This document shows positions 1 through 64,000 of a stretch of 64,000 bases of DNA, one piece after another. Under the pieces are notes generated by a model. The model saw nothing but the letters and a program-made list of their open reading frames with translations, had not been told where the DNA came from and ran no database searches. Both the position numbers and the translations under genes were made by a program. This DNA is from a virus. Its lineage: Duplodnaviria; Caudoviricetes. The stretch spans positions 5,362 through 69,361 of the IMG/VR virus record IMGVR_UViG_3300037515_000354; one strand, given 5' to 3'. Within the stretch, counting starts at the first letter, position 1, and each line of letters opens with the position of its first letter.

Positions 1-261
1 TCCTCTCGTGAGCGTTCCGACACCCTCTCCGAGCCACAAGAATCGTTGGTCCACACCACACGCATATACCCGTACTCGAATCTGGATCTTTGGAGATCAA
101 GAAGTGCGCCAAGGGCTTGTGGATCTTTCCATGGCACTTGCCCCCGAGCCCGAGGGTCCGGGCAGGGAGAATCCGGACCGTAGTCTCGCAACGATCACAC
201 CAGGCCGTACGACGCCGACCGTAGATCACAGACAGCTTGTGATACGTCTTAGGAGCCATGA

Positions 262-2080
262 TCATCCCTTCGCGGAGCATTCGCCCCAGCTTGATCCAAC
301 GGGCGAGAGATCCGCGAGGATAGGGACTCCACGCCAGACCCATTCGAAGCTGTCCTTGATGTTCTTCCCAATGATCTCCGCCTGGTCCGCTGGCACCGAA
401 AATATGAATTCATCGTGGGCGTGACCTCGAAGATATTTTACGTAGTCGGGGTGTTTGTCGACCAACATCAACAACGACTCGCAAGTTATGTCACGCGCCG
501 TGCCCTGGCCCATGAGGGCAGGGCCCACGGTGTAGGCCCACGACGGATCGCACCGCATCTTGCGGCCGAATCCGTTGTCCAACAGCTCCCCGTCGCTCGC
601 GCGCTCGCGCACCTCGTCACGCCACTCGCAGAGTCTGGGGAAGTTGTTGGCCATGCCGTTGACGAAGGTCCAGACGACGTCCGGTTTGGCACCCTCACGG
701 ATCATTCGCTTGGCGCCGAGCCCGTAGTTCCAGCCGTGGCCGCGTGCCTTCGCCTCATGGCGCGAGATGCCGAGCATGTCGGCAACCTCCTGGTGCGCGT
801 CACGCCCCGGCTCGAAGAGCTTCATGTAGTTTCGATCTTGGCTGTGCGCCGCCACGGCGCGCATGTCCACCTGGGACAGGTCGCAGGTGATCACCACATG
901 GCCAGGGTCCGCCACGAACACGTCACGCTCGATGTGCTTGCCGTCGCGCTTGCCGTGCACGGTGAAGCCGGACCCTACCGACCACCTGCCGGACGCCTGA
1001 CGCATGCTCACCGAAGGGTGGACACGCCCGTCCGGCGCGAGGTTGTTGGCGTCCGTCTGGTAGATGGTGCGGACCGTGGTGACGACAGTGACCAGTTCGC
1101 ACAGCCGGGCCACACCGCCGAGATGGTACTGGCCGTCGTAGTAGTCGGACATGAGCTGCATGGCATCCCGGCCGGTCGCGATGTCCTTGACGTCCACGCC
1201 GGTGACCGGGTGAGTGATCACGGTCTTGTCGACCTGGGGGAAATACTTGGCCCCCAGATCAGCGAAGGCTCTGATCAACGCATCCTTGCCGTCACGCGTC
1301 GCCAGAGGCGCTTTGTACGGAACGAAGTGCTCCGTCTTGTTGGGCTTCCGGCCCCGTTCCACGGTCCGGCCCAGAGGGATGTTGTAGCGCTCGTTCAGCT
1401 CCTTCAGCGCCGCAGCCTTACGTTCCTGCCCCTCCCTGATCCGCTGCCGGAGCAGCGGCTCGTCGATCCTGAAGCCGTTCAGAGTCATGTGTCCGGCCAG
1501 GGTGGCAAGACGGTGCTCACGGTCGATGTACGGCGTGCGGAACAGCAGTCCGGCCACCTCGCGCGCCGCGATCACGTCCTGTACGAGGTAGGCCCGGAAG
1601 TCCGGGTCCTCGATCGGGATCCGGTCGTAGCCACCGTGCTTGCGCTTCAGCGACCCCAGTCCTGTGTCCCCGGTGATCTTGCCCTCGACCCCGAGCCGCC
1701 TGGCCACGTGGTCGAGATCGTACTTGTCCTCCGAGCCGTGCTCGCGTGAGCGAGGTGGTGTGTGCTGCCGGGACGCCGGATCGGTGTCCCACGCCTTGGC
1801 CGCGAGAGCAGCGAAGTCGGCCCCGTGATGCCAGGCCAGTGCCAGCAGATCGAACGAGATGATGTTGTGGCCCTGAATCACGTCAGCCGCATCCAGGGCC
1901 GCGATCAGCTCGCCCATGTCCGTGGTCAGGATCACGGGACCATCGTTGACGGCGTACCCGGCGAGTCGGCAGAACGGGCCGTCCACCGGCCGGTAACCGT
2001 CCGGGATCTTCACCCGCATCGTGAAGAGGGCTTCGGCTGACGCAGTCTCGATGTCAAAACGTGAGCACCCGAGTGCTCAT
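262..2080 (-). CDS. polA: Family A DNA polymerase with 3'-5' exonuclease. True start is probably ATG 2080, needing a +1 frameshift at 2059-2056 (605 aa); ORF-track version 262..2019
   Basis: ExoII GHNIISFDL, ExoIII YLVQD, motif A DLSQVDMR, motif B AKARGHGWNYG, motif C HAHDEF. ExoI FDIET lies in frame upstream of ATG 2019 with no in-frame start. ATG 2080 overlaps the upstream stop (ATGA). Confidence 0.93.
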
Positions 2081-2568
2081 ACCAACCACCCCCAGTTACG
2101 GCCGCGCCGTATGTCGTTGACAGCCCCTCGGGATACTCCGTACCTCTCAGCGATCTTGGATTCCGTCAGAGCACCGAACAGCCCTCGGATCTCACGTACC
2201 TGATCTTCAGTCAGTTTGACCATGTTGTGGCCGGTGCCCCGGAGACTGGTCCCATGTTGGATCTTGTCCGCATGGTTCCCGGGATGTGTGTCCCACCGGA
2301 GGTTGCTCGCGTGGTTGTTGAACCGGTCACCATCGTTGTGAGCCACCTCGTGCGCAGAAGTAGGCGCCGGGCCATGGAAGGCCGTGCACACGATGACGTG
2401 CACACTGGTGGACAGGTAGCGGCCGTTCCGCTCGATGCCCACGTGGAGGTACCCGGACCCCGACAGACCCGGTTTCAACCATCCGGGATGCCACCTACCA
2501 GGGCCCTGAATCCGTCCGTCATCAGAGATCACGTAGCCCGGATACTCCGAGCAGATTCGCACCCTCAT
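2077..2568 (-). CDS. NUMOD4/HNH homing endonuclease with C-terminal HTH
   Basis: YPGYVISDDGRI (NUMOD4-like), VHVIVCTAFHGPAP...VAHNDGDRFNNHASNLRW (HNH); start set at ATG 2568 by ATGA overlap. Confidence 0.9.
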   Translation of the reverse strand: MRVRICSEYPGYVISDDGRIQGPGRWHPGWLKPGLSGSGYLHVGIERNGRYLSTSVHVIVCTAFHGPAPTSAHEVAHNDGDRFNNHASNLRWDTHPGNHADKIQHGTSLRGTGHNMVKLTEDQVREIRGLFGALTESKIAERYGVSRGAVNDIRRGRNWGWLV

Positions 2569-2780
2569 TTCATCACCGCCCGCATGGCCTTGGCGACCAT
2601 CCGCACCTCGTACCGGAGCACACGGAGCGCGGTCAGGGTCCCCGGCTCGTACACCTCCCCGTAGATGGTCACGCGCCGGTCGAGCCGGTCGGCCAGTTGC
2701 TCGAAGGCCGTAGCCGTGACATCCAGTGCCTCGCGCCGGGCCGTGGTCTGTGCAGCCAGCTTCCGCAGGTTGGTGATCAT
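2565..2780 (-). CDS. Hypothetical protein (71 aa)
   Basis: ORF fits the tight operon packing with ATGA overlap. Confidence 0.7.
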   Translation of the reverse strand: MITNLRKLAAQTTARREALDVTATAFEQLADRLDRRVTIYGEVYEPGTLTALRVLRYEVRMVAKAMRAVMK

Positions 2781-2783
2781 CTG

Positions 2784-3320
2784 TCACGCCTCCGGGTCGT
2801 AGCGCCGGACAGTGATCGTCTGCGGCTCATGCTCCTTGCTCAGACGGGACGTCAGTTCCGCGAACCGGCCGTTGTACTCCGAGCCGATCTTGACCACGGC
2901 CACTGAAGTGCCGTAGGGGTTGAACTGGTTGCCCTCGGTCCAGGCGAAGTCGCCCACGGCAAGGTCCCCTACGTCCTTGGCGACCTTGTACGCGTACGTC
3001 TTGCCAGTGCCGCCGGGGAACCTCACCTGAACGATCTGGCACCCGTCCTCAGCACGTTCCCGGAACGGGCCCTTCATACTGCTCATGATGATCTGACTCT
3101 CTTCCTTTGTGTCGTGGCACTCGCACAGACACGAATTGCCGTTGTCGTGACACCCTTCCGGCCCGAGCACGCGGTGAACCCGGTAGTGATCACCGTCCCT
3201 GCATGCCACCGAGCTGTACGGGAACATCGCCCGCACGGGGTCGGGGTCCCGGGCTTCTTGGATGATCAGAGCCCGATAGGCGCGACGACTGGCCGTCGAT
3301 CTGTTGAAAAGAGCAGCCAC
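2784..3320 (-). CDS. Hypothetical protein; internal RBS+ATG at 3086 may be a second start
   Basis: Open frame packed between neighbours; AAGGAAGAG precedes ATG 3086. Confidence 0.6.
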   Translation of the reverse strand: MAALFNRSTASRRAYRALIIQEARDPDPVRAMFPYSSVACRDGDHYRVHRVLGPEGCHDNGNSCLCECHDTKEESQIIMSSMKGPFRERAEDGCQIVQVRFPGGTGKTYAYKVAKDVGDLAVGDFAWTEGNQFNPYGTSVAVVKIGSEYNGRFAELTSRLSKEHEPQTITVRRYDPEA

Positions 3321-3322
3321 GG

Positions 3323-3511
3323 TCAGCCCTCCCGCTCCAGGAACTCCGTCAGCGAGTTTCTGATCTCTGCGAAGAAGTCCCCGTAGCCCTGCGCCAGGCT
3401 CGCATCCATGTTCACCACGGCGCGGGCTTCCGCCTCGGTCATGGAGATCGTGATGTGCGCCACACGTCCGCTGCCCGGAACGACAGTGACGGGGATCATG
3501 AGGTTGGCCAT
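3323..3511 (-). CDS. Hypothetical protein (MANLMIPVTV...)
   Basis: RBS-like GGAG before ATG 3511; operon packing. Confidence 0.6.
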   Translation of the reverse strand: MANLMIPVTVVPGSGRVAHITISMTEAEARAVVNMDASLAQGYGDFFAEIRNSLTEFLEREG

Positions 3512-3531
3512 GCGTCCAGCTCCGGTGCCGC

Positions 3532-3801
3532 TCACCTGCGCCCCCGGGTGGTCTTGATGTTGAACAGCCTCGGACCGTGCGCCGGGGGCAGGTCCGCCAG
3601 GCAGGCCCGGCCGTGCGCGCTCAGGCACCAGGTGTGGTCAGCGGAGAACAACAGCCACCCGGAGTCTTCCAGCCGGTCAAGGATCACGTACACGGCCGAG
3701 AGACCGAGATTGGTGTCCCCTGAGACCACGATCGCGGTGGCAGGGCCCTTGTCGAGCCGCTCGACGACCCGGCGCACTTTGCGCGTCACACGGACTGTCA
3801 C
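3532..3801 (-). CDS. Winged-helix DNA-binding protein (PadR-like)
   Basis: LGLSAVYVILDRLEDSGWL...WCLSAHGR resembles the recognition helix and wing. Confidence 0.65.
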   Translation of the reverse strand: MTVRVTRKVRRVVERLDKGPATAIVVSGDTNLGLSAVYVILDRLEDSGWLLFSADHTWCLSAHGRACLADLPPAHGPRLFNIKTTRGRR

Positions 3802-4043
3802 GCGTGACCCCCGGCGTCCTTGGTCTGCTTGGCGCCCTGGTCGCTCCGGTACGCCGACTCCCGGTTGTGGCCCAGCTCGATCTTCAGCCGGAGTGAGCGG
3901 ATGCCGCCCCGGAAAGAGACGCGGGCCCGGAGGTGGTCATCGCCCGTAGCTCCAGCCGCGCGGGCGTCACGGCAGAACTTCTCAAGATCTACCAGGGTCA
4001 TGTCCTCGTCGGACTCGAAGCTGAAGGGCCGGTGCACGGTCAC
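3798..4043 (-). CDS. Hypothetical protein
   Basis: GTGA overlaps at both ends. Confidence 0.6.
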   Translation of the reverse strand: MTVHRPFSFESDEDMTLVDLEKFCRDARAAGATGDDHLRARVSFRGGIRSLRLKIELGHNRESAYRSDQGAKQTKDAGGHA

Positions 4044-4243
4044 AGGTTCCCGCCCTCGGTGGAAGCGAAGTAGTCGGCGAGGGCCCACCGGATCACGGCC
4101 GACTGCGGCACGCTGTCCTTCCGGGCCGCCGCTACGAGCTTGCCGAACAGCTCCGGGGGCACCTGCGCGCCCACGTGCTTCCAGTCGGCCTGGAGGCCGG
4201 TGCCCTCACGCTCATCTTTGATCTTGCTGTTGTTTGCTGTCAT
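4040..4243 (-). CDS. Ribbon-helix-helix (CopG/Arc-like) DNA-binding protein
   Basis: HVGAQVPPELFGKLVAAARKDSVPQSAVIRWALADY fits the RHH pattern. Confidence 0.75.
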   Translation of the reverse strand: MTANNSKIKDEREGTGLQADWKHVGAQVPPELFGKLVAAARKDSVPQSAVIRWALADYFASTEGGNL

Positions 4244-4370
4244 GCCATGAATCCTAACATCCAAGGTGTGTGGCCAGCGTGAGTTCCACATCGCGAGCGA
4301 TGCGAGTGGATCAAGGGGCCGGGCCTGATGGGCCTGTACGGGGCACGGCCACTTGTAAAGATCCAAAGGG

Positions 4371-4585
4371 AGGGGCCCACTTTACGGTGTACAGGGGCTC
4401 TGACCTGCAAAAACAGTGGGCCCCTCGGTGTGTGTAAAAAACCGTGCCCCTTGCCAAGGGGCCCACAGGGGCCCACTTTTTCTGATCATGCCCCTGACCT
4501 GCGAAAAAGATGGGCCCCTCAGTAGGGGCCCACAGGGGCCCGGCCTAGTGGGCCCCTGGGCCCCTCTCTTAGGAGAGGGGCCCAC
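4371..4585. repeat. Iteron-like array of AGGGGCCCAC (7 perfect and about 3 variant copies, both orientations); candidate replication origin
   Basis: Perfect copies at 4371, 4416(rc), 4457, 4467, 4524, 4548(rc), 4576; two CTGACCTGC(A/G)AAAA motifs near 4400 and 4495; immediately downstream of the primase/helicase gene. Confidence 0.75.
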
Positions 4586-4620
4586 CCAGGGGCACGGCGG
4601 TAGGGAGGGGTGCAGAGACA

Positions 4621-6639
4621 TTACACAGAAGAGCTTTCTGTAGAGGAGATTTGATCTTGCTCCATGGCCGCTCGTTCCTGTCGAGCGACCAACGCAGTAC
4701 GCCAGTCGTCGGTCTTCCCCCGGATCTCTATGGAGCGGGCTTCGAGCCATGCGCGGGCACGGCGGAAGCTCAGTCCCAACGGGAGGTCTGCTTCGTTCAT
4801 CTCGCGCATGATCCGCTGAACGTTGGCACTTGGCCCCTGTGCCGTGCTCCGCGTTCCGCCACGGGGCCCCTGTGCGTCCCCAAGGGTGATGTAGGCCGCC
4901 GCACCCCGCTTCGGCTCGAACGGGTCCGGCCCCGGGATGGTCCCGAGCCGGAGCGCGTACCTCTGCCCGGCTTCCCCCTCCTTGGTCTTCCGCCGGATGA
5001 GGACCCGTGGGGCGTCGGGACTGCGGTCTTCGTTGTCCGGCCCGTCCAGCTTGATCACGTATGCATCGTCGGCGTCGTCCTCCTGACTCGACGAACCGCG
5101 CGCGTGGATACCCTCGTACCCGGTGTGCGCCAGCATGATCACCGTACAGCCGGTCTCGTCCTTGATCTTCTGGAGACCTTCCATCACGGTGCCCTGGTCC
5201 TTGGCCTGGTTCTCGTCGATACCCGGGGCGCACCGGTGCAGGGTGTCGAAAATGACGACCTTCGCCCCGGTCTTGCGCATCTGACGGATGATCTTCGCGA
5301 CCTCTTCCGGCTTGGTCGGGTTGAGCCCCTTGGGCGTTACGGTCAGGTCCTTGACGAGATCACCATCGTTGAACGCCTGTTCCCACGCCGCGATCCGGCT
5401 GAGGATGCCCCGGTGACCCTCTGCCGCGATGTACAGCACCGGCCCCGACTCGCACACCCGGTGACCCTCCCAGTCCTTGCCGGTGGCGATACAGCCTGCC
5501 CACGCCAGTGCCAGGAAAGTTTTGTACGTGCCGAACTTGCCGGACAGCCACACCACGGACGCCTTATTGATCATGTCTTCGATCAACGGCTCTACCGCCG
5601 GTAGGTTAACCAGCGCCTCACGTGTCAGGAACAGTTCGTCGGTGTCGTCCTCCGGCGCGTCCGGTGCGTCCCGCACCGCCGTGGACAGCAGATCGTTGAA
5701 CTCGTCCTCGCGCCCGTCCCCGGTGGCCGCGTACCAGTCCTCTTCCAGCCGGTTGAAAACCCCCTTGGCCGCCACCTTGCCCTCGACCGCCGCGCGTGCC
5801 GCCCACCCGAGCGCTTGCATCATGGTGTCGTGGCGTGATCCTTCTTTGCGGCTGAACTTGGTGCGGATCTTGTCCACGAGATCGGGATCGAACTCGTCGG
5901 TGAAGTCCTCCTCGAACTCCTCCACCGACCTGCCCGCGCCCGGGGTGTGGTCGCGCTGGTCCTTGCTCAGGTGTTCCAGCCACGACGCGGGCAGATACGG
6001 TATGTCGTCCAGGCCGGGCGGTCCGCAAGCTTTGCCGTCCGGGTCGTACCACTGGTACTTCGATCCGGTTTTGGGATGCACCGAGGGCGCGACCACGGCG
6101 TACCGCAAGTGATGCTGGACCGTGTCGATGTCCGGTCCGGCCGCGCCTTCCAGCTCACCCGCGTTCTTCGGGATCTTGAAAAAGTGGATCCGGCTCGGGG
6201 AGGTCTCGCCGCGCGCGGTGCTGGTCCAGGTGGGGGGGAGTGGCCCGAGCCGTGTTTCCAGACTGGCGAGGGTGTCCGCCCCGGCTTTCGTGTTGCCGTG
6301 CCCGTCGTCGTACCCGTGGTCCACGTCGATGCCCACGTAGCCGGTGGGCAAACGCCATGCAAGGTTGTATGCCGCGTACTTGGCGATGGTCTTGGGGTCC
6401 GCGTACTCGTCCGGCTGTGTTTGCCTGCCGTCCCGGCCGTGCGCTCCCTTGAACGCGGGCAGTTTGGTCGACCGCACAAGCGGGATGATGCCGGTGTAGT
6501 CCTTCTGGGCGTACCGGAGAGCCGCCGATCCGTACGGCTGCGATGTGGTTTTCGCGTGGCCGTTCAGTGTGGTGTGCGCTCCGGGTTCACCGGGTGCGGG
6601 GCCCATGAGGAAGTCGACCGCAGATGACGGAGTGGTCAT
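4621..6639 (-). CDS. Bifunctional primase-polymerase fused to an AAA_25/RepA-type helicase
   Basis: N-terminal GYVGIDVDHGY...STARG...IHFF prim-pol motifs; Walker A GKFGTYKT, Walker B VVIFDTLH. Confidence 0.9.
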   Translation of the reverse strand: MTTPSSAVDFLMGPAPGEPGAHTTLNGHAKTTSQPYGSAALRYAQKDYTGIIPLVRSTKLPAFKGAHGRDGRQTQPDEYADPKTIAKYAAYNLAWRLPTGYVGIDVDHGYDDGHGNTKAGADTLASLETRLGPLPPTWTSTARGETSPSRIHFFKIPKNAGELEGAAGPDIDTVQHHLRYAVVAPSVHPKTGSKYQWYDPDGKACGPPGLDDIPYLPASWLEHLSKDQRDHTPGAGRSVEEFEEDFTDEFDPDLVDKIRTKFSRKEGSRHDTMMQALGWAARAAVEGKVAAKGVFNRLEEDWYAATGDGREDEFNDLLSTAVRDAPDAPEDDTDELFLTREALVNLPAVEPLIEDMINKASVVWLSGKFGTYKTFLALAWAGCIATGKDWEGHRVCESGPVLYIAAEGHRGILSRIAAWEQAFNDGDLVKDLTVTPKGLNPTKPEEVAKIIRQMRKTGAKVVIFDTLHRCAPGIDENQAKDQGTVMEGLQKIKDETGCTVIMLAHTGYEGIHARGSSSQEDDADDAYVIKLDGPDNEDRSPDAPRVLIRRKTKEGEAGQRYALRLGTIPGPDPFEPKRGAAAYITLGDAQGPRGGTRSTAQGPSANVQRIMREMNEADLPLGLSFRRARAWLEARSIEIRGKTDDWRTALVARQERAAMEQDQISSTESSSV

Positions 6640-6780
6640 ACCCGGTACCCCGCCGCCGCCGTTGTCACGCGGACAGGTCCGCTCTTGATACTGTGGTACA
6701 TGGCAGCTCGCTCCTGCTCGTTGGCCCCCGGTGACCATGCGCCTGGTCCCGGGGGTCACTCATGTTCGGGGTGCCCCATC

Positions 6781-7410
6781 TTAGGGGCGGGGGGTCCCGC
6801 TCTCGCCATGCTCGAACCGCGCGGACCGAGCGGCCATCAGGGCGTCGTTGATCCGCTGTGCTTCAGCATTCGCAGCATCCAGGGTCGGCCCTGTCAGGCT
6901 CGGGGGTTCCCCTCCCGGTAGCCACAGGGACTGGACGGCGTCCCAATGATCCACGGGTATCCCGTGACACCTTTCGATGTCCGCTACGAGATCTCTGGAC
7001 GGACCAAGGGTGTGGGTCGGGTCGGTGCTCGGGGGGACGATCGCGTACTGCGGCATGGCTGTCAGCACGGGTATCCCGATCACCAGTTCTTGACGGATCT
7101 TCATGCCCGTAACTTTCCGGGGGACGTCGCCCGGGATCATCCGTACCTTGTTCCCGGTCTCCGACACGGCGTGTCCTAGTTCGATCAATAGCCGGAGTTC
7201 TCGTTTGGTCGGCTTCTGCCCTTTGATCTCTACCCACGCCCCCGCGTCCGGGAGGCGGAAATCAGGGAGGTACCGGCCGCTGGGAAGTTCGAATCCCTCC
7301 GGCTCGTACTCCCAGCCGATCTTCAGAGCGTCGAAGAACACCGCCCATCGAGCTTCGAGGCGGCTGCGGAACCGGCACCCCGCGTAACGGGTCTCAATGG
7401 CTTTGATCAT
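6781..7410 (-). CDS. PD-(D/E)XK nuclease-like phage protein
   Basis: FRSRLEARWAVFFD...WEYEPEGF...YLPDFRL...WVEIKG; AGGAGG RBS. Confidence 0.8.
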   Translation of the reverse strand: MIKAIETRYAGCRFRSRLEARWAVFFDALKIGWEYEPEGFELPSGRYLPDFRLPDAGAWVEIKGQKPTKRELRLLIELGHAVSETGNKVRMIPGDVPRKVTGMKIRQELVIGIPVLTAMPQYAIVPPSTDPTHTLGPSRDLVADIERCHGIPVDHWDAVQSLWLPGGEPPSLTGPTLDAANAEAQRINDALMAARSARFEHGESGTPRP

Positions 7411-7435
7411 GTTCTCCTCCTGTTGTTACCGCCCG

Positions 7436-7493
7436 GTAAGAGATCCAAAGCTCTGTGCGTCCCGCTGACGAGATCGTTTGTCTCCCGGACCCC
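7436..7493 (-). promoter_or_regulatory. Conserved phage leader/operator element, copy 1
   Basis: 27 nt (7436-7462) identical to 46181-46207; sits just upstream of the RBS of the replication operon. Confidence 0.6.
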
Positions 7494-7584
7494 CTTTCAC
7501 CAGGACTAAGATCAAAAGCATTTTGCCTGGTCAGGCGATGGTTGGAGCGAACCTCTCGATTCGGACACTTGATCTTGCTCACGC

Positions 7585-7803
7585 TCAGTAGTCCGCACGC
7601 TCGGGTACGAGCAGCGCGTCCAGCTCTTCGCGCTTGATCAGAGTCCGGCCGGTGCCGGTCCGGTACCGGGTGAGCCTGCCTTCCTTGAGCCACCGGTAGA
7701 TCGTCGGGATGGTCCGGCCGGAGAGCGTGGCCGCCTCGCGCACGGTGACGTACCCGGAGTCGTTCGAGTTCACGATGATGATCCTTTTCTGGTTCGGGGA
7801 CAT
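7585..7803 (-). CDS. Excisionase-like/MerR-type HTH DNA-binding protein
   Basis: YVTVREAATLSGRTIPTIYRWLKEGRL...GRTLIKREELDALL. Confidence 0.85.
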   Translation of the reverse strand: MSPNQKRIIIVNSNDSGYVTVREAATLSGRTIPTIYRWLKEGRLTRYRTGTGRTLIKREELDALLVPERADY

Positions 7804-7826
7804 GTAGATCACTTTACCATGACGTG

Positions 7827-7855
7827 TTGCAATCGCTATCGGCGGCATGTAGCTT
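7827..7855 (+). promoter_or_regulatory. Putative housekeeping-sigma promoter TTGCAA-N17-TAGCTT
   Basis: Canonical spacing in the divergent intergenic region, 42 nt upstream of ATG 7897. Confidence 0.6.
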
Positions 7856-7896
7856 GGGAAGCGAACGACCACGACCACCTAGAGGAAGATCACCAC

Positions 7897-9129
7897 ATGC
7901 CCCAGTTTCACGAACTGGCAGATATCGTCCCCCTGATGGAGGGCGAGGCTTTCGAGCGGCTCGTCGAGGACGTCCGGGCGCACGGCGTTCTGGACGCCAT
8001 CGTGCTGTACGAAGGCAAGATCCTTGACGGCCGCAACCGTTACCGCGCGCTGGACGAGGTCAACAAGGGCCGGACGCCCACCGAGCGCATGGCTCACCGG
8101 GAGATCAAGTTCGAGGAGCGCTACCCGGACACCGATCCGGCCGAATTCGTCTGGTCCAAGAACGTGGCCCGGCGTCAGCTCACCCCGGGTCAGGAAGCAC
8201 TGGCCGCCTCCAAGATGGCCACCGTCAAAGTCGGCAGCAACCAATACGCCCGTAAGTACCTCCCGGAAGGCTCTGCCGATCGGCAGAACCAGGCCAGTGC
8301 CGTTCACGAGGTGTCGAAGAGCACCGGCGTGCCGGTCCGGAACATCGGGAAGGCCCGTGCCGTACAGCAGAAGGCCATCCCCGAGGTCACGGAGAAGGTG
8401 GCGTCCGGCGCACTCGCGCTCGACGTCGCCGACCAGATCGCCAAGCTTCCCGAGGAGAAGCAGGCAGAGGTTGTCGAACTGGGGGACGTCCGCAAGATCC
8501 GCAACGCCATCCGTGAAGCCAAGGGAGAAGCGCCGGTGAACAACGGTGCCCCGGGCCGTGGCCGCGTCGGTCCCAAGATCCTCATGGCCCGTCACATGGA
8601 TCTTCCCGACCTTTCCATGGTCCAGAAGATCGGCGAGGACTGGGAAGAGAACGCTGAGCTGATCAAGGAGCTGGACCCCGAGCGGGTGACGGAGTTCCTG
8701 GCCATGCTCAAGAAGTCCCGCACCGCCACCACCCGGCTCATCAACCTGATCGAGCACGGTGACGTCCGGGGCACGCTGGCCAAGTCCAGCTCACTCAAGA
8801 CGTCGGGCGCCAAGGGCAACGCTGCCAGTACTACGGCCACGGCCGCCCGGAAGAAGGCCGCGCCGAAGGCGTCGGCAGCGAAGAAGGCGCCCGGCACGAT
8901 CACCGCGTCCGGCGCTCCCACGGTGCCGTCCGTCCGTAAAGCCGTAGCCAACAGCAAGGCACCGACCACCGCCTCCAAGACCGCCAAGGCCACGGCCGCC
9001 GCCAAGGCCGTACGCGCCGACAAGGCCGATGCCCTCCGCAAGATCGCCACCCCGGCACCCGCCGAGGCGGTCACTTCAGATGCGCCTGTCGTGAGCGCAG
9101 CGAACGAGAAGAGCGAGACCACCAAGTGA
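7897..9129 (+). CDS. ParB-like protein with HTH and Ala/Lys-rich low-complexity tail
   Basis: LVEDVRAHGVLDAIVLYEGKILDGRNRYRAL; RRQLTPGQ; C-terminal AARKKAAPKASAAKKA. Confidence 0.8.
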   Translation: MPQFHELADIVPLMEGEAFERLVEDVRAHGVLDAIVLYEGKILDGRNRYRALDEVNKGRTPTERMAHREIKFEERYPDTDPAEFVWSKNVARRQLTPGQEALAASKMATVKVGSNQYARKYLPEGSADRQNQASAVHEVSKSTGVPVRNIGKARAVQQKAIPEVTEKVASGALALDVADQIAKLPEEKQAEVVELGDVRKIRNAIREAKGEAPVNNGAPGRGRVGPKILMARHMDLPDLSMVQKIGEDWEENAELIKELDPERVTEFLAMLKKSRTATTRLINLIEHGDVRGTLAKSSSLKTSGAKGNAASTTATAARKKAAPKASAAKKAPGTITASGAPTVPSVRKAVANSKAPTTASKTAKATAAAKAVRADKADALRKIATPAPAEAVTSDAPVVSAANEKSETTK

Positions 9130-9947
9130 TCAAAACTGAAACGCGGGAACTCCCCGCCAGCATCCTGACGATCGACCCCCGGGTGCAGCGGAAGCTGGAC
9201 CAGCGCCGGGTGGACAAGCTGGCCGCCGAGTGGGATGACCTCATGGTCGGCATCCTCACTGTGTCGCGCCGCACGTCGGCCGTCCCCGGTGATCCGTTCC
9301 ACGACAACGACGCGCCGGACGAGTTCGTCGTCCTGGACGGGCAGACCCGTCTCGCCGCTTTCCGTCAGGTGTGCGGCCAGGACACCGACATGCTGATCCT
9401 GGCGCAGGTGCACATCGGCCTGACTCTCGAAGAGGAAGCGGAGATCTTCCTCAAGCACAACAACCGGAAGGCCGTCAGCTCCACGGACCGGTTCCGTATC
9501 GCCGTGGTGGCCGGTGAGCCGTGGGCCCTCGACATCACCGAGATCCTGGCCGAGCACAACTGGACGGCGCGCGGCGTCACGGTCGACGGCAAGCCCATGC
9601 GTCAGTTCAGCGGTGTGATGGCCGCAGAGAAGATCTACCGTCAGGGCGGCTACAAGGCGCTCAAGAACACGTTCGTCACCATCGAGAACGCGTGGGGGTC
9701 CCGGGGCGAGGCGGTGTGCACGCACACCCTGTACGGGCTCGGTCTGCTACACGCCCGTCACCCCGAGCTGACCTCCAAGCAGCTTCACGGGCTGGTCACC
9801 AAGCTGTCCAAGGTGTCGGTCGGCACGTTCATCGGTGAGATCACCTCGGACCGGCGCCGGTATAACCAGTCCCTCCAGTCGGCCGCGTACAGCTACGTGA
9901 TCGAGCTGTACAACAAGGGCCGCAGCGGAAACAACCGGCTGAGCTGA
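9126..9947 (+). CDS. Second ParB/Srx-fold protein (DUF6551/DGQHR-like)
   Basis: LTIDPRVQRKLDQRRVDKLA...ILTVSRR...VVLDGQTRLAA...EEEAEIFLKHN. Confidence 0.7.
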   Translation: MIKTETRELPASILTIDPRVQRKLDQRRVDKLAAEWDDLMVGILTVSRRTSAVPGDPFHDNDAPDEFVVLDGQTRLAAFRQVCGQDTDMLILAQVHIGLTLEEEAEIFLKHNNRKAVSSTDRFRIAVVAGEPWALDITEILAEHNWTARGVTVDGKPMRQFSGVMAAEKIYRQGGYKALKNTFVTIENAWGSRGEAVCTHTLYGLGLLHARHPELTSKQLHGLVTKLSKVSVGTFIGEITSDRRRYNQSLQSAAYSYVIELYNKGRSGNNRLS

Positions 9948-9961
9948 CCAGTGACCGCCAC

Positions 9962-9988
9962 GGGGCGCCGGATGAACTCCGGCGCCCC
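9962..9988 (+). terminator. 11-bp GC hairpin after the ParB-like pair
   Basis: GGGGCGCCGGA-tgaac-TCCGGCGCCCC; no U-tract. Confidence 0.5.
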
Positions 9989-10004
9989 CCGTGAAGGAGA
10001 ACCG

Positions 10005-10367
10005 ATGAGCGAATTGATCATCACACTCTTGAGTGTGTCCGCCTACTTCACCGGCTGGGCCTTCGGAACCCGGTTGATCTACGGCCGGTTGCGGTCCAGG
10101 TCTATCGCCTACAACACGAAACGATGGCCCACCTTGTACGAATCCGATCCCATAGATCACTGGAATCACAGGGACCGGTCCCAAGTGATCATTTCTTCCA
10201 TGCTGTTCGGGCTGGTATGGCCGCTGATACCGCTGATGCTCCCGGCCCGGAAGCTGGGACGGTGGATCTTCGGTCACCCCCCGCTGTCCGCCGTGGAACG
10301 GGAGATCGAGCACCGGCGCATGGCGGACCGGATCGCCGGACTGGAACGGGAGCTGAAGATCAAATGA
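10005..10367 (+). CDS. Membrane protein (paralog A)
   Basis: Two hydrophobic segments; GAAGGAG RBS. Confidence 0.7.
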   Translation: MSELIITLLSVSAYFTGWAFGTRLIYGRLRSRSIAYNTKRWPTLYESDPIDHWNHRDRSQVIISSMLFGLVWPLIPLMLPARKLGRWIFGHPPLSAVEREIEHRRMADRIAGLERELKIK

Positions 10368-10648
10368 TCTGTCCTTCATGCGCCGAGGGCGACCACTGCA
10401 ACGACTCGGGTTGTACCTGCGGGCATCGCCCCCGTGCTCCTCGCCGGGCCCTGACGGACCCTCTCGTGCCGCTCGGGCCCGAGCCGGTACGTCCGGACCT
10501 GTCGGTCCCCCCCGTGCCCTCAGCGGACAGCACACGGCCGTTCACGGCTGTACTGGCCGAATGGCTGCGCGAGCACCGTGCCGGTCATTTCGCCCGCGCG
10601 GCTGTACTCCGGCGCCGGTTGACCGACTACATCGAGAGGACGGACTAA
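10364..10648 (+). CDS. Hypothetical protein with Cys cluster
   Basis: CPSCAEGDHCNDSGCTCGH; ATGA overlap. Confidence 0.6.
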   Translation: MICPSCAEGDHCNDSGCTCGHRPRAPRRALTDPLVPLGPEPVRPDLSVPPVPSADSTRPFTAVLAEWLREHRAGHFARAAVLRRRLTDYIERTD

Positions 10649-10869
10649 TGGCCGACGAAGCGTTCCAGAAGATCGTCACGTACGGGTGCAACGTGCCCCC
10701 GGGGGGTGCTCCGGACTGGGTTCGCGCGGAGCTTCGTCCGCTGGTCCAGGGTCTGTTCGACGAGGTAGCCGGAGAGATCGCCGCTCACTGGGGACCGACC
10801 GACGTCAACGCCGAGGGTCTGGCGTTCGCGCTCGGTTATCTGCACACCCGCTACGGAGGCACCGAATGA
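10648..10869 (+). CDS. Hypothetical protein
   Basis: TAATG overlap; operon packing. Confidence 0.6.
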   Translation: MADEAFQKIVTYGCNVPPGGAPDWVRAELRPLVQGLFDEVAGEIAAHWGPTDVNAEGLAFALGYLHTRYGGTE

Positions 10870-11273
10870 TCACTGCACTCATCGTGTCCGGCTCCGTCGG
10901 TTCATACCTCGCCGTGGCTCTGCTGGTCGCACGCGTCACCTACGGCCGCATCTACCGCGAGGAGATCGGCAGACATTCGATTCTGCCCGGCACCCCGGAG
11001 TGGAACGTCACCGGAATCAAGAAAAAGGCCCGGTACGAGGCTCGCGTCGATGCCGGATGGATGTCCGTCATATGGCCGCTGAGCGTGCCGCTGTGGCTGG
11101 TCTTCGAGACCGGCTTCTGGGCCTGCCGCCGGTTCGTGACGGACGGGGTGCGGGAGCCGGACAGTGTCCGTGCCTGGGACCAGGCGCACCGCATCGGGGA
11201 TCTTGAACACGAGGTGGCCGAGCTGAAGCGTGCCGCCGGTGACGACTACGACGAGGAGGAAGATCGTGACTGA
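10866..11273 (+). CDS. Membrane protein (paralog B)
   Basis: Two hydrophobic segments with layout similar to 10005..10367. Confidence 0.7.
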   Translation: MITALIVSGSVGSYLAVALLVARVTYGRIYREEIGRHSILPGTPEWNVTGIKKKARYEARVDAGWMSVIWPLSVPLWLVFETGFWACRRFVTDGVREPDSVRAWDQAHRIGDLEHEVAELKRAAGDDYDEEEDRD

Positions 11274-11646
11274 CGTATCAGAGATCGCACGCCGGTACCG
11301 CACCGCCAACGTACTCGGCGAAGTCATGGCCGAACGAGCGAAGCAGTACGAGAAGTGGGGAGACCAGGTTCTCCCGTTCCATCAGCCCGGAGATCACAAC
11401 GGCGTGGTCATCGTCGGCCGCTCGTACACGGTCATGGCGGAGATGATGAAGACCCGCTGTGACATCTACCGGGACCACGCACTGGCCGGTCACCCCGACC
11501 TGCGGAACAACGCGCTGGTCCTCCTGGAAGAGGTCTTCGAGGCACTGGCCGAGACGGACCCTGTGAAGATCCGCGCGGAGCTGGTACAGGTCGCAGCGGT
11601 AGCGGTCAAGGCAATCGAGACCCTGGACCGCCGGGAGGTCTCGTGA
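11266..11646 (+). CDS. MazG-like nucleotide pyrophosphohydrolase
   Basis: ERAKQYEKWG...LLEEVFEAL...RAELVQVAAVAV (EExxE...ELxQ all-alpha NTP-PPase pattern). Confidence 0.65.
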   Translation: MTDVSEIARRYRTANVLGEVMAERAKQYEKWGDQVLPFHQPGDHNGVVIVGRSYTVMAEMMKTRCDIYRDHALAGHPDLRNNALVLLEEVFEALAETDPVKIRAELVQVAAVAVKAIETLDRREVS

Positions 11647-12071
11647 GCGACTGGCTTATCAGCTACGGATCCTGGTGCCTCGCGCCGTTCGGACTGCTGG
11701 GAATGTGGGCCGCCGGACGGAAAAAGGCGTGGGGCTGGGCCCTGTCGTTGTGCACTCAGGTCCTGTGGGGCTTCTACGCGGTAGGCACCGGGCAGTACGG
11801 GTTCCTGATAGGGACGTGCTCTTACGCACTGGTCTACGCCCGGAATTGGCACATCTGGCGTCGCGACGCACGCGACAGCAACGAAGGAGCCAAGGAGGAC
11901 GACCGGCCGTCCGAGCAGGAAGTGCGCGCGGCTGAGTGCGTGATCAATGACCAGAAGGCCACCCTCGACGAGGTGGCCGCCGCCGACACGGTACTGCGCC
12001 GGGCCGAGCAAGAGGGCGTCTGGCCGGACAACCGCCCCGGTGTCAAGCACAGCGACGAAGGAGCCAAGTGA
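11643..12071 (+). CDS. Small multi-pass membrane protein, PnuC-like N-terminus
   Basis: GLLGMWAAGRKKAWGWALSLCTQVLWGFYAVGTGQYG. Confidence 0.55.
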   Translation: MSDWLISYGSWCLAPFGLLGMWAAGRKKAWGWALSLCTQVLWGFYAVGTGQYGFLIGTCSYALVYARNWHIWRRDARDSNEGAKEDDRPSEQEVRAAECVINDQKATLDEVAAADTVLRRAEQEGVWPDNRPGVKHSDEGAK

Positions 12072-12334
12072 TGGCCCGGCCGTACAGCGGTGCCAAACCG
12101 TGGAAGCCCTATCCCTCGCAACTGGAAGCCCTCCGGGCCGTGGCCGACGGCTGCTCGCTCAGCGAGGGGGGCCGGAAGATCGGTCTGGAACAGCAGGACA
12201 TGGCCAGTCGAATATCCAGCCTGTACACGAGGCTCGGTATCACTGCGGACAACGCGCCGGGTCACCATCTGTCGCAGCACCGCCGATGGGTCGCCATCAA
12301 GATCTGCAAGGACCACGGATGGTGGGACGAATGA
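12068..12334 (+). CDS. LuxR-type HTH protein
   Basis: PSQLEALRAVADGCSLSEGGRKIGLEQQDMASRISSLYTRLG. Confidence 0.7.
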   Translation: MMARPYSGAKPWKPYPSQLEALRAVADGCSLSEGGRKIGLEQQDMASRISSLYTRLGITADNAPGHHLSQHRRWVAIKICKDHGWWDE

Positions 12335-12579
12335 GTGCGTACCTGATGACCGGTGAGTTCCGGGACTTCGTGATCGACATAGGCGAGGACGGCGGAAAAC
12401 TGACGATCACGCAGTCCGTGCCGCCGGTCTACCTGATCAATGGTGGAGTGGTCAACGAAGCCGCCGCGTACGCCTGGATCCGGCACTGGCACGCTCTTCG
12501 GGACGCAGCCACACCCGTCGATCCGCCGTTCTCATGCTTGTGCGAGCCGTGCCAGAAGACCCGGGAGCTGCACCGGTGA
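12331..12579 (+). CDS. Hypothetical protein
   Basis: ATGA overlap; terminal CxC..C. Confidence 0.55.
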   Translation: MSAYLMTGEFRDFVIDIGEDGGKLTITQSVPPVYLINGGVVNEAAAYAWIRHWHALRDAATPVDPPFSCLCEPCQKTRELHR

Positions 12580-12779
12580 CCCCCCGTCAGGCGAGGCCCC
12601 GGCCGACCAAGCACACCGGTCTGCTCGGGGTACAGGCCGACTGTGACGACTGTCTCTGGCAGTCCTGTGAACGCAACGCTTCGGGTACGGCCGCGTGCCA
12701 TGCCCGGGACTACGGCCACACCGTACGCGTAGAGCAGACCACCATCGTCATCTACAACAAGAAGGACCCGCAATCGTGA
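12576..12779 (+). CDS. Hypothetical zinc-binding protein
   Basis: CDDC...CHARDYGH. Confidence 0.6.
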   Translation: MTPRQARPRPTKHTGLLGVQADCDDCLWQSCERNASGTAACHARDYGHTVRVEQTTIVIYNKKDPQS

Positions 12780-12967
12780 TCAGTGAGCTGACCCTGGCCG
12801 AGCTGCGCTGCAAGCACGCTCAGCTATCCCTCAGGGCCGAACAGGGGCGGGCCCGGTGGCGCGGCATGGTCAACGCGTCATCAGGCGCTGCCGCCGCCGG
12901 TCGGCGTGTCAAGGATCTTCAGGCCCGTGCCGGTGAGTACGAGATGATCATCAGGAGCCTCACATGA
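12776..12967 (+). CDS. Hypothetical protein
   Basis: GTGA/ATGA overlaps. Confidence 0.5.
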   Translation: MISELTLAELRCKHAQLSLRAEQGRARWRGMVNASSGAAAAGRRVKDLQARAGEYEMIIRSLT

Positions 12968-14652
12968 CTGTGTCGATCTTGCCCCTCCGTGACTACCAGC
13001 GCGGTGCAGTGGATGCGGTGCAGGACGCGCATGCCGCCGGGATGAACTTCCCGGCGGTGGTCCTGCCGTGCGGATCCGGGAAGTCGGTCATCCTGGCCCA
13101 TCTGGCCGCCGAGAATCTGGCCGCGCACCGTGGCCGGAACCTCGTGCTCGTCCACCGCGACGAGATCGTTGACCAGTTGATCAGCCAGATCAGGGCGGTC
13201 GCGCCGTGCCTCACGGTGGGCAAGGTGAAGGCCGCAGACGACGAGGTGATGGCGGACGTGGTGGTCGCCAGTGTGCAGACCGTGTCCCGGCCGGAAAGGC
13301 TCCGGCGTCTGGTCGCCTCGCAGTACCAAGTTGCTCCGAGATCCGCACACCCGAAGAACTTCGGGCTGGTGATCACCGATGAGTGCCACCGGTCGGCAGC
13401 TCCTAGCTACCTCAAGATCTACGACGCGTTCCCGGGAGCCAAGAAGGCGGGGTTCACCGCCACGCTGTCACGCGGCGACGGAGTCGGCCTCGGGTCCGTC
13501 ATCGACGATGTGGTGTTCACCCGGTCATGGCTATGGATGATCAAGAACGGGTACCTCGTGGACCCGGTGGGGCAGGTGGCCACCGTGGAAGACCTGGACC
13601 TGTCCGGCGTCCGCCGGAGCGGGGGTGACTACGCGGCTGGTGCCCTGGGTGAGGCACTGCTCGACACCGGGGCGCCCGAGGTCATCGCGGCGGCATACCG
13701 GCGCTACGCGTGGGACCGCTCCGGCGTGGTGTTCACGCCGACCGTGGCCGCCGCCTACGGCGTGCGCGAGGCGCTGGCCACTGCGGGTACCACGGCCGCC
13801 GTGGTGGACGCTGCTACACCCCGTGCGGACCGTCTGCGGATCTACGAAGACTCACGCAGCGGCAGGGTCCAGGTCATCGTCAACTGTGCGGTGCTGGTCG
13901 AGGGAGCTGACTTCCCGTGGGTGTCCGCCGTAGTGCCCCCTATCACCCGGTCTCAGGGCCGGTTCCAGCAGTCGGTGGGCCGGGCCATGCGCACGTTCCC
14001 CGGCAAGCAGGACGCGCTGGTGCTGTCCGTGGGCGGTATGTCCGGGAGGCTCTGCACACTGGTGGACCTTCAGCCCGGGACCGTGCGGGCCGTCAGGCCG
14101 GGGGAATCTCTGGTTGAAGCGGAAGTCCGGGAGAAAGCCGAGGCGGACCGGACCGTACCCGCCAGCACGCGCGGGTTCGATCTGAAGGTCCGGCACGTCG
14201 ACATGTTCGCAGCGAGCCGGAGTGTGTGGCTGCGCACCCACGGAGGGGTGTACTTCGTCCCCGTGGCGGACGGCGAGGTCTTCCTCTGGAAGGGCTCCGA
14301 CGGTATGTGGGAAGTCCGCCACGCACCGCGTGACACGTCCCGTCTCAAGATCGTGTGGCCGGTCCTGTACGAAGGTCTTTCCCTGGAGATGGCCATGGCG
14401 TTCGGCGAGGCTGCTTCCGAGGATCTGGAGACCGGCTCCGCCCGTGTGTCGAGCAAGGCAGCGTCGTGGCGCAAGTCCAAAGCCGGTCCCACCGAGGGCC
14501 AGATGGCCGCCTGCCGCGTCCACGGGGTGGCCGTGCCCGAGGGTGCCACCCGCGCTCAGGTGTCCGATCTGCTGTCCGTACACGTGGCCAGTGCGAAGTT
14601 CGATCCGTTCGCTGTCCGGCTGGCCCGGCAGACCACTGTCAGTGCCCCGTAG
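12964..14652 (+). CDS. Superfamily 2 DExH helicase
   Basis: Walker A LPCGSGKS, DECH, FTAT, VIVNCAVLVEGADFP, QQSVGRAMR. Confidence 0.93.
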   Translation: MTVSILPLRDYQRGAVDAVQDAHAAGMNFPAVVLPCGSGKSVILAHLAAENLAAHRGRNLVLVHRDEIVDQLISQIRAVAPCLTVGKVKAADDEVMADVVVASVQTVSRPERLRRLVASQYQVAPRSAHPKNFGLVITDECHRSAAPSYLKIYDAFPGAKKAGFTATLSRGDGVGLGSVIDDVVFTRSWLWMIKNGYLVDPVGQVATVEDLDLSGVRRSGGDYAAGALGEALLDTGAPEVIAAAYRRYAWDRSGVVFTPTVAAAYGVREALATAGTTAAVVDAATPRADRLRIYEDSRSGRVQVIVNCAVLVEGADFPWVSAVVPPITRSQGRFQQSVGRAMRTFPGKQDALVLSVGGMSGRLCTLVDLQPGTVRAVRPGESLVEAEVREKAEADRTVPASTRGFDLKVRHVDMFAASRSVWLRTHGGVYFVPVADGEVFLWKGSDGMWEVRHAPRDTSRLKIVWPVLYEGLSLEMAMAFGEAASEDLETGSARVSSKAASWRKSKAGPTEGQMAACRVHGVAVPEGATRAQVSDLLSVHVASAKFDPFAVRLARQTTVSAP

Positions 14653-14664
14653 GAGGATGAACCC

Positions 14665-14868
14665 ATGACCGCCAATCCCAACGATTCAACCGGCTTCCTG
14701 ATGGGCGACACCCCAGAACCTGAGGAAGACGACCAGGGCCCCCCGTGGATCACCGCACGGTACGACGGGTTCTGTTCCGCGTGCGAGGAGTTCCACATCA
14801 CGGCCGGTGAGACCCGCATCCGTGCCGACGGGTGCGGGGGCTGGGAAGCCGAGGAGTGTGCTTGGTGA
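14665..14868 (+). CDS. Small zinc-ribbon protein
   Basis: ARYDGFCSACEE...C...EC; AGGAGG RBS. Confidence 0.65.
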   Translation: MTANPNDSTGFLMGDTPEPEEDDQGPPWITARYDGFCSACEEFHITAGETRIRADGCGGWEAEECAW

Positions 14869-15089
14869 AGATCAAAAGCATCGAGCTGGAGAACAGCCTG
14901 CCGGTCCGGATCGTGGTTGAGCTGACGGTCGAGGAGGCCGCACAGATCGCGAAGTGGACCGGGTCCCTGTCCCCGGTCACTGGCATGACCGGCGAGACGT
15001 CCGAGCTGTACGGGGCCTTGACCGGAAGTGTCTTCAATCGCTTCTGGGACGACGGAGTCGACGGGTACCTGAGAGGTGAGACCGAGTGA
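14865..15089 (+). CDS. Hypothetical protein
   Basis: GTGA overlaps. Confidence 0.6.
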   Translation: MKIKSIELENSLPVRIVVELTVEEAAQIAKWTGSLSPVTGMTGETSELYGALTGSVFNRFWDDGVDGYLRGETE

Positions 15090-15394
15090 AAGCGCGAACA
15101 ATTCTCATGTGCGGTGGACCGGCCGACGGGCGATGGGTGACTGTGCCGCCAGGAGCCACGTACCAGGACGTGATGGAGCCGGTCCGCCCGTCGGTGCGGA
15201 TGCTGTCCCAGGAGGAAGCCCTGGCGCAAGTGCAGGGAGAACTGACCCGGGTCAGGTACCGGATCACATCGGTGCCGGTCGCGGGCCATGAACTGTGGAT
15301 AGGGGTGTGTGAGGCCGAGGCGTACGACGACCGGGCCGTCTTGCGCGCGATCTTGCAGCGTGATGTTGCTCAGTACCTGGGGGCGTACCGATGA
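15086..15394 (+). CDS. Hypothetical protein
   Basis: LMCGGPADGRW motif common in small actinophage proteins. Confidence 0.65.
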   Translation: MKARTILMCGGPADGRWVTVPPGATYQDVMEPVRPSVRMLSQEEALAQVQGELTRVRYRITSVPVAGHELWIGVCEAEAYDDRAVLRAILQRDVAQYLGAYR

Positions 15395-15768
15395 ACGCTC
15401 CTGTAGAAATCAGCGGGTACTGCCCGGCGTGCGGACATGGGTCCCTCGTGATCTACCCGGCACCTCTCAACGCCGTGCCGATATGGGTCATGTGCTGCTG
15501 GCCCGACTGCCCCCGTCCGACTGCCGCGCACGAAATCCTCGCCGACCGGGAGACGGAGCACATCGTCGACCTCGGAACGGAAGGGTTCACGCTCCGGCAT
15601 CCCCTGCGCGAGCGCCTGGACGATGCGCTCATGGACTGCGACGTACATGCGCGACTGGCCGCCGGAGGCCCGCCCGCGAGCACCGGCCGGTTCCGGGTCA
15701 GGCTCCACACAGTGGAAGAGCCGGACGGCGTAGAGCTGACCTTCGAGCCACTGGAAGACCAGGAGTGA
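15391..15768 (+). CDS. Hypothetical zinc-finger protein (DUF6085-like)
   Basis: GYCPACG...VMCCWPDCPRPTAAHEILADRETEH. Confidence 0.7.
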   Translation: MNAPVEISGYCPACGHGSLVIYPAPLNAVPIWVMCCWPDCPRPTAAHEILADRETEHIVDLGTEGFTLRHPLRERLDDALMDCDVHARLAAGGPPASTGRFRVRLHTVEEPDGVELTFEPLEDQE

Positions 15769-15773
15769 TCACC

Positions 15774-18005
15774 ATGTCGGACAGCAACGATTTCCTGATG
15801 AGCGACGGACCCCCGGCGCCCGACCCCATGGACGTGCTCATGGCCGAGGACCGGCCGAGCAACGGACTCGACAAGCTGTACAAGAACAAACGCTATTACC
15901 TGCCGGACCCGGTCACCGGTCTGCTCCGCACCTGGACGCGCGTCACCACCATGGCCGAGACGACCAGTGATCTTTACGCACTGAACCTCTGGCGTATCCG
16001 CATGATGATCATCGGTCTGACCCGGAACCCGGAGCTGCTCGACGAACTACGGGAGCTGGACGAGTTCGACCCCGAGACCGGCAAGGGAAAGCTCGACCCC
16101 AAGCTGCACAAAGACAAGTTGAACAAGATCGGATTCCGGTCGCAGGATCTCGCCGGAGCCAAGGTGCCCGCCGGGTGGGGCACCCGCATGCACACCTGGA
16201 TCGAGAAGCTGTCCCGCGACGAGATCACTCTGTCCGAGGTGGAGGACAAGTACCGCGACGAGGTGACCGCGTGGCATGCCGCGATGCAGGGTGCGGAGCT
16301 GTCCGCCGTGCCCCATCTCATCGAGCGCCGGGTGTCCATTCCTGTGTACGGCACGGCTGGGACCTTGGACCAGATCGACCGTGTGCACCGGTCCCGGTCC
16401 ATCCGGCTCGGTAACCGGGTCGTCCGGCTCAACGCGGGTGACCACCTCGTGGGCGACGTCAAGGGGTTGGCCCTCACGGAGCGCATCCCTACTCCGGACG
16501 GCTGGGCGACCATGGGCGAACTCCGCACCGGTGACCAGGTGTTCGACGCGTACGGCACGCCGTGCAACGTGACCGAGAAGTCCCCGGTGAAGAGGATCGG
16601 AACGTACATCGTCCGGTTCGATGACGGGTCCTCCGTGGTGTGCGACCGTGAGCACATCTGGTGGACGGCTGCCGGATTCGGGACCAACGTGCGCCCTCCG
16701 TTCAAGCCGACTGCCAAGCCCGTATCAGAGATCATCAGTACGTTGCGGAACAGCAACGGGGCGCAGCACCGGGTTCCGGTGGCCGGTCCATTGGATCTTC
16801 CGGAATCCGATCTCCCCATTGATCCGTACCTCTTGGGGTGCTGGCTCGGGGACGGTGCGGTACGCGGTGGGACCATTCACAAGGGCCGCGATCTGTTCGA
16901 GATCCTGGAAGCTGATGGTCATTCGCTCGGGGTGGAACAGGACGACAAATCTGATCACTGTGTTGCACGCACAGTGATCGGCTTGACTACGCAGCTCCGG
17001 GCGGCTGGTTTGCTGCACAACAAGCACATCCCGGCCTACTACCTCCGGGCATCCGCCGGGCAGCGTGTGCGCCTGCTACAGGGCTTGATGGACACCGACG
17101 GGACATGGAACACCGCTCGGAATTCCGCCGCGTTCAGCACCACGGACAAGGCTCTCGCCGGACAGGTTGAAGAGCTGATGCTGTCCCTTGGGCAGCGTCC
17201 GCACGTGTCATACATGAAACGGCACGGGTACGGCTTGACCGTGGACTCATGGACGGTAGAGATCACCCCGGTTGATCTCAACCCGTTCCGGCTGCCCCGG
17301 AAGGCGGACCAGGCCGCCGCGTCCGTCAAGTCGGTGACCCGATCACGTCGTCGGGTGATCACCCAAGTACTTCCGGGCCCGGATGTCGACACGGCGTGCA
17401 TCGCGGTCGACTCCCCGACGCACACCTATCTGTGCGGGGACCGGATGATCCCCACGCACAACAGCGGCCGGGATCTTGACTACGGGTGGGGGGAGATCTC
17501 CATCCAGATGGCTCTCTACGCGCACGGCGCGCGCGAAGGGCTGGTTGCCCGCTGGGATCCGGACGCCGAGACAGCCGACCCGGACGACCCCGGGGCGTGG
17601 GTGTGGGAGGACATCGGCATACCCCCCAAGTCGATCAGACAGGATGTCGGAGTGGTCATGCACGTGCCCATCGGTGAGAAGACGTGCACCCTGCACTGGA
17701 TAGACCTCACCGAGGGCTGGAAGGCCGTACAGCTTTGCGACAACGTACGGGACTGGCGGAAGGCCAAGGGACTCCAGACTCCGTTCTCCATCGCCGAGGT
17801 GCCCACCGACGATCCGGGGTCCAGTCCCCGGGTGCGTGCGTCCAGTTGGCAGGAACGGTTCGCGTCGATCACGTCCAGGCCGCACGCCACGCTGCTGTAC
17901 CGGGAGTACCTCCGCGCCGGTGGGGTGCACGGCAGCCCTGAGGCGAACCGGCTCATCGCCATAGCGACCAAGCACCTGGAACAGCTCGAAGAGTCCAGCG
18001 CGTAG
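15774..18005 (+). CDS. PD-(D/E)XK (RecB/Cas4-like) exonuclease interrupted by an intein
   Basis: AGTLD...GDVK|SG...IQMALYA after removal of the intein. Confidence 0.88.
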   Translation: MSDSNDFLMSDGPPAPDPMDVLMAEDRPSNGLDKLYKNKRYYLPDPVTGLLRTWTRVTTMAETTSDLYALNLWRIRMMIIGLTRNPELLDELRELDEFDPETGKGKLDPKLHKDKLNKIGFRSQDLAGAKVPAGWGTRMHTWIEKLSRDEITLSEVEDKYRDEVTAWHAAMQGAELSAVPHLIERRVSIPVYGTAGTLDQIDRVHRSRSIRLGNRVVRLNAGDHLVGDVKGLALTERIPTPDGWATMGELRTGDQVFDAYGTPCNVTEKSPVKRIGTYIVRFDDGSSVVCDREHIWWTAAGFGTNVRPPFKPTAKPVSEIISTLRNSNGAQHRVPVAGPLDLPESDLPIDPYLLGCWLGDGAVRGGTIHKGRDLFEILEADGHSLGVEQDDKSDHCVARTVIGLTTQLRAAGLLHNKHIPAYYLRASAGQRVRLLQGLMDTDGTWNTARNSAAFSTTDKALAGQVEELMLSLGQRPHVSYMKRHGYGLTVDSWTVEITPVDLNPFRLPRKADQAAASVKSVTRSRRRVITQVLPGPDVDTACIAVDSPTHTYLCGDRMIPTHNSGRDLDYGWGEISIQMALYAHGAREGLVARWDPDAETADPDDPGAWVWEDIGIPPKSIRQDVGVVMHVPIGEKTCTLHWIDLTEGWKAVQLCDNVRDWRKAKGLQTPFSIAEVPTDDPGSSPRVRASSWQERFASITSRPHATLLYREYLRAGGVHGSPEANRLIAIATKHLEQLEESSA
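16464..17462 (+). mobile_element. Class 3 intein (333 aa) with LAGLIDADG homing endonuclease
   Basis: Starts GLALTERIPTPDGW, ends IPTHN|S; WCT triplet (EHIW, TACI, PTHN); LLGCWLGDG and LLQGLMDTDG. Confidence 0.92.
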
Positions 18006-18123
18006 GTTTACCGTGTGCTTATGCAATCTGTTGGTACTATGAACCTGCGGGCCGGTCCACGGGCCGTGACAACTGAATAGCCGGGCCCGTTGCGCTCCGC
18101 AAACACACCGGGTCCGGCGTCAG

Positions 18124-18196
18124 TCCTCCGTAGCTCAGTTGGCAGAGCACCGTCCTGTTAAGTCGGTGGCCGCTGGTTCGAGTCCAGCCGGGGGAG
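18124..18196 (+). tRNA. trnN: tRNA-Asn (GTT)
   Basis: Cloverleaf TCCTCCG/CGGGGGA, D arm GCTC/GAGC, loop CTGTTAA, T loop TTCGAGT; one U-U mismatch in the anticodon stem; no encoded CCA. Confidence 0.92.
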
Positions 18197-18252
18197 CGCA
18201 TCACACAACCCAACAAGCCCGCAGCCCGCAGCACACAGCAAAGGATCACAGC

Positions 18253-18801
18253 ATGACGACAGAGCAGAGCCCGCTCGACTTCCTCATGCAGGGAAGCTCG
18301 GTCGGCGCGCAGTTCCCCAAGGTCGGACACAGCTACTCCGGCACCATCGTCCAGATCGGCAAGGCCCGGCAGCAGACGGACCTGTCCACCAAGCAGCCGA
18401 AGTTCTTCGACGACGGCGTGACTCCCCGCATGCAGGTGCCGGTCACCCTGGCCACCGACGCGCGCGGAAAGTTCGTCCGCGAGGACAACAGCTCACCGTG
18501 GGAACTCCAGGACATCCCGGACGACGACGGCGTCCGTACCCTCTGGGTCGCGGCCGACATGCAGCGTGCCATCCGCGACGCGGTGGTGCAGGCCCGCAAG
18601 GACCACGGACTCAGTCCCGAACAGCTCAAGGGACCGGAGGTGGGCGGTCATCTCACCGTGACGCGTACCAAGTCCAAGGCCGCGAAGAAGGCCGGATGGT
18701 CCGGCCAGCACACCTTCGAGGCCGTCTACGTGCCGAAGGCCGCGAACGCGGGCGCCGACTCGATCATGGATGACCGCGACCCGTTCAGCAAGTCCGAGTA
18801 G
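18253..18801 (+). CDS. Putative single-stranded DNA-binding protein (actinophage type)
   Basis: FPKVGHSYSGTIV...QQTD...PKFFDDG..RMQVPVTL; acidic DDRDPF C-terminus; recombination neighbourhood. Confidence 0.7.
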   Translation: MTTEQSPLDFLMQGSSVGAQFPKVGHSYSGTIVQIGKARQQTDLSTKQPKFFDDGVTPRMQVPVTLATDARGKFVREDNSSPWELQDIPDDDGVRTLWVAADMQRAIRDAVVQARKDHGLSPEQLKGPEVGGHLTVTRTKSKAAKKAGWSGQHTFEAVYVPKAANAGADSIMDDRDPFSKSE

Positions 18802-18813
18802 CACACCCGGTCG

Positions 18814-18851
18814 TCAGCCCCCTACCGGAACCGAAGCCGGTGGGGGGCTGA
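18814..18851 (+). terminator. Imperfect hairpin after the SSB gene
   Basis: TCAGCCCC..ACCGG loop CCGGT..GGGGCTGA. Confidence 0.5.
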
Positions 18852-18973
18852 CTTACAGACAGGGTCCGGCACGGGGCACAACCGGTCCGCAGGACGTACG
18901 GGGGACCGGGGCGGGCCGCCGCGTAGGGCCACCTCCCACAATCGCGCCAGAGTGGCGCACAGGGATCTGAATC

Positions 18974-19261
18974 ATGAAAGCAGCGGTCATGACAGGAAAG
19001 CGAGCAGCACGGAAGGGCGACCCGTCGGAGAACATCGCACAGGCGCAGTACTGGCAGTCGATCAAGAACAAGTACCTCGCCGCTGGTCTCTGCAACGGAT
19101 GCTCCGGGCAGGCCGCGTACGGCCATCAGCTCGGGTTCAGCCGGGTGCACGATCCGTGTTCCGCGTGCCGTGGCATACAGGTGCCGGTCTCCCTGACCTA
19201 CCGGCACGGTGGCTGGGGGCAGCTCTGGCTCGACGACCACTTCGTCAAGGACGTGGGCTGA
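18974..19261 (+). CDS. Hypothetical zinc-binding protein
   Basis: CNGC...CSAC. Confidence 0.65.
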   Translation: MKAAVMTGKRAARKGDPSENIAQAQYWQSIKNKYLAAGLCNGCSGQAAYGHQLGFSRVHDPCSACRGIQVPVSLTYRHGGWGQLWLDDHFVKDVG

Positions 19262-19263
19262 CC

Positions 19264-19539
19264 ATGACCACCGACCGGCCGCGCGGCGGACGCCGCCCCG
19301 AGGAATTCCCGGAAGCGCGTGCGCGTGACGCGAAGATCATCGATCTGCTCCGCACGTACGGCGGGATGACCAGAAACGATCTCGCTACGAATCTGTACCT
19401 GGACGACCGCCCGAAGCTGGTCACCTACGCGCTGCACCGGCTCCGGCTCCGGGGCCTGGTGCACCACATCCCCAAAGGAAACGAGGGTCACGGTGTATGG
19501 GCCGTGACTGCCAAGGCACGACAGGAGCGAGGAGCATGA
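19264..19539 (+). CDS. Winged-helix DNA-binding protein
   Basis: IIDLLRTYGGMTRNDLA...VTYALHRLRLRGLV. Confidence 0.7.
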   Translation: MTTDRPRGGRRPEEFPEARARDAKIIDLLRTYGGMTRNDLATNLYLDDRPKLVTYALHRLRLRGLVHHIPKGNEGHGVWAVTAKARQERGA

Positions 19540-20030
19540 ACATGGTCAACTTGGGCCCGCTCTCATGCGGGGCATGGCTGGAGGTGTCCACCGCCGAGGG
19601 CCGCCGCCGTATCTGTGTGCTGGCCGCCGGTCACTACCGGGAGACCGAGGGACCGGCCGTCGGCGAGAATCCGTCCTGGCACACCGACTGTCTGGGGGCG
19701 GAACGAGCGTCCGAGCCGCTGGAAGGTCGCCACGGACTCAACCGCGAGGTACGTTGCGACGGCCGCGCGTGCTCCGTGTGGGCCGACTGGGCTGACGGAG
19801 CACACCCGTCCGAGGCGCCGGTCATGTCGTTCATGGAGAGCGTGATCCGCGCCGCTTCGGACGGCCCGGTCATGCCGCCGGTGGAGCTTCCGGCCTACGT
19901 GGCCAACGTGTCGTTCGACACGGCCGACGGGGAGCGCGTGGTGTCCGCCACGCTGTACGGTCCGGCGGAATTCCTGGCCACGGCCGTCGGTTCGATCACG
20001 GAAGCGTTCCGGGACGAGGTGGAGAAGTGA
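19536..20030 (+). CDS. Hypothetical protein
   Basis: GAGG RBS, ATGA overlap. Confidence 0.6.
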   Translation: MNMVNLGPLSCGAWLEVSTAEGRRRICVLAAGHYRETEGPAVGENPSWHTDCLGAERASEPLEGRHGLNREVRCDGRACSVWADWADGAHPSEAPVMSFMESVIRAASDGPVMPPVELPAYVANVSFDTADGERVVSATLYGPAEFLATAVGSITEAFRDEVEK

Positions 20031-20356
20031 GGTGGCTACGGATCTTCCAGCGCAAGTCGCCGGTTCTGCCTGTCCAGTTGCTCACCGTGGAGGAGCCGTT
20101 CAGCCACGAGGAGCTACAGCGGATCTTCGACAAGAACCGGAACGCGACCGGTACGTCGTACCGGGTCGGCACTCATCCGTCCGGCGGTCCGCTTCCGGTG
20201 GAGGCTCAGGTGTTCCTCCGCGTCATGGGCGAGGATCTGTCCGGCGCGCGGAACCTGCTCCGAGGCATGCCCCCCACGGAACGGGCGATCTTGCTGTTCT
20301 GGATAGAGCAGATGGCCGGACTCGTGTACGAAGTCGAAGAGCGGGAGGGTATCTGA
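20027..20356 (+). CDS. Hypothetical protein
   Basis: GTGA overlap. Confidence 0.6.
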   Translation: MRWLRIFQRKSPVLPVQLLTVEEPFSHEELQRIFDKNRNATGTSYRVGTHPSGGPLPVEAQVFLRVMGEDLSGARNLLRGMPPTERAILLFWIEQMAGLVYEVEEREGI

Positions 20357-20358
20357 TC

Positions 20359-21054
20359 ATGGCTAGGTACCACACCACGGGCAGGGCCGTGTGCAATGTC
20401 CAGTGCGGGAAGTGGATCTACGGAACCCCGGACAGGGAGTTCGTACCCGACGGGTCGTACGACTTTCACCGGAAGTACAGTCCCGGCTCCCCGTTCATCG
20501 TTTTCAAACCGATCGTTCATCGCTCGTGGCTATCGCGCGCCGTACTCCGCGTCCGGCGTTCCCGTTGGATCGAGGTGGACGTTCCGGCGAGTGGGGGTTC
20601 TGGAGACGGCCATTGGAACCAGAAGTGGCGCGTGTCCGTGACGAAGTGCAGGGGTGAGACGGACACAGACATCCTCGACGGTGCGTACGAGCACGTGCGC
20701 AACGAACTGAAGATCATTGAGACGCTGATCCAATGGCGCCGGGACATCCCCGTTGCAACGCGTCCCGTTGCATGGTCGTACCGTCTCCCGGACGGGACGC
20801 ACCCCCCGGTCGTGTATTTCATGCGCAACGGAACGCGCGTCAAGATCGGTACGACGTCTCACATACGCAACAGGGTGCGGCGTCTTGCGTTGCGTCCCGA
20901 AAACGTTGCACTCATTACCCCGGGGGACCGGGACGCGGAGCACGCGTTTCACCAGCGTTTCGCAACGTACCGGGTCGGAGACACCGAGTGGTTCGACGAG
21001 ACGGGGACGCTCCGCGATTTCATCGAGACGGAGAGGCTGGGACAGCGGTCATGA
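20359..21054 (+). CDS. Protein with C-terminal GIY-YIG-like (T5orf172/MUG113) domain
   Basis: VVYFMRNGTRVKIGTTS..RNRVRRL...EHAFHQRFATYRVGDTEWF. Confidence 0.75.
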   Translation: MARYHTTGRAVCNVQCGKWIYGTPDREFVPDGSYDFHRKYSPGSPFIVFKPIVHRSWLSRAVLRVRRSRWIEVDVPASGGSGDGHWNQKWRVSVTKCRGETDTDILDGAYEHVRNELKIIETLIQWRRDIPVATRPVAWSYRLPDGTHPPVVYFMRNGTRVKIGTTSHIRNRVRRLALRPENVALITPGDRDAEHAFHQRFATYRVGDTEWFDETGTLRDFIETERLGQRS

Positions 21055-21860
21055 GCACTGAGAAGAAGACCGACAAGGCTCTGAAGTGGATCGAGTGGCT
21101 GCCCCGTGCGGGATGGCCCGTCGTAGCGGTGATCGTCATGGTGATGTGTGCCCCCGGTGAACACGCTCTGGCCGTGCTGGCCGGTTGGGAGGAGCACCTT
21201 GCGTGGGGCATGCCTGCCTGCCTGGTCGCGTACGCGGGCATCGCGGCGTCCGTGGCTACCAGGCGCAGTAAGGGTGCCCAGGGACGGGCCACGGCCATCG
21301 TGGGCGCGTTCACGTCACTCGCCGCTGCCATGGCCGCGCAGCCAGTCAGTCACCTGTTCGTGACCGGCCACTGGGACGCGTCTCCGTCCCCGGTGTGGCT
21401 GGTTGTTGCAGTGAGCTGTGTCCCGCCTCTCGTGCTGGGACACCTCATGCACGTTGCGGCGTCTCACGGACGGTCTGCTGAGACTCCCGCCGAAACCGTT
21501 GCAGCCGTGGCTGAGACATCGTCTGACGCAAGTATCGAGTCGCTCCGGGCCCCTCTTGCGGTGCCGAAGAAGCGTCTCACCAAGACTCCGGCCCGTCCCG
21601 CACTGCCTACCCCCGAGACGCCGGATGAGACGAAGACTCTTCTCACCGTTGCAGAGGCCGCAGCCGTTGCGTCTCAGGTACGCGGTGAGACCGTCTCGTC
21701 GTCAACCGTCCGGACGTGGAAACACAGGGGGCGTCTCACTCCCGCGCTCGACGAGGACGGGACGCTGTTCGAGCGGGACGCCGTTGTAGCCGCTGCAACG
21801 CGCAACGGAAAGAACCCGGCACCTGCAACTGACGATCACCACACCACACAGGAGAAGTAG
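21051..21860 (+). CDS. Spd-like membrane protein (DUF2637/SpdA-like) with C-terminal MerR-type HTH
   Basis: About 4 hydrophobic helices, CAPGEHALAVLAGW, VSCVPPLVLGHL; LLTVAEAAAV...TVRTWKHRGRL. Confidence 0.65.
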   Translation: MSTEKKTDKALKWIEWLPRAGWPVVAVIVMVMCAPGEHALAVLAGWEEHLAWGMPACLVAYAGIAASVATRRSKGAQGRATAIVGAFTSLAAAMAAQPVSHLFVTGHWDASPSPVWLVVAVSCVPPLVLGHLMHVAASHGRSAETPAETVAAVAETSSDASIESLRAPLAVPKKRLTKTPARPALPTPETPDETKTLLTVAEAAAVASQVRGETVSSSTVRTWKHRGRLTPALDEDGTLFERDAVVAAATRNGKNPAPATDDHHTTQEK

Positions 21861-21863
21861 ATC

Positions 21864-22397
21864 ATGACCACACCCGTCAAGAAGACCGCCGCACCGCGCA
21901 AGACCGCCGCCCGCAAGACCGCTGCACCGGCCGCACCGTCCTCCCCGCCGGGGACGCCGGTGAGCCAGGGCAACACACAAATGCACCGCCGGGGCCGGGG
22001 CCAGTTCGCCGCGTGGGCCGACTCGGTGCAGAACCTGGACATCACCACGGTCGACGAACTGTACGAGTTCTGCGAGGACACCCGTACCTTCTGCCAGGAG
22101 GCATCCTCCCTGCTTGAGGTGCTGGCCAAGCAGTTCGACCACAACCTCAAGCTGACCGAGAAGAAGAAAGACAGCAAGTGGTCGTGGCTGGGGGTCTCGT
22201 TCGGGGGCCGGTTCAAGAAGCCGGTCAAGGAGCTGCACAAGGTCAGCGATTCGTTCGAGGCCGCCGCGAAGCACGCGTACGCCTGCTGGATCGAGTACGA
22301 GAAGGCGTCCCTCGAAATGCAGGAAGAGGTACGTGCCGCAGAGATCGCGGCCCGTCACGGCAACAAGGGCGCAGGGGGTTTCGATCATGACTTCTGA
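21864..22397 (+). CDS. TraA-like protein upstream of TraB
   Basis: Helical protein directly 5' of the FtsK-like gene, as in Streptomyces plasmid tra loci (positional inference). Confidence 0.45.
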   Translation: MTTPVKKTAAPRKTAARKTAAPAAPSSPPGTPVSQGNTQMHRRGRGQFAAWADSVQNLDITTVDELYEFCEDTRTFCQEASSLLEVLAKQFDHNLKLTEKKKDSKWSWLGVSFGGRFKKPVKELHKVSDSFEAAAKHAYACWIEYEKASLEMQEEVRAAEIAARHGNKGAGGFDHDF

Positions 22398-24474
22398 GGA
22401 CATGCCCAGCGCCACCGGGGGACAGCGCAGGGGAGGGACACGCCGCGTCAACATCAACCGGAGGACAAGTGACACAGGTGACAGGCTCATGCCCTACCTT
22501 GTCCCGGTGGCGCTGTGTCTGTCCGCCATGCCGGTGTCCTTGATCGGACACTGGCAGTGGGGTGACGACCCGCTCATGGTCGCCCTCATGTCCCTCGCGT
22601 CCGCCGGTCTGTCTCTGTTCACCTACTCGACGTGGGGAACACGGCGCCGGACAACGAGGACAACGGCCGCCGTGTTCGTCCTCGCCGTGTCCCTGTGGAT
22701 GACGTTCGCCGTGGCGACGGATCCGTTGTCCCCCGCGATGCTGAACGCGTGGATATACGGCACCGTTGTCCTGTCCGCCGCGTGGGGCATCCGTCACGCG
22801 TCCATGTCCCGTCACCACGAGGAGGACATCGCGGACGGACCGAAGGACACGTTCCTTGACCGGCTCGGGGGGCTGTTCGAGTCCCTGTCCGCCAAGGAGA
22901 TCAAGAGCCACGGGAACCGGATCACCGCCGAGTACGCCATACCTCCGGGTTCCGCCACGGTGGGCGACGTCCAGGCGGAGCTGAAGCGCGTGGCCGGTGC
23001 TCTCGAAGTGCCGGTGTCCGCCGTGACGATCACGGAGTCCAAGCCCAACCACGTGATTTTCTCGGTCCAGCCGGGCGACCCGCTCGGTTCCGGCCCGGTC
23101 ATGTGGCGCGGCCCGTCTCTGCCCGGCCGGTCCGTGGCCGATGGACCGCTCAGGTTCGGGTGGCGCATGAATGACACCCCGGTCGGCTTGTGGGTGTGCG
23201 GAGACGAACGGCTCGACCGCCAGCTCTCTCACATGCTCGACGTCGGCATGACCGGTTCCGGGAAGTCCGAGACCCTGTCGACGATCATCATCGAGGGCCG
23301 GTCGCGTGTCGACTTCGTGCCCGTGGTGGCCGACCCCAGGAAGTTCGACCAGGCGTACGGTGACATCGCCGACACCCTCGCCCTGTCAGCGGCTGACGAG
23401 GAGCAGACACTACGCCTGATCAGCAATTTCCCCGCTGTCGCCGCGTACCGGGCCAAGCTGCTCGGATCACTGACAAGGGCTGACGGGGGCCGTGGTTACA
23501 AGCAGTGGGTCCCCGAGTGCTGGACCCTGCACAAGATCCCGCTCGTTTTCATGGTGATCGACGAGGCCGCTTCGGTGATCTCCCGGAACGACGAGTTCAA
23601 CGACGGCGTACGGCTCTTCAGGTCCCTGGGGATCTTCATGGTGGCCGGTCTTCAGACCGCCATCGGCTCGGACATCGACCGCAAGATCAGGGACCAGTTC
23701 GGCCAGGCACTCGCGCACGGTTGCAAGTCCCCGCTCGACGCCGGGTTCGTCCTCACGGACGGCACCCTCGCCGCCGGGGCCGACCCCACAAAGTGGCAGG
23801 CCAACAAAGCGGGCGCGTTGTTCGCCGAGCTGACCGGCACCCCCAAGGACCAGTGGCACCTGGAATGCCGGGCCTTCCTCACGGACCACCCGGACGACCG
23901 CACCGTGAAGCGCCGCGCGCTCGAAGCATCCCGCCCCACCTGGGCCGTGCTCGACGAGGGCACCGCCTTCCACCTCGGACGGGGCCTGACCATGCCGGAC
24001 AGTGCGCTTCCGATCAAGGGCGCCTTCACCCCGGTCACCATGCCCGAGACAACCGCACCGGTCGAGCCCGAGACCCGCACCAGGAGCGAACACGCCCCGC
24101 CCATGGACGAGGAGTATGAGCACGTGGACATCACACAGAAGATCCCCCGGAACCCCGCGCTGGTCAGCGAGGCGTTCGAATCCGACCGACCGGCCGAGCC
24201 GTGGCCCCAGGCTGAAGCGCAGGAAGCCTTTGATCTACGGCTGGAAACCCTCGTGGCCGACGATTACGACACGGTCCGGCTGGTCGACTTCAGCGACGTT
24301 ATCGCCGAGGTGGGCCGTTCCCGTGCATGGGGATACGACCAGCTCACCCGGCTCGAACGACAGGGAGTGATCAAGTCGGACCCTACCGGAAGCCGCGCCT
24401 ACCGGGTTGTCACCGATCGTCATCCCCGTGTCACCAGCCTGAGTCACGGGATAAACGGGGCGGAAGTGATCTAG
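22387..24474 (+). CDS. traB: TraB-like FtsK/SpoIIIE DNA translocase
   Basis: N-terminal TM helices, Walker A GMTGSGKS, Walker B MVIDEAA, RSLGIFMVAGLQ, C-terminal winged helix GRSRAWGYDQLTRLERQG. Confidence 0.78.
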   Translation: MTSEDMPSATGGQRRGGTRRVNINRRTSDTGDRLMPYLVPVALCLSAMPVSLIGHWQWGDDPLMVALMSLASAGLSLFTYSTWGTRRRTTRTTAAVFVLAVSLWMTFAVATDPLSPAMLNAWIYGTVVLSAAWGIRHASMSRHHEEDIADGPKDTFLDRLGGLFESLSAKEIKSHGNRITAEYAIPPGSATVGDVQAELKRVAGALEVPVSAVTITESKPNHVIFSVQPGDPLGSGPVMWRGPSLPGRSVADGPLRFGWRMNDTPVGLWVCGDERLDRQLSHMLDVGMTGSGKSETLSTIIIEGRSRVDFVPVVADPRKFDQAYGDIADTLALSAADEEQTLRLISNFPAVAAYRAKLLGSLTRADGGRGYKQWVPECWTLHKIPLVFMVIDEAASVISRNDEFNDGVRLFRSLGIFMVAGLQTAIGSDIDRKIRDQFGQALAHGCKSPLDAGFVLTDGTLAAGADPTKWQANKAGALFAELTGTPKDQWHLECRAFLTDHPDDRTVKRRALEASRPTWAVLDEGTAFHLGRGLTMPDSALPIKGAFTPVTMPETTAPVEPETRTRSEHAPPMDEEYEHVDITQKIPRNPALVSEAFESDRPAEPWPQAEAQEAFDLRLETLVADDYDTVRLVDFSDVIAEVGRSRAWGYDQLTRLERQGVIKSDPTGSRAYRVVTDRHPRVTSLSHGINGAEVI

Positions 24475-24480
24475 GGGGGC

Positions 24481-24586
24481 GTGTCAGTGGGTGTTTGTCA
24501 GCCCTTGTCACACCCGCCGACACGGCCTCCCACCTGTATATCCGCGTTCTGATATCCACGGCTGACACCGTCCGGCCGTGTCACAC
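24481..24586. repeat. Cluster of six TGTCA/GACA-type short repeats downstream of traB (clt-like candidate)
   Basis: gtgtcag 24481, ttgtcag 24495, ttgtcac 24505, ccgacac 24517, ctgacac 24562, gtgtcac 24578. Confidence 0.45.
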
Positions 24587-24606
24587 CACCAACGGAGGAG
24601 ATCCAC

Positions 24607-24858
24607 ATGAAGACTGCACGGCTCGACAAGATCGTGAAAGAGGTCATCTGGTGGACCCATGCTCTCGTCGCCCTGCCCTTGATCTACTTGGGCGCTGGAC
24701 TCGTCCCGGGTGACCGGGTCAACCTGAACGTGATCGGATCACTGATCATTATGGCGGTGTTCGTCGCCCTTGATCTGGCGATCACCGTTCCGTGCTCAGC
24801 ATGGCGCCGGAAGATCACGCGTCCCGTTCTCGCGCCGGTCCACCGGAGCGAGTGGTGA
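24607..24858 (+). CDS. Small two-TM membrane protein (Spd-like)
   Basis: GGAGGAG RBS; two hydrophobic helices. Confidence 0.7.
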   Translation: MKTARLDKIVKEVIWWTHALVALPLIYLGAGLVPGDRVNLNVIGSLIIMAVFVALDLAITVPCSAWRRKITRPVLAPVHRSEW

Positions 24859-24959
24859 GGCGTCGGGCGTACAACCGGGTCAAGCTCATCGTGATCGTCC
24901 TCAGCTTCCTGGCCGCCGTTCTGATCGCGGACGCCATGGAACTGACCAACCACCCGTAG
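24855..24959 (+). CDS. 34-aa single-TM peptide
   Basis: GTGA overlap; LIVIVLSFLAAVLIA. Confidence 0.5.
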   Translation: MRRRAYNRVKLIVIVLSFLAAVLIADAMELTNHP

Positions 24960-24967
24960 GGGACACC

Positions 24968-25375
24968 GTGAACGACCGTAAGAAGGAGCTGAACGTCCGT
25001 AAGGCGGACGAGATCAGCTACCGGCCCAGCGGGCTTCCCGCAGTGCCGGAAGAGACGTACGTGGACCAGCAGGGCCGGGTGATCGAAGTCCGGCACGTGC
25101 AGAGCCCGCCGGAGTACCGGGGGGATGATCTTCTCCGGCGGTTCGTACCGTATTTCGTACTGGCGACCATGAGTATGATCCTTCTCGGCGCACTGCTCGC
25201 GCTGCTCGGTATGATCATTCCCCCGCTGCTCGCACTGGTGATCACTCTCGTAGGCTCGCTGGTGTCGATCATCCTCAGCCTGGTCGTAACGATCATTGCG
25301 GGGGTGGTCGCTGCCGTCGGCATCGGGTACCTCCAGACGATCAATGCGCGGGCCGATTGGGAAAATGATCACTGA
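24968..25375 (+). CDS. Membrane protein with long hydrophobic C-terminus (SpdD-like)
   Basis: Hydrophilic N-terminus then more than 60 hydrophobic residues. Confidence 0.6.
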   Translation: MNDRKKELNVRKADEISYRPSGLPAVPEETYVDQQGRVIEVRHVQSPPEYRGDDLLRRFVPYFVLATMSMILLGALLALLGMIIPPLLALVITLVGSLVSIILSLVVTIIAGVVAAVGIGYLQTINARADWENDH

Positions 25376-25394
25376 GTACAGGAGTTGATCAAGA

Positions 25395-25517
25395 ATGACC
25401 GGACGGCACCGGCGCCGGTCCAGCAAGATCATAGCCACCGTGAAAGGGATGATCCTTTTCACGGTGGCTCTGTTTCTGATCTTGGGAGCGCTTTGGATCT
25501 TCCTGGCGAGCAAATGA
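25395..25517 (+). CDS. 40-aa single-TM peptide
   Basis: GGAG RBS; basic N-terminus plus ILFTVALFLILGALWIFL. Confidence 0.5.
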   Translation: MTGRHRRRSSKIIATVKGMILFTVALFLILGALWIFLASK

Positions 25518-25561
25518 TCTACATGGATATGCGGTGATCAAGGAATGCCCATAATGCCCGA

Positions 25562-25618
25562 TTCGCTCCAACCAATGTTCGTGATCACGCCCCTGACCTG
25601 CACAAATCCCTAACCCAA
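25562..25618 (+). repeat. 57-bp element, inverted copy of 46254..46310 (52/57 identical)
   Basis: Manual alignment. Confidence 0.9.
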
Positions 25619-25733
25619 AGGTCCTGGTACGCGGGCCCCAGGGAGGGGGTTGAGGCCGCCAGACGGACGCACAGGACGTTCATGTAGCACCGTTTGTATC
25701 ATGATTTTATGCATCGTCATGCATGACCACCCG

Positions 25734-25763
25734 AGCCGCCGGTGATCTTCCCGGCGGCTTTTG
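25734..25763 (+). terminator. Intrinsic terminator-like hairpin
   Basis: AGCCGCCGG-tgatcttc-CCGGCGGCT followed by TTT. Confidence 0.65.
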
Positions 25764-26534
25764 ATCTTCCCTTACGCGCGCGCGTAGACACGCGTGCCTG
25801 CCCGCTCCTCAAGATCCAGCAAACTTTTTAAAGAATCTTGCTCTACCCCATTGCGTACCCCCGAACGGGGGAGCTTAATGGAGTCAGTACAACAGCACGG
25901 CGCAGGGAGGGTCCAACCCCCTCCAACCGATCAAGAGTCACCCCGGGTACCTACGGAGACCGGCAAAGGCTCAAGATCACAAGGACCGCCCCGACGGGGG
26001 CGGGCGCCACTCCCCTCCAGGGCCGCGAGGTACAGGGGGGCGGGGACCGGATCTCCGCAAGCAGCATTGCAGCCGGGCCCGGAGTGATCACCGGGTACAC
26101 AAACTGACGATCAAGAGAAGCCTAGCCGCTGGACGAAGGGGCGGGGCCACAAGATCGCCGAGGACATACGGCACTGACGATCTTGAGGAACCAATCCGGA
26201 CGTACTGGAATCCGCGAAGCAACTCGGGTTAATCACCCGGCCAGTAGGCCGCCGATGAAGATCCCCGCCAATCCTCGCGGGTCATACAGCACCGGGCAAC
26301 CGGATGCATACGAGGATCACACGCTTCGCAGGGTCTGCGGTCAAACACCCTGCTACGGCATTGAGGCGGTAGACGCGGCCGGTAGCCGCGACCGAGAGGC
26401 GCCCAGCGGGTTCAACCCCCGCCCCTGCCACTGATCACCGCACGCCAGAAACGATGGGTCAAGGGCCTGGGAAACAGCGGCGCACGGCGGTCCCCCTACA
26501 CCACCCACACCCACACCCACACGAGGAGCCGGTC

Positions 26535-26768
26535 ATGAGCGACACCCGAGAGATCACCGGCAAGGGCTTCACCTACGTAGTCACCCGCCGGTTCCTGAAC
26601 AAGGAGACCGGCCGGATGCGCGTCCGGGTCCGGATCTACCAGGGCATGATCGCTTTCGGCACCCCCAAGGTCAACGAATACCGCGACTACGACAACATGC
26701 ACGACGGCGACGCGAAGTTCCTCGCACACATCAACAAGATCACCGCGCACGTCAACTCGAAGGGCTGA
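26535..26768 (+). CDS. Hypothetical protein
   Basis: GAGGAG RBS. Confidence 0.75.
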   Translation: MSDTREITGKGFTYVVTRRFLNKETGRMRVRVRIYQGMIAFGTPKVNEYRDYDNMHDGDAKFLAHINKITAHVNSKG

Positions 26769-26773
26769 TCATC

Positions 26774-26971
26774 ATGGAGACCAACCAGTACGCGACTGAG
26801 TCCAACACCTCCGTCTGGTACGAGGTGCAGCGCCAGTCCGGCAGCAACTACGGCTGGATCACTCTCTCCGACCACGACACCCGCGAGCAGGCAGAGAGCG
26901 CCATGGATGCCCGGACGGGTTCGGTCGCCGACCCCAGCTACCGGATCCGCCGGGTGCGCGGACAGGCATAA
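26774..26971 (+). CDS. Hypothetical protein
   Basis: Stop TAA abuts hammerhead 1. Confidence 0.7.
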   Translation: METNQYATESNTSVWYEVQRQSGSNYGWITLSDHDTREQAESAMDARTGSVADPSYRIRRVRGQA

Positions 26972-27031
26972 GGCGAAACGCCCCTCGGGGCGTCCGCCGG
27001 GGGTGCCTCCCCGGCGCTGATGAGCCAGGCA
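26972..27031 (+). ncRNA. Type II hammerhead ribozyme 1 (predicted cleavage after C26994)
   Basis: GGC-GAAA-CGCCC/GGGCG-TC-CGCCGGGG/CCCCGGCG-CTGATGA-GCC; loop TGCCT pairs with tail AGGCA. Confidence 0.92.
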
Positions 27032-27051
27032 CACGGACACAGGGAGCGATC

Positions 27052-27246
27052 ATGACCAGCATCAACCAGGGCCCGAACGACGACTACCGCCGCACCGGCC
27101 AACCGGTCACGTACCTCACCGCCGACGGCACCCGGCGGGTGTCCGGCACCGTCCGGTGGGAAGACGCGAACGGCGTCAAGGTGGATGTACCCGGACAGCA
27201 GTTCGGAGCGTACGTGTCCCACGCGTTCGTCACCTTCACACGCTGA
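27052..27246 (+). CDS. Hypothetical protein
   Basis: GGGAG RBS between hammerheads 1 and 2. Confidence 0.75.
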   Translation: MTSINQGPNDDYRRTGQPVTYLTADGTRRVSGTVRWEDANGVKVDVPGQQFGAYVSHAFVTFTR

Positions 27247-27250
27247 TCAA

Positions 27251-27310
27251 GGCGAAACGCCCCTCGGGGCGTCCGCCGGGGGTGCCTCCCCGGCGCTGAT
27301 GAGCCAGGCA
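27251..27310 (+). ncRNA. Type II hammerhead ribozyme 2 (cleavage after C27273)
   Basis: Identical to copy 1. Confidence 0.92.
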
Positions 27311-27330
27311 AACGAACCGAGGAGCCGGTC

Positions 27331-27531
27331 ATGGCACTTACCCCCGGAACACAGATCACCGTCCTGCTGGGGACCGAGCCGGAGCAGTTCACGGTCGAGA
27401 GTGTCGACAAGGACTGCACGGTGCATGTGCGGTCGAACGCTGCGCCGTACAGCCTGGTCATGTGGCCGACTGACTACCGCCTCGGTGCCACGCTGCACAA
27501 GATGGGCCAACCGGGTACCAAGGGTTGGTAA
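27331..27531 (+). CDS. Hypothetical protein
   Basis: GAGGAG RBS. Confidence 0.75.
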   Translation: MALTPGTQITVLLGTEPEQFTVESVDKDCTVHVRSNAAPYSLVMWPTDYRLGATLHKMGQPGTKGW

Positions 27532-27550
27532 CTGATCTCCGTCTGATCAA

Positions 27551-27610
27551 GGCGAAACGCCCCTCGGGGCGTCCGCCGGGGGTGCCTCCCCGGCGCTGAT
27601 GAGCCAGGCA
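27551..27610 (+). ncRNA. Type II hammerhead ribozyme 3 (cleavage after C27573)
   Basis: Identical to copy 1. Confidence 0.92.
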
Positions 27611-27624
27611 CGGAAGGAAAGATC

Positions 27625-27771
27625 ATGGATGCCGCAACCGAAGCGATCAGTTTCGCCGCCGCCGCGTGGTCGCTCGAACTGATCGACCACTACCCCGGCA
27701 CCGACGCCGACCGTGACGACATGATCCGCAATCTGGCCGCGTACGGTCCGGCCATCACCGAGAGGGACTGA
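27625..27771 (+). CDS. 48-aa hypothetical protein (not in ORF track)
   Basis: AAGGAAAG RBS; MDAATEAISF...ITERD. Confidence 0.6.
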   Translation: MDAATEAISFAAAAWSLELIDHYPGTDADRDDMIRNLAAYGPAITERD

Positions 27772-27776
27772 TCCAA

Positions 27777-28007
27777 ATGACCATGGACACCACCATCCGT
27801 ACCGGCGACGTTGTCGTGATCTTCTACGACGCCGACTCGCTGCCCGGAACGGTCTGCAAGATCGTAAAGTCCCGCACCGGCAACGTCCGCCGGGTCGGGA
27901 TCGCTCCCGACGGCGCGGACATCGTGGCCTGGTTCATCCCGGTGCCCGACATGTTCGACGGGGCCTGTCTGGTCTCGGTGGGGGGTTCCACCGTCGCGTA
28001 CTGGTAA
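27777..28007 (+). CDS. Hypothetical protein (SH3-like beta pattern)
   Basis: IRTGDVVVIF...PGTVCKIV. Confidence 0.65.
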   Translation: MTMDTTIRTGDVVVIFYDADSLPGTVCKIVKSRTGNVRRVGIAPDGADIVAWFIPVPDMFDGACLVSVGGSTVAYW

Positions 28008-28009
28008 GA

Positions 28010-28073
28010 GGCGAAACGCTCCCTCCGGGGAGCGTCCATCGGGCATGGTCCCCCGGTGCTGATGAGCCGGACC
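28010..28073 (+). ncRNA. Type II hammerhead ribozyme 4, divergent (cleavage after C28036)
   Basis: Same core; compensatory stems CGCTCCC/GGGAGCG and CATCGGG/CCCGGTG; loop TGGTC pairs with tail GACCA. Confidence 0.92.
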
Positions 28074-28089
28074 ACGAGGAGGAGCGATC

Positions 28090-28287
28090 ATGAGCATTAC
28101 ACTCACCAAATTCAAGATCCAAGACGTTGTGATCGACAACGACTGGAACGACCCCCCGGATCTCGGAATGATCGTCGACATTCCGAACGACGGTAACGAC
28201 CGCCGTTTCGAGATCTTCTGGCAGGACGGAACGCATACGTTCGAGCGCCTGTCTGGTATGGCCGACTTCGGCCACGTGAGTGTGTGA
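28090..28287 (+). CDS. Hypothetical protein
   Basis: GAGGAGGAG RBS. Confidence 0.75.
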   Translation: MSITLTKFKIQDVVIDNDWNDPPDLGMIVDIPNDGNDRRFEIFWQDGTHTFERLSGMADFGHVSV

Positions 28288-28369
28288 TCTCCGCTCGGGT
28301 GCGCGTCTCGTACGTGCACCCCCTGAGGCTGATCATCCATACCTCACTCCGACTACCACAGGAGCGACC

Positions 28370-28570
28370 ATGTTCACGATCGTTTACCGCACGCAGCTCG
28401 ACAGCACCCTGACGCGACTGGAGACCGACAACCTGTACGACGCGATGTTCGTGCTTCAGGACGTTGCGGTCCGCCGGGACGCCGAACTGATCGACTTCAG
28501 CCCTGAGCTGGACGGAGCGCTGGACGGCCTGCTCGACCACGTCCGGCTGTCCGTCGCTCGCGCGCTCTGA
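28370..28570 (+). CDS. Hypothetical protein
   Basis: AGGAG RBS. Confidence 0.7.
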   Translation: MFTIVYRTQLDSTLTRLETDNLYDAMFVLQDVAVRRDAELIDFSPELDGALDGLLDHVRLSVARAL

Positions 28571-28611
28571 TCAAGGACAGTAAAGCTGATCTTCGACAAG
28601 AGGAGACCATC

Positions 28612-28809
28612 ATGAACGTCCTCATCATGCACGTGTTCTACCCCGGCATGACGCAGTCCCGCCCGGTGTCCGTGGGCGACCCGGTGACGGATGCCGGTTA
28701 CACCGGCTACGTCTGGACCGTGGACATCAACGACGTGAACGCGGACCCGGTCCGTACGCACTGCTCGCGTCTGTCGGAAGACCCGGTCGGCCAACTGTCC
28801 GTCCGTTGA
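28612..28809 (+). CDS. Hypothetical protein
   Basis: AGGAGAC RBS. Confidence 0.7.
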   Translation: MNVLIMHVFYPGMTQSRPVSVGDPVTDAGYTGYVWTVDINDVNADPVRTHCSRLSEDPVGQLSVR

Positions 28810-28951
28810 TCAGCAGCTCCGGCCGGTGTCAGAGCCGACCGGAGCACTAGGCGCGGGTCACGGGCCGGTCATCCCCCCGTCACTCCGTTGCCAGCACAAC
28901 GACCGGCCGGATCCCCCGGCCGGTCCACCTCGTTCAACCGCAGGAGCGATC

Positions 28952-30145
28952 ATGCAACTCACTCTCCGTAAGGGCACTCTCCAGGATCTGGCCACCGAGC
29001 TGGCCGAGCAGCAAGAGCGCAAGAACGATCTCGTCGTCCCCGCGTCCAAGCTGTGGTCCCACAACGGCAACGTGATCGTTGCCGGTGGCCGCCCCGAGCG
29101 GATCGACTCCGACGGAGTCACTCCCGCCGGGAACCTCGAACTGACCCCGTCCGGCGTGTTCGACACCGGCATGGTGGCCAAGCTGTCGCAGCCCGGCCGT
29201 CCGGTCGGCCGCGCGTTCATCCGTGGGCTGCGCGAGACCGGCCGTACGGACATCATCGACGGCGTGTACAACGGATTGCTGCACGGTAGTGCCGATCTCG
29301 CGGTGCAGGGCGACGCCCGGAAGTTCTTCGTCCGCACCTTCACGGGTCAGGGCGACGGACCGGGCTACGCCCGCGCACTGCTCAGTGACAGCTACCGGCC
29401 GATCGACAACTGGGACGTGCTCGCGACCGTGATCGACGGTCTCACGTCCGCCGGATTCTCCGGCCACGTGGTCCGGCAGGCCGATCTGTCGGACGACAAG
29501 ATGTACCTCCGCGTGTCGGTGCCGGAGATCACGGCGCTCGCGCCTGGTCTGTTGCACGGCTACACCTCGCCTTACGGCGGAGCGCGCGGTGCGGACAACC
29601 CGGTCGTCGAGGCCGGGATCGTCATCACCAACTCGGAGACCGGGGGCGGTGCCTTCACGATCACTCCCGAGCTGGTCGTCCAGATCTGCTCGAACGGGAT
29701 GACGATCAAGCGGGACATGATCCGCAAGACGCATCTCGGGTCCAAGCTCGACGAGGGGCACATGAAGATCAGTCAGCGGACCCTGGCGGCTAACCGTGAG
29801 CTGGTCGCGTCTCAGACCCGCGACGCCATCGAGACGTTCCTGGACGAGGGGTACATGAACCGCGTGCTCCAGCAGATCGAAGCGGGCTCGGACGAGAAGA
29901 TCGCCGACGTCGAGAAGACGATCGAAGTGATCACTCAGCGTCCGGCGTTCGGCAAGGCGGACATGAAGGGCCTTCTCGCCACGTTCATGGACGGAGGCGA
30001 CCGCACGCGCGGCGGTCTGGTGCAGGCGGTCACCGCGTACTCGCAACAGATCGACGACGCCGACCGGGCGTACGAGATGGACGCGGATGCGCTTCCGGCC
30101 GCCGGGTTCAGCAACGTGACCGGCCTGGTTCCCGCCGGACGCTGA
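28952..30145 (+). CDS. DUF932-like protein
   Basis: RALLSDSYRPIDNWDVL; ITNSETGGGAF...QICSNGM. Confidence 0.75.
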   Translation: MQLTLRKGTLQDLATELAEQQERKNDLVVPASKLWSHNGNVIVAGGRPERIDSDGVTPAGNLELTPSGVFDTGMVAKLSQPGRPVGRAFIRGLRETGRTDIIDGVYNGLLHGSADLAVQGDARKFFVRTFTGQGDGPGYARALLSDSYRPIDNWDVLATVIDGLTSAGFSGHVVRQADLSDDKMYLRVSVPEITALAPGLLHGYTSPYGGARGADNPVVEAGIVITNSETGGGAFTITPELVVQICSNGMTIKRDMIRKTHLGSKLDEGHMKISQRTLAANRELVASQTRDAIETFLDEGYMNRVLQQIEAGSDEKIADVEKTIEVITQRPAFGKADMKGLLATFMDGGDRTRGGLVQAVTAYSQQIDDADRAYEMDADALPAAGFSNVTGLVPAGR

Positions 30146-30146
30146 A

Positions 30147-30208
30147 TGATCGGAGGCAGCATGGTGGCCGGTCCCTCCGGGGGCCGGTTGGCCACGGGTT
30201 ACCGATCA
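30147..30208 (+). ncRNA. Unknown 62-nt structured intergenic motif, copy A
   Basis: Terminal stem TGATCGG/CCGATCA and inner stem CCGGTCCC/GGGGCCGG; repeated at 30635. Confidence 0.6.
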
Positions 30209-30218
30209 CTGAAAGGAA

Positions 30219-30446
30219 ATGACCATGGCAGGTAAGTACTTCGTCGACTGGACGGATCCGCCTTTCCCGGCCATCCGGCCTATCGGTGATGCGTCTTCGT
30301 ACGCGGAGCCGATGACTCTGGCGGAAGCCAAGCAGGACATCATCAGCAGCTTCCAGGGGCAGCTCGAACACGCCCGGGACCAGATTCGCCGGACCCGGTC
30401 CCTGAAGGTCGCGGACATCAAGGCGGAAGCCGAAAGGGGCTGGTGA
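30219..30446 (+). CDS. Hypothetical protein
   Basis: AAAGGA RBS. Confidence 0.7.
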   Translation: MTMAGKYFVDWTDPPFPAIRPIGDASSYAEPMTLAEAKQDIISSFQGQLEHARDQIRRTRSLKVADIKAEAERGW

Positions 30447-30637
30447 TCATGCGCGTAGGCGACCTGATCCAGATGACGGTTACCCGATGCGATTCGATCA
30501 TTGAAGTCACCGCTCGGTTCGGGGGGCAGGAAGGACGCGGCCAGGCCCCGAACACCGGGACCCTCGCGCAGGACGTGGCCGCACTCCGGGCGGTCCGCAA
30601 TCTGAAGCGCAAGCTGGACGGCCGACCGGCCGAATGA
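30443..30637 (+). CDS. Hypothetical protein
   Basis: GTGA overlap; stop lies in motif copy B. Confidence 0.6.
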   Translation: MIMRVGDLIQMTVTRCDSIIEVTARFGGQEGRGQAPNTGTLAQDVAALRAVRNLKRKLDGRPAE

Positions 30638-30696
30638 TCGGAGGCAGCATGGTGGCCGGTCCCCTGGGGGGCCGGTCGGCCATGGGTTACCGATCA
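30635..30696 (+). ncRNA. Unknown 62-nt structured intergenic motif, copy B
   Basis: Differs from copy A in the apical loop and two stem-compatible positions. Confidence 0.6.
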
Positions 30697-30714
30697 CAGG
30701 AGGAGCGAGAGTAC

Positions 30715-31194
30715 ATGGACGTAGCAGACATCTTCAAGGATCTCGGAAGCGTGGTGTCCGGCGTCTCCGAGAAAATGGACTGGGCCGAGGACGAGATCGA
30801 AAAGGCTCAGGCCCGGCACGGCGAAACCGGCCGTGGCCCGCTGTGGGGCAGCTTCCGGGCGGTCCGGCAGAACGAGAATCACATGGCCGAAGAGATCATC
30901 TACCGGGCGCACGCCAGGGAGATTCTCGACCGGGTGGCCGCCGGTCGCGACGTCCGTCCCGGCACCGACGCCGAGATGATCGCTGCGCTCCGCGCGTCGT
31001 CGCTGGTGTCGCCACTGCCATCGGCCGCCGCGACCCTGTATTTCCGGATCGCGGCCCGGTCGTTCCCGGAACTGTTCGCCACGGTCATGGCCGTGATCGA
31101 CTTGAAGGCATACGAGGCGGTGCACGGCACGGCCGCCGACGACCAAGAATCCTGGCTCCGGGCCAAGCTGGCCACGGACCGGGGGAAGGACTGA
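30715..31194 (+). CDS. Hypothetical protein
   Basis: AGGAGG RBS. Confidence 0.75.
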   Translation: MDVADIFKDLGSVVSGVSEKMDWAEDEIEKAQARHGETGRGPLWGSFRAVRQNENHMAEEIIYRAHAREILDRVAAGRDVRPGTDAEMIAALRASSLVSPLPSAAATLYFRIAARSFPELFATVMAVIDLKAYEAVHGTAADDQESWLRAKLATDRGKD

Positions 31195-31196
31195 TC

Positions 31197-31496
31197 ATGG
31201 CGCACGAGATGTCCGAGGAGATGTGGCGCGCCTGTCACCCGCCCATCGACACCATCGCGATTCCGCCGGAGCTGTGCCCCGAGCACCGGAGCATCGCGCA
31301 CGACTGGCGGAACAATCTCTACAGCTCGTACAACCCGTCCGAGTGGCCGGGCGGCTCACACATCATGGACAGCCGGACCAGCCACCGCGACCGCCGGTAC
31401 GACTGGGAGACCAAGAACGAGGACCAGGTGCGGCTGACGGTCAAGTCGTGCTTGTCCGGCCGGTCTCCGCAGTGCAACCACCCCGAGGAGGGTTGA
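31197..31496 (+). CDS. Hypothetical protein
   Basis: Operon packing. Confidence 0.65.
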   Translation: MAHEMSEEMWRACHPPIDTIAIPPELCPEHRSIAHDWRNNLYSSYNPSEWPGGSHIMDSRTSHRDRRYDWETKNEDQVRLTVKSCLSGRSPQCNHPEEG

Positions 31497-31498
31497 CC

Positions 31499-31732
31499 GT
31501 GGCAGCAAAGATCACAGATCCGGCCGACTTCGAAGAGCCGGTGTTCAGCCCGTCGGAGATTCTGGCGTGGACCACCTCGGACGCCGGGGGCAGTCTGCCA
31601 AACGTGTCCGCGCGGCCGTTCACCGAGTGGCTGAACGGTACGTGGAACCAGTTCGACGACGGCTCCGGCACCCAGACCAACGAGAACATCCTGAAGGGTG
31701 CCCTGGAGCACTGGACGGGGGGCCGGTCATGA
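31499..31732 (+). CDS. Hypothetical protein
   Basis: GAGGAGG RBS. Confidence 0.65.
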   Translation: MAAKITDPADFEEPVFSPSEILAWTTSDAGGSLPNVSARPFTEWLNGTWNQFDDGSGTQTNENILKGALEHWTGGRS

Positions 31733-32019
31733 CTCAGGTGCGCACCCTCGCTCAGGCCGAGGAAGCGATCAGGGAGCTGCGCCCGTTCCGGCTGCGCGAC
31801 ACCCTGCGGGCACTGCCCGTTTGGAACGGAACGACCGGATCCCTGCCGTGGCCCGACTACCACGAGTCCATCAAGGACGCGGTGTACGTGGTGATCAGCT
31901 ACGGCACGCCGATCGCCTGGGTCCGGCCGGACGGCACGAAGGTGCTGCCGGACATCGGGTACAGCGCCACGACCGGGCAGCACCAGTACATCGTCAAGGA
32001 CGCGGGGATCGACTCATGA
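31729..32019 (+). CDS. Hypothetical protein
   Basis: YVVISYGTPIAW...YSATTGQHQ, a common small phage family pattern. Confidence 0.7.
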   Translation: MTQVRTLAQAEEAIRELRPFRLRDTLRALPVWNGTTGSLPWPDYHESIKDAVYVVISYGTPIAWVRPDGTKVLPDIGYSATTGQHQYIVKDAGIDS

Positions 32020-32321
32020 CCTGCATCCTGCGACTGTGCGGCGGCTGCAACGGATCGTTCTGCGGGGACAACCGCAACGAAACGTATTTCTGCCCGAAGT
32101 GCACGGCTGCACTGCCGGAGTTCGATCCCCAGCCGTACGCGAAGTGCGAGGGACGGCCGGACCGGCAGCAAGTCAAGTACGGCCCGTACCTGCGTGACCA
32201 TGTCGTCCTCGCCCGTGAGGGCGACATGGTGACGATCAGGCTCCTGGGCAGCCCGGACGCACCGTCGTTCGAGGTGCACGTCAACAACCTGCGACCGCCG
32301 TGGGTTTCCTACGGCCGGTAG
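32016..32321 (+). CDS. Hypothetical zinc-ribbon protein
   Basis: CGGC..C, CPKC. Confidence 0.65.
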   Translation: MTCILRLCGGCNGSFCGDNRNETYFCPKCTAALPEFDPQPYAKCEGRPDRQQVKYGPYLRDHVVLAREGDMVTIRLLGSPDAPSFEVHVNNLRPPWVSYGR

Positions 32322-32459
32322 CACATACGGGGAGGTACGCGACTCCCATGTCATATCCGCCGAGGGGCCTGAGCGTCGCTGTGACGTCCGGGCCCCGATA
32401 CCTGGGGAGGTTGCACCACCCCGGCTCTGTGCGCCCCGCTGTGGGGCGCACAGAGCTTT

Positions 32460-32508
32460 GCCCCCGTGGAGTAACGGGATCTCGCCGGTTCGAATCCGGT
32501 CGGGGGCA
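32460..32508 (+). ncRNA. 49-nt tRNA-like element lacking the anticodon arm
   Basis: Acceptor GCCCCCG/CGGGGGC plus A; D-like arm GAG/CTC; T arm GCCGG-TTCGAAT-CCGGT. Confidence 0.8.
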
Positions 32509-32552
32509 CGCACGAGAGACACGATTCTGTCCGGCCACCAAAGGAACCGATC

Positions 32553-32684
32553 ATGACAGACAGGCATGACCAGAACACCGAGGACGAGTATCCGCGCACG
32601 GTCGACTTCGAGCCCGAGCCGGAGCTGTTCGACGTGAACGAGGTGGCCGCTGAGATATGGGCCGCCACCCACCCGAAGGCGTGA
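32553..32684 (+). CDS. 43-aa acidic protein
   Basis: AAAGGAA RBS. Confidence 0.55.
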   Translation: MTDRHDQNTEDEYPRTVDFEPEPELFDVNEVAAEIWAATHPKA

Positions 32685-32689
32685 TCAGA

Positions 32690-32833
32690 ATGCTGATTGC
32701 GCTCATCTCCGATCACCGGGCCCGCACGGTCCTCATGATCCTCGCTCTGATGGGTGCCGTCCTCCTCGCCTCGTGCGGGAGCGAAGGCGGCATGTACCAG
32801 GGCGGGAACGACGACTCACCGCACTGGCGGTGA
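32690..32833 (+). CDS. 47-aa putative lipoprotein
   Basis: Hydrophobic stretch ending in lipobox LASC. Confidence 0.55.
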   Translation: MLIALISDHRARTVLMILALMGAVLLASCGSEGGMYQGGNDDSPHWR

Positions 32834-32928
32834 CTACCGGAAGAGACAACTGAATAGGAACAACGCGGGGGCCGGACATCGAGTCCGGCCCCTGCGATCG
32901 TCCGTCGACCCGACAGGAAAGGACCACC

Positions 32929-33627
32929 ATGACCATCTACTACAAAACCGTCCGGATGGACGGCACGGACTTCTGGACAGGCACTGTCGACTATGCGTCG
33001 CTGTCCGGTACCGGGCGTTCGCTGCCCCGGTTGCCGGGAGGTCAGTGCTGCGGGCCCGGCGTGTACCACGCATCCACAGTCGCCGCTGAGACGCTGATCG
33101 GTGGCTACTGGCCGTGCAGACTCTTCGAGGTGGAAGGCGAAGCGGTCTCGGAATCCGGGCACAAGCGTGGTTTCCGCACGTTGACTGTCGGCCAGGAGCT
33201 GCCTGCCTGGCGGGCTCTCGGGCCGAACGGCGAAGCAGTCGTCGCACTGATCGAAAAGGCCGAGCGCCTCACAGACGGAGAAATTTCTGGCCTCGGTGCA
33301 GCGTGGAACGAGGCGAGGGACGCGGTGAGTAACGAGGCGAGGAGCACGACGTGGAACGAGGCGAGGGACGCGGCGAGGGGCGCGGCGAGGGACGCGGCGA
33401 GGGGCGCGGCGAGGGAGGCGGCGAGGGAGGCGGCGATGGGCCTGGCAAGGAACACGGTGGGGAACGCGGTGAATCACGCGGCGAAGTACCTCGCCGCGAG
33501 GAACGCGGCGGTGAGTTCGGCGCGGAGTGCGGCAATGGCGATGGTGACCCAGGACTTGATCACCGAAGAACAGTTCCGGATCCTGGCGGACCCGTGGCTG
33601 TCCGTTATGGGCGGGACACCGGCGTGA
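32929..33627 (+). CDS. Hypothetical protein with Ala-rich tetrapeptide repeats
   Basis: AGGAAAGGA RBS; GCCGPGVYHAS; (ARDA/ARGA/AREA)n. Confidence 0.75.
   Translation: MTIYYKTVRMDGTDFWTGTVDYASLSGTGRSLPRLPGGQCCGPGVYHASTVAAETLIGGYWPCRLFEVEGEAVSESGHKRGFRTLTVGQELPAWRALGPNGEAVVALIEKAERLTDGEISGLGAAWNEARDAVSNEARSTTWNEARDAARGAARDAARGAAREAAREAAMGLARNTVGNAVNHAAKYLAARNAAVSSARSAAMAMVTQDLITEEQFRILADPWLSVMGGTPA
33353..33434 (+). repeat. 12-bp imperfect tandem repeat GCGAGGGNNGCG within the CDS
   Basis: About 6 units read directly. Confidence 0.8.
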
Positions 33628-33854
33628 ACAGGCGACGGAGCACCGGGCGCCGGGACGGCTACGACCGCCATGGCTACGACCGTGGCCACCGGAGCCACGG
33701 CGGTGGCGGTAGCTGGTGGGTATGGATCGTCGTCATCGCGGCCGTCGTGATGTGGGGGTCCAGCAAGCAGGGGGACGGTACCCCCCGCCAGGACACGCCG
33801 CGCGACGGCAACTCGTCCACCGTGTGCACGCAGTACTTCCGGGGGGGTTGCTGA
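33624..33854 (+). CDS. Small single-TM protein
   Basis: WWVWIVVIAAVVMW; C-terminal CTQYFRGGC. Confidence 0.6.
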   Translation: MNRRRSTGRRDGYDRHGYDRGHRSHGGGGSWWVWIVVIAAVVMWGSSKQGDGTPRQDTPRDGNSSTVCTQYFRGGC

Positions 33855-33856
33855 CC

Positions 33857-34126
33857 ATGCACGCGGACATCCTCAAGATCCTCTACCGCTTCGAAGAAAC
33901 CGGCCCCGGGAGCGAGGTTCCAGCCGACGACATGGACGTCATCCGGGGGTACGTGACCGGTCTCATAACCGGCACAGCGTCCGTTCCGATGCGCGAAGCA
34001 GAAGCCTTGATCCGCTTCCTTCAGTGGGCGGACTGGGCCGGAGGGTGGGAGCGCGGTTACGACTCCGGTATCCGGAACACGCGCCCTGTATTCAGCTTGA
34101 ACCTCGATACTCCGAAAGGGAGTTGA
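33857..34126 (+). CDS. Hypothetical protein
   Basis: Operon packing. Confidence 0.6.
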   Translation: MHADILKILYRFEETGPGSEVPADDMDVIRGYVTGLITGTASVPMREAEALIRFLQWADWAGGWERGYDSGIRNTRPVFSLNLDTPKGS

Positions 34127-34133
34127 CCTGATC

Positions 34134-34412
34134 GTGGCAGACAAGATCACTTGGTACTTCGTTTCGACTGTGTCCGGAAAGATCGACACAGACGACGAAG
34201 GCACCCCGTTGCACTACCCGACGCAGACCGGCGCCGTGGATTCGATCAAGATCGGCGAACACGGGGACATCGGCACCCGGTACGTGGTCAAGGCCGAACT
34301 TAAGACGGTGGCTGTGGCCACTCGTTCATGGACCCTGGTATCCGCCAAGCCCCCGGCCGACCCGTTCGCCGGAGACCGTCCGTACGTGCCTGGCGACTTC
34401 CAGACCGACTAG
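34134..34412 (+). CDS. Hypothetical protein
   Basis: GGGAG RBS. Confidence 0.65.
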   Translation: MADKITWYFVSTVSGKIDTDDEGTPLHYPTQTGAVDSIKIGEHGDIGTRYVVKAELKTVAVATRSWTLVSAKPPADPFAGDRPYVPGDFQTD

Positions 34413-34425
34413 AGAGGAGCTGACC

Positions 34426-34674
34426 TTGAACTTCGAAGAGGACGACTACGCATCGATCAGAGATGAGCACACGGTGACCCGGTTCGCGGTCTTCGGGTGG
34501 CGCTGGTGCACCACACAGAACCGGTGGGAGCCGGTCACCCGGACCATGGCCACCCGGAAGCGCGCGTTCGAGCGGCTCGCGGAGGTGCGCGCCGATCACC
34601 CGTCTCACCGGCCGGAAGATTTCCGCGTAGTGCAGATCGACCGGATCCACCGGACCACCGAGCTGAAGGAGTAG
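34426..34674 (+). CDS. Hypothetical protein
   Basis: GAGGAG RBS. Confidence 0.6.
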   Translation: MNFEEDDYASIRDEHTVTRFAVFGWRWCTTQNRWEPVTRTMATRKRAFERLAEVRADHPSHRPEDFRVVQIDRIHRTTELKE

Positions 34675-34679
34675 CGATC

Positions 34680-34823
34680 ATGGCAAAGCATGCCGGGCGA
34701 CCGGCACCCGAGCCGCGACCGCTGACCACCGGCCGCCTGGCCGTGTGGCTCACCTTCTGGCTCTTCATAGCGATCATGGTTCTCAGTACCGTGGTCGGCA
34801 TCGCATCGGAGGGGGTGCAGTGA
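34680..34823 (+). CDS. Small single-TM protein
   Basis: LAVWLTFWLFIAIMVLSTVVGI. Confidence 0.6.
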   Translation: MAKHAGRPAPEPRPLTTGRLAVWLTFWLFIAIMVLSTVVGIASEGVQ

Positions 34824-35137
34824 GCGAGCAGCCCACCATCCGGGAGCTGTGGCCGGAACCGCCGAAGAACCAGTCCGAGCGGTTCGAACACTTCCTGGAC
34901 CAGTGGCGCGACGTGGCTGACGACCATGTGATCCTCTTCGCCACGATCGGTGTCTACGACCAGCCCACCGGCATTCTGATGGGTGATCTCCGTGCGCTGT
35001 ACCAGCGTGCGCGTCTGGACGTGGACGCGGTGGTCTATGGCAGTGCGGCCGAGCGGCTCCGTCAGCGGCTCCGGAAGGACGTAGAACGCAACGGCCGACC
35101 ACCCGGTCAGCCCGGCACCCCGAGCGAAGGACAGTAG
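34820..35137 (+). CDS. Hypothetical protein
   Basis: GTGA overlap. Confidence 0.6.
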   Translation: MSEQPTIRELWPEPPKNQSERFEHFLDQWRDVADDHVILFATIGVYDQPTGILMGDLRALYQRARLDVDAVVYGSAAERLRQRLRKDVERNGRPPGQPGTPSEGQ

Positions 35138-35381
35138 CCATGAGCCGACAGCGCGTACAGGTGCAGCGCAAGCCACAGTCAACCCGCTCGACCACCACCC
35201 GCGACCGGGACCGCACACCGGCCACCGACCGGCGAGAGATCCGTAAGGACATCGCGAAGGTGTGGTGGCCGGAGTCGTAACGCAGCATCACAGTCCAGCA
35301 CCCCCCGGGACACAACACCCGGGAGGTGCCGTTCTGTGTAGCTACGGCTACGCCCCAACCCCCGAGCGAGGAGCAGCACGA

Positions 35382-35654
35382 GTGAAGCGCCGTGACTATC
35401 TCAGGAACATGAAGAGCAAGCACCCCCAGGGCTGCGCGTGGTGCGGGACAGACGTCCCGTCGCCCGTCACGAACATGACCACCTGTTCGGACGTCTGCAC
35501 ACAGATGCTCTTCGAAGGCATCGACGACGGGCCGCCCGCTTTCATGCTGGCCTACAACCAGGCGCAGGGAGGCGAAGCGCACGTGGCCCGGAAGATCGCG
35601 GAGTACAACCAGGCGTACGGAGGCAAGCGTCCGGACAGCGGGAGCGATGGCTAG
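35382..35654 (+). CDS. Hypothetical zinc-finger protein
   Basis: CAWCG...TCSDVC. Confidence 0.6.
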   Translation: MKRRDYLRNMKSKHPQGCAWCGTDVPSPVTNMTTCSDVCTQMLFEGIDDGPPAFMLAYNQAQGGEAHVARKIAEYNQAYGGKRPDSGSDG

Positions 35655-36174
35655 TCCGCTGTGGACCAAGGTAGGCGCGTTCGGCGAGTGGATCATTATC
35701 GAGACACCGGCCGATCTACCGGGTGCCCAGGAGATCCACAACCAGAAGTTCGCGGACGCCATGACCGAACTCCGGCGCCGTGAGGCGGACCGGGCGGAGC
35801 CGTACAACGAGGAGGTTGCCGCCATGCTCCGCGAACCGTGGCAGTGGACCGCGCACCGCAGACCACTGCCTTACTCGGCCGGACGTGGTTACTACGCGTC
35901 CGAGGTATGGGAACCCGCGCTGCCGCTCAAGCGGTGGAAGCCGTCCAGGGCGCCGAGCGACAGGCAGGCACGAGTCAACGCAGAAAAGATCACCAAGCGT
36001 GACTACGTGCCCCGGTGCGCCCGACGCTGGGACAAGAGCGGGGTGACCCCGAGCATGTTCGAGGTCATCTACGAAGAAATCGGATCCACCCCAGAAGGAG
36101 AAGTAAATGGCGACACAGGTACAGCCGACCGGCGACCTGAATCACATGTCCCTCGTGGACGCCGTGGCCGCTGA
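35647..36174 (+). CDS. Hypothetical protein
   Basis: GGGAG RBS; 3' end overlaps the HU-like gene. Confidence 0.55.
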   Translation: MASPLWTKVGAFGEWIIIETPADLPGAQEIHNQKFADAMTELRRREADRAEPYNEEVAAMLREPWQWTAHRRPLPYSAGRGYYASEVWEPALPLKRWKPSRAPSDRQARVNAEKITKRDYVPRCARRWDKSGVTPSMFEVIYEEIGSTPEGEVNGDTGTADRRPESHVPRGRRGR

Positions 36175-36451
36175 GTCCGGCGTCCACCCGGACACGGTCA
36201 AGGCCGTGCTCCGGGCCGCGTTCGATGTGATCGGCCGGACCACGGCCGGTGGCTTCAAGGTCACGGTGACCAATTTCGGCGCATGGCGCCGGAAGACGGT
36301 CCCGTACACGCGCAACCCGCAGACCGGCGAACCCGCCGGGCCGTCGGCGTACGTGGCTTTCCGGTCCACAGGCCGTCTGTCCGCGTGGGCCCGGTCCGGC
36401 ACCGCCGGGGCCACCCTGGCCAAGTCCCCCAAGACAGGAAGTGAATCATGA
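36107..36451 (+). CDS. HU/IHF-family DNA-binding protein
   Basis: LVDAVAAESG...VKAVL...VTVTNFGAWRRKTVPYTRNPQTGEP. Confidence 0.85.
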   Translation: MATQVQPTGDLNHMSLVDAVAAESGVHPDTVKAVLRAAFDVIGRTTAGGFKVTVTNFGAWRRKTVPYTRNPQTGEPAGPSAYVAFRSTGRLSAWARSGTAGATLAKSPKTGSES

Positions 36452-36945
36452 CCACGTACCCCGCAGGGGAGATCACCTGTAACGGCGTGACCGTGTCCGT
36501 GTTCACGGAGAACGGCAAGTGGGCGGCCGATCACGCCGGAGCCACGTGGCGCACCGACACGTGGGACCAGCTCGTCCATAAGATCGGCAGTGCCACCCGG
36601 AAGACCACCAAGAAGGTGGCGGTTCCGGTCACTCAGGTAACTCCAGAAGGTGTTCTCGGAATCAAGTTCCGGCGCGGCACGGCGACCGGCATCCACGGGT
36701 CGAACGGCAACGTTCTCGTCACGTGGCACATGCTCCACGGCGACGTGAAGGACCAGATCAGTAGGTGGGGCAGCTCCGAAGTGTTCTTCGGCGAGGTGAC
36801 GGACGATGTGCTGGAGAAGTTCCACACCCTGGTCAAGGCCGCTGCTGAGGCTGAAGAGGCCAGGCACGCGTTCCAGAGCCAGCACAAGATCAACTTGCTG
36901 GAAACGGTCGAGCGCGCGATCGACCAGGACCGCACCGAAGCCTGA
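36448..36945 (+). CDS. Hypothetical protein
   Basis: ATGA overlap. Confidence 0.7.
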   Translation: MTTYPAGEITCNGVTVSVFTENGKWAADHAGATWRTDTWDQLVHKIGSATRKTTKKVAVPVTQVTPEGVLGIKFRRGTATGIHGSNGNVLVTWHMLHGDVKDQISRWGSSEVFFGEVTDDVLEKFHTLVKAAAEAEEARHAFQSQHKINLLETVERAIDQDRTEA

Positions 36946-37295
36946 TCGTTCCAGGACCGTGACCCACCATCTCCGCCGGTGCTCTCCTCCGGCGCACCAT
37001 GAAGAGAGCACCGGCCCATCCCACAACTCAAGAGCCGAGATGACCGCCATGACCGGCGAGATCAACACGTGCATACCGGCAGTCGAGATGCGTCACTACC
37101 TCGACCCGCTCGACACGGACGACGGGCCGCTCCAGCGCCTCGCCCTCCGGTCACCCGCCCTCGCAGGGGAACCCGCCTCCGAGGCGGTCCTGTTGCCTAC
37201 CTCAGAGGCTGCGAGCGACACCCCCTGCGCGGGGTACCCGCTCGCGGTGTGAGGTCCGCACACGGACGTACAGAGCTCCGGCCCTGCCGGAGTGC

Positions 37296-37367
37296 ACACC
37301 TGTAGCTCAGGGGACAGAGCACCGCGCTACGGACGCGGAGGACGGGGGTTCGAATCCCCCCGGGTGT
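37296..37367 (+). tRNA. trnR: tRNA-Arg (ACG), one nucleotide short at the T-stem/acceptor junction
   Basis: D arm GCTC/GAGC, anticodon stem CCGCG/CGCGG, loop CTACGGA, T loop TTCGAAT. Confidence 0.85.
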
Positions 37368-37400
37368 ACGCAGACCACCACCACTACGTAAGGATCACCC

Positions 37401-37748
37401 ATGCTCACACTCGACAGCTACATCGGCTCCAGGACGGTCCTGCCGAGCAGGCTCGGACCGGGCGACGTCGTCGCTGACCTTCAGGGCGAGTTTGCCCTGA
37501 TGGTCGACGAGATCGAGCCCATCATGATCAGCTACAAGTCCGGTCCCGTGCCGGTGTGGTGGGTCAGGGGACACAAGGTCAACCCGGCCGGTCACTACGC
37601 CACCGTGATCACGGTGTGCATTCCGCGTCAGCACTGGTACCTGCTCAAGCAGTCACAGCCGGTGGCCGCCGCGCCCCTTGAAGAGAGGAGCGAGCCTCGT
37701 GGAGAAGCTGTCTCAGCGGCAGGCGCAAGCAGTCCGTCTCGCCGCTGA
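37401..37748 (+). CDS. Hypothetical protein
   Basis: AAGGA RBS. Confidence 0.6.
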   Translation: MLTLDSYIGSRTVLPSRLGPGDVVADLQGEFALMVDEIEPIMISYKSGPVPVWWVRGHKVNPAGHYATVITVCIPRQHWYLLKQSQPVAAAPLEERSEPRGEAVSAAGASSPSRR

Positions 37749-37881
37749 CGGACTGACGAACGGCGAGATCGCCGCCGAGCTGGGCATCGGGCCCGAGTCG
37801 GTAAAAACGCATCTCGCCGCCGCGTACCGGAAGTTGGGTGTACGCAACCGGATGGAAGCAGCCAACAAGCTCAGGGGGTAG
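37699..37881 (+). CDS. LuxR-type HTH protein
   Basis: LSQRQAQAVRLAADGLTNGEIAAELGIGPESVKTHLAAAYRKLGVRNR. Confidence 0.9.
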   Translation: MEKLSQRQAQAVRLAADGLTNGEIAAELGIGPESVKTHLAAAYRKLGVRNRMEAANKLRG

Positions 37882-37884
37882 GGG

Positions 37885-38274
37885 ATGTGCGCACATGATT
37901 CACCCCAGGAAGCCGCGCGGTGTGAATGCACCGGGTACGGATTCGGCGACCCGTCGTGCCGCTGCGGTCATCCTCGCTCGGAACACGTAGACGGTACCGG
38001 CGCGTGCGTCGTACCGGTCGCCCGGTGTCATGAGTTCGTGCTGCACCTCCACGACCCGTTCCCGGTGACCGTGGCGCTCGTCAAGGCTGCCGCCGCCGAG
38101 GTGGCCGCCGAGCTGGACGTAGGCCCGCTGACCGCACTGCGGGCGGCCACGGCCGCACTGCTGGCCGGACACCAACACGCCGCGCACCGGGACTACGAAC
38201 TCACGTCGGTCCGTGCGCAGAATGACCGTCTTCGCAAGCAACTCAGAGAACTGCAAAGGCAGTTGGACGTATGA
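37885..38274 (+). CDS. Hypothetical Cys/His-rich protein
   Basis: CRCGHPRSEH...C. Confidence 0.6.
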   Translation: MCAHDSPQEAARCECTGYGFGDPSCRCGHPRSEHVDGTGACVVPVARCHEFVLHLHDPFPVTVALVKAAAAEVAAELDVGPLTALRAATAALLAGHQHAAHRDYELTSVRAQNDRLRKQLRELQRQLDV

Positions 38275-38765
38275 AGATCATCCCCCTGTCTAGGGGGTAC
38301 ATCACCGTGGTCGACGAGGACGATTACGATGATCTTTCGCAGTACAACTGGTACGCACTGGTCATGGGCCCACACACCGTTTACGCGTGTCGAGACATAC
38401 GACGAGACGGCAAGCGAGTCTGTGAGTACATGCACAGCCGTTTGACTGGCTACCCCATGACAGACCACGCCAATGGGTTGAGTCTGGACAACCGTCGAGA
38501 AAATCTCCGGCGGACCACCTACGTCCAGAACAATCGCAACGCCCGTAGCCGTGTAGGCAGTTCGTCCAAGTACCTCGGAGTGACCTGGTACAAGCGGGGT
38601 GGCAAATGGATGGCCCGGATACAAGACGGCGACAAGCGGACTCATCTCGGATACCACATTGCCGAGGAGGACGCTGCTCGCGCCTATGACCGAGCCGCGT
38701 TCGCACGCGACCCGCAGTTTTGTCGACTCAACTTCCCCGAGGAACACAAGGTGATCATCACGTGA
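38271..38765 (+). CDS. HNH-AP2 domain endonuclease
   Basis: TDHANGLSLDNRRENLR; SSKYLGVTW...WMARI...EEDAARAYDRAA. Confidence 0.92.
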   Translation: MKIIPLSRGYITVVDEDDYDDLSQYNWYALVMGPHTVYACRDIRRDGKRVCEYMHSRLTGYPMTDHANGLSLDNRRENLRRTTYVQNNRNARSRVGSSSKYLGVTWYKRGGKWMARIQDGDKRTHLGYHIAEEDAARAYDRAAFARDPQFCRLNFPEEHKVIIT

Positions 38766-39358
38766 GTACAGACAGCAAAGGGCTAAGCCGGGGGGACGGC
38801 ATGGTTGACGCCCGAGGGGTGTTGATCGAACCCGGCGATATCGCAATTTATGGCTTCGGCGTAGGCCGCAGTGTGGCCATGGCTGAGGGCCGCATACGGG
38901 ACGACGGGTACGGTCACGTGTCGACCACCCCGAGTGGCCGCGTATGGGTGAGCATCGTGCGCCGGTCGTACGGGAGTGGCACGGAAGACCGCGTGCACGT
39001 GGCGCCGGACCGCCTCGTCGTCCTCAAGCAGGGGCTCAACAACCAGGGTGACTTGGACCCAGGAATCCCCACGCTGTATCCGTCGCCGTTGCCGACCCAG
39101 GACGAGACCAACCTGAAGGAACTGCAAGAGCTGGTCGCACGTACCCGGGCCACCCTCGAAGCCCTGGAAGCCGGGGGTCTTGTGCCGGATTACTGGCGTC
39201 ACGACTACATGCGCCGGAGCCTGGCCGCGCAGGGGGTCGACGCGGACGACGAGGCCGCGTTGCACGCCCACGTACTTCGCAAGGAACGCACATGGCTACA
39301 GGAGCGCGAGGCTCGGTTGACGGAGCTGCGGGCCCGGATGGAGGCGGATCCGTCGTGA
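38762..39358 (+). CDS. Hypothetical protein
   Basis: GTGA overlap; DARGVLIEPGD. Confidence 0.65.
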   Translation: MSTDSKGLSRGDGMVDARGVLIEPGDIAIYGFGVGRSVAMAEGRIRDDGYGHVSTTPSGRVWVSIVRRSYGSGTEDRVHVAPDRLVVLKQGLNNQGDLDPGIPTLYPSPLPTQDETNLKELQELVARTRATLEALEAGGLVPDYWRHDYMRRSLAAQGVDADDEAALHAHVLRKERTWLQEREARLTELRARMEADPS

Positions 39359-39461
39359 CGTGGCTTCACTGGTTCTACCGGATCCTCATGTGCCCGTTCA
39401 CGGGCCATGAGTACTCCCTGCCTCTCAACCGCTGCATCCACTGCCGGAAAGAACCCCGCCC

Positions 39462-39725
39462 ATGGCCGAAGAGGTGAGATGGCCGCCGAAGCACGAGACG
39501 TACTGTCGCGAGTGCCGGAAGATAGTGGCCGCTCGGATCGATCTCGGGTCGCTGGACACGCCGGACACGCACTTCGTGTTCTGCACGGTGGACGACTACG
39601 GCCGCCGGGGGGGTCCGTTCAAAGTGTGCCAGGGGCGGCGCGGCACGTCGGCCCTGACCCACGGCATGGAAGACCCGAGGGCCGCGTCCTACGTGGGACC
39701 GGAACCGGTGGACCTATGCTTGTGA
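39462..39725 (+). CDS. Hypothetical zinc-ribbon protein
   Basis: CRECRK...C. Confidence 0.55.
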   Translation: MAEEVRWPPKHETYCRECRKIVAARIDLGSLDTPDTHFVFCTVDDYGRRGGPFKVCQGRRGTSALTHGMEDPRAASYVGPEPVDLCL

Positions 39726-39786
39726 CCGGACTGGCCAACGGCCGGTCCTGAAGGTCCGATCCACCGCACCGACGTACGGAGACACC

Positions 39787-40122
39787 ATGCGCGAGTATCA
39801 CCTGCCGAGCGGCGAACTGGTTCCGGCGGAACTGCAAGAACAGATCGCCGACGACGTACGGGATTTCGACCAGGCCCAGACGCCGGAAGCACGGTCGGCC
39901 GCCGCGTTGAAGAAGATCGGAAACGAGCTGCCGCGCATCCGCGCGGCGGTTGCCGGTGAGGACATGCTCGTCAAATGCGTGGAACGCATGGCCGTGGCGC
40001 TGGAGATCGTGGCTCTCAGCGAGCTGGGGTTCACCTCGGACACCGTCGCGAACACCACGCCCGCCCACCGGCTCATGGCCCGCTACGGTCTGCTCGACCC
40101 GGACGACGAAAGGCCGCTGTGA
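39787..40122 (+). CDS. Hypothetical protein
   Basis: GGAG RBS. Confidence 0.65.
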   Translation: MREYHLPSGELVPAELQEQIADDVRDFDQAQTPEARSAAALKKIGNELPRIRAAVAGEDMLVKCVERMAVALEIVALSELGFTSDTVANTTPAHRLMARYGLLDPDDERPL

Positions 40123-40307
40123 AGATCACATCGGAGCAGAAACGAAAGATCCCCTGGTTCATGCACCGGAATCGGTGCGCGCGGTGTTCCGGCTACCACG
40201 CTCCGTGGTGGGGCACGGTCCGGGCACCCTCGTGCGAGGAGGGATCCGCCCGCGTCAACGACATGACCATGGCGCTGGAATCTCTGAAGGTCAAGGAGAA
40301 CCGATGA
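40119..40307 (+). CDS. Hypothetical protein
   Basis: GTGA overlap. Confidence 0.55.
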   Translation: MKITSEQKRKIPWFMHRNRCARCSGYHAPWWGTVRAPSCEEGSARVNDMTMALESLKVKENR

Positions 40308-40849
40308 TGGTGGACGTTCCGGACTACCAACCGATCCCGGGGGACATCGGCCTGACTTCCATCTCGGGCAAGGTCGGGAGATCGATCAAGCTGGGCCAGT
40401 GGCTAGCTGGTGACGGATTCCATGATCTTTCCCACGCGTTCACCTACGTGGGCGACGGCAAGATCATGGAAGCCATGCCGGGTGGCGCCCGCATGGCCGA
40501 GCTGATCCAGTACGAGTCAAAGAAGATCATGTGGCTCCGGTGCCCCGAGCAGTACGGGGAGGCCGTGGCGCGAGCCGCCATCAGCTTCCACGGTGTGAAG
40601 TACGCGTTTTCCGACTACGGCGCCTTGGCGCTGCACCGGTTCCACATCCCGACGCCGCGCCTGAAGTGGTTCATCGCGCGTCGGAAGTCGATGATCTGTT
40701 CGCAGTTGTGCGACCGGGCCGCCCTGACGGGCGGGTGGCACATCTTCGATGACGGCCGCTGGTCCGGCTACGTCACGCCCGGTGACCTCTACAAGTGTGC
40801 GATCAAGTCCGGGGGTCAGCCGGGAGAACGGTACAAGGTGAGTCGGTGA
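40304..40849 (+). CDS. Permuted papain-like NlpC/P60 (YiiX-type) hydrolase
   Basis: PGDIGL...SHAFTYVGDGKIMEA (His) precedes MICSQLC (Cys). Confidence 0.8.
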   Translation: MMVDVPDYQPIPGDIGLTSISGKVGRSIKLGQWLAGDGFHDLSHAFTYVGDGKIMEAMPGGARMAELIQYESKKIMWLRCPEQYGEAVARAAISFHGVKYAFSDYGALALHRFHIPTPRLKWFIARRKSMICSQLCDRAALTGGWHIFDDGRWSGYVTPGDLYKCAIKSGGQPGERYKVSR

Positions 40850-41322
40850 CACGACGCATCTACCTGACCCAGGGGAAGTTCACCCTGGTAGACGATGATA
40901 ACTACGACCTGTTGTCGCAGTGGAAGTGGTGCGCTCACGTCAAGGTGAACACCACTTACGCCGTCCGGAGTATCTACGACCGGGGTACGTGGCAGACCGT
41001 TCCCATGCACGGCGTGATCATGGACCAGAAATACATAGGTCACATCAACGGTCTCGGACTGGACAACCGGAAGATCAACCTGAGGTTGTCCAGTCCGTTG
41101 TTCAACAACAGGAACCGCCGACCTGATCGCGGTCATGTCTTCAAAGGTGTTCGTCCGTCTTCCGGCACTCGATGGAGAGCTAGGATCTACGCGGATGGCA
41201 AGCGGTTCTGCCTCGGTACGTTCGACGATGCAGAGACGGCCGCCCGAGCGTACGACCGGGCCGCGTTCGAGAAAGATCCGGTGCACTGCTACTTGAATTT
41301 CTTCGACGAATACAGGGGGTGA
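40846..41322 (+). CDS. HNH-AP2 domain endonuclease
   Basis: HINGLGLDNRKINLR; FKGVR...WRARI...AETAARAYDRAA. Confidence 0.9.
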   Translation: MTRRIYLTQGKFTLVDDDNYDLLSQWKWCAHVKVNTTYAVRSIYDRGTWQTVPMHGVIMDQKYIGHINGLGLDNRKINLRLSSPLFNNRNRRPDRGHVFKGVRPSSGTRWRARIYADGKRFCLGTFDDAETAARAYDRAAFEKDPVHCYLNFFDEYRG

Positions 41323-41394
41323 TGCCATGACAGAGCTGATCACACCCCGCGCGTCCAATCTCCAGTACGGCCAGGGGTCCTCACTCTGGAAGTT

Positions 41395-41586
41395 ATGTAC
41401 TGGACGAAGGGCAAGGGTGCCGCGAAGTGGACCGGTGCCAAGCACAAGTGGTCGACCCTCAACAAGTTGCTGAAGGCCGCCGGTGTGCCGTCAGGCGAAG
41501 TCGACGGTCTGACCACCAACATCATCCAGGCCGTTCTGCCTGGCTACATGGGCTCGAAACAGAAGAAGGGCACGTACGCAAAATGA
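41395..41586 (+). CDS. Hypothetical protein
   Basis: YWTKGKGAAKW...; start may lie upstream near 41327. Confidence 0.6.
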   Translation: MYWTKGKGAAKWTGAKHKWSTLNKLLKAAGVPSGEVDGLTTNIIQAVLPGYMGSKQKKGTYAK

Positions 41587-41777
41587 TCATTGACCCCGAC
41601 AAGAAGGCCACGAAGCGTGGTCTGTTCCGCACGATCTTCAGCCCGTTCATGGGCGCCAACGCGCGGCGGGCCCGCCTCGCGCACCGCGATCTCAAGGACG
41701 CGCGGGCCAAGCTCGCCGAGCAGCGCTCGGTGAACCGCAGCGTGAAGCAGCTCCGGAAGGACGGGGTTCTCAAGTGA
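41583..41777 (+). CDS. Basic hypothetical protein
   Basis: ATGA overlap. Confidence 0.55.
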   Translation: MIIDPDKKATKRGLFRTIFSPFMGANARRARLAHRDLKDARAKLAEQRSVNRSVKQLRKDGVLK

Positions 41778-41886
41778 CCAACGACCGCCGGAAAGCCGTG
41801 TACCTCCGCCAGAACGGGTCGGACACCCGGCTCACCGGCGCTCAGCGCCGGAGGCTGCGGAGCAAGCGTCACAAGATCAAGTAATC

Positions 41887-42633
41887 TCAACCGGTACGGG
41901 CGTGACGGCCCCGGCTCACCGCCGGACGTCGCGCCCGTTTCCGCATCGCGGCCCGGCACATCACGCCGAGCGTCAGCCCGTACGTCGCGTGACCAAGACT
42001 GCTGTTGACCATGGTCTGCCACGACACCGGGAACAACTGGGTCTGCGCCACCGGGAAGAGGCTGAGGAAGCCGAGCATTCCGAGGCCGATCATGCTCGCG
42101 TAGACCAGGCCCAGCTTCGGCCCCCACCACTTGCGCGGGCAGAGCGTCGCGAAGATGACCCCCATCCCGGCCCCGTTGCCGAGGGTCCGCCACGCGTACC
42201 CGACCCACCACGGAGTACCGTCCCCGAAGATCATGGTGCCGATGTGCGGGATCGGATCGCCGCCTCCCTGGCTGAAGCTCAGAGCGAGGCGCATCAGGTC
42301 GTAGGCCAGCACAGCCACGATGCCGCCGAGGAACCCCGTGGCGGCGTCACGGCCCACGGCAGGGAGCAGCATCCCGAGTGTCAGGATGGCCGCGTACGCC
42401 GGGATGACCACGAACGTGAGCAGTGTGCCGAGCGGAGCGAAGCCCGCGTAGGCGACGCTCAGCATCAGGATCGGTGCGGAACCGCACATGGCGCACGCGA
42501 GTCGCGCTCCCACTTCGGTCACCTGATCGAAGCTGATGTCCGGCATCCTGTCCGGTCTGGGCACGCCTGCCAGAAAGACCATGGACCCCAGCCCGAGGAG
42601 GGTGAAGCCCATGACCGGGATGACGAAACTCAC
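41887..42633 (-). CDS. Multi-pass membrane protein
   Basis: About 7 hydrophobic segments; HIG...H...NG...NS..GH.YG polar motifs. Confidence 0.75.
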   Translation of the reverse strand: MSFVIPVMGFTLLGLGSMVFLAGVPRPDRMPDISFDQVTEVGARLACAMCGSAPILMLSVAYAGFAPLGTLLTFVVIPAYAAILTLGMLLPAVGRDAATGFLGGIVAVLAYDLMRLALSFSQGGGDPIPHIGTMIFGDGTPWWVGYAWRTLGNGAGMGVIFATLCPRKWWGPKLGLVYASMIGLGMLGFLSLFPVAQTQLFPVSWQTMVNSSLGHATYGLTLGVMCRAAMRKRARRPAVSRGRHARTG

Positions 42634-42636
42634 GGC

Positions 42637-43545
42637 CTACCGGCCTATGACCTTGAACTCGAAGACGTCGAACGCCTGCACCCGCGTGGCCACGTTGGTC
42701 ACCAACGCGGGGTGACCGGGGCCCGAGCAGTACACGTCGCCCCGGTAGCTGCCCTTCGGCAGACCTGTGATCTCTGCGGTGAGGTCGCCCTTGAAGCCCT
42801 GGATGCCGGAGAACGCCGCGTCGTAGTCCTCGCCCGGCAGCGCTCCGAACCGGTCCAGCGTGGTCACCCCGAGATGGCAGTGCGCGAGGGGCCTGCCGGA
42901 TTCGTCCAACTCCCCCGGGTGCTCATGCAGGGTGGTTCCCGCACCGCCGGTCTCATCGAACGTGAAGGCGTTGAGGTCGAGCACGCCCTGATCGTCGGCG
43001 ACGAGAATCTTGACCTTCACCGGCTTGTGCACCCAGTTGAAGAACTTCGCGTTGGCGCTCACCCGCACCGGGTGTTCGGCCACTTCCCCTACGGGGGTGG
43101 ACACGCAGGTGTTCGCCTTGTTCGCTACACCCTCGCCCGGTTCCAGGTCGGACGCGTCGCAGAATTCGGACGTCTCCGGCGGTGCGGCATCCTGCCGGAC
43201 GTTCTCGACCGGCGTCCCGCGCACGACCTTGATGGTGCCGGGCCGACCGGCCGGAGCGGGCGCCGTGGCGGACGCACTGCCGGACTCCGTGGACGCTGCT
43301 CCGGGGTCTTCCTCCGGCGTGGCGGTCCCGGTGCTGCGGTCGTCGTGCTCACCGGCCGCAGTTCCGGTGTTCGGCCCGGATGCGCTCGACTGCGACGCCG
43401 TCTCGGATGCGCTCGACTGCGACGCCGTCTCGGATGCACTCGACTGCGCCGGAGCCGGAGTGTGGCCCGACGCCACACCACACGCGCTGAGCAGAACCAG
43501 TGCAGACGCGGTGCACGCGCCACGCTTGAAGTTCTTGCGGGTCAT
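42637..43545 (-). CDS. Secreted lipoprotein with Ser/Ala-rich linker
   Basis: Lipobox LSAC; QSSASETAS repeats; GAAGGAG RBS. Confidence 0.8.
   Translation of the reverse strand: MTRKNFKRGACTASALVLLSACGVASGHTPAPAQSSASETASQSSASETASQSSASGPNTGTAAGEHDDRSTGTATPEEDPGAASTESGSASATAPAPAGRPGTIKVVRGTPVENVRQDAAPPETSEFCDASDLEPGEGVANKANTCVSTPVGEVAEHPVRVSANAKFFNWVHKPVKVKILVADDQGVLDLNAFTFDETGGAGTTLHEHPGELDESGRPLAHCHLGVTTLDRFGALPGEDYDAAFSGIQGFKGDLTAEITGLPKGSYRGDVYCSGPGHPALVTNVATRVQAFDVFEFKVIGR
43378..43448 (-). repeat. 27-bp tandem repeat (2.6 units) in the lipoprotein linker
   Basis: ggatgcgctcgactgcgacgccgtctc x2 plus a partial unit. Confidence 0.85.
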
Positions 43546-43723
43546 GAGTCACTCCTTCGTAGACGCATGGATCATACCGACATTCAACCAACGGAGTTGA
43601 TCAGGATGACCGAACGCTTCGGCATACAGCGCTGTTCCGTGTGCGGTCACTACGCCTTCGGGCGAGTGATCCACGTGACGGACGGCTTGCACGTACCCAT
43701 GGACGACGAGGAGGAAGACCACG

Positions 43724-44008
43724 ATGACTGATCGCAAGACCAACGCACTGGTGCGCCGGGCCGGAGATGCCAAGGCGTCGCGCCGGAAACCGGTGCTTCT
43801 CGACGCGCAGGAAACGGCTTGGGCCCATGCCCGACGGGAGCGCTACTACTGCCCCGGTTGCGGGCAGGTGCGGGCCCGGCGAGACAACTGGGGGATACGT
43901 CAGCTCTCGGGTGACCGGGTACTGCCGCACGAGTTCAACACCGGGGTACGGGAGGTCGAACTCTGCCCCGGTGGGCCGATCGATCCGAAGGGGGACCGGG
44001 CACCGTGA
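43724..44008 (+). CDS. Hypothetical zinc-ribbon protein
   Basis: YYCPGCG...H...CPGG. Confidence 0.6.
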   Translation: MTDRKTNALVRRAGDAKASRRKPVLLDAQETAWAHARRERYYCPGCGQVRARRDNWGIRQLSGDRVLPHEFNTGVREVELCPGGPIDPKGDRAP

Positions 44009-44346
44009 CCGACTACTACGCACGGATCAACGAAGCCACCAAGGACGCGGAGTCGCGTGGCTGGGTACGGGTTCCGGGCAGCTACAACCCGACATGGCGC
44101 AAGTCGGTGGAGCACCCCACACCGGCCAGTGTGATCAAGTGCGGGTGGTGGACCAACCCTTTGTACCCCAGCCACCAGTTCGTCTCGTTCATCCTCCGGG
44201 GCCGTGACCGCGCGCCGGGTGCGGTGTACCGGACCAGCCGCACCTACTGGACACCATGCTTCGATCGGAGCATCAGTTTCAAACGGGCACTGGAGATCCT
44301 CGCCGCCGAGACGGACGAGGTCCACGAGAACCACTGGGCCGGGTGA
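44005..44346 (+). CDS. Hypothetical protein
   Basis: GTGA overlap. Confidence 0.6.
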   Translation: MTDYYARINEATKDAESRGWVRVPGSYNPTWRKSVEHPTPASVIKCGWWTNPLYPSHQFVSFILRGRDRAPGAVYRTSRTYWTPCFDRSISFKRALEILAAETDEVHENHWAG

Positions 44347-44672
44347 TGGCCGACCACTACGACGACGAGGGCCGCCGGATCGACGTCGCGGAGCTGGGTG
44401 AGATCCGGCTGTGCGCGCGCATGTGCGACACGTGCGTGTTCCGTCCGGGGAACCTCATGCACCTGGAACCCGGACGGGTGACCGACATGGTCAAGGCCGC
44501 ACACAAGGACGAGGGGCACATCACGTGTCACAAGACGCTCGACACCGAGGCGCCTGCCATCTGCCGTGGCTACGCCGACAAGGCCGACCGTGGCCGGTCC
44601 CTCGCGCTGAGGATCGGCCGCGCGCTGGGATGGCTCCGCGAAGTAGAACCGCCGAGGAAGGATCACGAATGA
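44346..44672 (+). CDS. Hypothetical Cys-rich protein
   Basis: CARMCDTCVFRPG...ITCHKT...AICRG. Confidence 0.7.
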   Translation: MADHYDDEGRRIDVAELGEIRLCARMCDTCVFRPGNLMHLEPGRVTDMVKAAHKDEGHITCHKTLDTEAPAICRGYADKADRGRSLALRIGRALGWLREVEPPRKDHE

Positions 44673-44956
44673 GTCTGGTCAACTGCCCCGTAGACCCTGA
44701 CTGTGCCTTGGTCGAACTGACCAGGCTGCCACAGCACGTCTACGAGGTGCACACCGAAGATCACCCCAACTACAACCGGTGGGACATCGTGGAACGCTGT
44801 TTGACTCAAGCCGTCCGCAACACGGCCGGGACGCACCCTTCGGTGCCGATTCCGGCCGTTCGCAACGACTGCGCGTTCTGCCACCGGGAACGCAGCCCCA
44901 AGGACGACAACCACGCACCGGAATGCCCGTACTGGGTGTTCTTCGGAGAGGGATGA
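44669..44956 (+). CDS. Hypothetical Cys/His protein
   Basis: CAFCH...HAPECPY. Confidence 0.6.
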   Translation: MSLVNCPVDPDCALVELTRLPQHVYEVHTEDHPNYNRWDIVERCLTQAVRNTAGTHPSVPIPAVRNDCAFCHRERSPKDDNHAPECPYWVFFGEG

Positions 44957-45189
44957 TCATGTACGAGTGCCCCATCGAGGGCTGCGCTTCCAACCACATC
45001 GATGTGACGAGTCTCAAGACTCATGTGATCCGCACCCACACGGACATAGCCGACAGCCCGACGCGAAGGGAGCGGACAGCGGAACACATCATCGAGCATC
45101 AGCGTGTATCGTCAGCTTTGGACTTGGTAGAGATCATCGGCGGCATGCGCCGCATGGCCTACGACTACGAGCAGGGAGACATCTGGTGA
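44953..45189 (+). CDS. C2H2 zinc-finger protein
   Basis: YECPIEGC...LKTHVIRTH. Confidence 0.65.
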   Translation: MIMYECPIEGCASNHIDVTSLKTHVIRTHTDIADSPTRRERTAEHIIEHQRVSSALDLVEIIGGMRRMAYDYEQGDIW

Positions 45190-45392
45190 GCGGACCCCGA
45201 CCCGCACCCGAGCCGGACCGGTGGCCCACTCCCGAAGAAGCCGCCGACACGGACTGTGTCTTCCACGGCGAGATCTACCCCGAGCACGATTTCTACTACG
45301 GCTCCGAGTGCCGCCGGTGCGGAGCCGAGGCAGACGAGGACGACATAGCCGACGATGTGCCGAACAGGATGCAGCGGAATCTCGGGATCTGA
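45186..45392 (+). CDS. Hypothetical protein
   Basis: CVFHG...CRRCG. Confidence 0.6.
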   Translation: MSGPRPAPEPDRWPTPEEAADTDCVFHGEIYPEHDFYYGSECRRCGAEADEDDIADDVPNRMQRNLGI

Positions 45393-45397
45393 GCAGC

Positions 45398-45427
45398 AAA
45401 ATGCCCCCTCCTCGGAGGGGGCATTTT
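45398..45427. terminator. Bidirectional intrinsic terminator between convergent early and late operons
   Basis: AAAATGCCCCCTC-ctcg-GAGGGGGCATTTT. Confidence 0.9.
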
Positions 45428-45438
45428 TGCGTTGTGGA

Positions 45439-45807
45439 CTAGCTGGTCAGCTTGCCCGGAGGCGACACCGACGCGGGCACCGGCGCCGTCACACGGCCGC
45501 GCAGCCAGAAAGCACCGAACACGGTGATCAGCCCGAGGACGTTCGCCTGGTGCTCAGCGGCCCAGTCCAGACCGAACGCGGCGAACAATGCACCGGCCGC
45601 GACGACGACACCGGATGCCAGGGCAATCAGGCCGTCGCCCGAGGACACGGCCAGTGCGACCGCGAACACGAACACGACCACCGCAGTAGCGATGCCCTGG
45701 AACTTACCGCTGGAATCGAACCCGTACGCCGACACCACCTGGAAAACACCGGCGACGAGAGCGAGGTACACCGCCTGTTCGCGACCGAAGATCTTGATGG
45801 GGTTCAT
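45439..45807 (-). CDS. Holin
   Basis: KIFGREQAVYLALV..., about 4 TM, GAFWLRGRVTAPV; lysis context. Confidence 0.8.
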   Translation of the reverse strand: MNPIKIFGREQAVYLALVAGVFQVVSAYGFDSSGKFQGIATAVVVFVFAVALAVSSGDGLIALASGVVVAAGALFAAFGLDWAAEHQANVLGLITVFGAFWLRGRVTAPVPASVSPPGKLTS

Positions 45808-45823
45808 GATGGTCTTCCTTCTC

Positions 45824-46003
45824 TCAGCCGATGAGCCGGGCGAGATCGTTCAGCCCGGTCACTACTTGTCTTCCCACGGTGGTCTGGCCCATGTAGAACC
45901 CGATGATCAGGAAGACGCACGCGATGAGCGTCTGCGGAGATCTCCGTCCGGCGATCAGCGCGATTCCCAGCAGGGCCAGCAGTATAGGGATAGCCAGAGT
46001 CAC
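45824..46003 (-). CDS. 59-aa two-TM membrane protein (not in ORF track)
   Basis: VTLAIPILLALLGIALIAGRRSPQTLIACVFLIIGFYMG... Confidence 0.6.
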   Translation of the reverse strand: MTLAIPILLALLGIALIAGRRSPQTLIACVFLIIGFYMGQTTVGRQVVTGLNDLARLIG

Positions 46004-46180
46004 GGCCGCAGTGTACCGCCCCTGCGCGGTTCGTCCGAGACGGAACAGAACCGGTGCACTACGCCCCGTCCAGAGAGGGGTGGACCTGGTTGCCCGGCCT
46101 GGCGCTCCCGTCGCCCTCAGCGGGGCGTACAGCCCTTCCGGCCCGGGTCGGGCCGCGCGGCCCTACCGGGTTACCGGCGA

Positions 46181-46310
46181 GTAAGAGATCCAAAGCTCTG
46201 TGCGTCCGCCTAACGAGATCCTTTGCCGCCCGGACCCCCGTGGTACCCCGGACTTGGGTTAGGGATTTGTGCAGGCGGGGGACGTGATCACGAACATTGG
46301 TCGGAGCGAA
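46181..46310 (-). promoter_or_regulatory. Composite conserved element sharing one half with 7436-7493 and the other with 25562-25618
   Basis: Manual alignment. Confidence 0.65.
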
Positions 46311-46333
46311 ACGGTCATTGCGGGCACAAGACC

Positions 46334-46846
46334 TCAAGCACCCGTACAGATCTTCTGAACGACCGTAGCGATCTTCTCGCCGTAGTCCTGCGCCGGTGCC
46401 CACCGGCCGCCGAGGTCTTCTACGTAGTTCACCGACCCGAACGCCCCGGTTCCGGGGCCGACCCACACCGCACGTGGGTCAGGAGTGTCGTCCGGTACCG
46501 GGAGACCGCAGTACAGCCGGAGGTGGTGTGCGTGCGCCAAGGCCCCGACGCGCGGGTAGCCGTCACGGTCGATGGAGAACCGCGCGTGGTCCTCGGGCCG
46601 GTCGCCGGAGGAATCGCGGATCTTCAGACCGCACGTGTTGCCGAACGTCGGCTGCACCGCACCGCCGAACCGGCCGTAGCCGGTCTCGTGGCCGCACTGT
46701 GCGGCGAGCACCACGGGATCTACCCCGGTCGCCAGTCCGGCGTCCCACAGCGCCGTCACGGCCTTGGCGTACCAAGCCGAGTGCAGCGAGGCGAACATCC
46801 GCACCGCCACGTAGGGCAGGCTCGGAACCGCGATGACCGGGATCAC
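46334..46846 (-). CDS. Glucosaminidase-like cell wall hydrolase
   Basis: VDPVVLAAQCGHETGYGRF...NTCGLK...LGGRWAPAQDYG. Confidence 0.8.
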   Translation of the reverse strand: MIPVIAVPSLPYVAVRMFASLHSAWYAKAVTALWDAGLATGVDPVVLAAQCGHETGYGRFGGAVQPTFGNTCGLKIRDSSGDRPEDHARFSIDRDGYPRVGALAHAHHLRLYCGLPVPDDTPDPRAVWVGPGTGAFGSVNYVEDLGGRWAPAQDYGEKIATVVQKICTGA

Positions 46847-47034
46847 CGGTACCTCACTTCGTCGCGTAGCAACGGATTCCAGTCCTTCACCTGGTTGTGC
46901 GCCCAGTCGAACGCATCACGCCAGTTCGTGAATGGCTGTAGACCGTACTCGTAGTTACCTGAGAAACCGCGAGTCACGCGAGCCATCCAGCAGGACCCCA
47001 ACTTGCATACCGTCGGCTTGGGGTAGCGGCTCAC
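46843..47034 (-). CDS. Hypothetical protein
   Basis: ATGA/GTGA overlaps. Confidence 0.55.
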   Translation of the reverse strand: MSRYPKPTVCKLGSCWMARVTRGFSGNYEYGLQPFTNWRDAFDWAHNQVKDWNPLLRDEVRYR

Positions 47035-48107
47035 TGGTACCTCACCTTGTCACCAGGGCTGATCTCGTCACCCTTGACCGACGGGTTCAACTGCCGGAGC
47101 CGGTCAACGGTGACCTTGTACCGTTGGCCGATCGACCACAGGGTGTCGCCCCTGGCCACGGTGTGAGTCCTGACGACCGTGGCGACACTGCCCGATACGG
47201 TGATCTTGTCACCGATGCCGATGTTGGAATCCTTGATCGCGGGGTTCAGCTTGCGGATCTTGTCCACGGTCGTGCTGTACTTCCGGGCGATGGCCCACAG
47301 TGTGTCACCCTTGACCACGGTGTGGATCCTGACTCCCGGAGCCGGGGTCCCCGATACGGTGATCTTGTCACCGGGAGTGATCAGATCACCTTCGGCCCAC
47401 GGATTGAGGCGCCGGAGCGTATCCACGGTGACGCCGTACCTGCGGCCGATCGACCACAGAGTATCGCCCCTGGCCACGGTGTGAGTCCTGGCCCCCGGAG
47501 CCGGAGTGATCGCGGTCATCCGCTTCGCCACCTTGGCCCGCATGCCGCTCATGGTGAACCCGCGCGGATCGATCTTCCCGGGCTGCCATTCGAGGTGGCC
47601 GATCACGTGGTGCTCGTTCCATCCGTGGTGCTTGCAGATGGCCGCACTCACGCGCTCGATGGCCAGCAACTGAGCGGCAGGCCACGGGTCTGTTCCGTTG
47701 CCCATGTTCTCGCACTCGAACCCGTAGAACGCGCGGTTGCCATCGGTGTTCGCCTGGTTGTCCTGCGGTGCCGGACGCCCTGCCCTGACGGCCGCGAGAA
47801 CGTCGGCGTCGCCGCTTCCGGCGTGGTTGGCGCGGCCGTAGCCGACGAGGTGTACCTTGCCGTCCTTGGTGATGACGCCGTGACAGAGCGGGCCTGGCAG
47901 GCCGCTGTACCCGTCCCGGCAGATCTGCACCGTGCGAGCGCTGCCACTGGTGACCGTGTGATGGATCATCACTCCGTACACCGGCCCCCACGCACCTATG
48001 TGGTTGCGGTTGTGGGTTTCCCAGTTGCCGATCTCGACCACGGTCACACCGGCCGCGCGGAGGACGGACGCGAACTTAGCTGCTGTCATCGGTGTCGTGC
48101 TCACCAT
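47031..48107 (-). CDS. Endolysin: N-acetylmuramoyl-L-alanine amidase with three LysM domains
   Basis: GVMIHHT, RANHAG, YGFECEN, IGHLEW...KIDP; three HTV..GDTLW.I repeats. Confidence 0.95.
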   Translation of the reverse strand: MVSTTPMTAAKFASVLRAAGVTVVEIGNWETHNRNHIGAWGPVYGVMIHHTVTSGSARTVQICRDGYSGLPGPLCHGVITKDGKVHLVGYGRANHAGSGDADVLAAVRAGRPAPQDNQANTDGNRAFYGFECENMGNGTDPWPAAQLLAIERVSAAICKHHGWNEHHVIGHLEWQPGKIDPRGFTMSGMRAKVAKRMTAITPAPGARTHTVARGDTLWSIGRRYGVTVDTLRRLNPWAEGDLITPGDKITVSGTPAPGVRIHTVVKGDTLWAIARKYSTTVDKIRKLNPAIKDSNIGIGDKITVSGSVATVVRTHTVARGDTLWSIGQRYKVTVDRLRQLNPSVKGDEISPGDKVRYQ

Positions 48108-48586
48108 GATCCCCTGCCGCTGTCTTCCAGGAACTCGTCACATTTCAGAGTGAGGTAACCCTCATTGATCACTTCGAATGCATGATCGTACTCATCGGGG
48201 GGCAGCGCCGAACGCGCCTTCCCCTCGGGGGACTCCGCGCCCTTCAGGACTCCGTACAGGGGACACAGTGCGCGCGTCCGCTGCTCGGTCTGCGTGGCAC
48301 TAAGATCACTGGTGACCTGATTCAGCCGGTCCGTGTTCTTCACCGTGGCAGCTCCGACGAAGACAAGCACAACGGTGATTATCACATCCAGGAACATGGA
48401 ACCTGCGAGAGCCCATATCATCAGCCGGTTACGCCGCGTGGAACTGGCCAGAGAAACGAACTGTGTGCCACTGTCATGGGCCAGTGTTTCCACCTCGCCC
48501 GTCAGCTCGACCGCCATCCGGATCAGCCGGTCCACCCGGCTCTGATCCGTCGGTTCCTGTTCCGGCGGCGTCGTCCCGCTGCTCAT
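48101..48586 (-). CDS. Single-TM membrane protein of the lysis region
   Basis: GGGAGG RBS; LMIWALAGSMFLDVIITVVLVFVG. Confidence 0.7.
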   Translation of the reverse strand: MSSGTTPPEQEPTDQSRVDRLIRMAVELTGEVETLAHDSGTQFVSLASSTRRNRLMIWALAGSMFLDVIITVVLVFVGAATVKNTDRLNQVTSDLSATQTEQRTRALCPLYGVLKGAESPEGKARSALPPDEYDHAFEVINEGYLTLKCDEFLEDSGRGSW

Positions 48587-48758
48587 GATCGTTACCTCCC
48601 GGTCGGCGTGGCTCACCAGCCTCTTCCCTGAGGCACTGTGCTTCTCCTGTCAGACCTTCAGCGAAGACTTCCAGCCTGGCCGCCATGCGCAACAGTTCTT
48701 CGCGCAGTCGTTCCGACTCGGCTACCAGCCTGTCAGTTCCACCGTTCCCCGAGATCAT
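48474..48758 (-). CDS. Hypothetical coiled-coil protein
   Basis: ORF between lysis-region genes; overlaps the next gene. Confidence 0.45.
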   Translation of the reverse strand: MISGNGGTDRLVAESERLREELLRMAARLEVFAEGLTGEAQCLREEAGEPRRPGGNDHEQRDDAAGTGTDGSEPGGPADPDGGRADGRGGNTGP

Positions 48759-48763
48759 GATGG

Positions 48764-49033
48764 TCAGCTCCTCCGGACCGCTGCAAGTGCGTCGGCCACG
48801 GCGCGGCTCGCGTCCTGCATCGAATGCTGTGTAGCGGCCAGAGTGGTCACGTATTCGGTGCGCACGGTTTCGTTCAGCCTACGCAGCTCGTCCTCCAGCC
48901 GGTCCGCACGCGCCGTCTCCCGGTCGAGTGCCTGGTTCAGCCGGTTGAAGAGCACACGCGACACCATGATGCCGAGTACCGCGATGACTCCGACGGCTCC
49001 GTACTGAATGAGTACTTCCACCGCAGGGTTCAT
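48764..49033 (-). CDS. Membrane protein (holin/antiholin-like)
   Basis: QYGAVGVIAVLGIMV followed by a coiled coil. Confidence 0.7.
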   Translation of the reverse strand: MNPAVEVLIQYGAVGVIAVLGIMVSRVLFNRLNQALDRETARADRLEDELRRLNETVRTEYVTTLAATQHSMQDASRAVADALAAVRRS

Positions 49034-49059
49034 GTCTCCTCTTGTCCGGCCGAGCGCGC

Positions 49060-50148
49060 CTAGATGAACCATTCGAGTTGGTTAAAGCTGATCCACGACG
49101 GTTCGTCCACCGTATGTGAGTGGTTTCCCACGGATCCCGAAGTCCCGTTGATCGTGACGGCCGTGCCGCTGGTGTCGCCTCCGTGGGCGTGCGAGCTGGA
49201 ATCGGGAGTCCGGTTACCCGTGGTTCCGTCGATCGTCACGGCGGTGCCCAAAGCTCCCTGTGTTCCGTGAGTGTGCGGTGAAGTGGCCGACACCTGACCG
49301 GAGTGGTTGTGCACGGTTTCCCGGATTTGGTGAGTGTGTGCGTTGTCGTCAATGTTCACGCCGTGGTTGTGCTGCCCATGAGTGTGGGCGTAGCTGGATA
49401 TTCCATGGGTGTGCGCGTTGTCGGTGATCCCGATGCTGTGGTTGTGAGAGCCGTCCGAGCCCGGAGCTGCGGTCATCCCTATGAGGATCATCTGGCCGTT
49501 TGTCTCTATGTCGATCTTGACCACGTTGGAACCGCCGATGGCCGTACGCGTGCAGAGCAGCGAACGCCGGGCGGCGGGACGGTACTTGGCGTCCAGCGTC
49601 GCGACGAGTGAACCGCTCGACCGGTCCACCGCTCCCTGCATCTGCACTTTCCAGGTGCCGTGATCCCAGATACGGCGGATCTGCGCGTTGCCGTTCAGGT
49701 TCCCGTTGTGCGTGAAGCCCGAGGCGAGGGACACGGTCTCCCACGCGCTCTCACTGAACTGCGCGGCGATCTCCCCGAGCGCGACCAGGTCCGTGCCCTG
49801 CTTGATGATCAGGACCGTGTCACCGGCCACGGGTGCGTAACTGTCCAGGTAGCGGATTCCGTCGATGGTGGTGGTGGTGTCTCCGGAGATCTGCACACTC
49901 AGCGTGGGGGGCGTCGCTCCGGTGGCAATCGCCGTGACCGCGCCCTTACGGATGGTCGCAGGATCGAAGTCGAGAACCGCCTGCTCCGCGATCTTCGCAG
50001 CGAGCGCGCGGATCTGTTCAGTCAGCGCAGCTTCCGCTGCGGCAGCTTCCGCCGCTGCCTGTTGCGCCGCTGCCTCCTCCGGCGTCGACTCGGGGACCGG
50101 CGGTACGGGAACGGCCGGATCACTGCCTTCGGCGGGAGGGGTGGTCAT
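49060..50148 (-). CDS. Minor tail/tail-fibre protein
   Basis: His-rich HTH/HNH collar repeats; tail context. Confidence 0.75.
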   Translation of the reverse strand: MTTPPAEGSDPAVPVPPVPESTPEEAAAQQAAAEAAAAEAALTEQIRALAAKIAEQAVLDFDPATIRKGAVTAIATGATPPTLSVQISGDTTTTIDGIRYLDSYAPVAGDTVLIIKQGTDLVALGEIAAQFSESAWETVSLASGFTHNGNLNGNAQIRRIWDHGTWKVQMQGAVDRSSGSLVATLDAKYRPAARRSLLCTRTAIGGSNVVKIDIETNGQMILIGMTAAPGSDGSHNHSIGITDNAHTHGISSYAHTHGQHNHGVNIDDNAHTHQIRETVHNHSGQVSATSPHTHGTQGALGTAVTIDGTTGNRTPDSSSHAHGGDTSGTAVTINGTSGSVGNHSHTVDEPSWISFNQLEWFI

Positions 50149-51281
50149 GCCAAGATCCTTTTCGCCCGGAGAACCAGGCTCTGTAGGTCGGTCGCACGCA
50201 ACGGCACGTTGAAGCTGTCCACGGCGTACAGTCCGGTGACGCGCGAGCGGGCCCGCTCGACCTGCACCACGTGACCGGCTTCGTACGACGGGTTGACGAT
50301 ACCGCTGATGGTCAGTCCGGAGCTGAACCCAAGCAGGTTGCGGAGCAACTGGTCTGCTGTCTCCTGCGCGTCCTCAGTCGTTTTGATCGTCTGATCTGTG
50401 ACGAACCTCGGAACCTCGCCGTACGGGCCGAGATGGTACGTCGCCGAAGTCGGCTCCGCGTCCCACGCCACGGCCCGGACAGCGGGCAGTTCGTCGCCGG
50501 GCGACTCACCAGTGATCACTACGCCGTTGAACCCCGGTTCGTCGGTGAACACCCTGGACAGGCTGGTCATGATGCAGCCCTGACCTTCGATGTACGTGAA
50601 GTCCGGCGAGGGCAGTGCGTCGATGTCCACCGGCGGGGCGATGACCACCCACCCGTCCACATCGAAGTAGATCTCGCACCCGAGCGAGGTGGACAGGTCG
50701 GTGCACGCCTTCCAGGGGTCGTCTCCCACGTCGTACAGCTTGGGTGCCGTGGTGACCCTGGTAGTGCTGATGGCGTCGTATTCGAGATCCGGGAACGTCC
50801 TTTCGAGGATGGTCTTGATCGCGTCTATGAGGTTGGTGCCCACCTCGATCACGTACGGGCTGACGAACTTGTCCCGCTGCACCGTGCGGCTGAGATCGTA
50901 GGCTTCGAGCTTGATGTCCGCCGACCCGCCCGACGAGTCGTCCACAGATGATTTCGCCAGGCGGAACACACCGAGCGGCAGGACTTCGGTCGTACCGTCG
51001 GTGTACCGGACCCCCCTGTACGGACGCAGGATCGTCCCGTACGGCGTCAGGAGACTGCTTGTGTCGCCCGGTACCAGAATGCCCGTTGGATCTATGCACG
51101 TCGCACTACAGGCCCGCCGGATTTCGGCCGTGCGGTCCACCGTGACTTCCCCGCCGGTGGCAGGCAGGCGAAGTGTTTCCTGGGTCGGGCTGATCACGTC
51201 GATGTAGCTGTAGACCTCATGGCTCCGGCGGATCTCCGCGAGCAGCCGGTCCGTCGCGCGGCTGACGGCCACGGTCACCAC
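50145..51281 (-). CDS. Minor tail (hub/baseplate-like) protein
   Basis: GGEVTVDRTAEIRR..., NGVVITGE, GPYGEVPRFV; tail context. Confidence 0.8.
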   Translation of the reverse strand: MVTVAVSRATDRLLAEIRRSHEVYSYIDVISPTQETLRLPATGGEVTVDRTAEIRRACSATCIDPTGILVPGDTSSLLTPYGTILRPYRGVRYTDGTTEVLPLGVFRLAKSSVDDSSGGSADIKLEAYDLSRTVQRDKFVSPYVIEVGTNLIDAIKTILERTFPDLEYDAISTTRVTTAPKLYDVGDDPWKACTDLSTSLGCEIYFDVDGWVVIAPPVDIDALPSPDFTYIEGQGCIMTSLSRVFTDEPGFNGVVITGESPGDELPAVRAVAWDAEPTSATYHLGPYGEVPRFVTDQTIKTTEDAQETADQLLRNLLGFSSGLTISGIVNPSYEAGHVVQVERARSRVTGLYAVDSFNVPLRATDLQSLVLRAKRILA

Positions 51282-51745
51282 CTCCGCGATACATGCGCCA
51301 TCGGGGGCGTCTCGTCGCGGTGCTCGACCTCGTCACCGGCCGCCGGTGGCTCGAACTCCCTGAACCACCTGTTCACGTACTGATACCAGTCACCGGGCCG
51401 CTCGCCCCTGGCGCGCCGGAGACAGGTGCTCTCGTCGGTGTCCATGAGCACGATGCGGAAGCCGCGCCGCGTATACCACTCGCGATCCCGCCGCTTCGGA
51501 GCGCCGAAGATCACCCATAGATCCACATCCTTGCGGGACTCCCACTTGGCCAGCACCCGGTCCCGCGCCTCGTACACGTACGGCCGGATCTCACGCACAT
51601 GGTCGTGAATCTCCTGGCCGGACAGCGCCGCCATGAGGGCGTCGTAGTCCACCACGAGATCACCGGGCTGCATGTGCTGCTCGACGTACCGGTTCTTCCC
51701 CGAGCAGGGGGGCCCGGCAACAAGTGTCGCGAGAGCTGTCACCAT
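51275..51745 (-). CDS. P-loop ATPase/kinase-like protein (AAA_33-type)
   Basis: LVAGPPCSGKNRYV...VVDYD...LMDTDESTCLRRA. Confidence 0.75.
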   Translation of the reverse strand: MVTALATLVAGPPCSGKNRYVEQHMQPGDLVVDYDALMAALSGQEIHDHVREIRPYVYEARDRVLAKWESRKDVDLWVIFGAPKRRDREWYTRRGFRIVLMDTDESTCLRRARGERPGDWYQYVNRWFREFEPPAAGDEVEHRDETPPMAHVSRRW

Positions 51746-51924
51746 CCCTCCTCGAAGTGCGGAGCGTTGGCTGACAGATAGTAGTTGCTGCCGAGTGGCC
51801 GCGCGCGGACCCACCCCTCGCGTGGATGCAGGGGCCGGGGTGCGTAACAATGCGTGCATATCCAGAACCGCCACCCGCGTCGCTGGAACGCGTGAGACTG
51901 CACAGTGACCCAAGTCATGCCCAT
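51739..51924 (-). CDS. 61-aa CxxC protein
   Basis: MGMTW...WICTHCYAP...; stop overlaps the ATPase start. Confidence 0.55.
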   Translation of the reverse strand: MGMTWVTVQSHAFQRRGWRFWICTHCYAPRPLHPREGWVRARPLGSNYYLSANAPHFEEGW

Positions 51925-52025
51925 GCACCCCGTCCGTCGCACAGTCCGGACAGCCGTAGAAGCCAGTGCACCGGAGAGATCTTCAGCCGGATACAGCCGG
52001 GGCACACCCATGAGTCCCGCATGGC

Positions 52026-55000
52026 TCACCCTTCCGGGGCGATCTGGACGAATGTGATCTTGAAGAAGCGGATGGGGTTGGTGAACCGCTGGCCGGTGTA
52101 CTGGAGCGCCGACGACGGATCGCCTACTGCCCGCACCCACCACGCGGCATCCACCGGGGACTGGAGGAACAGTGTCCGGCCGGTCCGGAGCTGCGCTCGC
52201 AGTTGTGCATGTTCGGCCCGGTTGAGCACCAGGGTCAGCTCGAACGATTCGCCCTTGTACCCCTCCGTGAGCACCACGGGGAAGTCTTCCCCGAGCGGCT
52301 GGAACACGACCGCTGTGTTGGTTGTGCCCACGGTCACCGGGCCCGCCGGTACATGCACCCGCAGGATCATGGCGAAGTCCGTGGTGAGATCCTTCAGCCA
52401 CCACTCGCGAGCGGTGAGACTCACCTCGTCCGAGTCGGGGCCGTATCCCGAAACGAACCTGTCACCGGCCAGTCCGTAGCTCACGGTCTGCGCCCGGTAC
52501 TTGCGGCGTTGCAGGGGCACGACCGTGTTGTCCACGTACTCAGTGATGCCCGTGAGCGAGTCGAACTGCGGAGGCCGGATCGTCTGCCCCGGAAGGTCGT
52601 ACCAGTCGCCGTAGCCGGTGCCGTCGTCGTCCGCGTACTGGATCGAGGGGGCCGACCACACAGGGTGTGTACTCCGGCCGGTGCCGTTCCTCCACACTTC
52701 GGTGTCGCCCAGCATGACGCCGATACGGTCGAAGTACACGAAGTCACCCACGGTCCGGTCCGTGACGGACACTTCGGGCTGGATACCGGTCGTGCCCTCG
52801 GGGAGATCCACCGTGCCACTTGAGGACGACCATATCGCCGTGCTGAACGACGACCCCTGCCGTGTCTCCGAACTGATCAGTTGATTGGCCCGGTAGAACT
52901 TCAGGGTGAGGAACGGGGTACCGGCCGTCGAGCCGATGAAGTCGGAGATGAGCGTCACCCGGTTTCCTGCGCGAGCGAGGATGTCCGGATCGATCAGGCT
53001 GATATCCGTGACCGCCGGTGCCGTGGCCACGGCCAGACCGGAGGTGAGTGGCACGGCAGGTTTGACCAGGCCCACCCAGGACGCTGCCGACTGGAGCGAC
53101 GATCCGGACCCCGGGGTGTACGCGCCAGTGACCGACTGCGCGCCCGTAGGGACCACGCCGTTGCTGTCGTAGATACCGGTCATCATGAACGGGTTGCTCG
53201 CGCCCGTGGTGTCGTCCACCCGTTCGGTTTCGTTTGCGCCCGGAGCAGGCGCCGACGGCAGGGCCTTGATGATCCCTATCCACGATGCCGCCGCGAAATA
53301 CGACCGGTTCAGGTTGGCTTTTCGTGAGGTGTTGCCGGTGCCGATCGTGCCGTTACTGTCGGCCACGCTCACGGTGATCGTCCGGTAGCTCGACCAGCTC
53401 GCCCAGTATTCCCGGGAGTCGTCGGCCCGTTCGGTGACCTCAGAAGTCCAGTTCCAGTAGGTGTAGTAGTCCCCTGACGCGGAGAAGATGCAGTGCCGCC
53501 ACGACCGGCTGTCCGTGTTGTTCACTGTGGCCGTGGTGACCGAGTTACCGGACCCGGACTGTGATGTGTTCTCCGTGAGGAACTGGTTCGCCGCGTCGTC
53601 CGCACCCCGGTACGCGGTCACCTGCGTCATGACCGGTTTGACCGTGGCGGACAGGGTGCCGGACCAGGACGAAGGCTCCGAGCCTCCGGCCGTGCGCTTG
53701 AGTACGGCGAACCGGAGCGGTGCGTAACTGTCCGACTGGGTGATGTTTCGGACTACTGTCCAGCCTGCCGGGGCCGTGACGGTCGGTACGACGGGGTCCG
53801 AGACGGACACCGAAGCAATCATCAGGTCTCCGGACTGGACGCCCGACGGCCGGTTGATGGTGTAGCCGGTTGTATTGGACGAGGTGGACCACACAGTCCC
53901 CTTGCCCACGTACGAAATGTTGGGACTGGCCGCCGGAGGCTGAGTGTTGGCGACCATGGTTCCGGCCACGTCGTCGTTGAAAGCGAACGCCGACACCCGC
54001 CATGCGTTCGGGTCCGTGTTATTGACCACGGCGGAAGTCAGGTACAGCGGAGTGTCGCTCGCCCGTGTGGTCACGTTCTCCGCGACGAACTGCTGTGCCG
54101 CGTCGGCCGCGCCGGAGTAGGCGACCACCCGCGCGTGCCTCCGGCCGGAGGCCACGCTGACCGTGCCGTCGGTCCAGGATGCGGGCTCGGAGCCGGTGGC
54201 CGTGCGCTTCAGCACGAAGAGCGCTGTATCGGTCGAACTGTCGTCCACCGACGCTGTGTTGACCAGGGCCCAGCCTGCCGGTGGCGTGCATGTGCTGTGA
54301 TTGGACGTGGTCACGAAAGCCAGCATCAGGTCCCCGACCACCAACCCGGCGGGGGCTTCCAGAGTGAAGTTCGTGGCTGTCGATGTGCTGTTCCAGTTGA
54401 CGCCCGTCGCCCTGAAAGCCAGGGAAGGGGTGATCCCGTCGTAAGTGATCCTCTTTGTCTGGAGTCCATGACCGCCGATGCCGGGCGGGGTGACGCGGGA
54501 AACCGTGCTGCCCACGCCAGCAACCCAGTTGGTCTGTGTGGGATCTTCAGCGGTCGCACTGAAGGCGTCCAGGATATTGCGGGACGCGTGGCCACCGTCG
54601 TTCCACGGCGTGTTCGTACCGGGCATCAGGCCGACGTGGTCGACATGGTGTACCTCGCCACTGGCCGCGCCGGTCACTTCGAGCTGCACCCGGGCCCACT
54701 TGGTCACTGACGGAGACGTACCGGTGCCGACCGTCTCAGTCCATGTCGACGCGCTGTCCGTGGCCGTCGCGGTAAGGGTGTCCGAGAGCTGCTCGGTGAA
54801 CTGATCATCGTAGAAGAGGATCCGGGTGTTGACCGTGCGCGCGGTGGCCGCTGCGCGGAACTGTGCACGAACTGTCACCGGGATGTCCGGGGCACATCTG
54901 ACGAACGTGGACAGTACGGAATACGTGCCGGACGCACCGCCTGTCATCTTGCCCGACGCGACCCCGGCGTAATACACCGAGGTGTCCCGCACGATGCCGC

Positions 55001-55991
55001 AATTGATCGTCGTGTATTCCAGACCGTCAGTGGACGTCTCGAAGTCGGCCTGTTGCACCGACAGGATGTTCGAGGTGTTCCGCAGGGTCAGCGCTACGGA
55101 AGAGCGGAAGCTGTCCGGGACCACGGCCACGGTCCCGGTACCCGGACCGCCGAACACGGTGTTGTCCTCAACGGGAACACCAGGGGTGGGACCGACTACC
55201 GAGAACTCACGGCCGACCCACTCGGACCGCGCGCCGAAGGCAGAAACCACCCGCACGTACGCATGGTACGTATCAGCGTTCAGCGAGGTAGGCAGGGTGA
55301 CCGAAGTGGTGTCACCCGTAACGGTGGCCTGATACACCGGGTCCGTGGTGGACGGATTGAAGGTGGAGTCCGCGACCTGGATCCCGGTGAACACCTTGTA
55401 CTGGGCCGACGCCTGTAGATCGCCGTCCGCCTGTGCGTACGTCCACGAGATGACCGGCGACGGGGTGAGCTGTGTACCCGAGGGAGCGTCCACGGTCACC
55501 GTGGGGCGTGCCCGGTAGTTGACCACGGCCCACAGCTTGTACACCCGGACGCATTGCAGCACCGCGTGGTAGGTGAACACTTGGCACATGAACTTGTTCA
55601 GCCGGTGGATATCCCAGGGATGGCCGAGCGGATCACGCTGATATGTGGCCACCTCGTAGTCAGTGATCGTTTCCGACAGGGATATCGTCCGTGAAGTGAA
55701 CCGGGACGTGTCGTCGAACGGCAGCACGTTGACCGTGATCGTGCGCGGAGTAGACCCGATACGCGCAGCCCGGATCATGATGGTAATGGACGTGATCACC
55801 GCGCCTTCCGGCACGGCGGTGATGTCCACCGGGAAACGGACACAGGCGCGGCCCTTGTACGGGGGGTTGTAGCAGTACTTGCTGTTGTCGTCGTTGTTCC
55901 ATGCGAGGAACAGGCGGTTGACCCCGGAACCGACCAGGAACCACCCTTCGTTCCGGAAATCGTTGTTACAGAGATGATCGTAATTGGTCAC
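52026..55991 (-). CDS. Large minor tail / receptor-binding protein with an internally duplicated domain
   Basis: Two GDLM(L/I)A...PAGW...VLKRTA.G.EP.SW modules; tail context. Confidence 0.8.
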   Translation of the reverse strand: MTNYDHLCNNDFRNEGWFLVGSGVNRLFLAWNNDDNSKYCYNPPYKGRACVRFPVDITAVPEGAVITSITIMIRAARIGSTPRTITVNVLPFDDTSRFTSRTISLSETITDYEVATYQRDPLGHPWDIHRLNKFMCQVFTYHAVLQCVRVYKLWAVVNYRARPTVTVDAPSGTQLTPSPVISWTYAQADGDLQASAQYKVFTGIQVADSTFNPSTTDPVYQATVTGDTTSVTLPTSLNADTYHAYVRVVSAFGARSEWVGREFSVVGPTPGVPVEDNTVFGGPGTGTVAVVPDSFRSSVALTLRNTSNILSVQQADFETSTDGLEYTTINCGIVRDTSVYYAGVASGKMTGGASGTYSVLSTFVRCAPDIPVTVRAQFRAAATARTVNTRILFYDDQFTEQLSDTLTATATDSASTWTETVGTGTSPSVTKWARVQLEVTGAASGEVHHVDHVGLMPGTNTPWNDGGHASRNILDAFSATAEDPTQTNWVAGVGSTVSRVTPPGIGGHGLQTKRITYDGITPSLAFRATGVNWNSTSTATNFTLEAPAGLVVGDLMLAFVTTSNHSTCTPPAGWALVNTASVDDSSTDTALFVLKRTATGSEPASWTDGTVSVASGRRHARVVAYSGAADAAQQFVAENVTTRASDTPLYLTSAVVNNTDPNAWRVSAFAFNDDVAGTMVANTQPPAASPNISYVGKGTVWSTSSNTTGYTINRPSGVQSGDLMIASVSVSDPVVPTVTAPAGWTVVRNITQSDSYAPLRFAVLKRTAGGSEPSSWSGTLSATVKPVMTQVTAYRGADDAANQFLTENTSQSGSGNSVTTATVNNTDSRSWRHCIFSASGDYYTYWNWTSEVTERADDSREYWASWSSYRTITVSVADSNGTIGTGNTSRKANLNRSYFAAASWIGIIKALPSAPAPGANETERVDDTTGASNPFMMTGIYDSNGVVPTGAQSVTGAYTPGSGSSLQSAASWVGLVKPAVPLTSGLAVATAPAVTDISLIDPDILARAGNRVTLISDFIGSTAGTPFLTLKFYRANQLISSETRQGSSFSTAIWSSSSGTVDLPEGTTGIQPEVSVTDRTVGDFVYFDRIGVMLGDTEVWRNGTGRSTHPVWSAPSIQYADDDGTGYGDWYDLPGQTIRPPQFDSLTGITEYVDNTVVPLQRRKYRAQTVSYGLAGDRFVSGYGPDSDEVSLTAREWWLKDLTTDFAMILRVHVPAGPVTVGTTNTAVVFQPLGEDFPVVLTEGYKGESFELTLVLNRAEHAQLRAQLRTGRTLFLQSPVDAAWWVRAVGDPSSALQYTGQRFTNPIRFFKITFVQIAPEG

Positions 55992-58900
55992 GGCTTGCTC
56001 CCTACGTGCTGCTCCAGAGCCATGCGCAACCGGTTAGGCAATTCGTTGTTCAGCTTGTCCACGGCGGACGCCGTGGCGCCTCGTGCGTCGATGTGCAGGG
56101 TCAGATTCACGTCACCGCCGGAACCGCCGCCGACGAGGTCACCGAGTGGCGTGATGTCCTCGCCGCCGCGCATGCGCATCAGCTCCAGGCCACGGTCACC
56201 GACAATGCCCACGCCGGGATGCGCGTCTCTCGTGCCGCGCCCGTACCAGTTGTTTGCCCGCTGGAAGTTGTTCGCCTTGGTCGGAGTGCCGTACCTGGAC
56301 CGGATGTACCCGAGACCCCACCTGATCTGAGTGGCCGGATTCGTCTTCCAGTCGGCACCGGCCGACTTCATCTTGCTGCCGGGCAGTGCCTGAGGAATGC
56401 CGTACGCGTCCGAGGTGGGGTTGTCCGCGTTCCAGCGCCAGCCCGACTCGCGGTTCCAGAGGGCTTCGAGCGCGGACCAGTGGGACGACCATCCGTAACT
56501 GCCGAGCATGTTCTTGCCGGTGGCCTTGGCTGCACTCACCGACTTGCCGGACGTGCCGCCGCCCGGCGCCTTGTAGGTGTCCTTGCCTCCACCGGCCAGA
56601 CCGTTCAGGCCCCGGTGGAAGTCGCGCACCTGAGACTTCGCGGCAGAGGATGCCGTGGGGTCGCCCACGGCGATGCCGTGGATGTGCGGAGCCCACGGGC
56701 CCTCTGCCCTGGTGCGCAGCCATGCCGCGAAGCCACTGGCGCGCAAAGCGCCGACGATCCCGTTCTTGGCGGGACCAAGGTCGACCGCACCTCCACCGGC
56801 GTGGGTGCCGCCGGACGCCCCCACGCTGGTGCTGTAGCTGCCCTGAGTCATCGAGAGCGCGGTCTTGGCAATCTTGGTCGCGTTGCTCAGCATGGCCGCC
56901 GTGCGCCGGTTGACCGTGACGCCTCCGTAGTTCTGCCGGGTACCGTCTCCGGCCTTCCACGCTCGCCACGGGATGAAGCCATTACCGCCGACACCGATCT
57001 CAGGGGCGATGTCGTTCTGCTTGACCCATTCCTTGATCGTCTTGGCGATCTTGTCGATGATGCCGGTACCGAGCTGTTCCATGCCGGAATTGCTGCCGGG
57101 AATGGCCGCACGGACCGCCGTCTTGCCCAGCTTGGCCACACCGTCCACGGCCTTGCCGAACGGACCGGAGATGGCGCCGAGTGCCAGATCCTTCAGCTTG
57201 CCGAACGCGTTCTTTATGATCCCGTCCGGGACCAGGTCCGGGCCCACCTTCGGCCCTATGCCGGTCCCGAGGAAGCCGCCTCCGTCGTCGAACCGATGAT
57301 CCCCGTACGTCCTGACCTTGGCCCCGCCCATGGCGTTCCGGCGCATCCTGGCTACGGCCTCATGCCCACCGGCGCCCGCCACCTCTGCGGCTGTCCACAC
57401 GTGTTCGTTCGGGTGCAGGATCGCCGGGAACCCACGGCTGGAGCCTTCGCCGGTCGGACCGCCTGAGGCGAAAGCCGGAAGAGTGAACCTTTTCAGCTCC
57501 TTGGCTCCGAAGGTTCCGGCAACCATATTCCACAGCTTCACGATGCCGTCGTTGTAGACGACGTTCACGACCGCCTGAATCGGCTTACGGGCCAGTTCCC
57601 GGATCTTGTCCCATGCCTTGCCCATCGCCGCGACGCCCTTGTCGAAAGCATCCGGGATGGTCTTGGTGAAGAAGTTGCTGACAGGGTTCCAGAACGTAGT
57701 CCGCAACCAGGTGGAACCAGCGGAGAAGAGCCCCCGGATGTCCTTCCACAGTTCAGCGGCCCTGTCCTCCACCGTCTTGGCTACGCCACCGAAGAAAACC
57801 CGGATGGTCGTCCACACCAGGTTCCACATGTTCTTCACGAAGTCGAGCCCGGTCTGGAAGGCCGCGCGCATGGTCGCCCACCAGTCCCGGGCGATCTTCA
57901 GGATCGCGTCAACGACGGTCTTGAAAAGATTCTGGATGAAAGTCCAGACCGTGTTCCACAGATTCCGGATGGCTGTCAGGAATGTGCTGAAGGTGTTCTG
58001 AACGGCAGTCCAGAAAGTCTTAGCCGTGTTCGCTATCCCGTTCCAGAACGCATTCCACATGTTCTTCACGGTGTCGATGAATCCGCCCAGGAGCGCCCGG
58101 AGTACGTTGAGGAATCCCTGCCACGCGGTTCTGATCACGTTCCAGATGGCCTCGCCTGCGGCCCTGATCGCGTTCCAGGCTTTGCCCCAGTTCCCAGTGA
58201 AGATCGCCGTGAACGTCAGGAAGATCGCGGTGACCACTTTCCACAGCGCAGTCCACGCCGCGCTGATCACCTTCCAGATACCTGTGACGAAGGCGACGAT
58301 GACGTTCCAGGCCGTCTTGAAGATCCCGGAGAACGCCGCGTAGAAGACGTTCCAGATTCCGGTCACCACGGACCAGACGACTTTCCAGGCACCGGTCAAG
58401 ATCGACCATGCTATCTGCGCCGCGCCGGTGAGGAATGACCAGCCGATTTTCCAGGCGCCGGACAGGATGGCCCATGCCACATTGAAGATGCCTTGGATCA
58501 CGGTCCACGTGAGATCCCAAGCGGCCACCAGGGTCTTCCAGACTCCCATGGCTACCCCGGCGACGACCTGCCAGGCCGCTGTGAAGATCGGCCCGAACTT
58601 CCCCCAGAATTCGTTCCACCTGTCTGTGGCTCCGCCCCACAGAAAATCCCACGCGATGCTGAGCGCGTTCCAGATGTTCTCAGCGGCCTTACGCAGCTCG
58701 GGCCACACCTGGTTCCAGGAATCCCGGATCGGTCCCACCACGGCGTTCCAGGCAACGAGCAGCCCGCCGACCGTGGTATCCCAGACGTCCGTGATCCAGC
58801 TCCAGACGTCCGAGGCTACAGATTTGACCCCGCCCCAGATGGTTTCCCAGTGCTTGGCCACCGCGATGATCAGACCTATGGGACCCATGAACAGGAGCAG

Positions 58901-60295
58901 CGTCTGCCCCCATCCGTTGGTGAGGAAGTTCCACACCTTCACTGCTATGTCCCTGATGAAATTCCAGGTCTTTTCCCACGCCATTTTCAGCCAGTCCCAC
59001 ACCACCTGTGCAGTCTTCTTGATCGCGGCCCACACCGTATCCCAGTGCTTCACCAGGAAGTAGATACCGACACCTACCGCGATCACGGCTGCGACAAGCA
59101 GGGCGATCCACCCCACCGTGATGAGGATGATCACGCCCATACTGGTCGCTGCCATGGTCATGATCGTGGTTGCGGCAGCGGCGATGAGCGTTATCGCCGC
59201 GTAGACCTTAAGAGCAACGCTGATTCCGATGAACGCGTACATCATGGCCTGGAGCAATCCAGGCGGGAAGCTGGCCAGCACTTTGAAGAAAGTCCCGAGC
59301 ACTTCGAGCGCCGCGCCGGACATACCGTTCAGTGCCGAGCCCATGTTCTTCAGGAACGTGGCCAGATCCCGCAGCACTGCGGTCACCTGAGGGCCGTTGT
59401 CCCGTAGGTAGGCGATGAACCTTCCGAACCCCCCGCCATTGCCCCACTGCTCGAACGACTGGAATGTTTCCATCAGCCATTTGGAAAATTCCACCCCCAT
59501 CGGAGCGAAGGACCGCATTCCGCTGCCAAGTCCCCCGAACAGGGACACGAACGCCATGTGGAAGTTCTTCAGTGCCGGGACGCCGTAATCGACCACGAAG
59601 CGCAGGAACCGGTCCAGGCCGCCGTCCTGCACCCATCCCTTTGTTGCATCGGCCATGAGCTGGAACACCGGGGACACGGCCGCGACCACGGATGTCAGCT
59701 TGGGAATCGCCAGGGTCGCCGCCTGCACCATTGTGGTAGCAGGCTTCAGGGTGAACTTCATGGTGGACTGGATGAATGCGCTCCACGCATCCCCCATGTC
59801 ACCTATCGACAGGGCGAAGTTCCTCTGAACCGGCGACATGGCATTGAGCGCCTGCTGATGCGCCTTCTCCGCCTGAGTGACCTTCTTCAGCGCCTTGTCG
59901 TACTCCTCGGTCCCAACCACTGTCTTGGCCAGCGCGTTCTCCGCGTTCCCCAGCGCGGTTTTGGTCTGGCCGAAGGCAGAGTTCGCCCCCACAGTTGACT
60001 GGACGGCCCCCATCAGGGCAGCGCCGAATATCCCAGCGGCGGCTCCGGCACCGACCAGTGCGGAAGTGGCCGCTCCTCCGATTGCCAGCAGCCCAGCCGT
60101 GATCGGTATCAGGGCCGGTCCAAGCGTGAGCGCAGTCGCCACTAGGTCCCGCATGCCCGGTACCAGCGCGCGAGACGACTTGGTGAGTGCGTTCATGGAC
60201 GAGTCCAGGCGCGCAATATCCCTGCGCGCCTGGCGGATTCCCTCACCGTTGTAGAAGGAGTTCAGCCGGAACGCCAGGCTAGTGATCGTTGCCAT
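55988..60295 (-). CDS. Tape measure protein with C-terminal M15-like peptidase and lytic transglycosylase domains
   Basis: Trp-rich helical repeats; THAGGGAVDL...PHIH; RESGW...AYGIPQALPG. Confidence 0.95.
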   Translation of the reverse strand: MATITSLAFRLNSFYNGEGIRQARRDIARLDSSMNALTKSSRALVPGMRDLVATALTLGPALIPITAGLLAIGGAATSALVGAGAAAGIFGAALMGAVQSTVGANSAFGQTKTALGNAENALAKTVVGTEEYDKALKKVTQAEKAHQQALNAMSPVQRNFALSIGDMGDAWSAFIQSTMKFTLKPATTMVQAATLAIPKLTSVVAAVSPVFQLMADATKGWVQDGGLDRFLRFVVDYGVPALKNFHMAFVSLFGGLGSGMRSFAPMGVEFSKWLMETFQSFEQWGNGGGFGRFIAYLRDNGPQVTAVLRDLATFLKNMGSALNGMSGAALEVLGTFFKVLASFPPGLLQAMMYAFIGISVALKVYAAITLIAAAATTIMTMAATSMGVIILITVGWIALLVAAVIAVGVGIYFLVKHWDTVWAAIKKTAQVVWDWLKMAWEKTWNFIRDIAVKVWNFLTNGWGQTLLLFMGPIGLIIAVAKHWETIWGGVKSVASDVWSWITDVWDTTVGGLLVAWNAVVGPIRDSWNQVWPELRKAAENIWNALSIAWDFLWGGATDRWNEFWGKFGPIFTAAWQVVAGVAMGVWKTLVAAWDLTWTVIQGIFNVAWAILSGAWKIGWSFLTGAAQIAWSILTGAWKVVWSVVTGIWNVFYAAFSGIFKTAWNVIVAFVTGIWKVISAAWTALWKVVTAIFLTFTAIFTGNWGKAWNAIRAAGEAIWNVIRTAWQGFLNVLRALLGGFIDTVKNMWNAFWNGIANTAKTFWTAVQNTFSTFLTAIRNLWNTVWTFIQNLFKTVVDAILKIARDWWATMRAAFQTGLDFVKNMWNLVWTTIRVFFGGVAKTVEDRAAELWKDIRGLFSAGSTWLRTTFWNPVSNFFTKTIPDAFDKGVAAMGKAWDKIRELARKPIQAVVNVVYNDGIVKLWNMVAGTFGAKELKRFTLPAFASGGPTGEGSSRGFPAILHPNEHVWTAAEVAGAGGHEAVARMRRNAMGGAKVRTYGDHRFDDGGGFLGTGIGPKVGPDLVPDGIIKNAFGKLKDLALGAISGPFGKAVDGVAKLGKTAVRAAIPGSNSGMEQLGTGIIDKIAKTIKEWVKQNDIAPEIGVGGNGFIPWRAWKAGDGTRQNYGGVTVNRRTAAMLSNATKIAKTALSMTQGSYSTSVGASGGTHAGGGAVDLGPAKNGIVGALRASGFAAWLRTRAEGPWAPHIHGIAVGDPTASSAAKSQVRDFHRGLNGLAGGGKDTYKAPGGGTSGKSVSAAKATGKNMLGSYGWSSHWSALEALWNRESGWRWNADNPTSDAYGIPQALPGSKMKSAGADWKTNPATQIRWGLGYIRSRYGTPTKANNFQRANNWYGRGTRDAHPGVGIVGDRGLELMRMRGGEDITPLGDLVGGGSGGDVNLTLHIDARGATASAVDKLNNELPNRLRMALEQHVGSKP

Positions 60296-61063
60296 CGTCG
60301 CCGTCCTCCTCGTGCAGAAGATCAGGACCAATCTCGTCTAGCGGATCTTCACCCGGATCGTACCGTTCCTCGTCCTCGTCGTCCTTCCGGTACAGCTCCC
60401 ACGGCCGCGCGTAGTGCTTCGGCTTCGGGACCGGATTCTTCCGGTGCTTCTTGTCCGTGAAGTGAGCCGCGCCCTGGATGTGATTGAGGCGTTGCAGTTG
60501 TTCGTGCACCGCTGCTTCAGTCTCGTCCTGCCACTCACTGTCGAGCGGGCCGACGACCCGCTCGAAGGCCATCCACTCTGTCAGCTCTCTAGAACTGATT
60601 CCCGCAAGTCCGGATTCGACGGAGGACCATCCGAGGGCGAGGGCGAGCCGGAAGTAGAAGACCCGCTCGGGCCGTCGGTGAAATCCTCGGTCAGCTCGTC
60701 GATGTCGGAGTCGCTGAGACCGTTCATCTCCTGGCACTTGTCGAACACCCGGCCGAGCGCCTTCGCGGACCGTTCGCCGAGCATCTTGACGTCGCCGGAG
60801 TTGAACAGCCGGTTGCCGTCCTCGTCCACCGCGCACCACGTGACCATGCGCGCGCGGAAGTTCTCCATGTTCGGCCGCTTGCTGTTCCCCTTGGGAGCCA
60901 TGGACGCCTCGAACCGGTCGCGCTCGGTGCCGCTCAGACCCTTCAGCCGGAGGACCCAGGAGTCCGGCTCGGGGTCACCTTCCGGCGCCCACTCGGGGAC
61001 CGGTACCTCGTCGTAGTGCTGATCCTTGGCCTTGTGGATTTCTTCGCGTCCCAGGTACGGCAT
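60279..61063 (-). CDS. Tail assembly chaperone, -1 frameshifted long form
   Basis: The -1 frame continues as FYFRLALALG...ISSRELTEWMAF. Confidence 0.8.
60581..61063 (-). CDS. Tail assembly chaperone, short form (160 aa)
   Basis: YDEVPVPEW...LKGLSGTERDRFE; position before the TMP. Confidence 0.88.
   Translation of the reverse strand: MPYLGREEIHKAKDQHYDEVPVPEWAPEGDPEPDSWVLRLKGLSGTERDRFEASMAPKGNSKRPNMENFRARMVTWCAVDEDGNRLFNSGDVKMLGERSAKALGRVFDKCQEMNGLSDSDIDELTEDFTDGPSGSSTSGSPSPSDGPPSNPDLRESVLES
60680..60686 (-). other. Programmed -1 frameshift slippery site G GAT TTC
   Basis: Lies at the switch point between chaperone frames (ELTEDF). Confidence 0.7.
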
Positions 61064-61135
61064 GACGATCTCTCCTCGTTCCAGTCCTGCGATTACTCGC
61101 CTGTTCGGTGCGGATCGTGCGGGTCTGTAAGGCGG

Positions 61136-61172
61136 GAAGAACCGGGTGACCCGCACAGGACCCGGTTCTCCC
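61136..61172 (-). terminator. Hairpin in the intergenic region upstream of the chaperone
   Basis: AGAACCGGGT...ACCCGGTTCT. Confidence 0.5.
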
Positions 61173-61191
61173 CTCGGTGTTGCAGTCTCGG

Positions 61192-61680
61192 TCACAGTCC
61201 GGCGCGGCCAATGTCCCGTGCCGCGTCTTCGAAGATCTCTTCCATCCTTCGCTGGATTCTGGGCTGTCCGCTGGCTATGGTCTCGCGGAACCAACTGCCG
61301 CCGGTCTCTTGCTCGACCCATACATGCCGGTTACCGAACACCGGGTGTCGCCACCCCCGGTTGATGTCCAGATAAGCCGGGATGTTGATCTCGTCCTTGT
61401 CGTTCATGGACGTCGTGATCTGGACGCCGGTACTGGTCAGCTTCGTGCCGACACCCTTGGCCACCCGCGTACGCAGACCGGAGTGCTTCGAGGTGTGAGT
61501 CGGAATGCGCATGACCTCTTCGGCCGCCTGGCGAGAGAGAATCTCACCTGCCTCGCGTGTCTCGTTCCTGAATTTGTCGGCCAACGTGCTGTTCTGCCGT
61601 CGCAGCTCAGCTTCGACACGTTTCCACTCAGGGCCCGTGGTGACGCTCAGCCTGATGGTTCCCGGGCTCCTTCTCGCCAT
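61192..61680 (-). CDS. HK97 gp10-like tail completion protein
   Basis: RHPVFGNRHVWVEQ...WF; tail context. Confidence 0.7.
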   Translation of the reverse strand: MARRSPGTIRLSVTTGPEWKRVEAELRRQNSTLADKFRNETREAGEILSRQAAEEVMRIPTHTSKHSGLRTRVAKGVGTKLTSTGVQITTSMNDKDEINIPAYLDINRGWRHPVFGNRHVWVEQETGGSWFRETIASGQPRIQRRMEEIFEDAARDIGRAGL

Positions 61681-61682
61681 GG

Positions 61683-61928
61683 TCAGTCACCGCCCGTGTG
61701 AGGCATCGGCCGGAGAAGCTTCCGGGTGATGGCCCCGGCCGCCGCCACCCACGCCATCCGGGTACGGTCCGAGAGACCACCCCAGTTCGGCATGTCGCGG
61801 CCGTCGTGGGTTTTCCACTCGGTCCACTCGCCGTACGCCTCGTAACCGACGCGCGCAACGTCTGTAACACGCGGACCGGTGTTCGGCTCTTTGCTCTTTC
61901 GAGCGTTGTCGCCCGGATGGGACGGCAT
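61683..61928 (-). CDS. Hypothetical protein
   Basis: YEAYGE...MPNWGGLSDRTRMAWVAAA. Confidence 0.65.
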   Translation of the reverse strand: MPSHPGDNARKSKEPNTGPRVTDVARVGYEAYGEWTEWKTHDGRDMPNWGGLSDRTRMAWVAAAGAITRKLLRPMPHTGGD

Positions 61929-61954
61929 CTGCTCTCCCCGTTCGCGCTCGCCCG

Positions 61955-62371
61955 TCAGGCCGTGGCCCGCGTGATCCCGGTCCGCTGGCTCGGGAACGTG
62001 ACTTCGGTCTCGGAGAGATCGCCCACGGAACCGGCGAGCGGCTGGTACTCCAGCACGATGCACGTACCGGTGAACTTCGGGTTGGTGGGGGAGGCCGCCG
62101 CCGCCGTCGGCCGCACTTCCACGGTGAATTCGGTGTCGCCGTCGTACAGCGCGAACAGCGTTTCGTCCACCTCGCCGGACGCGTAGTCCTGCTGGAAGGT
62201 GACCACGAACGAGTCGTCCTTGAGACCCGCGACGCGCTCGCGGCCCTGACCACTGAAGTTGGTCGTCTCAACCTCGTCCTTGACGAAGTTGATCTCGACG
62301 CTACTTGCGTGGTCCGACAGGTTCACACCATTGATGATCACCTGGCAGTCGCGCAGTACTTGCTTCGCCAT
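61955..62371 (-). CDS. Major tail tube protein
   Basis: VETTNFSGQGRERVAGLKD...TNPKFTG...GSVGDLSETEVTF. Confidence 0.88.
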   Translation of the reverse strand: MAKQVLRDCQVIINGVNLSDHASSVEINFVKDEVETTNFSGQGRERVAGLKDDSFVVTFQQDYASGEVDETLFALYDGDTEFTVEVRPTAAAASPTNPKFTGTCIVLEYQPLAGSVGDLSETEVTFPSQRTGITRATA

Positions 62372-62373
62372 GA

Positions 62374-62712
62374 TCAATTACCTTTCTCAAGGCCCGACAC
62401 GGGCTGATCGTCCTGCTCGGTCCACGGCTCGACATGGTGACTGCGCCGTAGTGCCTCGTACTGCCCGTCCGTCAGAGTCATGACCACACGTCCGCCGGGG
62501 GCGACGCCGCCGACTTCCCTGGGCCCGGTCACGCGGAGCGTGCGTTCAGTGGGTTGCTCGGGCCCCGCCTTGACCGGCACAACCGGGTTGGGCGGGAAGT
62601 CACCGGACGCCGGGGGCTCCGGCGCCTTCTTCTTCGCCGGAGCAGCGGGCCGGTCCTGGATCTTAGGGGCTTCCGCCGGGCCGGACGACCGGCGCTGACG
62701 CGCTGGTGTCAT
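62374..62712 (-). CDS. Hypothetical protein
   Basis: ATGA overlap. Confidence 0.6.
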   Translation of the reverse strand: MTPARQRRSSGPAEAPKIQDRPAAPAKKKAPEPPASGDFPPNPVVPVKAGPEQPTERTLRVTGPREVGGVAPGGRVVMTLTDGQYEALRRSHHVEPWTEQDDQPVSGLEKGN

Positions 62713-63047
62713 CGCTCGACCACCGCCATGGTCACGTCGGTCTGCTCGTCCGTGGTGATGGTCACGACGCGGGTCGTCGGGTCCTGCATTTCCTTGATGA
62801 GCGGAATCCACCGCTCGGTGACCGTGGTCGACCCGTCGGCCAGGGTGTAAGCCTTGTCCTCGTGCGCCACGCCGAACGCGTCGGTTCCGGGCGTGATCAC
62901 GGTCACGGTGCAGACGGCCGCGTTGGCATTGCGGTAGACCGCGAACACGTTCGGCGCCGGAGCCATGGTGTCCGACGCGGTAACAGCAGTGAAGGTCGGA
63001 GCCGCGCCGGTCGCTACTGACAGGGTCTGCTTCGTACGGAGAGACAT
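62709..63047 (-). CDS. Hypothetical virion-associated protein
   Basis: Beta-rich; structural module context. Confidence 0.65.
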   Translation of the reverse strand: MSLRTKQTLSVATGAAPTFTAVTASDTMAPAPNVFAVYRNANAAVCTVTVITPGTDAFGVAHEDKAYTLADGSTTVTERWIPLIKEMQDPTTRVVTITTDEQTDVTMAVVER

Positions 63048-63057
63048 ATTGGATCAC

Positions 63058-63483
63058 TCACTTCCCGGATGTGCGGACCATCAGCCGCACGATCGCGCCG
63101 ACATGATCGATACGGGCTGTCTGGAACTTCCCGCCGTACTCCCGGACGCCCGAGCAGTGGGCATCGTCCACACCGTCGAGGCCGAGATTCGGGTTCTCGC
63201 GGAACACCCGTCGGAGCGACCGGTCCCCCGCCGGACTGAGGTACTGGTCGAGTGCACCCTGCGCGACAGACGACTCAGTCCGGGCCACCAGCACATAAAG
63301 ATCAAAGTTCCAGGTGGCGTCATTGCCGAACGAGATGTTGAAATCGGCCGTGTCGCGGGCAGGCATTACGACCATGGCCGGTACCTGGATGACGTCGGCC
63401 ACGTCGTTGAAGCCGCGCAGTCCCGGAATGCTGGTCTGCACCGTGTCGTCTATCGCCTGCCTGATCTCTCCGAGTGTCGGCAT
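63058..63483 (-). CDS. Tail terminator-like protein
   Basis: Position; LYVLVART...LDQYL pattern. Confidence 0.7.
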   Translation of the reverse strand: MPTLGEIRQAIDDTVQTSIPGLRGFNDVADVIQVPAMVVMPARDTADFNISFGNDATWNFDLYVLVARTESSVAQGALDQYLSPAGDRSLRRVFRENPNLGLDGVDDAHCSGVREYGGKFQTARIDHVGAIVRLMVRTSGK

Positions 63484-63487
63484 GGGA

Positions 63488-64000
63488 TCACCCGACCAAG
63501 ATGCGGTCGACGACGTACCGGCTGAGCTTGTTCTGTGCCATGAGGTTGTCCTTGACCCGGATGGTGCCCCACTGGTCCGATCCGGCGACGCCGAACGGGG
63601 AGTCCTTGAGCTGGAAGGTGGCTCCGGCCATGATCAGGCAGGACTGCTTGACCGGCGCCGGTACGGCGTTCCAGCCCCATGGCGCCGTGGCTCGCATACG
63701 ACCGCCGCGCCGGAGCCGTGCCGAACCGCCAGCTCGCATTTTGATCTTGTTGTACGGCCATCCGGACTGGCCGGACACGACGCCGTTGAGCGGGTGCAGT
63801 TCGTAGTCGGCCGCAGTCCACACGGTGTCGTACGCGCCGGTGTCCCCGGTAGATTCGATCACCAGTCCGGCGGTCGTGTAGAAGTCATCGACGATCACGT
63901 AGGTCGAGTTCAAGATCGGAAACTCTCGCGCCGTGGCCGCCGTCGCCTTGTTGAACTGGCGGTTGCAGAACTGTTCGATCTCTTCCGACACGGACTCCAG
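63488..64000 (-). CDS. Head-to-tail adaptor (5' truncated by the window edge)
   Basis: IEQFCNRQF...WGWNAVPAPVKQSCLIMA. Confidence 0.8.
   Translation of the reverse strand: MESVSEEIEQFCNRQFNKATAATAREFPILNSTYVIVDDFYTTAGLVIESTGDTGAYDTVWTAADYELHPLNGVVSGQSGWPYNKIKMRAGGSARLRRGGRMRATAPWGWNAVPAPVKQSCLIMAGATFQLKDSPFGVAGSDQWGTIRVKDNLMAQNKLSRYVVDRILVG

Follow-up and report, generated by a model that had tools for sequence, protein, structure and literature searches.

A one-base frame break directly before the proofreading aspartate of a predicted phage family A DNA polymerase, at a candidate +1 shift site

Among the described systems closest to the locus reported here is the +1 frameshift of prfB, the gene for release factor RF2, in which a short ORF0 of about 25 codons ends at the signal SD-N3-CUU-UGA-C and the main product is read in the +1 frame. 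Its hallmarks are: a P-site tRNA that re-pairs in the +1 frame; a 0-frame UGA followed by C; an internal Shine-Dalgarno (SD) sequence that precedes the P-site codon by about 3 nt; and a product that relieves the pause at UGA (autoregulation). A survey of 2,658 Actinomycetota found this frameshift in none of them; in M. smegmatis the full prfB motif supports a shift of only about 6.6%, which was attributed to the high demand for and supply of RF2 in TGA-rich genomes (PMC12421855). At CUUUGA, upstream refolding hairpins stimulate +1 shifting by bacterial 70S ribosomes in vitro (PMC6321510). Interrupted viral genes offer two further comparisons: the mobA/gene 60 cassette of phage T4 (PMC5009743; bioRxiv 10.1101/2022.08.31.505936), where the interruption is 50 nt long and is bypassed; and corrective frameshifting at indels, as at the G-run of the herpesvirus thymidine kinase gene (PMC5009743).

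Our window is a stretch of 64,000 nucleotides (G+C about 64.5%) from an IMG/VR record of an uncultivated phage, which amounts to 69,361 bases in total and is estimated to be about 65% complete. Its polymerase is best matched by phages of Streptomyces, Mycobacterium, Microbacterium and Actinoplanes, at no more than 38% identity (tblastn), and the likely host phylum is Actinomycetota. The window DNA had no blastn match among GenBank phages, and peptide-pattern scans of IMG/VR, the JGI metagenomes and the GTDB genomes found no close relative; the best JGI metagenome locus (L002) is 82% identical and lacks the N-terminus. The features discussed below all lie on the minus strand:

2086..2093, minus strand: Shine-Dalgarno-like GGGGGUGG for the ATG at 2080 (ORF0), 5 nt upstream of that ATG; anti-SD duplex -9.7 kcal/mol
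2077..2568, minus strand: free-standing HNH endonuclease gene, 163 aa (PF13392), directly upstream of the polymerase and sharing its frame with the polymerase body
2057..2080, minus strand: ORF0, 8 codons (MSTRVLTF) then stop, opening with an ATG that forms ATGA with the HNH stop; RVLTF is homologous to the polymerase N-termini of relatives
2062..2079, minus strand: 7-bp hairpin UGAGCAC-UCGG-GUGCUCA, -9.8 kcal/mol, within the top 2-3% of the genome's 22-mers
2053..2059, minus strand: UUU_UGA_C, a candidate +1 shift site at which the Phe codon in the P site can re-pair identically in +1, with UGA and then C in the A site
262..2055, minus strand: predicted family A DNA polymerase body in the +1 frame, 597 codons and stop (PF00476, E 3e-19; relatives at 62-91% identity)
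2044..2055, minus strand: ExoI codons D-I-E-T of the 3'-5' proofreading exonuclease, +1 frame; D and E invariant in 61 sequences
2017..2019, minus strand: internal ATG downstream of ExoI, at which the 585-aa gene call starts; no Shine-Dalgarno sequence serves it (-1.4 kcal/mol)

Read on the minus strand, the junction is GGT ATG AGC ACT CGG GTG CTC ACG TTT TGA C ATC GAG ACT, with ATG at 2080-2078, the HNH stop TGA at 2079-2077, TTT at 2059-2057, TGA at 2056-2054 and C at 2053; the T run (TTTT) occupies 2059-2056. One skipped base turns the last codons into TTT GAC ATC GAG ACT, that is FDIET, in a frame that stays open to 262 and gives a read-through product of 605 aa. The polymerase frame itself is open from 2076, where it reads ALGCSR-FDIET, and the seven codons that precede GAC in it include no table-11 start, CTG and ATH among the starts considered. 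Its first ATG, GTG or TTG is the ATG at 2019, which opens the 585-aa ORF (2019..262). In 19 relatives at 62-74% identity the N-terminus lies in a single frame and follows the pattern M-(0-25 residues)-(R)(V/I)LTFD(I/L)ETAxAxALFT; for several of them the continuous ORF was seen in their DNA. Both RVLTF from frame 0 of the window and FDIETASAEALFT from its +1 frame match these single-frame N-termini, so the change of frame sits within the T run and nowhere else. The frame break is genuine, and it falls exactly before the proofreading aspartate. Sequence and translations alike thus bear out what the first-pass annotation had described, namely the ATGA overlap, the two frames, the missing upstream start codon and the 605-aa product.

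The same annotation had taken FDIET for the ExoI motif, and this was confirmed by conservation and by structural superposition. In a family alignment of 61 members the invariant residues are D2 and E4 (ExoI), D70 (ExoII), and Y157 and D161 (ExoIII, YxxxD). A model of the first 223 residues (pLDDT 93) has a DnaQ-like fold; it matches exonucleases of the DnaQ type and, at Z 13-15 from gp5 residue 4 onward, the exonuclease domain at the N-terminus of T7 DNA polymerase. With 6p7e_C (T7 gp5) the match has Z 15.1 and an rmsd of 4.7 A over 197 residues, model residues 1-223 lying on chain residues 4-259; as model residue 1 pairs with gp5 residue 4, the D and E of FDIET pair with T7 D5 and E7, the pair that is mutated in exonuclease-deficient T7 enzymes (PDB titles). 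The polymerase domain is found at residues 349-599 (PF00476, E 3.1e-19), where Taq and Klenow also match. From its domains, its alignment and the fold model, the gene product is predicted to be a family A DNA polymerase with a DEDDy 3'-5' exonuclease of the T7 gp5 type. It resembles gp5 in having ExoI within the first dozen residues (D9/E11 here, D5/E7 in T7) and in combining this exonuclease fold with a PF00476 polymerase domain; it differs in that identity within the exonuclease domain is only about 20% and that the frame of T7 gp5 is continuous. In the model FDIET makes up the first beta-strand, so a product started at ATG 2019 would have neither the catalytic D and E nor that strand.

An N-terminus that contains ExoI could also come from readthrough of the HNH stop (UGA 2079-2077), yielding an HNH-polymerase fusion. 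The HNH ORF (2077-2787) and the polymerase body (262-2076) do share one frame, the codons of both starting at multiples of 3 in window coordinates, and are separated only by that UGA. A common frame is a 1-in-3 coincidence, however, and the linker ALGCSR matches no homologue whereas RVLTF of frame 0 does; moreover, no HNH-polymerase fusion occurs among the homologues listed, which reach 987 aa in a search that extended to 1047 aa. We regard readthrough as extremely unlikely.

The break would vanish if it were a sequencing or assembly artefact, the true sequence having three T's and coding for an ordinary 605-aa gene with an ATGA-coupled start. The first-pass annotation had put a homopolymer sequencing error or a recent mutation forward as the main alternative. 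The error now appears unlikely, given that the truncated call recurs in several independent JGI and Logan contigs: 6 contigs, from the JGI/IMG and Logan pipelines, carry the 585-aa call, and another JGI contig carries a variant of it that differs by 1 aa (P0002). The exact 605-aa sequence is absent among about 15 billion proteins, and a search over 30-331 aa returned no separately called N-terminal fragments. A run of 4 bases is not error-prone in short-read assemblies, and no break affects the very long ORFs elsewhere in the window (1450, 1336 and 712 aa). Nor is the corrected reading free of oddity, since TTT-GAC would itself require the rare codon TTT, which accounts for 5 of 205 Phe codons in seven large genes (200 are TTC); the six relatives with Phe at the position of the slip codon use TTC there. 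Taken together, these points make an artefact very unlikely.

The gene calls of the nearest relatives are truncated as well. P0003 and P0004 (91% identity; contigs of 57 kb and 15.8 kb) are called from a GTG two codons further on, without ExoI. Every protein at 91% identity or more is called without ExoI, and a search of the protein collection did not find ExoI in any protein above 75% identity. The polymerase is evidently a mosaic: residues ~20-95 are nearest P0007 (85%, against 72% to P0003), and the remaining 510 columns are nearest P0003 (94%, against 72% to P0007), which suggests recombination near the 5' end of the polymerase gene. P0007, the closest relative in the N-terminal segment (85% there), has an intact frame. 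Because of this mosaic structure and the intact P0007, the break need not be old and shared, and the truncated calls of P0003 and P0004 could have another cause. A more distant relative at 48% identity (P0098, on a JGI contig of 2,090 b) has a call that begins just past the ExoI region (MFRRKPGY...GTGFVRLCG) although the contig exceeds the gene; judged from this call, it may be a second N-terminally broken polymerase.

Granted that the insertion is real, it might still not be decoded by any slip. The gene could be a recent pseudogene, the phage being defective or dependent on a helper; or, after termination at UGA 2056-2054, ribosomes could restart at ATG 2019, 35 nt downstream, and make a 585-aa polymerase without ExoI and without proofreading. 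The 585-aa ORF shows no other defect, and all gene callers report it; a single inserted T is enough to make the site; actinomycete ribosomes are weak at the prfB motif (PMC12421855); the unbroken P0007 is the closest N-terminal relative; and the record is only about 65% complete by estimate. Against this stand the missing SD sequence at ATG 2019 (GTG 2013 likewise has none) and the loss, on restart, of the invariant D/E and of the first exonuclease beta-strand of the model. In addition, the family consensus is undegraded on both sides of the break, and the variant occurs in at least 7 contigs and apparently also in a 91% relative. Where the T was inserted matters too. The reconstructed gene has 64 homopolymer runs of at least 3 bases, and only this run, when expanded, gives a re-pairing codon together with a 0-frame stop; of 7248 single-base insertions, the 4 that place a perfectly re-pairing codon beside a 0-frame stop are all equivalent and at this site. 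A random homopolymer indel would thus land on the sole leaky site about 1 time in 64. Neither an error nor a neutral mutation would favour this site, whereas a mutation that has to stay viable would. We consider an insertion that is not decoded by slippage, in either version, possible though rather unlikely.

The reading that we favour, and hold to be on balance the likelier course, is a real one-T insertion at the Phe codon before the ExoI aspartate that is decoded by a low-level +1 slip. Initiation would take place at ATG 2080, coupled to the HNH stop and served by a strong SD (-9.7 kcal/mol, within the top 2-6% of background positions), and 8 codons would be translated. Once UUU occupies the P site and UGA-C the A site, some of the ribosomes would slip forward by one base; tRNA-Phe would re-pair with UUU and GAC would be read next. 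The slip would yield a proofreading-competent polymerase of 605 aa, beginning MSTRVLTFDIET..., with the predicted trans-frame junction peptide VLTFDIETASAEALFTMR, while ribosomes that do not slip would release a peptide of 8 residues. As far as the reading frames tell, the full-length enzyme can probably be made only by such a one-base forward slip at UUU-UGA. The hairpin may assist by re-forming just behind the ribosome: its 3' end lies 2 nt upstream of the slip codon. The UG of the start codon and the HNH stop fall within the hairpin as well.

How far does the site resemble that of prfB? It shares a short ORF0 with the main product in the +1 frame, a P-site codon ending in UU and followed by U, an A-site UGA with a 3' C (TGA 2056-2054, C 2053), and the identical hexamer UUUGAC, of which GAC is the first +1 codon. 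The re-pairing of tRNA-Phe is indeed perfect, as had been proposed, UUU_U presenting the same codon in both frames. The P-site codon is UUU here and CUU in prfB, and ORF0 has 8 codons as against about 25. At the prfB spacing, some 3 nt before the P-site codon, no internal Shine-Dalgarno sequence is present: within the preceding 20 nt the best anti-SD duplex has -3.8 kcal/mol, close to a value attained at 40% of background positions, and GGGUG sits 6 nt away. The product is a predicted family A DNA polymerase and not a release factor, so that no feedback loop relieves the pause at UGA; and the device is missing from the likely host phylum, where it works poorly (PMC12421855). The likeness is thus partial, and the argument from prfB geometry in the first-pass annotation is weaker than it was put there. 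The further proposal there that polymerase output may be coupled to the RF2 status of the host found no support; in high-TGA hosts RF2 should be plentiful. By analogy, then, the site would work as a shifty stop of the prfB kind but fails two of its defining features, the internal SD and the feedback logic.

The geometry also counts against the slip model in one respect: it follows wholly from one T added to TTT-GAC, which automatically yields UUU-UGA-C, and the likeness to prfB is accordingly less telling. The motif TTTTGA is not enriched in the window (7 copies, 6.3 expected); what exceeds chance is its position and not the motif itself. Several other routes of decoding were tried and rejected: a downstream stimulatory structure, the local region of 141 nt folding no more stably than shuffled sequence (z -0.09); decoding by a special tRNA, the tRNA genes of the window being only tRNA-Asn (18124-18197) and tRNA-Arg (37296-37369); TGA as a sense codon, since TGA terminates 4 of 7 large genes and frame 0 past the TGA is not polymerase-like; and transcriptional slippage, a 4-T run being far below the 8 or more that are needed (PMC3711429). 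A pattern scan of IMG/VR (ACN-YTT-TGA-Y..GAR-ACN-GC) for other ExoI motifs with an extra T found none, all 30 matches being in-frame FDxETA or chance. Within the polymerase gene, TTT is followed by T once more at about 400-405 of the minus strand (codon F560, ATA TTT TCG), with no adjoining stop. No shift is therefore expected there, and reading every TTTT as a single F would be wrong for this gene.

Given the weak prfB shifting in Actinomycetota, any slip at this site probably amounts to a few per cent at most. Still, we think that it offers, with modest confidence, the most economical route to a working polymerase in this phage. The nearest parallel for such a use is corrective frameshifting, which likewise rescues an important viral gene by low-level slippage at the run that was hit and leaves a useless non-shifted product; here the run is only 4 nt long, the A site holds a stop, and the indel brings no known selective benefit. 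The frameshift is best described as compensatory rather than demonstrably regulatory. That the slip occurs, how efficient it would be, and whether the site is an evolved device or a tolerated indel surviving at a leaky site are points on which we infer rather than observe. If the slip takes place, the proofreading motif of an essential replication enzyme would hang on a +1 shifty stop 8 codons into the message, and the host would come from a phylum in which the textbook prfB frameshift was lost and works poorly. The locus would then be a natural test case both for +1 slippage supported by a bare UUU-UGA-C with an upstream hairpin, and for the restart of non-slipping ribosomes, which would give a polymerase without proofreading. 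If the break is instead a recent, uncompensated mutation, the finding is an ordinary one.

The HNH gene invites a comparison with the T4 mobA/gene 60 cassette. Here as there, an endonuclease gene immediately precedes an essential replication gene whose coding sequence is broken after a few codons and calls for non-standard decoding. In the window the HNH stop precedes the slip codon UUU by 18 nt and the 0-frame UGA by 21 nt. The break itself measures 1 nt, as against 50 nt in T4, and would be decoded by slippage, where T4 uses bypass. The exact HNH protein is present on 8 contigs. A 52% homologue lies at 1778-2260 of locus L003, two genes upstream of an intact polymerase (a 64% relative), and L031 has no HNH homologue; on this distribution the HNH gene is taken to be mobile within the phage group, its family occupying different sites in related phages. 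All other matches in the range of 89-286 aa are at 52% identity or less, so that no close homologue was found, and over the same range none was seen on a contig as long as those that carry P0003 or P0004, the 91% relatives with truncated polymerase calls. A scan with a 5-sequence HNH alignment, chosen as the 15-homologue alignment was too divergent for scanning, found a polymerase near the HNH homologue at 0 of 80 loci. The HNH family is not seen beside the polymerase at these loci, and in L003 it sits elsewhere with the polymerase intact. By analogy with T4, the extra T might be the right-hand end of an HNH cassette: the enzyme would target the ExoI DNA (TTC/TTT GAC ATC GAG AC) of HNH-free relatives, and the insertion would confer immunity, tolerated only by virtue of the shifty stop. 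We think this decidedly unlikely. Were it true, the locus would be a one-nucleotide analogue of T4 mobA/gene 60, with phage proofreading gated by +1 frameshifting in a phylum thought to be poor at it.

Elsewhere in the window, a second apparent frame overlap at 39411-40122 was rejected, as it consists of two ordinary genes and an intergenic gap. A cluster of terminator-like hairpins with T tails on both strands is situated at 4446-4533, upstream of the small minus-strand genes that stand in a block before the polymerase. Finally, the plus strand carries, between small genes at 26971-28075, four type II hammerhead ribozymes (Rfam RF02276, 55-58 bits).

Follow-up and report, generated by a model that had tools for sequence, protein, structure and literature searches.

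We found a full-length TraB homologue, a divergent TraA homologue and flanking membrane proteins encoded at positions 21,051 to 25,517 of a 64,000-nucleotide stretch of DNA (the window) from an IMG/VR siphovirus genome that is ~65-80% complete. Judging from sequence, we favour, with some reserve, the reading that this region is a Streptomyces-type double-stranded DNA (dsDNA) transfer cassette, which lies in the early, plus-strand operon of a non-integrating siphovirus and would move its genome without virions. In Streptomyces plasmids and AICEs, TraB alone mediates dsDNA transfer, and Spd proteins aid intramycelial spread. A first-pass annotation had proposed a Spd-TraA-TraB-Spd module in a tailed phage; the TraA-TraB pair with its flanking membrane genes stands, but the inclusion of the gene g34 and the SpdA call do not. 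Genes were called by codon usage, and g34 to g41 all lie on the plus strand and are tightly packed or overlapping.

A full-length TraB and a divergent TraA

The gene g37 (22,387 to 24,474, plus strand) encodes a 695-aa protein that is a full-length TraB homologue by profile, predicted model, motifs and tree. The NCBIfam profile plasmid_TraB (NF041214) matches over positions 4 to 634 of 639 (E 3.6e-107, 359 bits), and the Pfam profile FtsK_SpoIIIE reaches only E 0.02; a PF01580 search of one Streptomyces genome misses both of its TraB-type genes. The curated equivalog cut-off of NF041214 is 800 bits, so g37 is a divergent homologue rather than an NCBI-defined equivalog, and a function identical to that of plasmid TraB is not assured. 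Identity to Streptomyces plasmid TraBs is 25-27% across ~90% of the protein, and the gene is under purifying selection (dN/dS = 0.17).

The AlphaFold model of g37 comprises N-terminal helices (31-140), an FtsK-like motor (~160-535), a disordered linker, and a winged helix (608-674). The Walker A (GMTGSGKS, 287) and Walker B (FMVIDE, 388) motifs are both intact, and the motor matches the FtsK structures 6t8o and 2ius (E 1e-14, TM ~0.6). The C-terminal domain has a helix-helix-helix-strand-strand fold modelled at pLDDT >90, and its structure matches are winged-helix domains only (E 0.01-0.1). Specific kinship of this domain to FtsK-gamma was dropped, since the top Foldseek match is not FtsK-gamma; the winged helix stands. 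Profile, model and structure matches thus bear out the earlier description of a transmembrane protein with an FtsK ATPase and a winged helix.

Directly upstream lies g36 (21,864 to 22,397, plus strand), the stop codon of which overlaps the traB start. It encodes a soluble 177-aa protein that is a divergent TraA: the NCBIfam profile plasmid_TraA (NF041213) is the top match for all 16 of 16 members of the g36 family (best E 4.6e-13), the window protein itself matches at E 0.0075, below the 80-bit cut-off, and hhalign pairs it with the TraA of pCQ4 (probability 80%, E 1.5e-5). The family matches and this alignment uphold the TraA-like call made at first pass. Compared with its homologue in locus L018, g36 has a dN/dS of 0.35.

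Membrane proteins on both sides of TraB

The first gene of the conserved cassette, g35 (21,051 to 21,860, plus strand), encodes a 269-aa protein with N-terminal transmembrane segments (two strongly hydrophobic ones, ~four by eye) and a C-terminal MerR/excisionase-type HTH (phrog_2474, MerR-like, E 5e-7). Of its 311 homologues, almost all of those with names come from Streptomyces, and PF13411 or PF12728 is found in many; in 17 of 43 viral loci a homologue is encoded upstream of traB. The SpdA-like label that g35 had been given is ruled out by the published description of SpdA proteins, which are 117-163 aa long, bind DNA through a conserved N-terminal region, contain an SRDD/E motif, and are accompanied by one to three copies of a 12-bp sps palindrome, CGTCACGTGACG, in or beside the gene (PMC4170104). 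The size of g35 is wrong, none of the proteins g30 to g42 has an SRD[DE] motif, and the window holds no copy of the palindrome at zero or one mismatch; at two mismatches there are four copies, none near the module, where 11.3 are expected by chance. In its combination of membrane segments and a DNA-binding HTH, g35 is analogous to SpdB2, a dsDNA-binding integral membrane protein that has four transmembrane helices and interacts with TraB (PMC4447253). Homologues of SpdB2 occur on conjugative plasmids, and those on actinophages were earlier proposed to aid the spread of phage DNA (PMC4447253). There is no sequence similarity between g35 and the SpdB of pSN22, the one SpdB compared (E 4).

The four small membrane proteins noted at first pass are encoded downstream of traB on the plus strand, and each has one strong hydrophobic segment. 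The 83-aa g38 (24,607 to 24,858) is Spd-like by position and architecture only and had no family match in Pfam, NCBIfam or PHROG searches; a homologue lies immediately 3' of traB in five viral loci, with 61% identity in L020. A 35-aa single-pass peptide, g39 (24,852 to 24,959), has a 55% identical homologue in L020, and an ORF of 33-48 aa fills its slot in many loci. The 135-aa g40 (24,968 to 25,375) has a long C-terminal hydrophobic region and homologues in L019 and L020, and across the clade its slot is occupied by a 124-170-aa protein with one or two transmembrane segments. The last, g41 (25,395 to 25,517), is a 40-aa single-pass peptide and the weakest gene call (coding score 9.3), with no homologue in the related viral loci searched. 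Family searches and the SpdB comparison revealed no sequence similarity of the small membrane proteins to any Spd protein.

The gene g34 (20,359 to 21,054, plus strand) had also been counted as part of the module. It encodes a 231-aa soluble protein without transmembrane segments, the C-terminus of which is T5orf172/MUG113 (GIY-YIG-like; PF13455/PF10544, E 6e-5; phrog_8604). Being soluble and nuclease-like and having a tblastn match in just 2 of 43 related viral loci, it falls outside the conserved cassette.

The position and gene order of the cassette are common to 43 independent IMG/VR contigs, and the early genes on either side (g23-g33 and g42-g51) are syntenic. The order of a multi-pass membrane protein, a soluble protein of ~135-220 aa, TraB, and small transmembrane proteins recurs in ~30 independent viral or plasmid loci, and transmembrane proteins are enriched downstream of traB (57/146 versus 69/632, p = 3e-14). 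The proteins g35 and g38 to g41 are membrane proteins in a gene order that is conserved across a clade of phage-like replicons.

Candidate clt repeats at the 3' end of traB

In Streptomyces plasmids, clt regions hold direct 8-bp repeats that are recognised by the cognate TraB (PMC4447253; PMC4170104). Our repeat search, which recovered the published pJV1-type clt repeat in pSN22 as a positive control (PMC3583192), found seven copies of (G/T)TGTCA(G/C) (KTGTCAS) at 24,407 to 24,584, six on the plus strand and one inverted, spread over the final 70 nt of traB and the 132-nt spacer between traB and g38. The 69-kb contig has 30 copies, and the seven packed into 172 bp form its densest cluster (Poisson P ~3e-9 per 120-bp window). 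Relatives also carry arrays after traB, and the motif shifts with the TraB allele: TGTCAG occurs eight times in L021, CGTGATCAC five to six times in L040, CGTCCGGGGGA three times in L020, and GTGCGCAC in Embleya. The arrays of L021 and L040 are neat, whereas the copies in the window are degenerate (5-nt core) and irregularly spaced. The cluster is found at the stop codon of traB, a position that matches that of clt in plasmids, and is a candidate clt.

Two other repeats were weighed as clt and are kept only as side observations: GCGTCTCA is present four times within g35, and GGACAACG/CGTTGTCC form a cluster within traB.

A separate clade of phage-borne TraB proteins

A quick LG+G4 tree, from which three truncated rows were left out, separates TraB-type sequences from an FtsK/FtsK-like outgroup (SH-aLRT 99), and g37 groups with TraB, as the first-pass annotation had held. 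Within the TraB side it belongs to a clade of 39 sequences with a long stem (SH-aLRT 100), which is not nested among the TraBs of small plasmids and the members of which are carried by viral or phage-like replicons of 54-99 kb with a common cassette. The best named relatives are plasmid genes. Between collinear genomes, TraB is only 41% identical and the neighbouring genes share 55-78% identity, which shows exchange of the cassette. Among 50,697 phage records, tblastn with g37 found no TraB homologue at E 1e-5 and megablast with the region found no match, in a collection from which entries close to the window may be missing; relatives with 69-97% identity, on contigs of 57-89 kb, exist in NCBI, JGI and Logan data, and a metagenome scan yielded only one 3.6-kb fragment.

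The small Streptomyces plasmids pSVH1, pIJ101, pSN22 and pJV1 have the same TraB domain order (transmembrane segments, FtsK motor, winged helix) as g37. Plasmid transfer loci resemble the window in that traA directly precedes traB, the 3' end of traB bears repeats and small membrane genes follow, and the order traA-traB-spd of pSN22 and pJV1 is that of the window. The carriers differ, being small Rep plasmids in these four cases and a ~86-kb tailed phage here. Unlike the plasmid TraBs, the window TraB falls in a separate clade and below the NCBIfam cut-off, and unlike Streptomyces plasmids the window lacks SpdA and sps and has a membrane-HTH protein (g35) ahead of traA. Each of pSN22, pJV1 and pCQ4 has a GntR gene upstream, whereas in the window no Pfam match to a GntR-type TraR (the Kil-Kor partner) was found in g30 to g33, the four upstream proteins scanned.

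The novelty at first ascribed to the whole module does not hold. Like the phage of the window, pCQ4 (NC_019307) is phage-sized and has all virion genes together with traA-traB, which phage head genes adjoin. It differs in having ParA/ParB, a tyrosine recombinase and a GntR regulator, its traB lies beside the terminase gene, its TraB groups with those of small plasmids outside the window's clade, and it shares almost no backbone genes with the window. The plasmid-phage pZL12 (Zhong et al. 2010) is, as cited in PMC3583192 and PMC4487206, a resident extrachromosomal element with full virion genes, the conjugal transfer of which needs one major tra gene together with two genes next to it.

Closer to the window are the plasmid pS1D4-14.2 (NZ_CP041606) and 92-96-kb contigs from whole-genome assemblies of Streptomyces isolates (S. 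africanus, NRRL S-455, NPDC strains), which form a sister subclade within the window's TraB clade (35-36% identity over the full length). They have phage head and tail genes, repeats after traB and, as in the window, a multi-pass membrane protein and a ~190-aa soluble protein upstream of traB. The backbone genes shared with the window are few (polymerase, helicase, and homologues of g29 and g80), and pS1D4-14.2 has ParA and a tyrosine recombinase, neither of which was found in the window's contig. These replicons entered the databases as plasmid or bacterial contigs; in pS1D4-14.2 the annotation of the TraB homologue reads 'hypothetical protein'.

Phage genome, host and lifestyle

Tail and lysis genes are present in the window, and the terminase, portal, and protease-capsid fusion genes are found in the collinear 88-kb relative G461, within a segment that is absent from this contig. 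The virion gene set is therefore complete when the two are taken together, in agreement with the tailed-phage setting given at first pass. In full, the genome would probably measure 86-88 kb and be either circular or circularly permuted. Reading frames at the contig ends do not meet when joined, which is explained by the missing ~17-kb segment rather than by a linear genome. Despite its PHROG terminase matches, g28 was rejected as the packaging terminase; the matched segment is shared with the oversized terminase of pCQ4 and fits an intein.

Neither the contig, where tyrosine and serine recombinases were looked for, nor five relatives, of which three are 90% complete or more, yielded an integrase; this extends to the rest of the contig the earlier remark that no integrase was in view. 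The contig holds no bacterial DNA, and phage genes lie on both sides of the module; with no such recombinase, an AICE was excluded. The iteron replicon seen at first pass is real (an iteron-like array of nine copies beside the primase-helicase gene), but the ParB-like pair is a weak call, matching only a ParB-like PHROG and DUF6551, and ParA was found neither in the contig nor in four relatives. The idea of a phage-plasmid is thus favoured by the lack of an integrase and by the iteron array and disfavoured by the lack of ParA and the weak ParB-like call, and the case for a plasmid-prophage is weak.

The tail proteins are closest to those of Rhodococcus equi phages: the tail module g101-g113 has syntenic counterparts in Shagrat, Madraxi, Jflix2 and REQ1 (32-66% protein identity), and the capsid-protease fusion of Shagrat has a counterpart in G461. 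Shagrat encodes a serine integrase as well as an immunity repressor, whereas no integrase was found in the window's contig; all four phages lack TraB and are within the 50,697 records without TraB matches. This tail kinship means that a mycelial streptomycete host is not proven. A scan of four proteins from the lysis region found no LysB/cutinase, which speaks only weakly against a host with mycolic acids. Close relatives of the genome appear in NCBI assemblies as contigs of 84-89 kb, and g35 homologues with 61-75% identity, on contigs of 53-87 kb, are labelled Streptomyces mirabilis; together these suggest carriage in cultured strains.

Proposed mechanism and alternatives

If the region is a transfer cassette, TraB hexamers would insert into the membrane via their N-terminal helices, the C-terminal winged helix would recognise the KTGTCAS repeats as clt, and the FtsK-like motor would pump phage DNA, double-stranded and unprocessed, through septal cross-walls or into an adjacent hypha. 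The g35 protein would be a membrane-anchored DNA binder that, with the small membrane proteins, may fill the Spd role of plasmid spreading. With no need of virions, the phage genome could then spread along mycelia or from one to another, whether in the course of infection or from a resident extrachromosomal state such as that reported for pZL12. We count against this the lack of TraR in g30 to g33, the lack of Spd sequence similarity and the degeneracy of the repeats; with neither ParA nor an integrase, a stable carrier state, in which conjugation would pay off, stays presumed.

The same proteins might serve the lytic cycle only, in a virulent or pseudolysogenic phage in which TraB and the membrane proteins push replicating DNA through cross-walls and enlarge the infection focus, with no plasmid-like conjugation between strains. 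This would suit the placement of the cassette in one plus-strand block with replication genes, the fact that no dedicated repressor was found, and the lack of integrase and ParA in the contig and its complete relatives. We nevertheless consider it unlikely, given the assembled contigs of close relatives, the S. mirabilis label of g35 homologues, and a sister subclade that sits on a plasmid record and in isolate genomes.

Another reading is that the cassette is a chimera of assembly, or a piece of a plasmid or AICE that was captured recently, and plays no part in phage life. This would agree with the divergence of TraB relative to its neighbours and with plasmid genes being its best named relatives. 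Conservation of the cassette largely refutes this already: its position and order recur in independent contigs between syntenic flanks, its genes are under purifying selection, the phage-borne TraBs have their own long-stemmed clade, and there are no integrase, Rep or attachment-site remnants beside it, which makes a passenger very improbable. We also give little credence to the idea that the FtsK-like protein, instead of exporting the genome, acts on phage or host DNA to some other end, for example to hinder septation or sporulation or to exclude a second phage or incoming plasmid. The function of phage-borne TraBs of this clade is predicted only, and phrog_1358 places FtsK/SpoIIIE-like phage proteins under 'host takeover', but the full TraB architecture, TraA homologue, allele-specific repeats at the clt position and Spd-like membrane genes fit a transfer apparatus and not a lone ATPase.

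Implications

Streptomycetes grow as compartmented mycelia, and to our knowledge it is poorly understood how phage infection or lysogeny spreads through a streptomycete colony. With a TraB/clt apparatus of its own, a phage could pass from cell to cell without lysis, and it could mobilise host DNA via clt-like sites; transduction and conjugation would then be less sharply set apart. For a plasmid-phage with conjugal transfer, the principle was shown earlier in pZL12, as cited in PMC3583192 and PMC4487206. Going by at least 39 TraB sequences that form their own clade on phage-sized replicons, a phage with a TraB cassette is not a one-off, and the scale of the arrangement, with a separate TraB clade, a common cassette and allele-specific repeats, seems not to have been described before.

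We tentatively raise the possibility that a large, as yet uncultivated clade of integrase-less, ParA-less siphoviruses (54-99 kb, Streptomyces-like hosts) has long carried a TraB lineage of its own, together with clt repeats that co-evolve with it and fixed membrane partners, and routinely moves naked dsDNA via hyphal cross-walls or contacts. If so, this would be a second, virion-free transmission route for a virus of a multicellular bacterium, distinct from the pZL12 type of plasmid-phage hybrid, which is occasional and took its TraB from small plasmids. With the clade comes a defined group of genomes, together with a binding site that is predicted.

Putative transfer genes within a tailed-phage genome

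The consecutive plus-strand genes at 20359-25517 had been read in the first-pass annotation as a Streptomyces plasmid-type Spd-TraA-TraB-Spd conjugation module, and their setting in a tailed-phage genome holds. The siphovirus tail and lysis module, among 113 genes called by codon usage, is a minus-strand block at 46-64 kb encoding a head-tail adaptor, tail terminator, major tail protein, chaperone, 1,447-aa tape measure protein, minor tail proteins, and an endolysin with amidase and LysM domains. It shows synteny to a run of Rhodococcus equi phage Shagrat genes, 13-25 (protein identity 32-66%), and the contig ends within the adaptor gene. Head genes fall outside the window, but the IMG/VR relative G461 (88,083 bp), collinear over the whole contig (81 common proteins, order kept), has an extra ~17 kb between the map points of the contig's two ends that codes for the large terminase, portal, and a protease-major-capsid fusion.

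The window covers positions 5362-69361 of one IMG/VR record of 69,361 bp; IMG/VR gives the record's topology as linear and CheckV its completeness as 65%. Genes are cut at both contig ends, the contig has no terminal repeat, and reading frames across its two ends do not join. The break point of G461 is a different one; since each sequence bridges the break of the other, the genome is circular or circularly permuted, of ~86-88 kb. G463, which is more distantly related, is complete and carries a terminal repeat of 127 bp. Elsewhere, the window encodes tRNAs for Asn(GTT) (18124-18197, plus strand) and Arg(ACG) (37296-37369, plus strand), and an exonuclease (g28, 15765-18005; phrog_466, E 7e-54) is split by a segment matching "terminase large subunit" PHROGs. 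This segment shares 38% identity with a portion of an 836-aa terminase family protein of the Streptomyces plasmid-phage pCQ4, which fits a shared intein.

The FtsK-like ATPase is a divergent TraB

The protein encoded by g37 (22387-24474, plus strand, 695 aa) matches the whole NCBIfam plasmid_TraB profile (positions 4-634 of 639, E 3.6e-107) with 359 bits, below the curated cut-off of 800 bits; its Pfam FtsK_SpoIIIE match is marginal (E 0.02). In tblastn, 80-93% of its length aligned at 25-27% identity with the pJV1 TraB homologue and with proteins annotated as TraB in pSN22 and further small Streptomyces plasmids. AlphaFold, given an alignment of 19 homologues, predicted four N-terminal helices (residues 31-140) and a confidently modelled alpha/beta domain (~160-535), joined through a disordered linker to a C-terminal helix-helix-helix-strand-strand unit (608-674). 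Top structural matches of the central domain are dsDNA-bound FtsK motor domains (6t8o and 2ius; E ~1e-14, TM ~0.6). The last 100 residues, folded separately, reached pLDDT >90 over the core and matched solely winged-helix DNA-binding domains, with the weak E-values expected for only 65 residues. Walker A (GMTGSGKS) and Walker B (FMVIDE) motifs are intact, and dN/dS against an 87%-identical relative is 0.17 (dS 0.47, unsaturated).

The 5' part of traB (22500-22900) holds ten copies of TGTCC (0.7 expected), and GGACAACG x2 followed by CGTTGTCC x2 lie in inverted arrangement at 22649-22771. This cluster could be a second site for TraB or for a regulator, or an artefact of codon use in the transmembrane (TM) region.

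A populous clade of phage-borne TraBs

Database searches returned 45 proteins with 35-97% identity to this TraB and one weak 30% match, the longest contigs being 54-91 kb. Homologues of this type occur on 43 IMG/VR viral contigs (mostly 54-99 kb), on 54-96-kb contigs of Streptomyces isolate assemblies, and on a 98.8-kb plasmid, pS1D4-14.2, that also encodes terminase, portal, capsid, and tape measure proteins. In a quick LG+G4 tree search rooted on Streptomyces FtsK paralogues, with three truncated rows excluded, all TraB-type proteins, the window protein included, split from the FtsK outgroup (SH-aLRT 99), as the first-pass reading had anticipated. The window protein lies in a 39-sequence clade (SH-aLRT 100, stem length 0.75) that comprises viral contigs, phage-like replicons, and unlabelled database homologues and nothing else; the TraBs of pSN22, pJV1, pRL1, and pCQ4 fall outside it.

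Clade members have a conserved gene order: a multi-TM protein (mostly 250-430 aa), a soluble protein (~135-220 aa), TraB, a 60-95-aa protein with one or two TM segments, a 33-48-aa peptide, and a 124-170-aa protein, again with one or two TM segments. TM proteins are commoner downstream of traB (57/146 vs 69/632, p = 3e-14), and the pSN22 spd region has the same pattern.

Contrary to the first-pass proposal, a whole module of this kind in a phage is not new. In pCQ4, traA-traB directly precedes the genes for terminase, portal, and capsid, and ParA/ParB are also encoded; pZL12 is cited as a "plasmid-phage" whose transfer locus has been characterised (PMC3583192; PMC4487206); and SpdB2 homologues on actinophages have been discussed (PMC4447253). 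We could not find a published description of phage-borne TraBs as a large clade of their own, with a conserved cassette and repeats that are specific to the allele. At E 1e-5, no TraB homologue turned up in a collection of 50,697 phage genomes, and we found no published report of that absence.

Genes flanking traB

The gene overlapping the traB start (g36, 21864-22397, 177 aa) encodes a divergent TraA, as first called. Alone it matches NCBIfam plasmid_TraA at E 0.0075, but this is the top NCBIfam match for all 16 family members (best E 4.6e-13), and the TraA annotated in pCQ4 can be aligned to the profile of this family.

The product of the preceding gene, g35 (21051-21860, 269 aa), combines hydrophobic segments near the N-terminus with a MerR/excisionase-type helix-turn-helix at the C-terminus; nearly all named ones among its 311 homologues are from Streptomyces. 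SpdA proteins are defined by a size of 117-163 aa, a conserved N-terminal region, an SRDD/E motif, and one to three copies of the palindrome CGTCACGTGACG (PMC4170104), all of which g35 lacks, so the SpdA-like call falls. Its architecture appears closer to that of the dsDNA-binding integral membrane protein SpdB2 (PMC4447253); it has no sequence similarity to pSN22 SpdB. Within g35, GCGTCTCA occurs four times on one strand (21459-21738; seven in the window) with CGTTGCA repeats close by. Such a site, lying within a gene whose product is a membrane protein with a DNA-binding domain, is reminiscent of SpdA and its sps by analogy, the sequence being unrelated.

Downstream, g38 (24607-24858), g39 (24852-24959), g40 (24968-25375), and g41 (25395-25517) encode proteins of 83, 35, 135, and 40 aa with one strong hydrophobic segment apiece and zero matches in Pfam, NCBIfam, and PHROG profile searches. 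Because the spd genes of different plasmids are in many cases dissimilar in sequence (PMC4170104), position and architecture are the sole criteria for Spd-likeness. The first-pass call of four small membrane proteins stands, and "Spd-like" is a label by analogy. On the other side, g34 (20359-21054), first counted in the module, encodes a soluble protein with a T5orf172/MUG113 C-terminus and is a neighbour outside it, since it has matches in just 2 of 43 related viral loci. The four upstream genes scanned (g30-g33) yielded no GntR-type TraR.

Between g41 and g42 lies 1 kb without a convincing gene (25518-26534) but with several GC-rich hairpins; it has no Rfam match at gathering score. In the operon just 3' of the cassette, four plus-strand type II hammerhead ribozymes (RF02276; 26971-27034, 27250-27313, 27550-27613, and 28009-28075; 55-58 bits, gathering score 37) each lie between small genes. 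GATC directly precedes many start codons at 18000-30200 (e.g. gatcATG at g34, g36, g37, g44, g46, g48, and g51), and GATC/TGATCA is over-represented near 25100-25600.

Integration, replication, and probable host

Searches for tyrosine and serine recombinases detected none, either in the contig or among five relatives (three at least 90% complete), so the element is non-integrating, in line with the first-pass view. The iteron-like array was also borne out: nine copies of AGGGGCCCA, all those in the window, lie in both orientations at 4371-4576, in the gap that adjoins the upstream side of the primase/helicase gene (4621-6639, minus strand). Behind the proposed ParB-like pair stand a PHROG match (E 9e-11) and DUF6551, for g13 only, and ParA was not found in the contig or four relatives. 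The missing integrase and the iteron-like array favour the phage-plasmid idea, the missing ParA and the weak ParB-like call speak against it, and a stable plasmid state is a possibility only.

The host is most likely Streptomyces, because g35 homologues up to 80% identical occur in named Streptomyces genomes, the TraB clade is present in Streptomyces assemblies, and no LysB was seen among the four lysis-region proteins scanned. Close TraB relatives come from NCBI assemblies, and contigs of 53-87 kb encode g35 homologues that bear the label Streptomyces mirabilis, some evidence that the element is carried in cultured strains. The Rhodococcus-like tail leaves some doubt over this host. The phage is strongly mosaic across host genera: the tail module (46000-64000, minus strand) is syntenic with R. 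equi phages at up to 66% identity, and the polymerase and helicase are nearest to those of Actinoplanes and Streptomyces phages.

Candidate clt repeats follow the TraB allele

In published clt regions, the cognate TraB recognises direct repeats of 8 bp (PMC4447253; PMC4170104), and that of pJV1 has nine CCGCACA(C/G)(C/G) repeats (PMC3583192). In the contig, 7 of 30 copies of (G/T)TGTCA(G/C) fall within 24407-24584, over the traB stop and the 132-nt spacer preceding g38, the densest such cluster (Poisson P ~3e-9 per 120-bp window). Relatives have arrays at the equivalent spot, often far neater, with a motif that varies with the TraB allele: eight TGTCAG(A) ~12 bp apart in one locus (L021), five or six CGTGATCAC(ACC) in another (L040), CGTCCGGGGGA x3 in L020/G461, CTGACA in pCQ4 and pRL1, and GTGCGCAC in chromosomal copies of Embleya and Yinghuangia. 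The traB-stop window is in the locus's top 5% for the most repeated hexamer at 15 of 40 loci, and the same method found CGCACA x8 in the positive control pSN22, agreeing with the pJV1 repeat. The repeats at 24407-24584 are therefore a candidate clt, with in-silico support that is good but not proof of binding. Between G461 and the window, backbone proteins are 40-87% identical and the g38-g40 homologues 55-61%, TraB just 41%, and the repeat differs. A TraB this divergent with a different repeat on a collinear backbone is the pattern expected if the two were exchanged together; TraB and its site appear to have been swapped as one unit.

Follow-up and report, generated by a model that had tools for sequence, protein, structure and literature searches.

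Four type II hammerhead ribozymes punctuate a small-gene region of an uncultivated tailed phage

What do four closely spaced hammerhead-like elements do between the small genes of a phage? The elements lie within 1.1 kb of the window, by which we mean the whole 64,000-nucleotide (nt) stretch of DNA analyzed here (positions 5,362 to 69,361 of IMG/VR virus record IMGVR_UViG_3300037515_000354), and their predicted cuts mark off units with one, one, and two genes. The phage is known solely from metagenome assembly. A tape measure, a tail protein, a family A DNA polymerase, and a primase-polymerase/helicase mark its record as that of a tailed phage; the GC content is 65%. A preliminary description had read the elements as type II hammerheads acting as a protein-independent transcript-cutting system. 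We consider it probable (roughly 0.75) that four active-looking hammerheads, located in the intercistronic gaps of one rightward small-gene operon, cut the nascent polycistronic RNA into insulated units.

The whole window was searched with cmscan and Rfam 15 at gathering thresholds, which is 37 bits for the Hammerhead_II model (RF02276). Exactly four matches were found, all of them on the + strand, which is the gene strand, and all covering model positions 1 to 66 of 66. Copy 1 (26972..27032) is matched at 26971–27034 with 55.3 bits; copy 2 (27251..27311) at 27250–27313 with 57.8 bits and the best E value, 2.5e-9; copy 3 (27551..27611) at 27550–27613 with 54.6 bits; and copy 4 (28010..28074) at 28009–28075 with 55.5 bits. 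The scores thus span 54.6 to 57.8 bits against the 37-bit cut-off. A separate parser placed the predicted cleavage after C26994, C27273, C27573, and C28036, the same nucleotides that had been proposed beforehand. No fifth copy was found between 20000 and 36000 in a permissive Rfam scan (E up to 5), which returned chance-level matches only for other ribozyme classes in the 20- to 36-kb interval. An Rfam model search of the whole 69-kb virus record gave the same four hammerheads and none further, and RF02276 had no matches in 14 control genomes.

The copies were resolved into stems with a structure parser anchored on GAAA and CUGAUGA. In the parsed copies, stem II has 3 base pairs (bp), stem III has 6 or 8 bp and is closed by a tetraloop, and stem I has 7 to 9 bp and a loop of 4 to 8 nt. 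Stem II consists of the paired 5′ and 3′ ends and is open, as in the type II permutation. Copy 1, for example, is laid out as stem II (GGC/GCC), GAAA, the stem III hairpin, GUC, the stem I hairpin, and CUGAUGA, after which comes the tail AGGCA(C), the partner of loop I. The core is complete in every copy (CUGAUGA, GAAA, the A15.1-U16.1 pair, C17, and the G10.1-C11.1 pair); the NUH cleavage triplet, located directly 5′ of stem I, is GUC in all four, and stem II is likewise GGC/GCC throughout. By the curated model and by all defining features at the sequence level, the four elements are therefore type II hammerheads, with the full core, GUC triplet, stems I to III, and loop I/tail pseudoknot that the preliminary description had assigned to them. 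Its one caveat, the 3-bp stem II, turned out to be the family norm: among 48 parsed relatives, stem II has 2 to 4 bp where it is clean, the Rfam consensus has 2 bp, and lengthening of stem II reduced activity in the experiments of Perreault et al. 2011 (PMC3088659).

The minimum-energy fold of copy 1 is a three-way junction. By nearest-neighbor folding, the isolated elements fold no better than shuffled sequence (z of about −1.2); such a score is to be expected for short G+C-rich RNA and for a fold that contains a pseudoknot, and it is uninformative. Copies 1 to 3 share the loop I/3′-tail pseudoknot UGCC(U):(A)GGCA, which in copy 4 is UGGUCC:GGACCA. The letters of stems III and I and of the pseudoknot in copy 4 all differ from those of the other copies, while every pairing is retained and the core is unchanged; the parser recovered the compensatory changes in both stems and in the pseudoknot, bearing out the covariation that had been claimed. 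We also compared the pairing of loop I with its own tail and with the tails of others in 43 distinct hammerheads drawn from the window, from phages R4 and Alvy, and from four IMG/VR contigs. Own-tail pairing was the better one, and none of 5000 tail shuffles reached the observed mean.

The elements are set among small genes, all of them on the + strand. Upstream of copy 1 are a 77–amino acid (aa) gene (26535–26768) and a 65-aa gene (26774–26971), called from the open reading frame (ORF) list and GC content at the third codon position (GC3), with a TAA stop codon that abuts stem II. A 64-aa gene (27052..27246) is the sole occupant of the 279-nt unit bounded by cut sites 1 and 2, and the 300-nt unit from cut site 2 to cut site 3 likewise has a single gene, of 66 aa (27331..27531). 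The 463-nt unit that follows, ending at cut site 4, has two genes, of 48 aa (27625–27771) and 76 aa (27777–28007), separated by 5 nt. A 65-aa gene (28090..28287) would be the first on the RNA downstream of cut site 4; beyond it, the operon has genes of 66, 65, and 439 aa (the last one phrog_1362) and no further hammerhead. GC3 of the flanking ORFs is 0.76 to 0.90, well above the 0.33 to 0.52 at the second position, which is the pattern of real genes in a 65% GC genome. The flanked genes matched no PHROG family at E of 0.01 or better and gave two sub-threshold matches only in a Pfam search, and the 76-aa gene had no tblastn match among cultured phages.

At all four sites, a stop codon is followed by the ribozyme, then by the ribosome-binding site and the start codon. 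The gap between stop codon and stem II is 0, 4, 19, and 2 nt in copies 1 to 4, and the 14 to 20 nt between the end of the pseudoknot and the start codon contain a GGAG-type ribosome-binding site, so the position between a stop and the next start described earlier is borne out. Ribozymes and genes share one strand, the gaps are short, and simple consensus scans of the + strand from 25760 to 31500 found no terminator-like or promoter-like site; we infer that the genes are cotranscribed. Five junctions in the same operon are free of ribozymes (26768/26774, 27771/27777, 28287/28370, 28570/28612, and 28809/28826), and cutting is therefore not required for every gene. At 28567, the sequence 'CTGATCAAGG' was considered as the remnant of a lost hammerhead and rejected, since no core comes after it and TGATCA recurs at junctions throughout the genome.

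The close spacing of stop codons and ribozymes bears on whether the motifs are active at all. They might be regulated or largely inactive in vivo, as slow or condition-dependent switches or as relics, in which case the operon would normally be an uncut polycistronic RNA. A ribosome terminating 0 to 4 nt before stem II of copies 1, 2, and 4 would be expected to cover part of the ribozyme and could delay its folding, and Perreault et al. (PMC3088659) noted that some clustered hammerheads may be nonfunctional or regulated. However, no copy deviates in the core, GUC is the efficient triplet, and every copy has the covarying pseudoknot on which fast cleavage depends; relics would not retain compensatory changes. 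We regard inactivity or regulation as decidedly improbable.

Self-cutting of the nascent transcript, the reading that we prefer, would proceed as follows. The ribozyme would fold as RNA polymerase passes each gap, with stems III and I forming as local hairpins, the 3-bp stem II closing the junction, and the 5- to 6-bp loop I/3′-tail pseudoknot docking stem I against stem II. The RNA would then cut itself after the C of GUC without any protein. The upstream piece would have stem III, a G+C-rich hairpin, at its 3′ end, together with a one-base overhang and a 2′,3′-cyclic phosphate; since the stop codon is located 23 to 42 nt before the cut and would be kept on this piece, no non-stop mRNA should be formed. 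The downstream piece would begin with a 5′-OH flush on the 7- to 9-bp stem I hairpin, followed by the remainder of the ribozyme, the 14 to 20 nt with the ribosome-binding site, and the start codon. Because the two halves would be joined by the 3-bp stem II alone, they should separate, making the cut effectively irreversible. The predicted products are 279-, 300-, and 463-nt units with one, one, and two genes and with hairpins at both ends, whose stability and translation would be insulated from those of their neighbors. In hosts that have RNase J, a 5′-OH end can destabilize RNA, as is the case for the glmS ribozyme. Any stabilization would therefore depend on the flush hairpin blocking access.

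The same ends are substrates for ligation, and the 279-, 300-, and 463-nt units could in principle be excised and then circularized, by the reverse reaction of the hammerhead or by host RtcB, into circular or spliced RNAs such as those of viroid-like RNAs and retrozymes. An excised unit would bear both a 5′-OH and a 2′,3′-cyclic phosphate, and in type II topology its two ends would carry complementary ribozyme halves; with stem II being GGC/GCC in all four copies, any unit could rebuild a complete hammerhead. This possibility was raised by Perreault et al., who looked for circular and spliced RNAs in comparable arrays and detected none (PMC3088659). Moreover, merely 3 bp would have to join ends across 200 to 400 nt, and nothing in the sequence demands circles, as the units are ordinary cistrons with their own ribosome-binding site and stop codon. 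Circularization thus seems very unlikely indeed.

The proposed cutting into linear units has parallels in two well-known systems. In phage T7, RNase III sites between early genes cut the polycistronic early transcript into discrete mRNAs with terminal hairpins. The array resembles these sites in that intercistronic RNA structures would lead to transcript cutting; however, T7 relies on host RNase III, whose substrates are long double-stranded stems and whose products have 5′-phosphate and 3′-OH ends, whereas the hammerheads would cut themselves and leave 5′-OH and 2′,3′-cyclic phosphate ends. RiboJ is an engineered insulator derived from a plant satellite-RNA hammerhead, in which the hammerhead and a hairpin precede the ribosome-binding site. 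There, as would happen here, upstream RNA is removed by the hammerhead and the downstream cistron receives a fixed, structured 5′ end regardless of context; RiboJ is engineered, while the array is natural and its role putative. A second repeated motif in the window, a long imperfect hairpin at 30145–30210 and 30633–30698 (z of −2.9 and −3.9), is possibly an RNase III–type site. Blastn found no match to it among cultured phages. Scanning IMG/VR with a degenerate pattern gave only chance matches, with any closing stem in 2 of 120 and neither of these alike, and a covariance model built from both copies had no significant match in 80 viral loci that carry hammerheads.

Perreault et al. 2011 reported prophages in which hammerheads flank single genes, with clusters in those of Clostridium scindens, Azorhizobium caulinodans, and Agrobacterium tumefaciens (PMC3088659). 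In constructs of ~2 kb representing three multi-hammerhead arrangements, all sites were cut in vitro, and the A. tumefaciens arrangement also cut when expressed in E. coli; fast cleavage required the pseudoknot (PMC3088659). Mg2+-dependent, site-specific self-cleavage to 2′,3′-cyclic phosphate and 5′-OH ends has been shown for other type II hammerheads (PMC3088659 and PMC8782182), among them three that lie close to phage-like genes of Desulfovibrio vulgaris and are cut in vivo (PMC8782182). The array in the window is like the 2011 clusters in that several hammerheads in gene orientation flank single genes or short blocks in phage DNA, and the type II topology with a loop I/3′-tail pseudoknot was described there too. 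Unlike those clusters, it has four copies, three of them identical in sequence, and comes from a different host lineage, in a high-GC, actinophage-like virus; the earlier arrays were shown experimentally to cut, whereas cutting of this one is predicted. The transcript-cutting role given to the array in the preliminary description coincides with the published hypothesis that a long phage transcript is processed into operon- or gene-length mRNAs (PMC3088659), but the arrangement is not novel. The gene-ribozyme-gene layout has been known in phages since 2011, larger arrays exist, and the locus is a clean new example of it.

The larger arrays include those of three cultured Streptomyces phages of the Arquatrovirinae. 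R4 (NC_019414) and Alvy (NC_054669) have 9 to 10 hammerheads each above the cut-off and VieEnRose (ON526983) has 8, all unannotated in the three records. They belong to the same Rfam family, are 82 to 86% identical in nucleotide sequence to the window copies, and have a stem II of about 3 bp. They also lie on the gene strand in an arm of small genes, again between a stop codon and the ribosome-binding site that precedes the next start codon. Unlike the window, these phages carry 8 to 10 copies per genome over about 10 kb, and all copies differ within a genome (53 to 89% identity in R4 and Alvy); otherwise, megablast gave no match between them and the window, to which the phages are unrelated at this sensitivity. 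Tiny ORFs have been called on top of some of their ribozymes (R4 gp60.1, gp67.1, and gp75.1 and Alvy gene 84), and an over-long gene start swallows the ribozyme at R4 gp72 (Ocr-like). One R4 hammerhead directly precedes an Ocr-like anti-restriction gene, echoing the hammerhead-ardA link of Perreault et al. (PMC3088659). Among metagenomic phage arrays, IMGVR_UViG_3300017605_000570 (locus L090) has at least 11 type II hammerheads above the cut-off in about 4 kb, against four in the window. It and others share the regular gene-ribozyme-gene arrangement, with spacings of about 250 to 390 nt and one 59- to 105-aa ORF per unit, and the placement between stop codon and ribosome-binding site recurs in L090 as well.

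The sole unusual feature of the array is the identity of copies 1 to 3, already noted in the preliminary description and recovered here as a repeat that is 100% identical over about 62 nt (26970–27031 and its counterparts); copy 2, for instance, matches copy 1 letter for letter up to the pseudoknot. The genes between these copies are unrelated to each other. Hammerhead pairs within a genome are 53 to 97% identical in six other arrays, which points to recent duplication or gene conversion here. Because identical 62-nt repeats lie 279 to 300 nt apart in a metagenome assembly, the two intervening units could be mis-ordered, which would not change the finding.

Such identity, confined to exactly the ribozyme, would also be expected if the hammerheads were mainly DNA-level linker repeats at module boundaries, at which recombination between copies, either inside a single genome or among co-infecting phages, shuffles cassettes of a ribozyme and its downstream gene, with RNA cleavage secondary or ancestral. 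Long homology blocks start within a few nucleotides of a hammerhead 5′ end in 4 of 10 cases between R4 and Alvy, which is not clearly above the roughly 2.6 expected (an estimate based on 9 hammerheads and about 35 R4 gene boundaries), and in 2 of 3 cases between loci L043 and L054. Hammerheads without an intervening gene occur back to back in Alvy and L043. On the other hand, phage mosaic joints are located at gene boundaries anyway, and copies from different phages are exactly identical only over short stretches (82 to 89% overall over about 65 nt). Furthermore, the compensatory changes and intact core of copy 4 and all relatives are explained only by selection on RNA. A role mainly as DNA linkers is therefore unlikely. 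We are similarly doubtful that the ribozymes double as DNA cassette boundaries, with the ribozyme, the ribosome-binding site, and the downstream gene as the unit of exchange among actinophages. Were this so, the three identical copies would have been left behind, in the very recent past, by gene conversion, cassette capture, or duplication guided by the ribozyme, and the ribozyme would be both a portable 5′ untranslated region expressing a captured gene and the homology patch capturing it.

The uncultivated phage probably infects an actinomycete; its hammerheads resemble those of Streptomyces phages. Close relatives were not apparent in collections from which the phage's own genome and its nearest neighbors may have been withheld: megablast of 26400–28700 against 50,697 phage records gave no match, an IMG/VR scan that used the neighboring 439-aa protein as query turned up no relative, and an exact 31-mer from copy 1 had no matches in IMG/VR. 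Aminoglycosides are made by Streptomyces. No open-access paper or preprint joining hammerheads with actinophages was found except an unrelated aminoglycoside study; this mBio paper cites aminoglycoside binding to hammerheads. The idea that aminoglycosides inhibit phage through these ribozymes was set aside, since the phages reported there as inhibited come from widely divergent hosts, and hammerheads are thus unneeded to explain the effect.

Taken singly, the locus adds little, being a further well-formed example of an arrangement published in 2011. The identical copies 1 to 3, together with the homology blocks starting at ribozymes in related phages, give a hint that the ribozyme travels with its downstream gene. 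No phage is yet known to benefit biologically from such cuts (review PMC6765202). Candidate effects of ribozyme punctuation are mRNA stability, insulation of translation, and independence from host RNases, and the cultivable phages R4 (S. coelicolor), Alvy (S. lividans), and VieEnRose offer a practical system for asking what it does for a phage.

When the window was searched with Rfam 15 at curated thresholds, six RNAs were detected: two tRNAs and four type II hammerhead ribozymes (RF02276). The hammerheads, numbered from left to right, lie at positions 26971–27034 (copy 1), 27250–27313 (copy 2), 27550–27613 (copy 3), and 28009–28075 (copy 4) of the + strand. Each spans the full 66-position model and scores 54.6 to 57.8 bits (E values of 2.5e-9 to 1.8e-8) against a cut-off of 37 bits. 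The preliminary description had claimed four such elements and proposed an Infernal-type search with the type II model, which returned exactly four matches. A permissive Rfam scan of the 20- to 36-kb part of the window revealed no fifth hammerhead, an RF02276 search of the whole 69,361-base IMG/VR record recovered only the same four, and no matches were obtained in 14 control genomes.

The structure of the four copies was determined by reading the sequence and by a script parser anchored on the GAAA and CUGAUGA motifs. Copies 1 to 3 have a GUC cleavage triplet, a 6-bp stem III with a CUCG loop, an 8- to 9-bp stem I, a 3-bp stem II (GGC/GCC), and a pseudoknot in which loop I, UGCC(U), pairs with the tail, (A)GGCA. 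In copy 4, the core and stem II are the same; stem III is 8 bp with a UCCG loop, stem I is 7 bp, and the pseudoknot is UGGUCC:GGACCA. The changes in copy 4 are compensatory and preserve pairing, as had been claimed. The parser placed the cuts after C26994, C27273, C27573, and C28036, identical to the positions named beforehand. At the level of sequence, none of the four copies lacks a feature that characterizes active type II hammerheads, and we put the probability that they are genuine at about 95%.

The short stem II had initially been regarded as a caveat. This concern was not borne out: wherever stem II was parsed cleanly among 48 relatives, it was 2 to 4 bp long, showing that a short stem II is the rule. 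The triplet was GUC in 44 of the 48 and GUU in the other 4. In 43 distinct relatives, loop I paired more favorably with its own tail than with those of the others (0 of 5000 shuffles), which supports the pseudoknot. In IMG/VR, at least 120 stretches match a degenerate hammerhead pattern, several of them with 4 to 10 matches. At least 11 Rfam-confirmed hammerheads are present within about 4 kb of contig IMGVR_UViG_3300017605_000570 (L090), with one open reading frame (ORF) of 59 to 105 amino acids per unit; 8, 6, and 3 were confirmed in three other IMG/VR contigs (L043, L054, and L098, respectively).

No close relative of the window's phage was found in the phage and IMG/VR collections searched. 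Its ribozymes matched 21 cultured Streptomyces phages in blastn, at 82 to 86% identity in alignments spanning the whole ribozyme. The records of Streptomyces phages R4 (NC_019414), Alvy (NC_054669), and VieEnRose (ON526983) were searched whole with RF02276, yielding 9 hammerheads over the cut-off in R4, 10 (and 1 under) in Alvy, and 8 (and 2 under) in VieEnRose. All are located in the small-gene arm, on the strand of the genes, and none is annotated as RNA. Tiny ORFs have been called over the ribozymes (gp60.1, gp67.1, and gp75.1 in R4; gene 84 in Alvy), and the annotated start of R4 gp72, an Ocr-like anti-restriction protein, reads through a hammerhead. An ATG with GAAGG spacing, 18 nt past the ribozyme, is a better start. 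Given the larger arrays in L090, L043, and cultured Streptomyces phages (8 to 10 copies), the four-copy array is, by this comparison, ordinary.

Copies 1 to 3 are letter-identical, as claimed, and the identity covers about 62 nt; within-genome pairs in six other arrays are 53 to 97% identical, with medians of 66 to 80%. The identity does not extend beyond the ribozyme, and the intervening genes are unrelated to each other, which suggests that the ribozyme itself recently underwent duplication or gene conversion. In comparisons of related phages, at least six homology blocks start no more than a few nucleotides from a hammerhead 5′ end: at 1609, 2112, 2797, and 4550 for R4 and Alvy (ribozyme starts at 1611, 2113, 2796, and 4557) and at 1035 and 1483 for L043 and L054 (1036 and 1491). 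These coincidences hint that ribozyme and downstream gene move together; the excess of block starts at ribozymes is not clearly significant, because gene boundaries are in any case where mosaic joints of phages lie. Back-to-back hammerheads 2 to 3 nt apart, with no gene between them, occur in L043 (5049–5111 and 5115–5185) and in Alvy (13396–13460 and 13463–13529 of locus L021; Alvy 51395–51528) and may record places where genes were lost or gained at the boundaries of ribozymes.

The record, with a G+C content of 61 to 67%, represents a tailed phage. Its products include a tape-measure protein, a tail protein, a family A DNA polymerase, an SNF2-type helicase, and a primase-polymerase/helicase. 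The gene order on the + strand is 77 aa, 65 aa, hammerhead 1, 64 aa, hammerhead 2, 66 aa, hammerhead 3, 48 aa, 76 aa, hammerhead 4, 65 aa, 66 aa, 65 aa, and 439 aa. The small ORFs look like real genes, since all operon genes have a GGAG-type ribosome-binding site and a GC3 of 0.76 to 0.90 versus a GC2 of 0.33 to 0.52. No PHROG or Pfam family matched the small proteins; the 439-aa protein belongs to phrog_1362, a family common in actinophages. Stem II begins 0, 4, 19, and 2 nt after the stop codon in copies 1 to 4, and the pseudoknot ends 14 to 20 nt before the next start codon. All four copies occupy the same position, with a stop codon on the 5′ side and a ribosome-binding site on the 3′ side. 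A terminator-like hairpin (25733–25760) lies upstream of the operon. Simple scans from this hairpin to 31.5 kb revealed no promoter- or terminator-like sites on the + strand, which is consistent with, and does not prove, a single transcription unit; a sigma-70 scan located no promoter for the operon. The ~770-nt stretch before the first gene (25761–26534) has no convincing gene, contains a weak tRNA-like Rfam match (26371–26437; E = 0.59), and could be a leader or an unidentified RNA.

Other elements were observed nearby. An 82-nt gap between two small genes (28288–28369) lacks a hammerhead and contains a stable hairpin at about 28294–28330 (z = −3.45) with no downstream U-run, possibly a further processing or stabilizing element. 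A second intercistronic motif of 66 nt occurs at 30145–30210 and 30633–30698, in the same slot as the hammerheads, with a stop codon preceding it and a ribosome-binding site following it. Its copies are 95% identical, with differences that keep pairing, and fold into a long imperfect hairpin of ~25 bp (minimum free energies of −37.6 and −43 kcal/mol; z = −2.9 and −3.9). The motif had no match in Rfam or cultured phages, and a covariance model built from both copies gave no hit in 80 viral loci that contain hammerheads. The motif may represent an RNase III–type processing site or an unidentified RNA. The window is also rich in GATC (642 observed versus about 208 expected from base composition) and TGATCA (81 versus 6.5) and poor in CTAG (19 versus 208), and many gene junctions carry TGATC where the stop codon lies and GATCATG where the start codon lies.

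The proposal that the array processes one transcript into separate mRNAs is supported. Self-cleavage would occur co-transcriptionally after C17. The upstream RNA would retain its stop codon, and its last element would be the stem III hairpin, bearing a one-base overhang and a cyclic phosphate. The downstream RNA would start with a 5′-OH flush on the stem I hairpin. With the halves connected by no more than the 3-bp stem II, the products would part and religation would be negligible. The four copies probably cut in vivo. Hairpins at the 5′ or 3′ terminus protect bacterial mRNAs, and T7 RNase III sites offer a comparison for units with their own stability. By analogy, each unit would acquire a stability of its own and a 5′ untranslated region independent of context; we consider the chances even that stability or insulation of the units is the purpose of the array.

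The locus is a further example of an arrangement already known in phages. Perreault et al. (2011) described natural type II hammerheads with the same loop I/tail pseudoknot; three multi-hammerhead arrangements cleaved at every site in vitro, one also in E. coli, and circular or spliced products were sought and not found (PMC3088659). Type II hammerheads near phage-like genes of Desulfovibrio vulgaris cleave in vivo (PMC8782182). According to a 2019 review, the purpose of such hammerheads is still undefined (PMC6765202). In the literature library searched, no paper mentioning hammerheads in Streptomyces or other actinophages was found. The significance of the locus is slightly raised by its pointing to cultivable Streptomyces phages, whose large unannotated arrays provide a setting where array function could be tested.

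Follow-up and report, generated by a model that had tools for sequence, protein, structure and literature searches.

In E. coli, the REP/BIME hairpins between malE and malF stabilise the mRNA upstream of them. In phage T7, the early RNA of 7 kb contains five RNase III signals, and the loops, bulges and mismatches at RNase III target sites lead to single-strand cleavage, which leaves stabilising 3' hairpins (PMC3867540). The same role in processing was proposed by Perreault et al. in 2011 for hammerheads flanking prophage genes, which would cut long phage transcripts into gene-sized mRNAs (PMC3088659); since that year, no role has been settled for the hammerhead arrays of phage operons.

Here we describe an RNA hairpin that occurs twice in a stretch of phage DNA of 64,000 nt (hereafter the window), which belongs to a 69-kb IMG/VR virus record of ~65% G+C; the host of the phage is presumably a high-GC actinobacterium. 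The kind of element, on our reading a processing/stability-type hairpin, is already known. Like the element, the RNase III signals of T7 (R0.3 to R18.5, in early and late mRNAs) are ~60-nt, two-turn hairpins with internal defects, and they too lie between the genes of a long transcript, several per genome, just upstream of the next ribosome-binding site (RBS). The element has no sequence relation to the T7 signals and comes from phages of high-GC, actinobacteria-type hosts, not of E. coli; its loop is smaller (2x1), its core is more strictly conserved across distant phages, and its cleavage is a proposal that we make here.

Results

Two copies of a hairpin in the window

A repeat search of the window returned a pair of direct repeats of 69 nt (30141-30209 and 30629-30697), which are 91% identical and lie 488 nt apart. 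The initial annotation had described this pair as a 62-nt RNA motif with one copy after each of two stop codons and before an RBS, and both the identity of the copies and their coordinates bear out this description (Table 1). In the window, where 0.01 occurrences would be expected, a core word of 20 nt is present exactly twice, and no third copy of the hairpin was found anywhere in the whole 69-kb record. Copy 1 starts two nucleotides past the stop codon of the gene before it, the first three bases of copy 2 are themselves the stop codon of the preceding small gene, and both copies terminate 5-10 nt ahead of the next RBS. On the plus strand between 25760 and 33000, neither a promoter-like site nor a U-tailed terminator-like site was seen, which is consistent with transcription of the region as one long RNA.

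RNAfold gave plus-strand energies of -37.6 kcal/mol for copy 1 and -41.8 kcal/mol for copy 2 (z of -3.3 and -4.2), and the minus strand, at -29.2 and -32.5 kcal/mol, was ~9 kcal/mol weaker. Outside the terminal loop the copies differ by two substitutions, G.U to G-C and A.C to A-U, so that copy 2 has an A-U pair where copy 1 has an A.C mismatch. The fold that had been reported for the pair was recovered with its closing stem, the internal strands common to both copies and the loop that varies (UCCG versus CUGG), and the other changes do keep pairing, as had been stated; both substitutions in fact strengthen the pairing of copy 2. The invariance of the internal strands likewise stands, but these strands are largely paired, and their unpaired part is just a 2x1 loop.

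The contigs from four sediment-metagenome DNA runs were either identical to the window or fragmentary, breaking at the repeat, and yielded no informative variants. Logan contigs of sediment metagenome runs start precisely at window positions 30146 and 30634; since these starts coincide with both copies, the assemblies break at the repeat.

Table 1. Positions of the two hairpin copies, their parts and the surrounding genes and hammerheads (window coordinates).
Feature	Position	Strand	Remarks
Four type II hammerheads, in earlier gaps of the same gene array	26971-27034, 27250-27313, 27550-27613, 28009-28075	+	55-58 bits against the Rfam model
Gene of DUF932-like protein (phrog_1362), before copy 1	28955-30145	+	~396 aa; ORF open from 28826; TGA stop 30143-30145
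Copy 1 of the hairpin	30147-30208	+	R2 model 70.5 bits
Copy 1, closing stem P1	30147-30157 paired with 30198-30208	+	
Copy 1, 2x1 loop	A30158 G30159 opposite G30197	+	
Copy 1, conserved helix base	30160-30167 with 30189-30196	+	includes A30161.C30195 mismatch and bulged G30190
Copy 1, terminal loop	30176-30179	+	
Small gene right after copy 1	30225-30446	+	RBS 30213-30217; start codon 30225
Small gene before copy 2	30443-30637	+	64 aa; TGA 30635-30637 forms the first bases of copy 2
Copy 2 of the hairpin	30635-30696	+	R2 model 74.7 bits; layout of copy 1 at +488
Copy 2, terminal loop	30664-30667	+	
Gene after copy 2	30715-31194	+	RBS 30698-30705; start codon 30715

A family of 20 copies in related phage contigs

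Relatives were reached through alignments of the DUF932-like flanking protein, which has hundreds of homologues on long phage contigs; these alignments led to 57 related viral loci and 33 metagenome loci. A first covariance model was built from the two window copies and a second (R2) from 11 copies, and an exact-pattern scan of IMG/VR was added. Together, the searches place the hairpin in 20 copies on at least 11 uncultivated high-GC phage contigs, with one to four copies per record: four in L128/G001; two each in the window, L195 (one of them, L195a, divergent), L252/G005, L232/G007 and L240/G008; and one each in L129/G002, L187, L184, L194, L212 and L218/G006. Nineteen of these copies score 43-76 bits and the divergent L195a scores 28, compared with ~20 bits for the best chance matches and for the reverse strands. 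Copies within one genome are close to each other, with 91% identity in the window and top stems that are identical or nearly so in L128, L252 and L240 (where the copies differ by 1 nt in the loop), and this near-identity suggests that they arose by recent duplication or gene conversion.

No copy above noise was found in the essentially complete relatives G009, G010, G011 and G013, nor in G004 (96% complete) and the partial G012. The GenBank phage collection matched neither the region nor the element, and a locus search by single protein gave no match. A DNA pattern made from the loop strands only was discarded as too loose, all of its matches beyond the window's own record being chance matches. 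Among the first 120 pattern matches listed for bacterial genome contigs, none folds like the element. Nothing significant was obtained in 5 actinobacterial genomes, and the same holds for the few candidates scored in 151 genomes from the genus to which G014, a Streptomyces, belongs; in 401 genomes of the class of G014, the pattern gave 6 matches, with no hairpin among them, compared with ~17 for the reversed control. The absence of the element from bacteria holds for the genomes sampled here.

Degenerate relatives on L125 and L185 retain a long hairpin and have lost the 5' core strand, so that these copies are either in decay or able to do without the core. Further intergenic hairpins of at least 25 bp are located at G003:40333-40407 (L425) and G007:21429-21501 (L257:3430-3502), one with fragments of the core words and the other unrelated, which suggests a wider class of long post-gene hairpins in these phages. 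An additional long hairpin, at L240:5433-5505 (+), lies on the strand opposite to the two copies of that record; it has a P1-like closing stem and no core, and scores 25 bits.

A single irregular helix with a conserved core

The consensus fold is one almost continuous irregular helix of ~25 bp, formed by ~62 nt. The closing stem, P1, has 6-10 bp and commonly starts with CUGA and ends with UCAG; above it follow the 2x1 loop (AG opposite G), a C-G pair, an A.C mismatch that is conserved in 18 of the 20 copies and replaced by A-U in the other two, four or five invariant pairs and then a bulged G. P2 has 13-17 bp, and the length of the upper helix is constant at 37-43 nt. The top stem is wholly different in sequence between phages and always paired; the terminal loops also vary, most of them being UNCG or GNRA tetraloops, which argues against a conserved tertiary partner. 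The consensus, a single hairpin, contains neither a multi-helix junction nor a pseudoknot. About 17 nt (5' CAGCAUGG and 3' GGCCAYGGG) are invariant in 19 of the 20 copies, and this core is kept even where the DUF932-like proteins are just ~52% identical.

In the 20-copy alignment, 83% of the cells in the two modelled helices are paired, and 10 of the 19 pairs show changes in both partners. Covariation scored 0.354, compared with 0.193 in shuffled alignments (0 of 500 reach 0.354) and with at most 0.147 when the 3' partners are slid. A hand-built MAFFT alignment of 11 copies gave similar figures. RNAalifold, which was run without a supplied structure, returned the same helices with 12 compensated pairs and added a pair between the base that opens the 5' loop strand and the final G of the 3' strand. 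A covariance model from homologues had been named in the initial annotation as a check on its proposal, and with covariation present on both alignments, the motif that was then listed as unknown proves to be a genuine structured RNA. Rfam 15 gave no relevant match at E<=10 on window positions 30050-30800, nor at E<=5 on L252, L218, L212 and L194; as it is absent from Rfam, the family appears undescribed.

G-U pairs are frequent, all copies are co-oriented with the genes, and the tetraloops are of the RNA type; for these reasons we place the structure on the transcript and not on the DNA. A role at the DNA level alone, as a small palindrome that is mobile or as an inverted repeat that binds a protein, would account for the sporadic distribution over orthologous slots, for the near-identical copies in one genome and for the inverted ends, which frequently carry their own stop codon. 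We nevertheless hold it to be extremely improbable, because the G-U pairs become mismatches on the other strand, which scores far lower, because the orientation to the genes is strictly fixed and the loops are RNA-type tetraloops, and because there is no consistent target-site duplication, a flanking 5-nt direct repeat being present at copy 1 only.

Intercistronic slots shared with hammerheads and tRNA genes

All copies lie on the coding strand in short gaps of same-strand small-gene arrays. Each starts at, or at most 15 nt from, the upstream stop codon, the UGA inside the closing stem being that stop codon in ~12 copies, and an RBS-like word follows within ~22 nt of most copies. Type II hammerheads are present in the same arrays (four in the window, six in G001, two in L129, four in L183 and one or two in others), and so are tRNA genes. 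The window copies had been placed in the same slot as the hammerheads, and they do occupy the same kind of intercistronic slot as the four hammerheads upstream. Type II hammerheads (RF02276) thereby share array, strand and stop-to-RBS slot with the element, and they also come in multiple near-identical copies per genome; in contrast to them, the element has no hammerhead core or three-way junction, gives no match at E<=10 and is also found in phages without hammerheads.

A hammerhead lies directly upstream of the DUF932-like gene in L195, L128 and L196, and in L195 and L128 that gene is followed at once by the element or by another strong hairpin. The layout of L195:459-2857 comprises a hammerhead (459-522), the DUF932-like gene (544-1701), the divergent copy (1704-1776), a small gene, a canonical copy (2070-2144) and a tRNA (2785-2857). 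The link between the element and the hammerheads is loose, since four element-bearing records have no hammerhead over the Rfam cut-off (G005-G007 without any match and G008 with a sub-threshold one) and the hammerhead-rich L183 has no element. In L183, four type II hammerheads are located at 405-1556, upstream of the DUF932-like gene. The closest relatives among the loci analysed, L182 and L183, whose DUF932-like protein is 90% identical, have an unrelated hairpin of ~17 bp in the post-gene slot (L182:2140-2260 and L183:4728-4850).

At orthologous slots, the element is replaced by other features or by nothing. In L185 and L191, a tRNA comes after the orthologue of the gene that precedes copy 2, and the orthologues of the gene after copy 2 in L125, L186 and L130 have a plain junction without the element; we therefore regard the element as an optional insert that is interchangeable with other punctuation. 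Interchange with tRNA genes at an orthologous slot is a likeness to tRNA punctuation and t-elements, from which the element differs by having no tRNA-like features, so that recognition by RNase P or RNase Z is not expected.

Comparison with known classes of RNA element

No U-tract follows any copy, and a terminator scan flagged none of them as an intrinsic terminator. The features of a riboswitch were not found either: there is no junction, the RBS lies outside the structure and no terminator follows. In contrast, the anatomy matches that of an RNase III substrate, since P1 and P2 (6-10 plus 13-17 bp) provide in every copy at least 20 bp, or about two turns, of double helix, and since the helix carries defects close to its middle, in the form of the conserved 2x1 loop, the A.C mismatch of 18 of the 20 copies and the bulged G.

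Because it was found near hammerheads, the motif had been put forward as a candidate self-cleaving or ligand-binding RNA, a proposal that the single hairpin of ~25 bp, with no junction and with variable tetraloops, does not support. A new class of small self-cleaving ribozyme, cutting the polycistronic RNA by itself like the neighbouring hammerheads, would be in keeping with the kind of slot and the strand that the element has in common with the four hammerheads, with the ~17 nt that remain invariant across phages whose flanking proteins have diverged to ~52% identity, and with the absence of both an Rfam match and a co-occurring phage protein partner. Searching near known ribozymes is also said to have yielded new ribozyme classes before, in work by Weinberg et al. 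in 2015. We consider such a ribozyme very unlikely all the same: the element consists of one irregular helix that is interrupted by no more than a 2x1 loop, a mismatch and a bulge, its terminal loops are not only variable but structurally inert, the element is found in G005-G007 without a hammerhead match (G008 being sub-threshold), and the degenerate L125 and L185 copies have no 5' core strand. The sole extra pairing available, between a CCCG that follows P1 and the CGGG of the 3' core strand, would form a small hairpin that excludes P1, with which it can only compete, and it shows no covariation. CCCG stands directly after P1 in about half of the 20 copies, and in more if near variants are counted (for example, L128:7336-7339, L232, L240 and L215), and is absent from both window copies. 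A single helix with no junction and with variable loops looks less like a catalytic or aptamer core than like the site of a nuclease or protein specific for double strands.

Such a protein could also act without RNase III. An operator for a sequence-specific RNA-binding protein of host or phage, controlling the translation or decay of the flanking genes, would explain why the strongly conserved core includes an A.C mismatch (18 of 20) and a bulged G, which are typical features of protein recognition, and several copies per genome would permit coordinated control. Phylogenetic profiling, in which 5 of the 7 element-bearing genomes are just 65-78% complete, revealed no protein family common to 7 of 7 element-bearing genomes and missing from 4 element-free ones, so no phage protein tracks the element; moreover, the downstream RBS lies outside the hairpin, making simple occlusion unlikely, and we rate an operator as rather unlikely. 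Neither RNase III nor a dsRBD domain was found in the five element-bearing records searched, whereas the actinobacterial control genome has them. In this respect the records searched resemble T7, whose signals need the host enzyme and no phage-encoded nuclease (PMC3867540).

Several other candidates were rejected. The internal GGAGG-N4-AUG of the window copies is not a conserved start, as the SD-like word is missing in most relatives, the peptide is unconserved and the AUG shares the frame of the next gene in only 8 of the 20 copies, about as many as chance would give. Stop-codon readthrough or bypassing was discarded because the frames do not connect, and PMC10732093 was found not to be relevant. 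A group II intron domain V, a K-turn, a CRISPR-repeat mimic and a retron were set aside, since their defining features are absent.

Discussion

We favour the reading that the element, like the T7 signals, is a hairpin for processing and stability and that a host dsRNA endonuclease such as RNase III cuts it, and we assign this reading a probability of roughly 0.4; taken more broadly, the element is probably a form of RNA-level punctuation, be it a cut, an exonuclease barrier or both. It would stand as a punctuation mark between a stop codon and the next RBS in a long polycistronic phage transcript, where a host double-strand-specific endonuclease, most likely RNase III, would recognise it and where the 2x1 loop, the A.C mismatch and the bulged G would confine the cut to one strand. 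Such a cut would leave the upstream message with a hairpin that protects its 3' end and would set the downstream message free with an accessible RBS, as at the RNase III sites of the T7 early transcript. Transcription as one long RNA, the cleavage and the identity of the nuclease are all three inferred here, from the anatomy that the element has in common with the T7 signals (a two-turn irregular helix, intercistronic, repeated and placed before an RBS, with no phage protein found), from the rule on helix defects in T7 and from the processing proposal for hammerheads. That relatives carry unrelated or distantly related long hairpins in similar slots fits a function driven by structure.

The hairpins in these slots would also suit a passive element, which would not be cleaved specifically and would serve, behind selected genes, as an exonuclease barrier or as a weak terminator or attenuator that has no U-tract. 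Some strong hairpin lies right after the DUF932-like gene in nearly every relative, in several of them with unrelated sequence (L182, L186, L190 and L141), the hairpins are very stable, and REP-type intercistronic hairpins, such as that of malE-malF, act in this way on the upstream mRNA. REP/BIME hairpins protect the cistron upstream of them, as the element would, and both are extragenic palindromes that recur within operons; they differ in that REPs are shorter, chromosomal and present in both orientations, whereas the element always points the same way and its conserved core is asymmetric. A passive role would leave this invariant core and the conserved helix defects unexplained, no copy is followed by the U-tract of a terminator and the space ahead of the next gene is too short for a new promoter, and we judge it to be unlikely.

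Two observations count against the processing hairpin as a substrate of RNase III itself, namely, that an invariant core of ~17 nt exceeds the sequence specificity that RNase III usually requires and that the degenerate hairpins of L125 and L185 are without the 5' core strand. The strict core may point to a dedicated protein or to catalysis. We speculate that the core (the 2x1 loop, the A.C mismatch, the bulged G and the flanking pairs) could be a minimal catalytic or specifically recognised module, either an unusually simple new self-cleaving RNA or a target reserved for an endoribonuclease, of actinobacterial or phage origin, that has yet to be described, although we regard this as a distinctly unlikely possibility. 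If it were true, an element with a catalytic core or a dedicated nuclease would be interchangeable with hammerheads and tRNAs as mRNA punctuation. To our knowledge, the rules that define RNase III sites in actinobacteria are poorly defined, and our search of the literature on RNase III sites of actinophages found nothing usable.

A single gene array combines hammerheads, tRNAs and a conserved hairpin in equivalent slots, with a hairpin or a tRNA after an orthologous gene. This exchange provides a direct route to testing whether hairpin-capped single-gene mRNAs are made by several interchangeable devices. With 20 copies, a covariance model and clear core mutations, the element is a well-defined family outside Rfam, and it is a cheap candidate both for a cleavage assay and for defining the specificity of actinobacterial RNase III.

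Two further features were observed downstream of the copies in the window. A perfect hairpin of 14 bp at 32424-32456 may be a further punctuation element in the same operon, and a tandem repeat with a 12-nt period and at least 10 units (33295-33484) lies inside an ORF of 232 aa (32929-33627), where it codes for a repetitive stretch rich in Ala, Arg and Glu.
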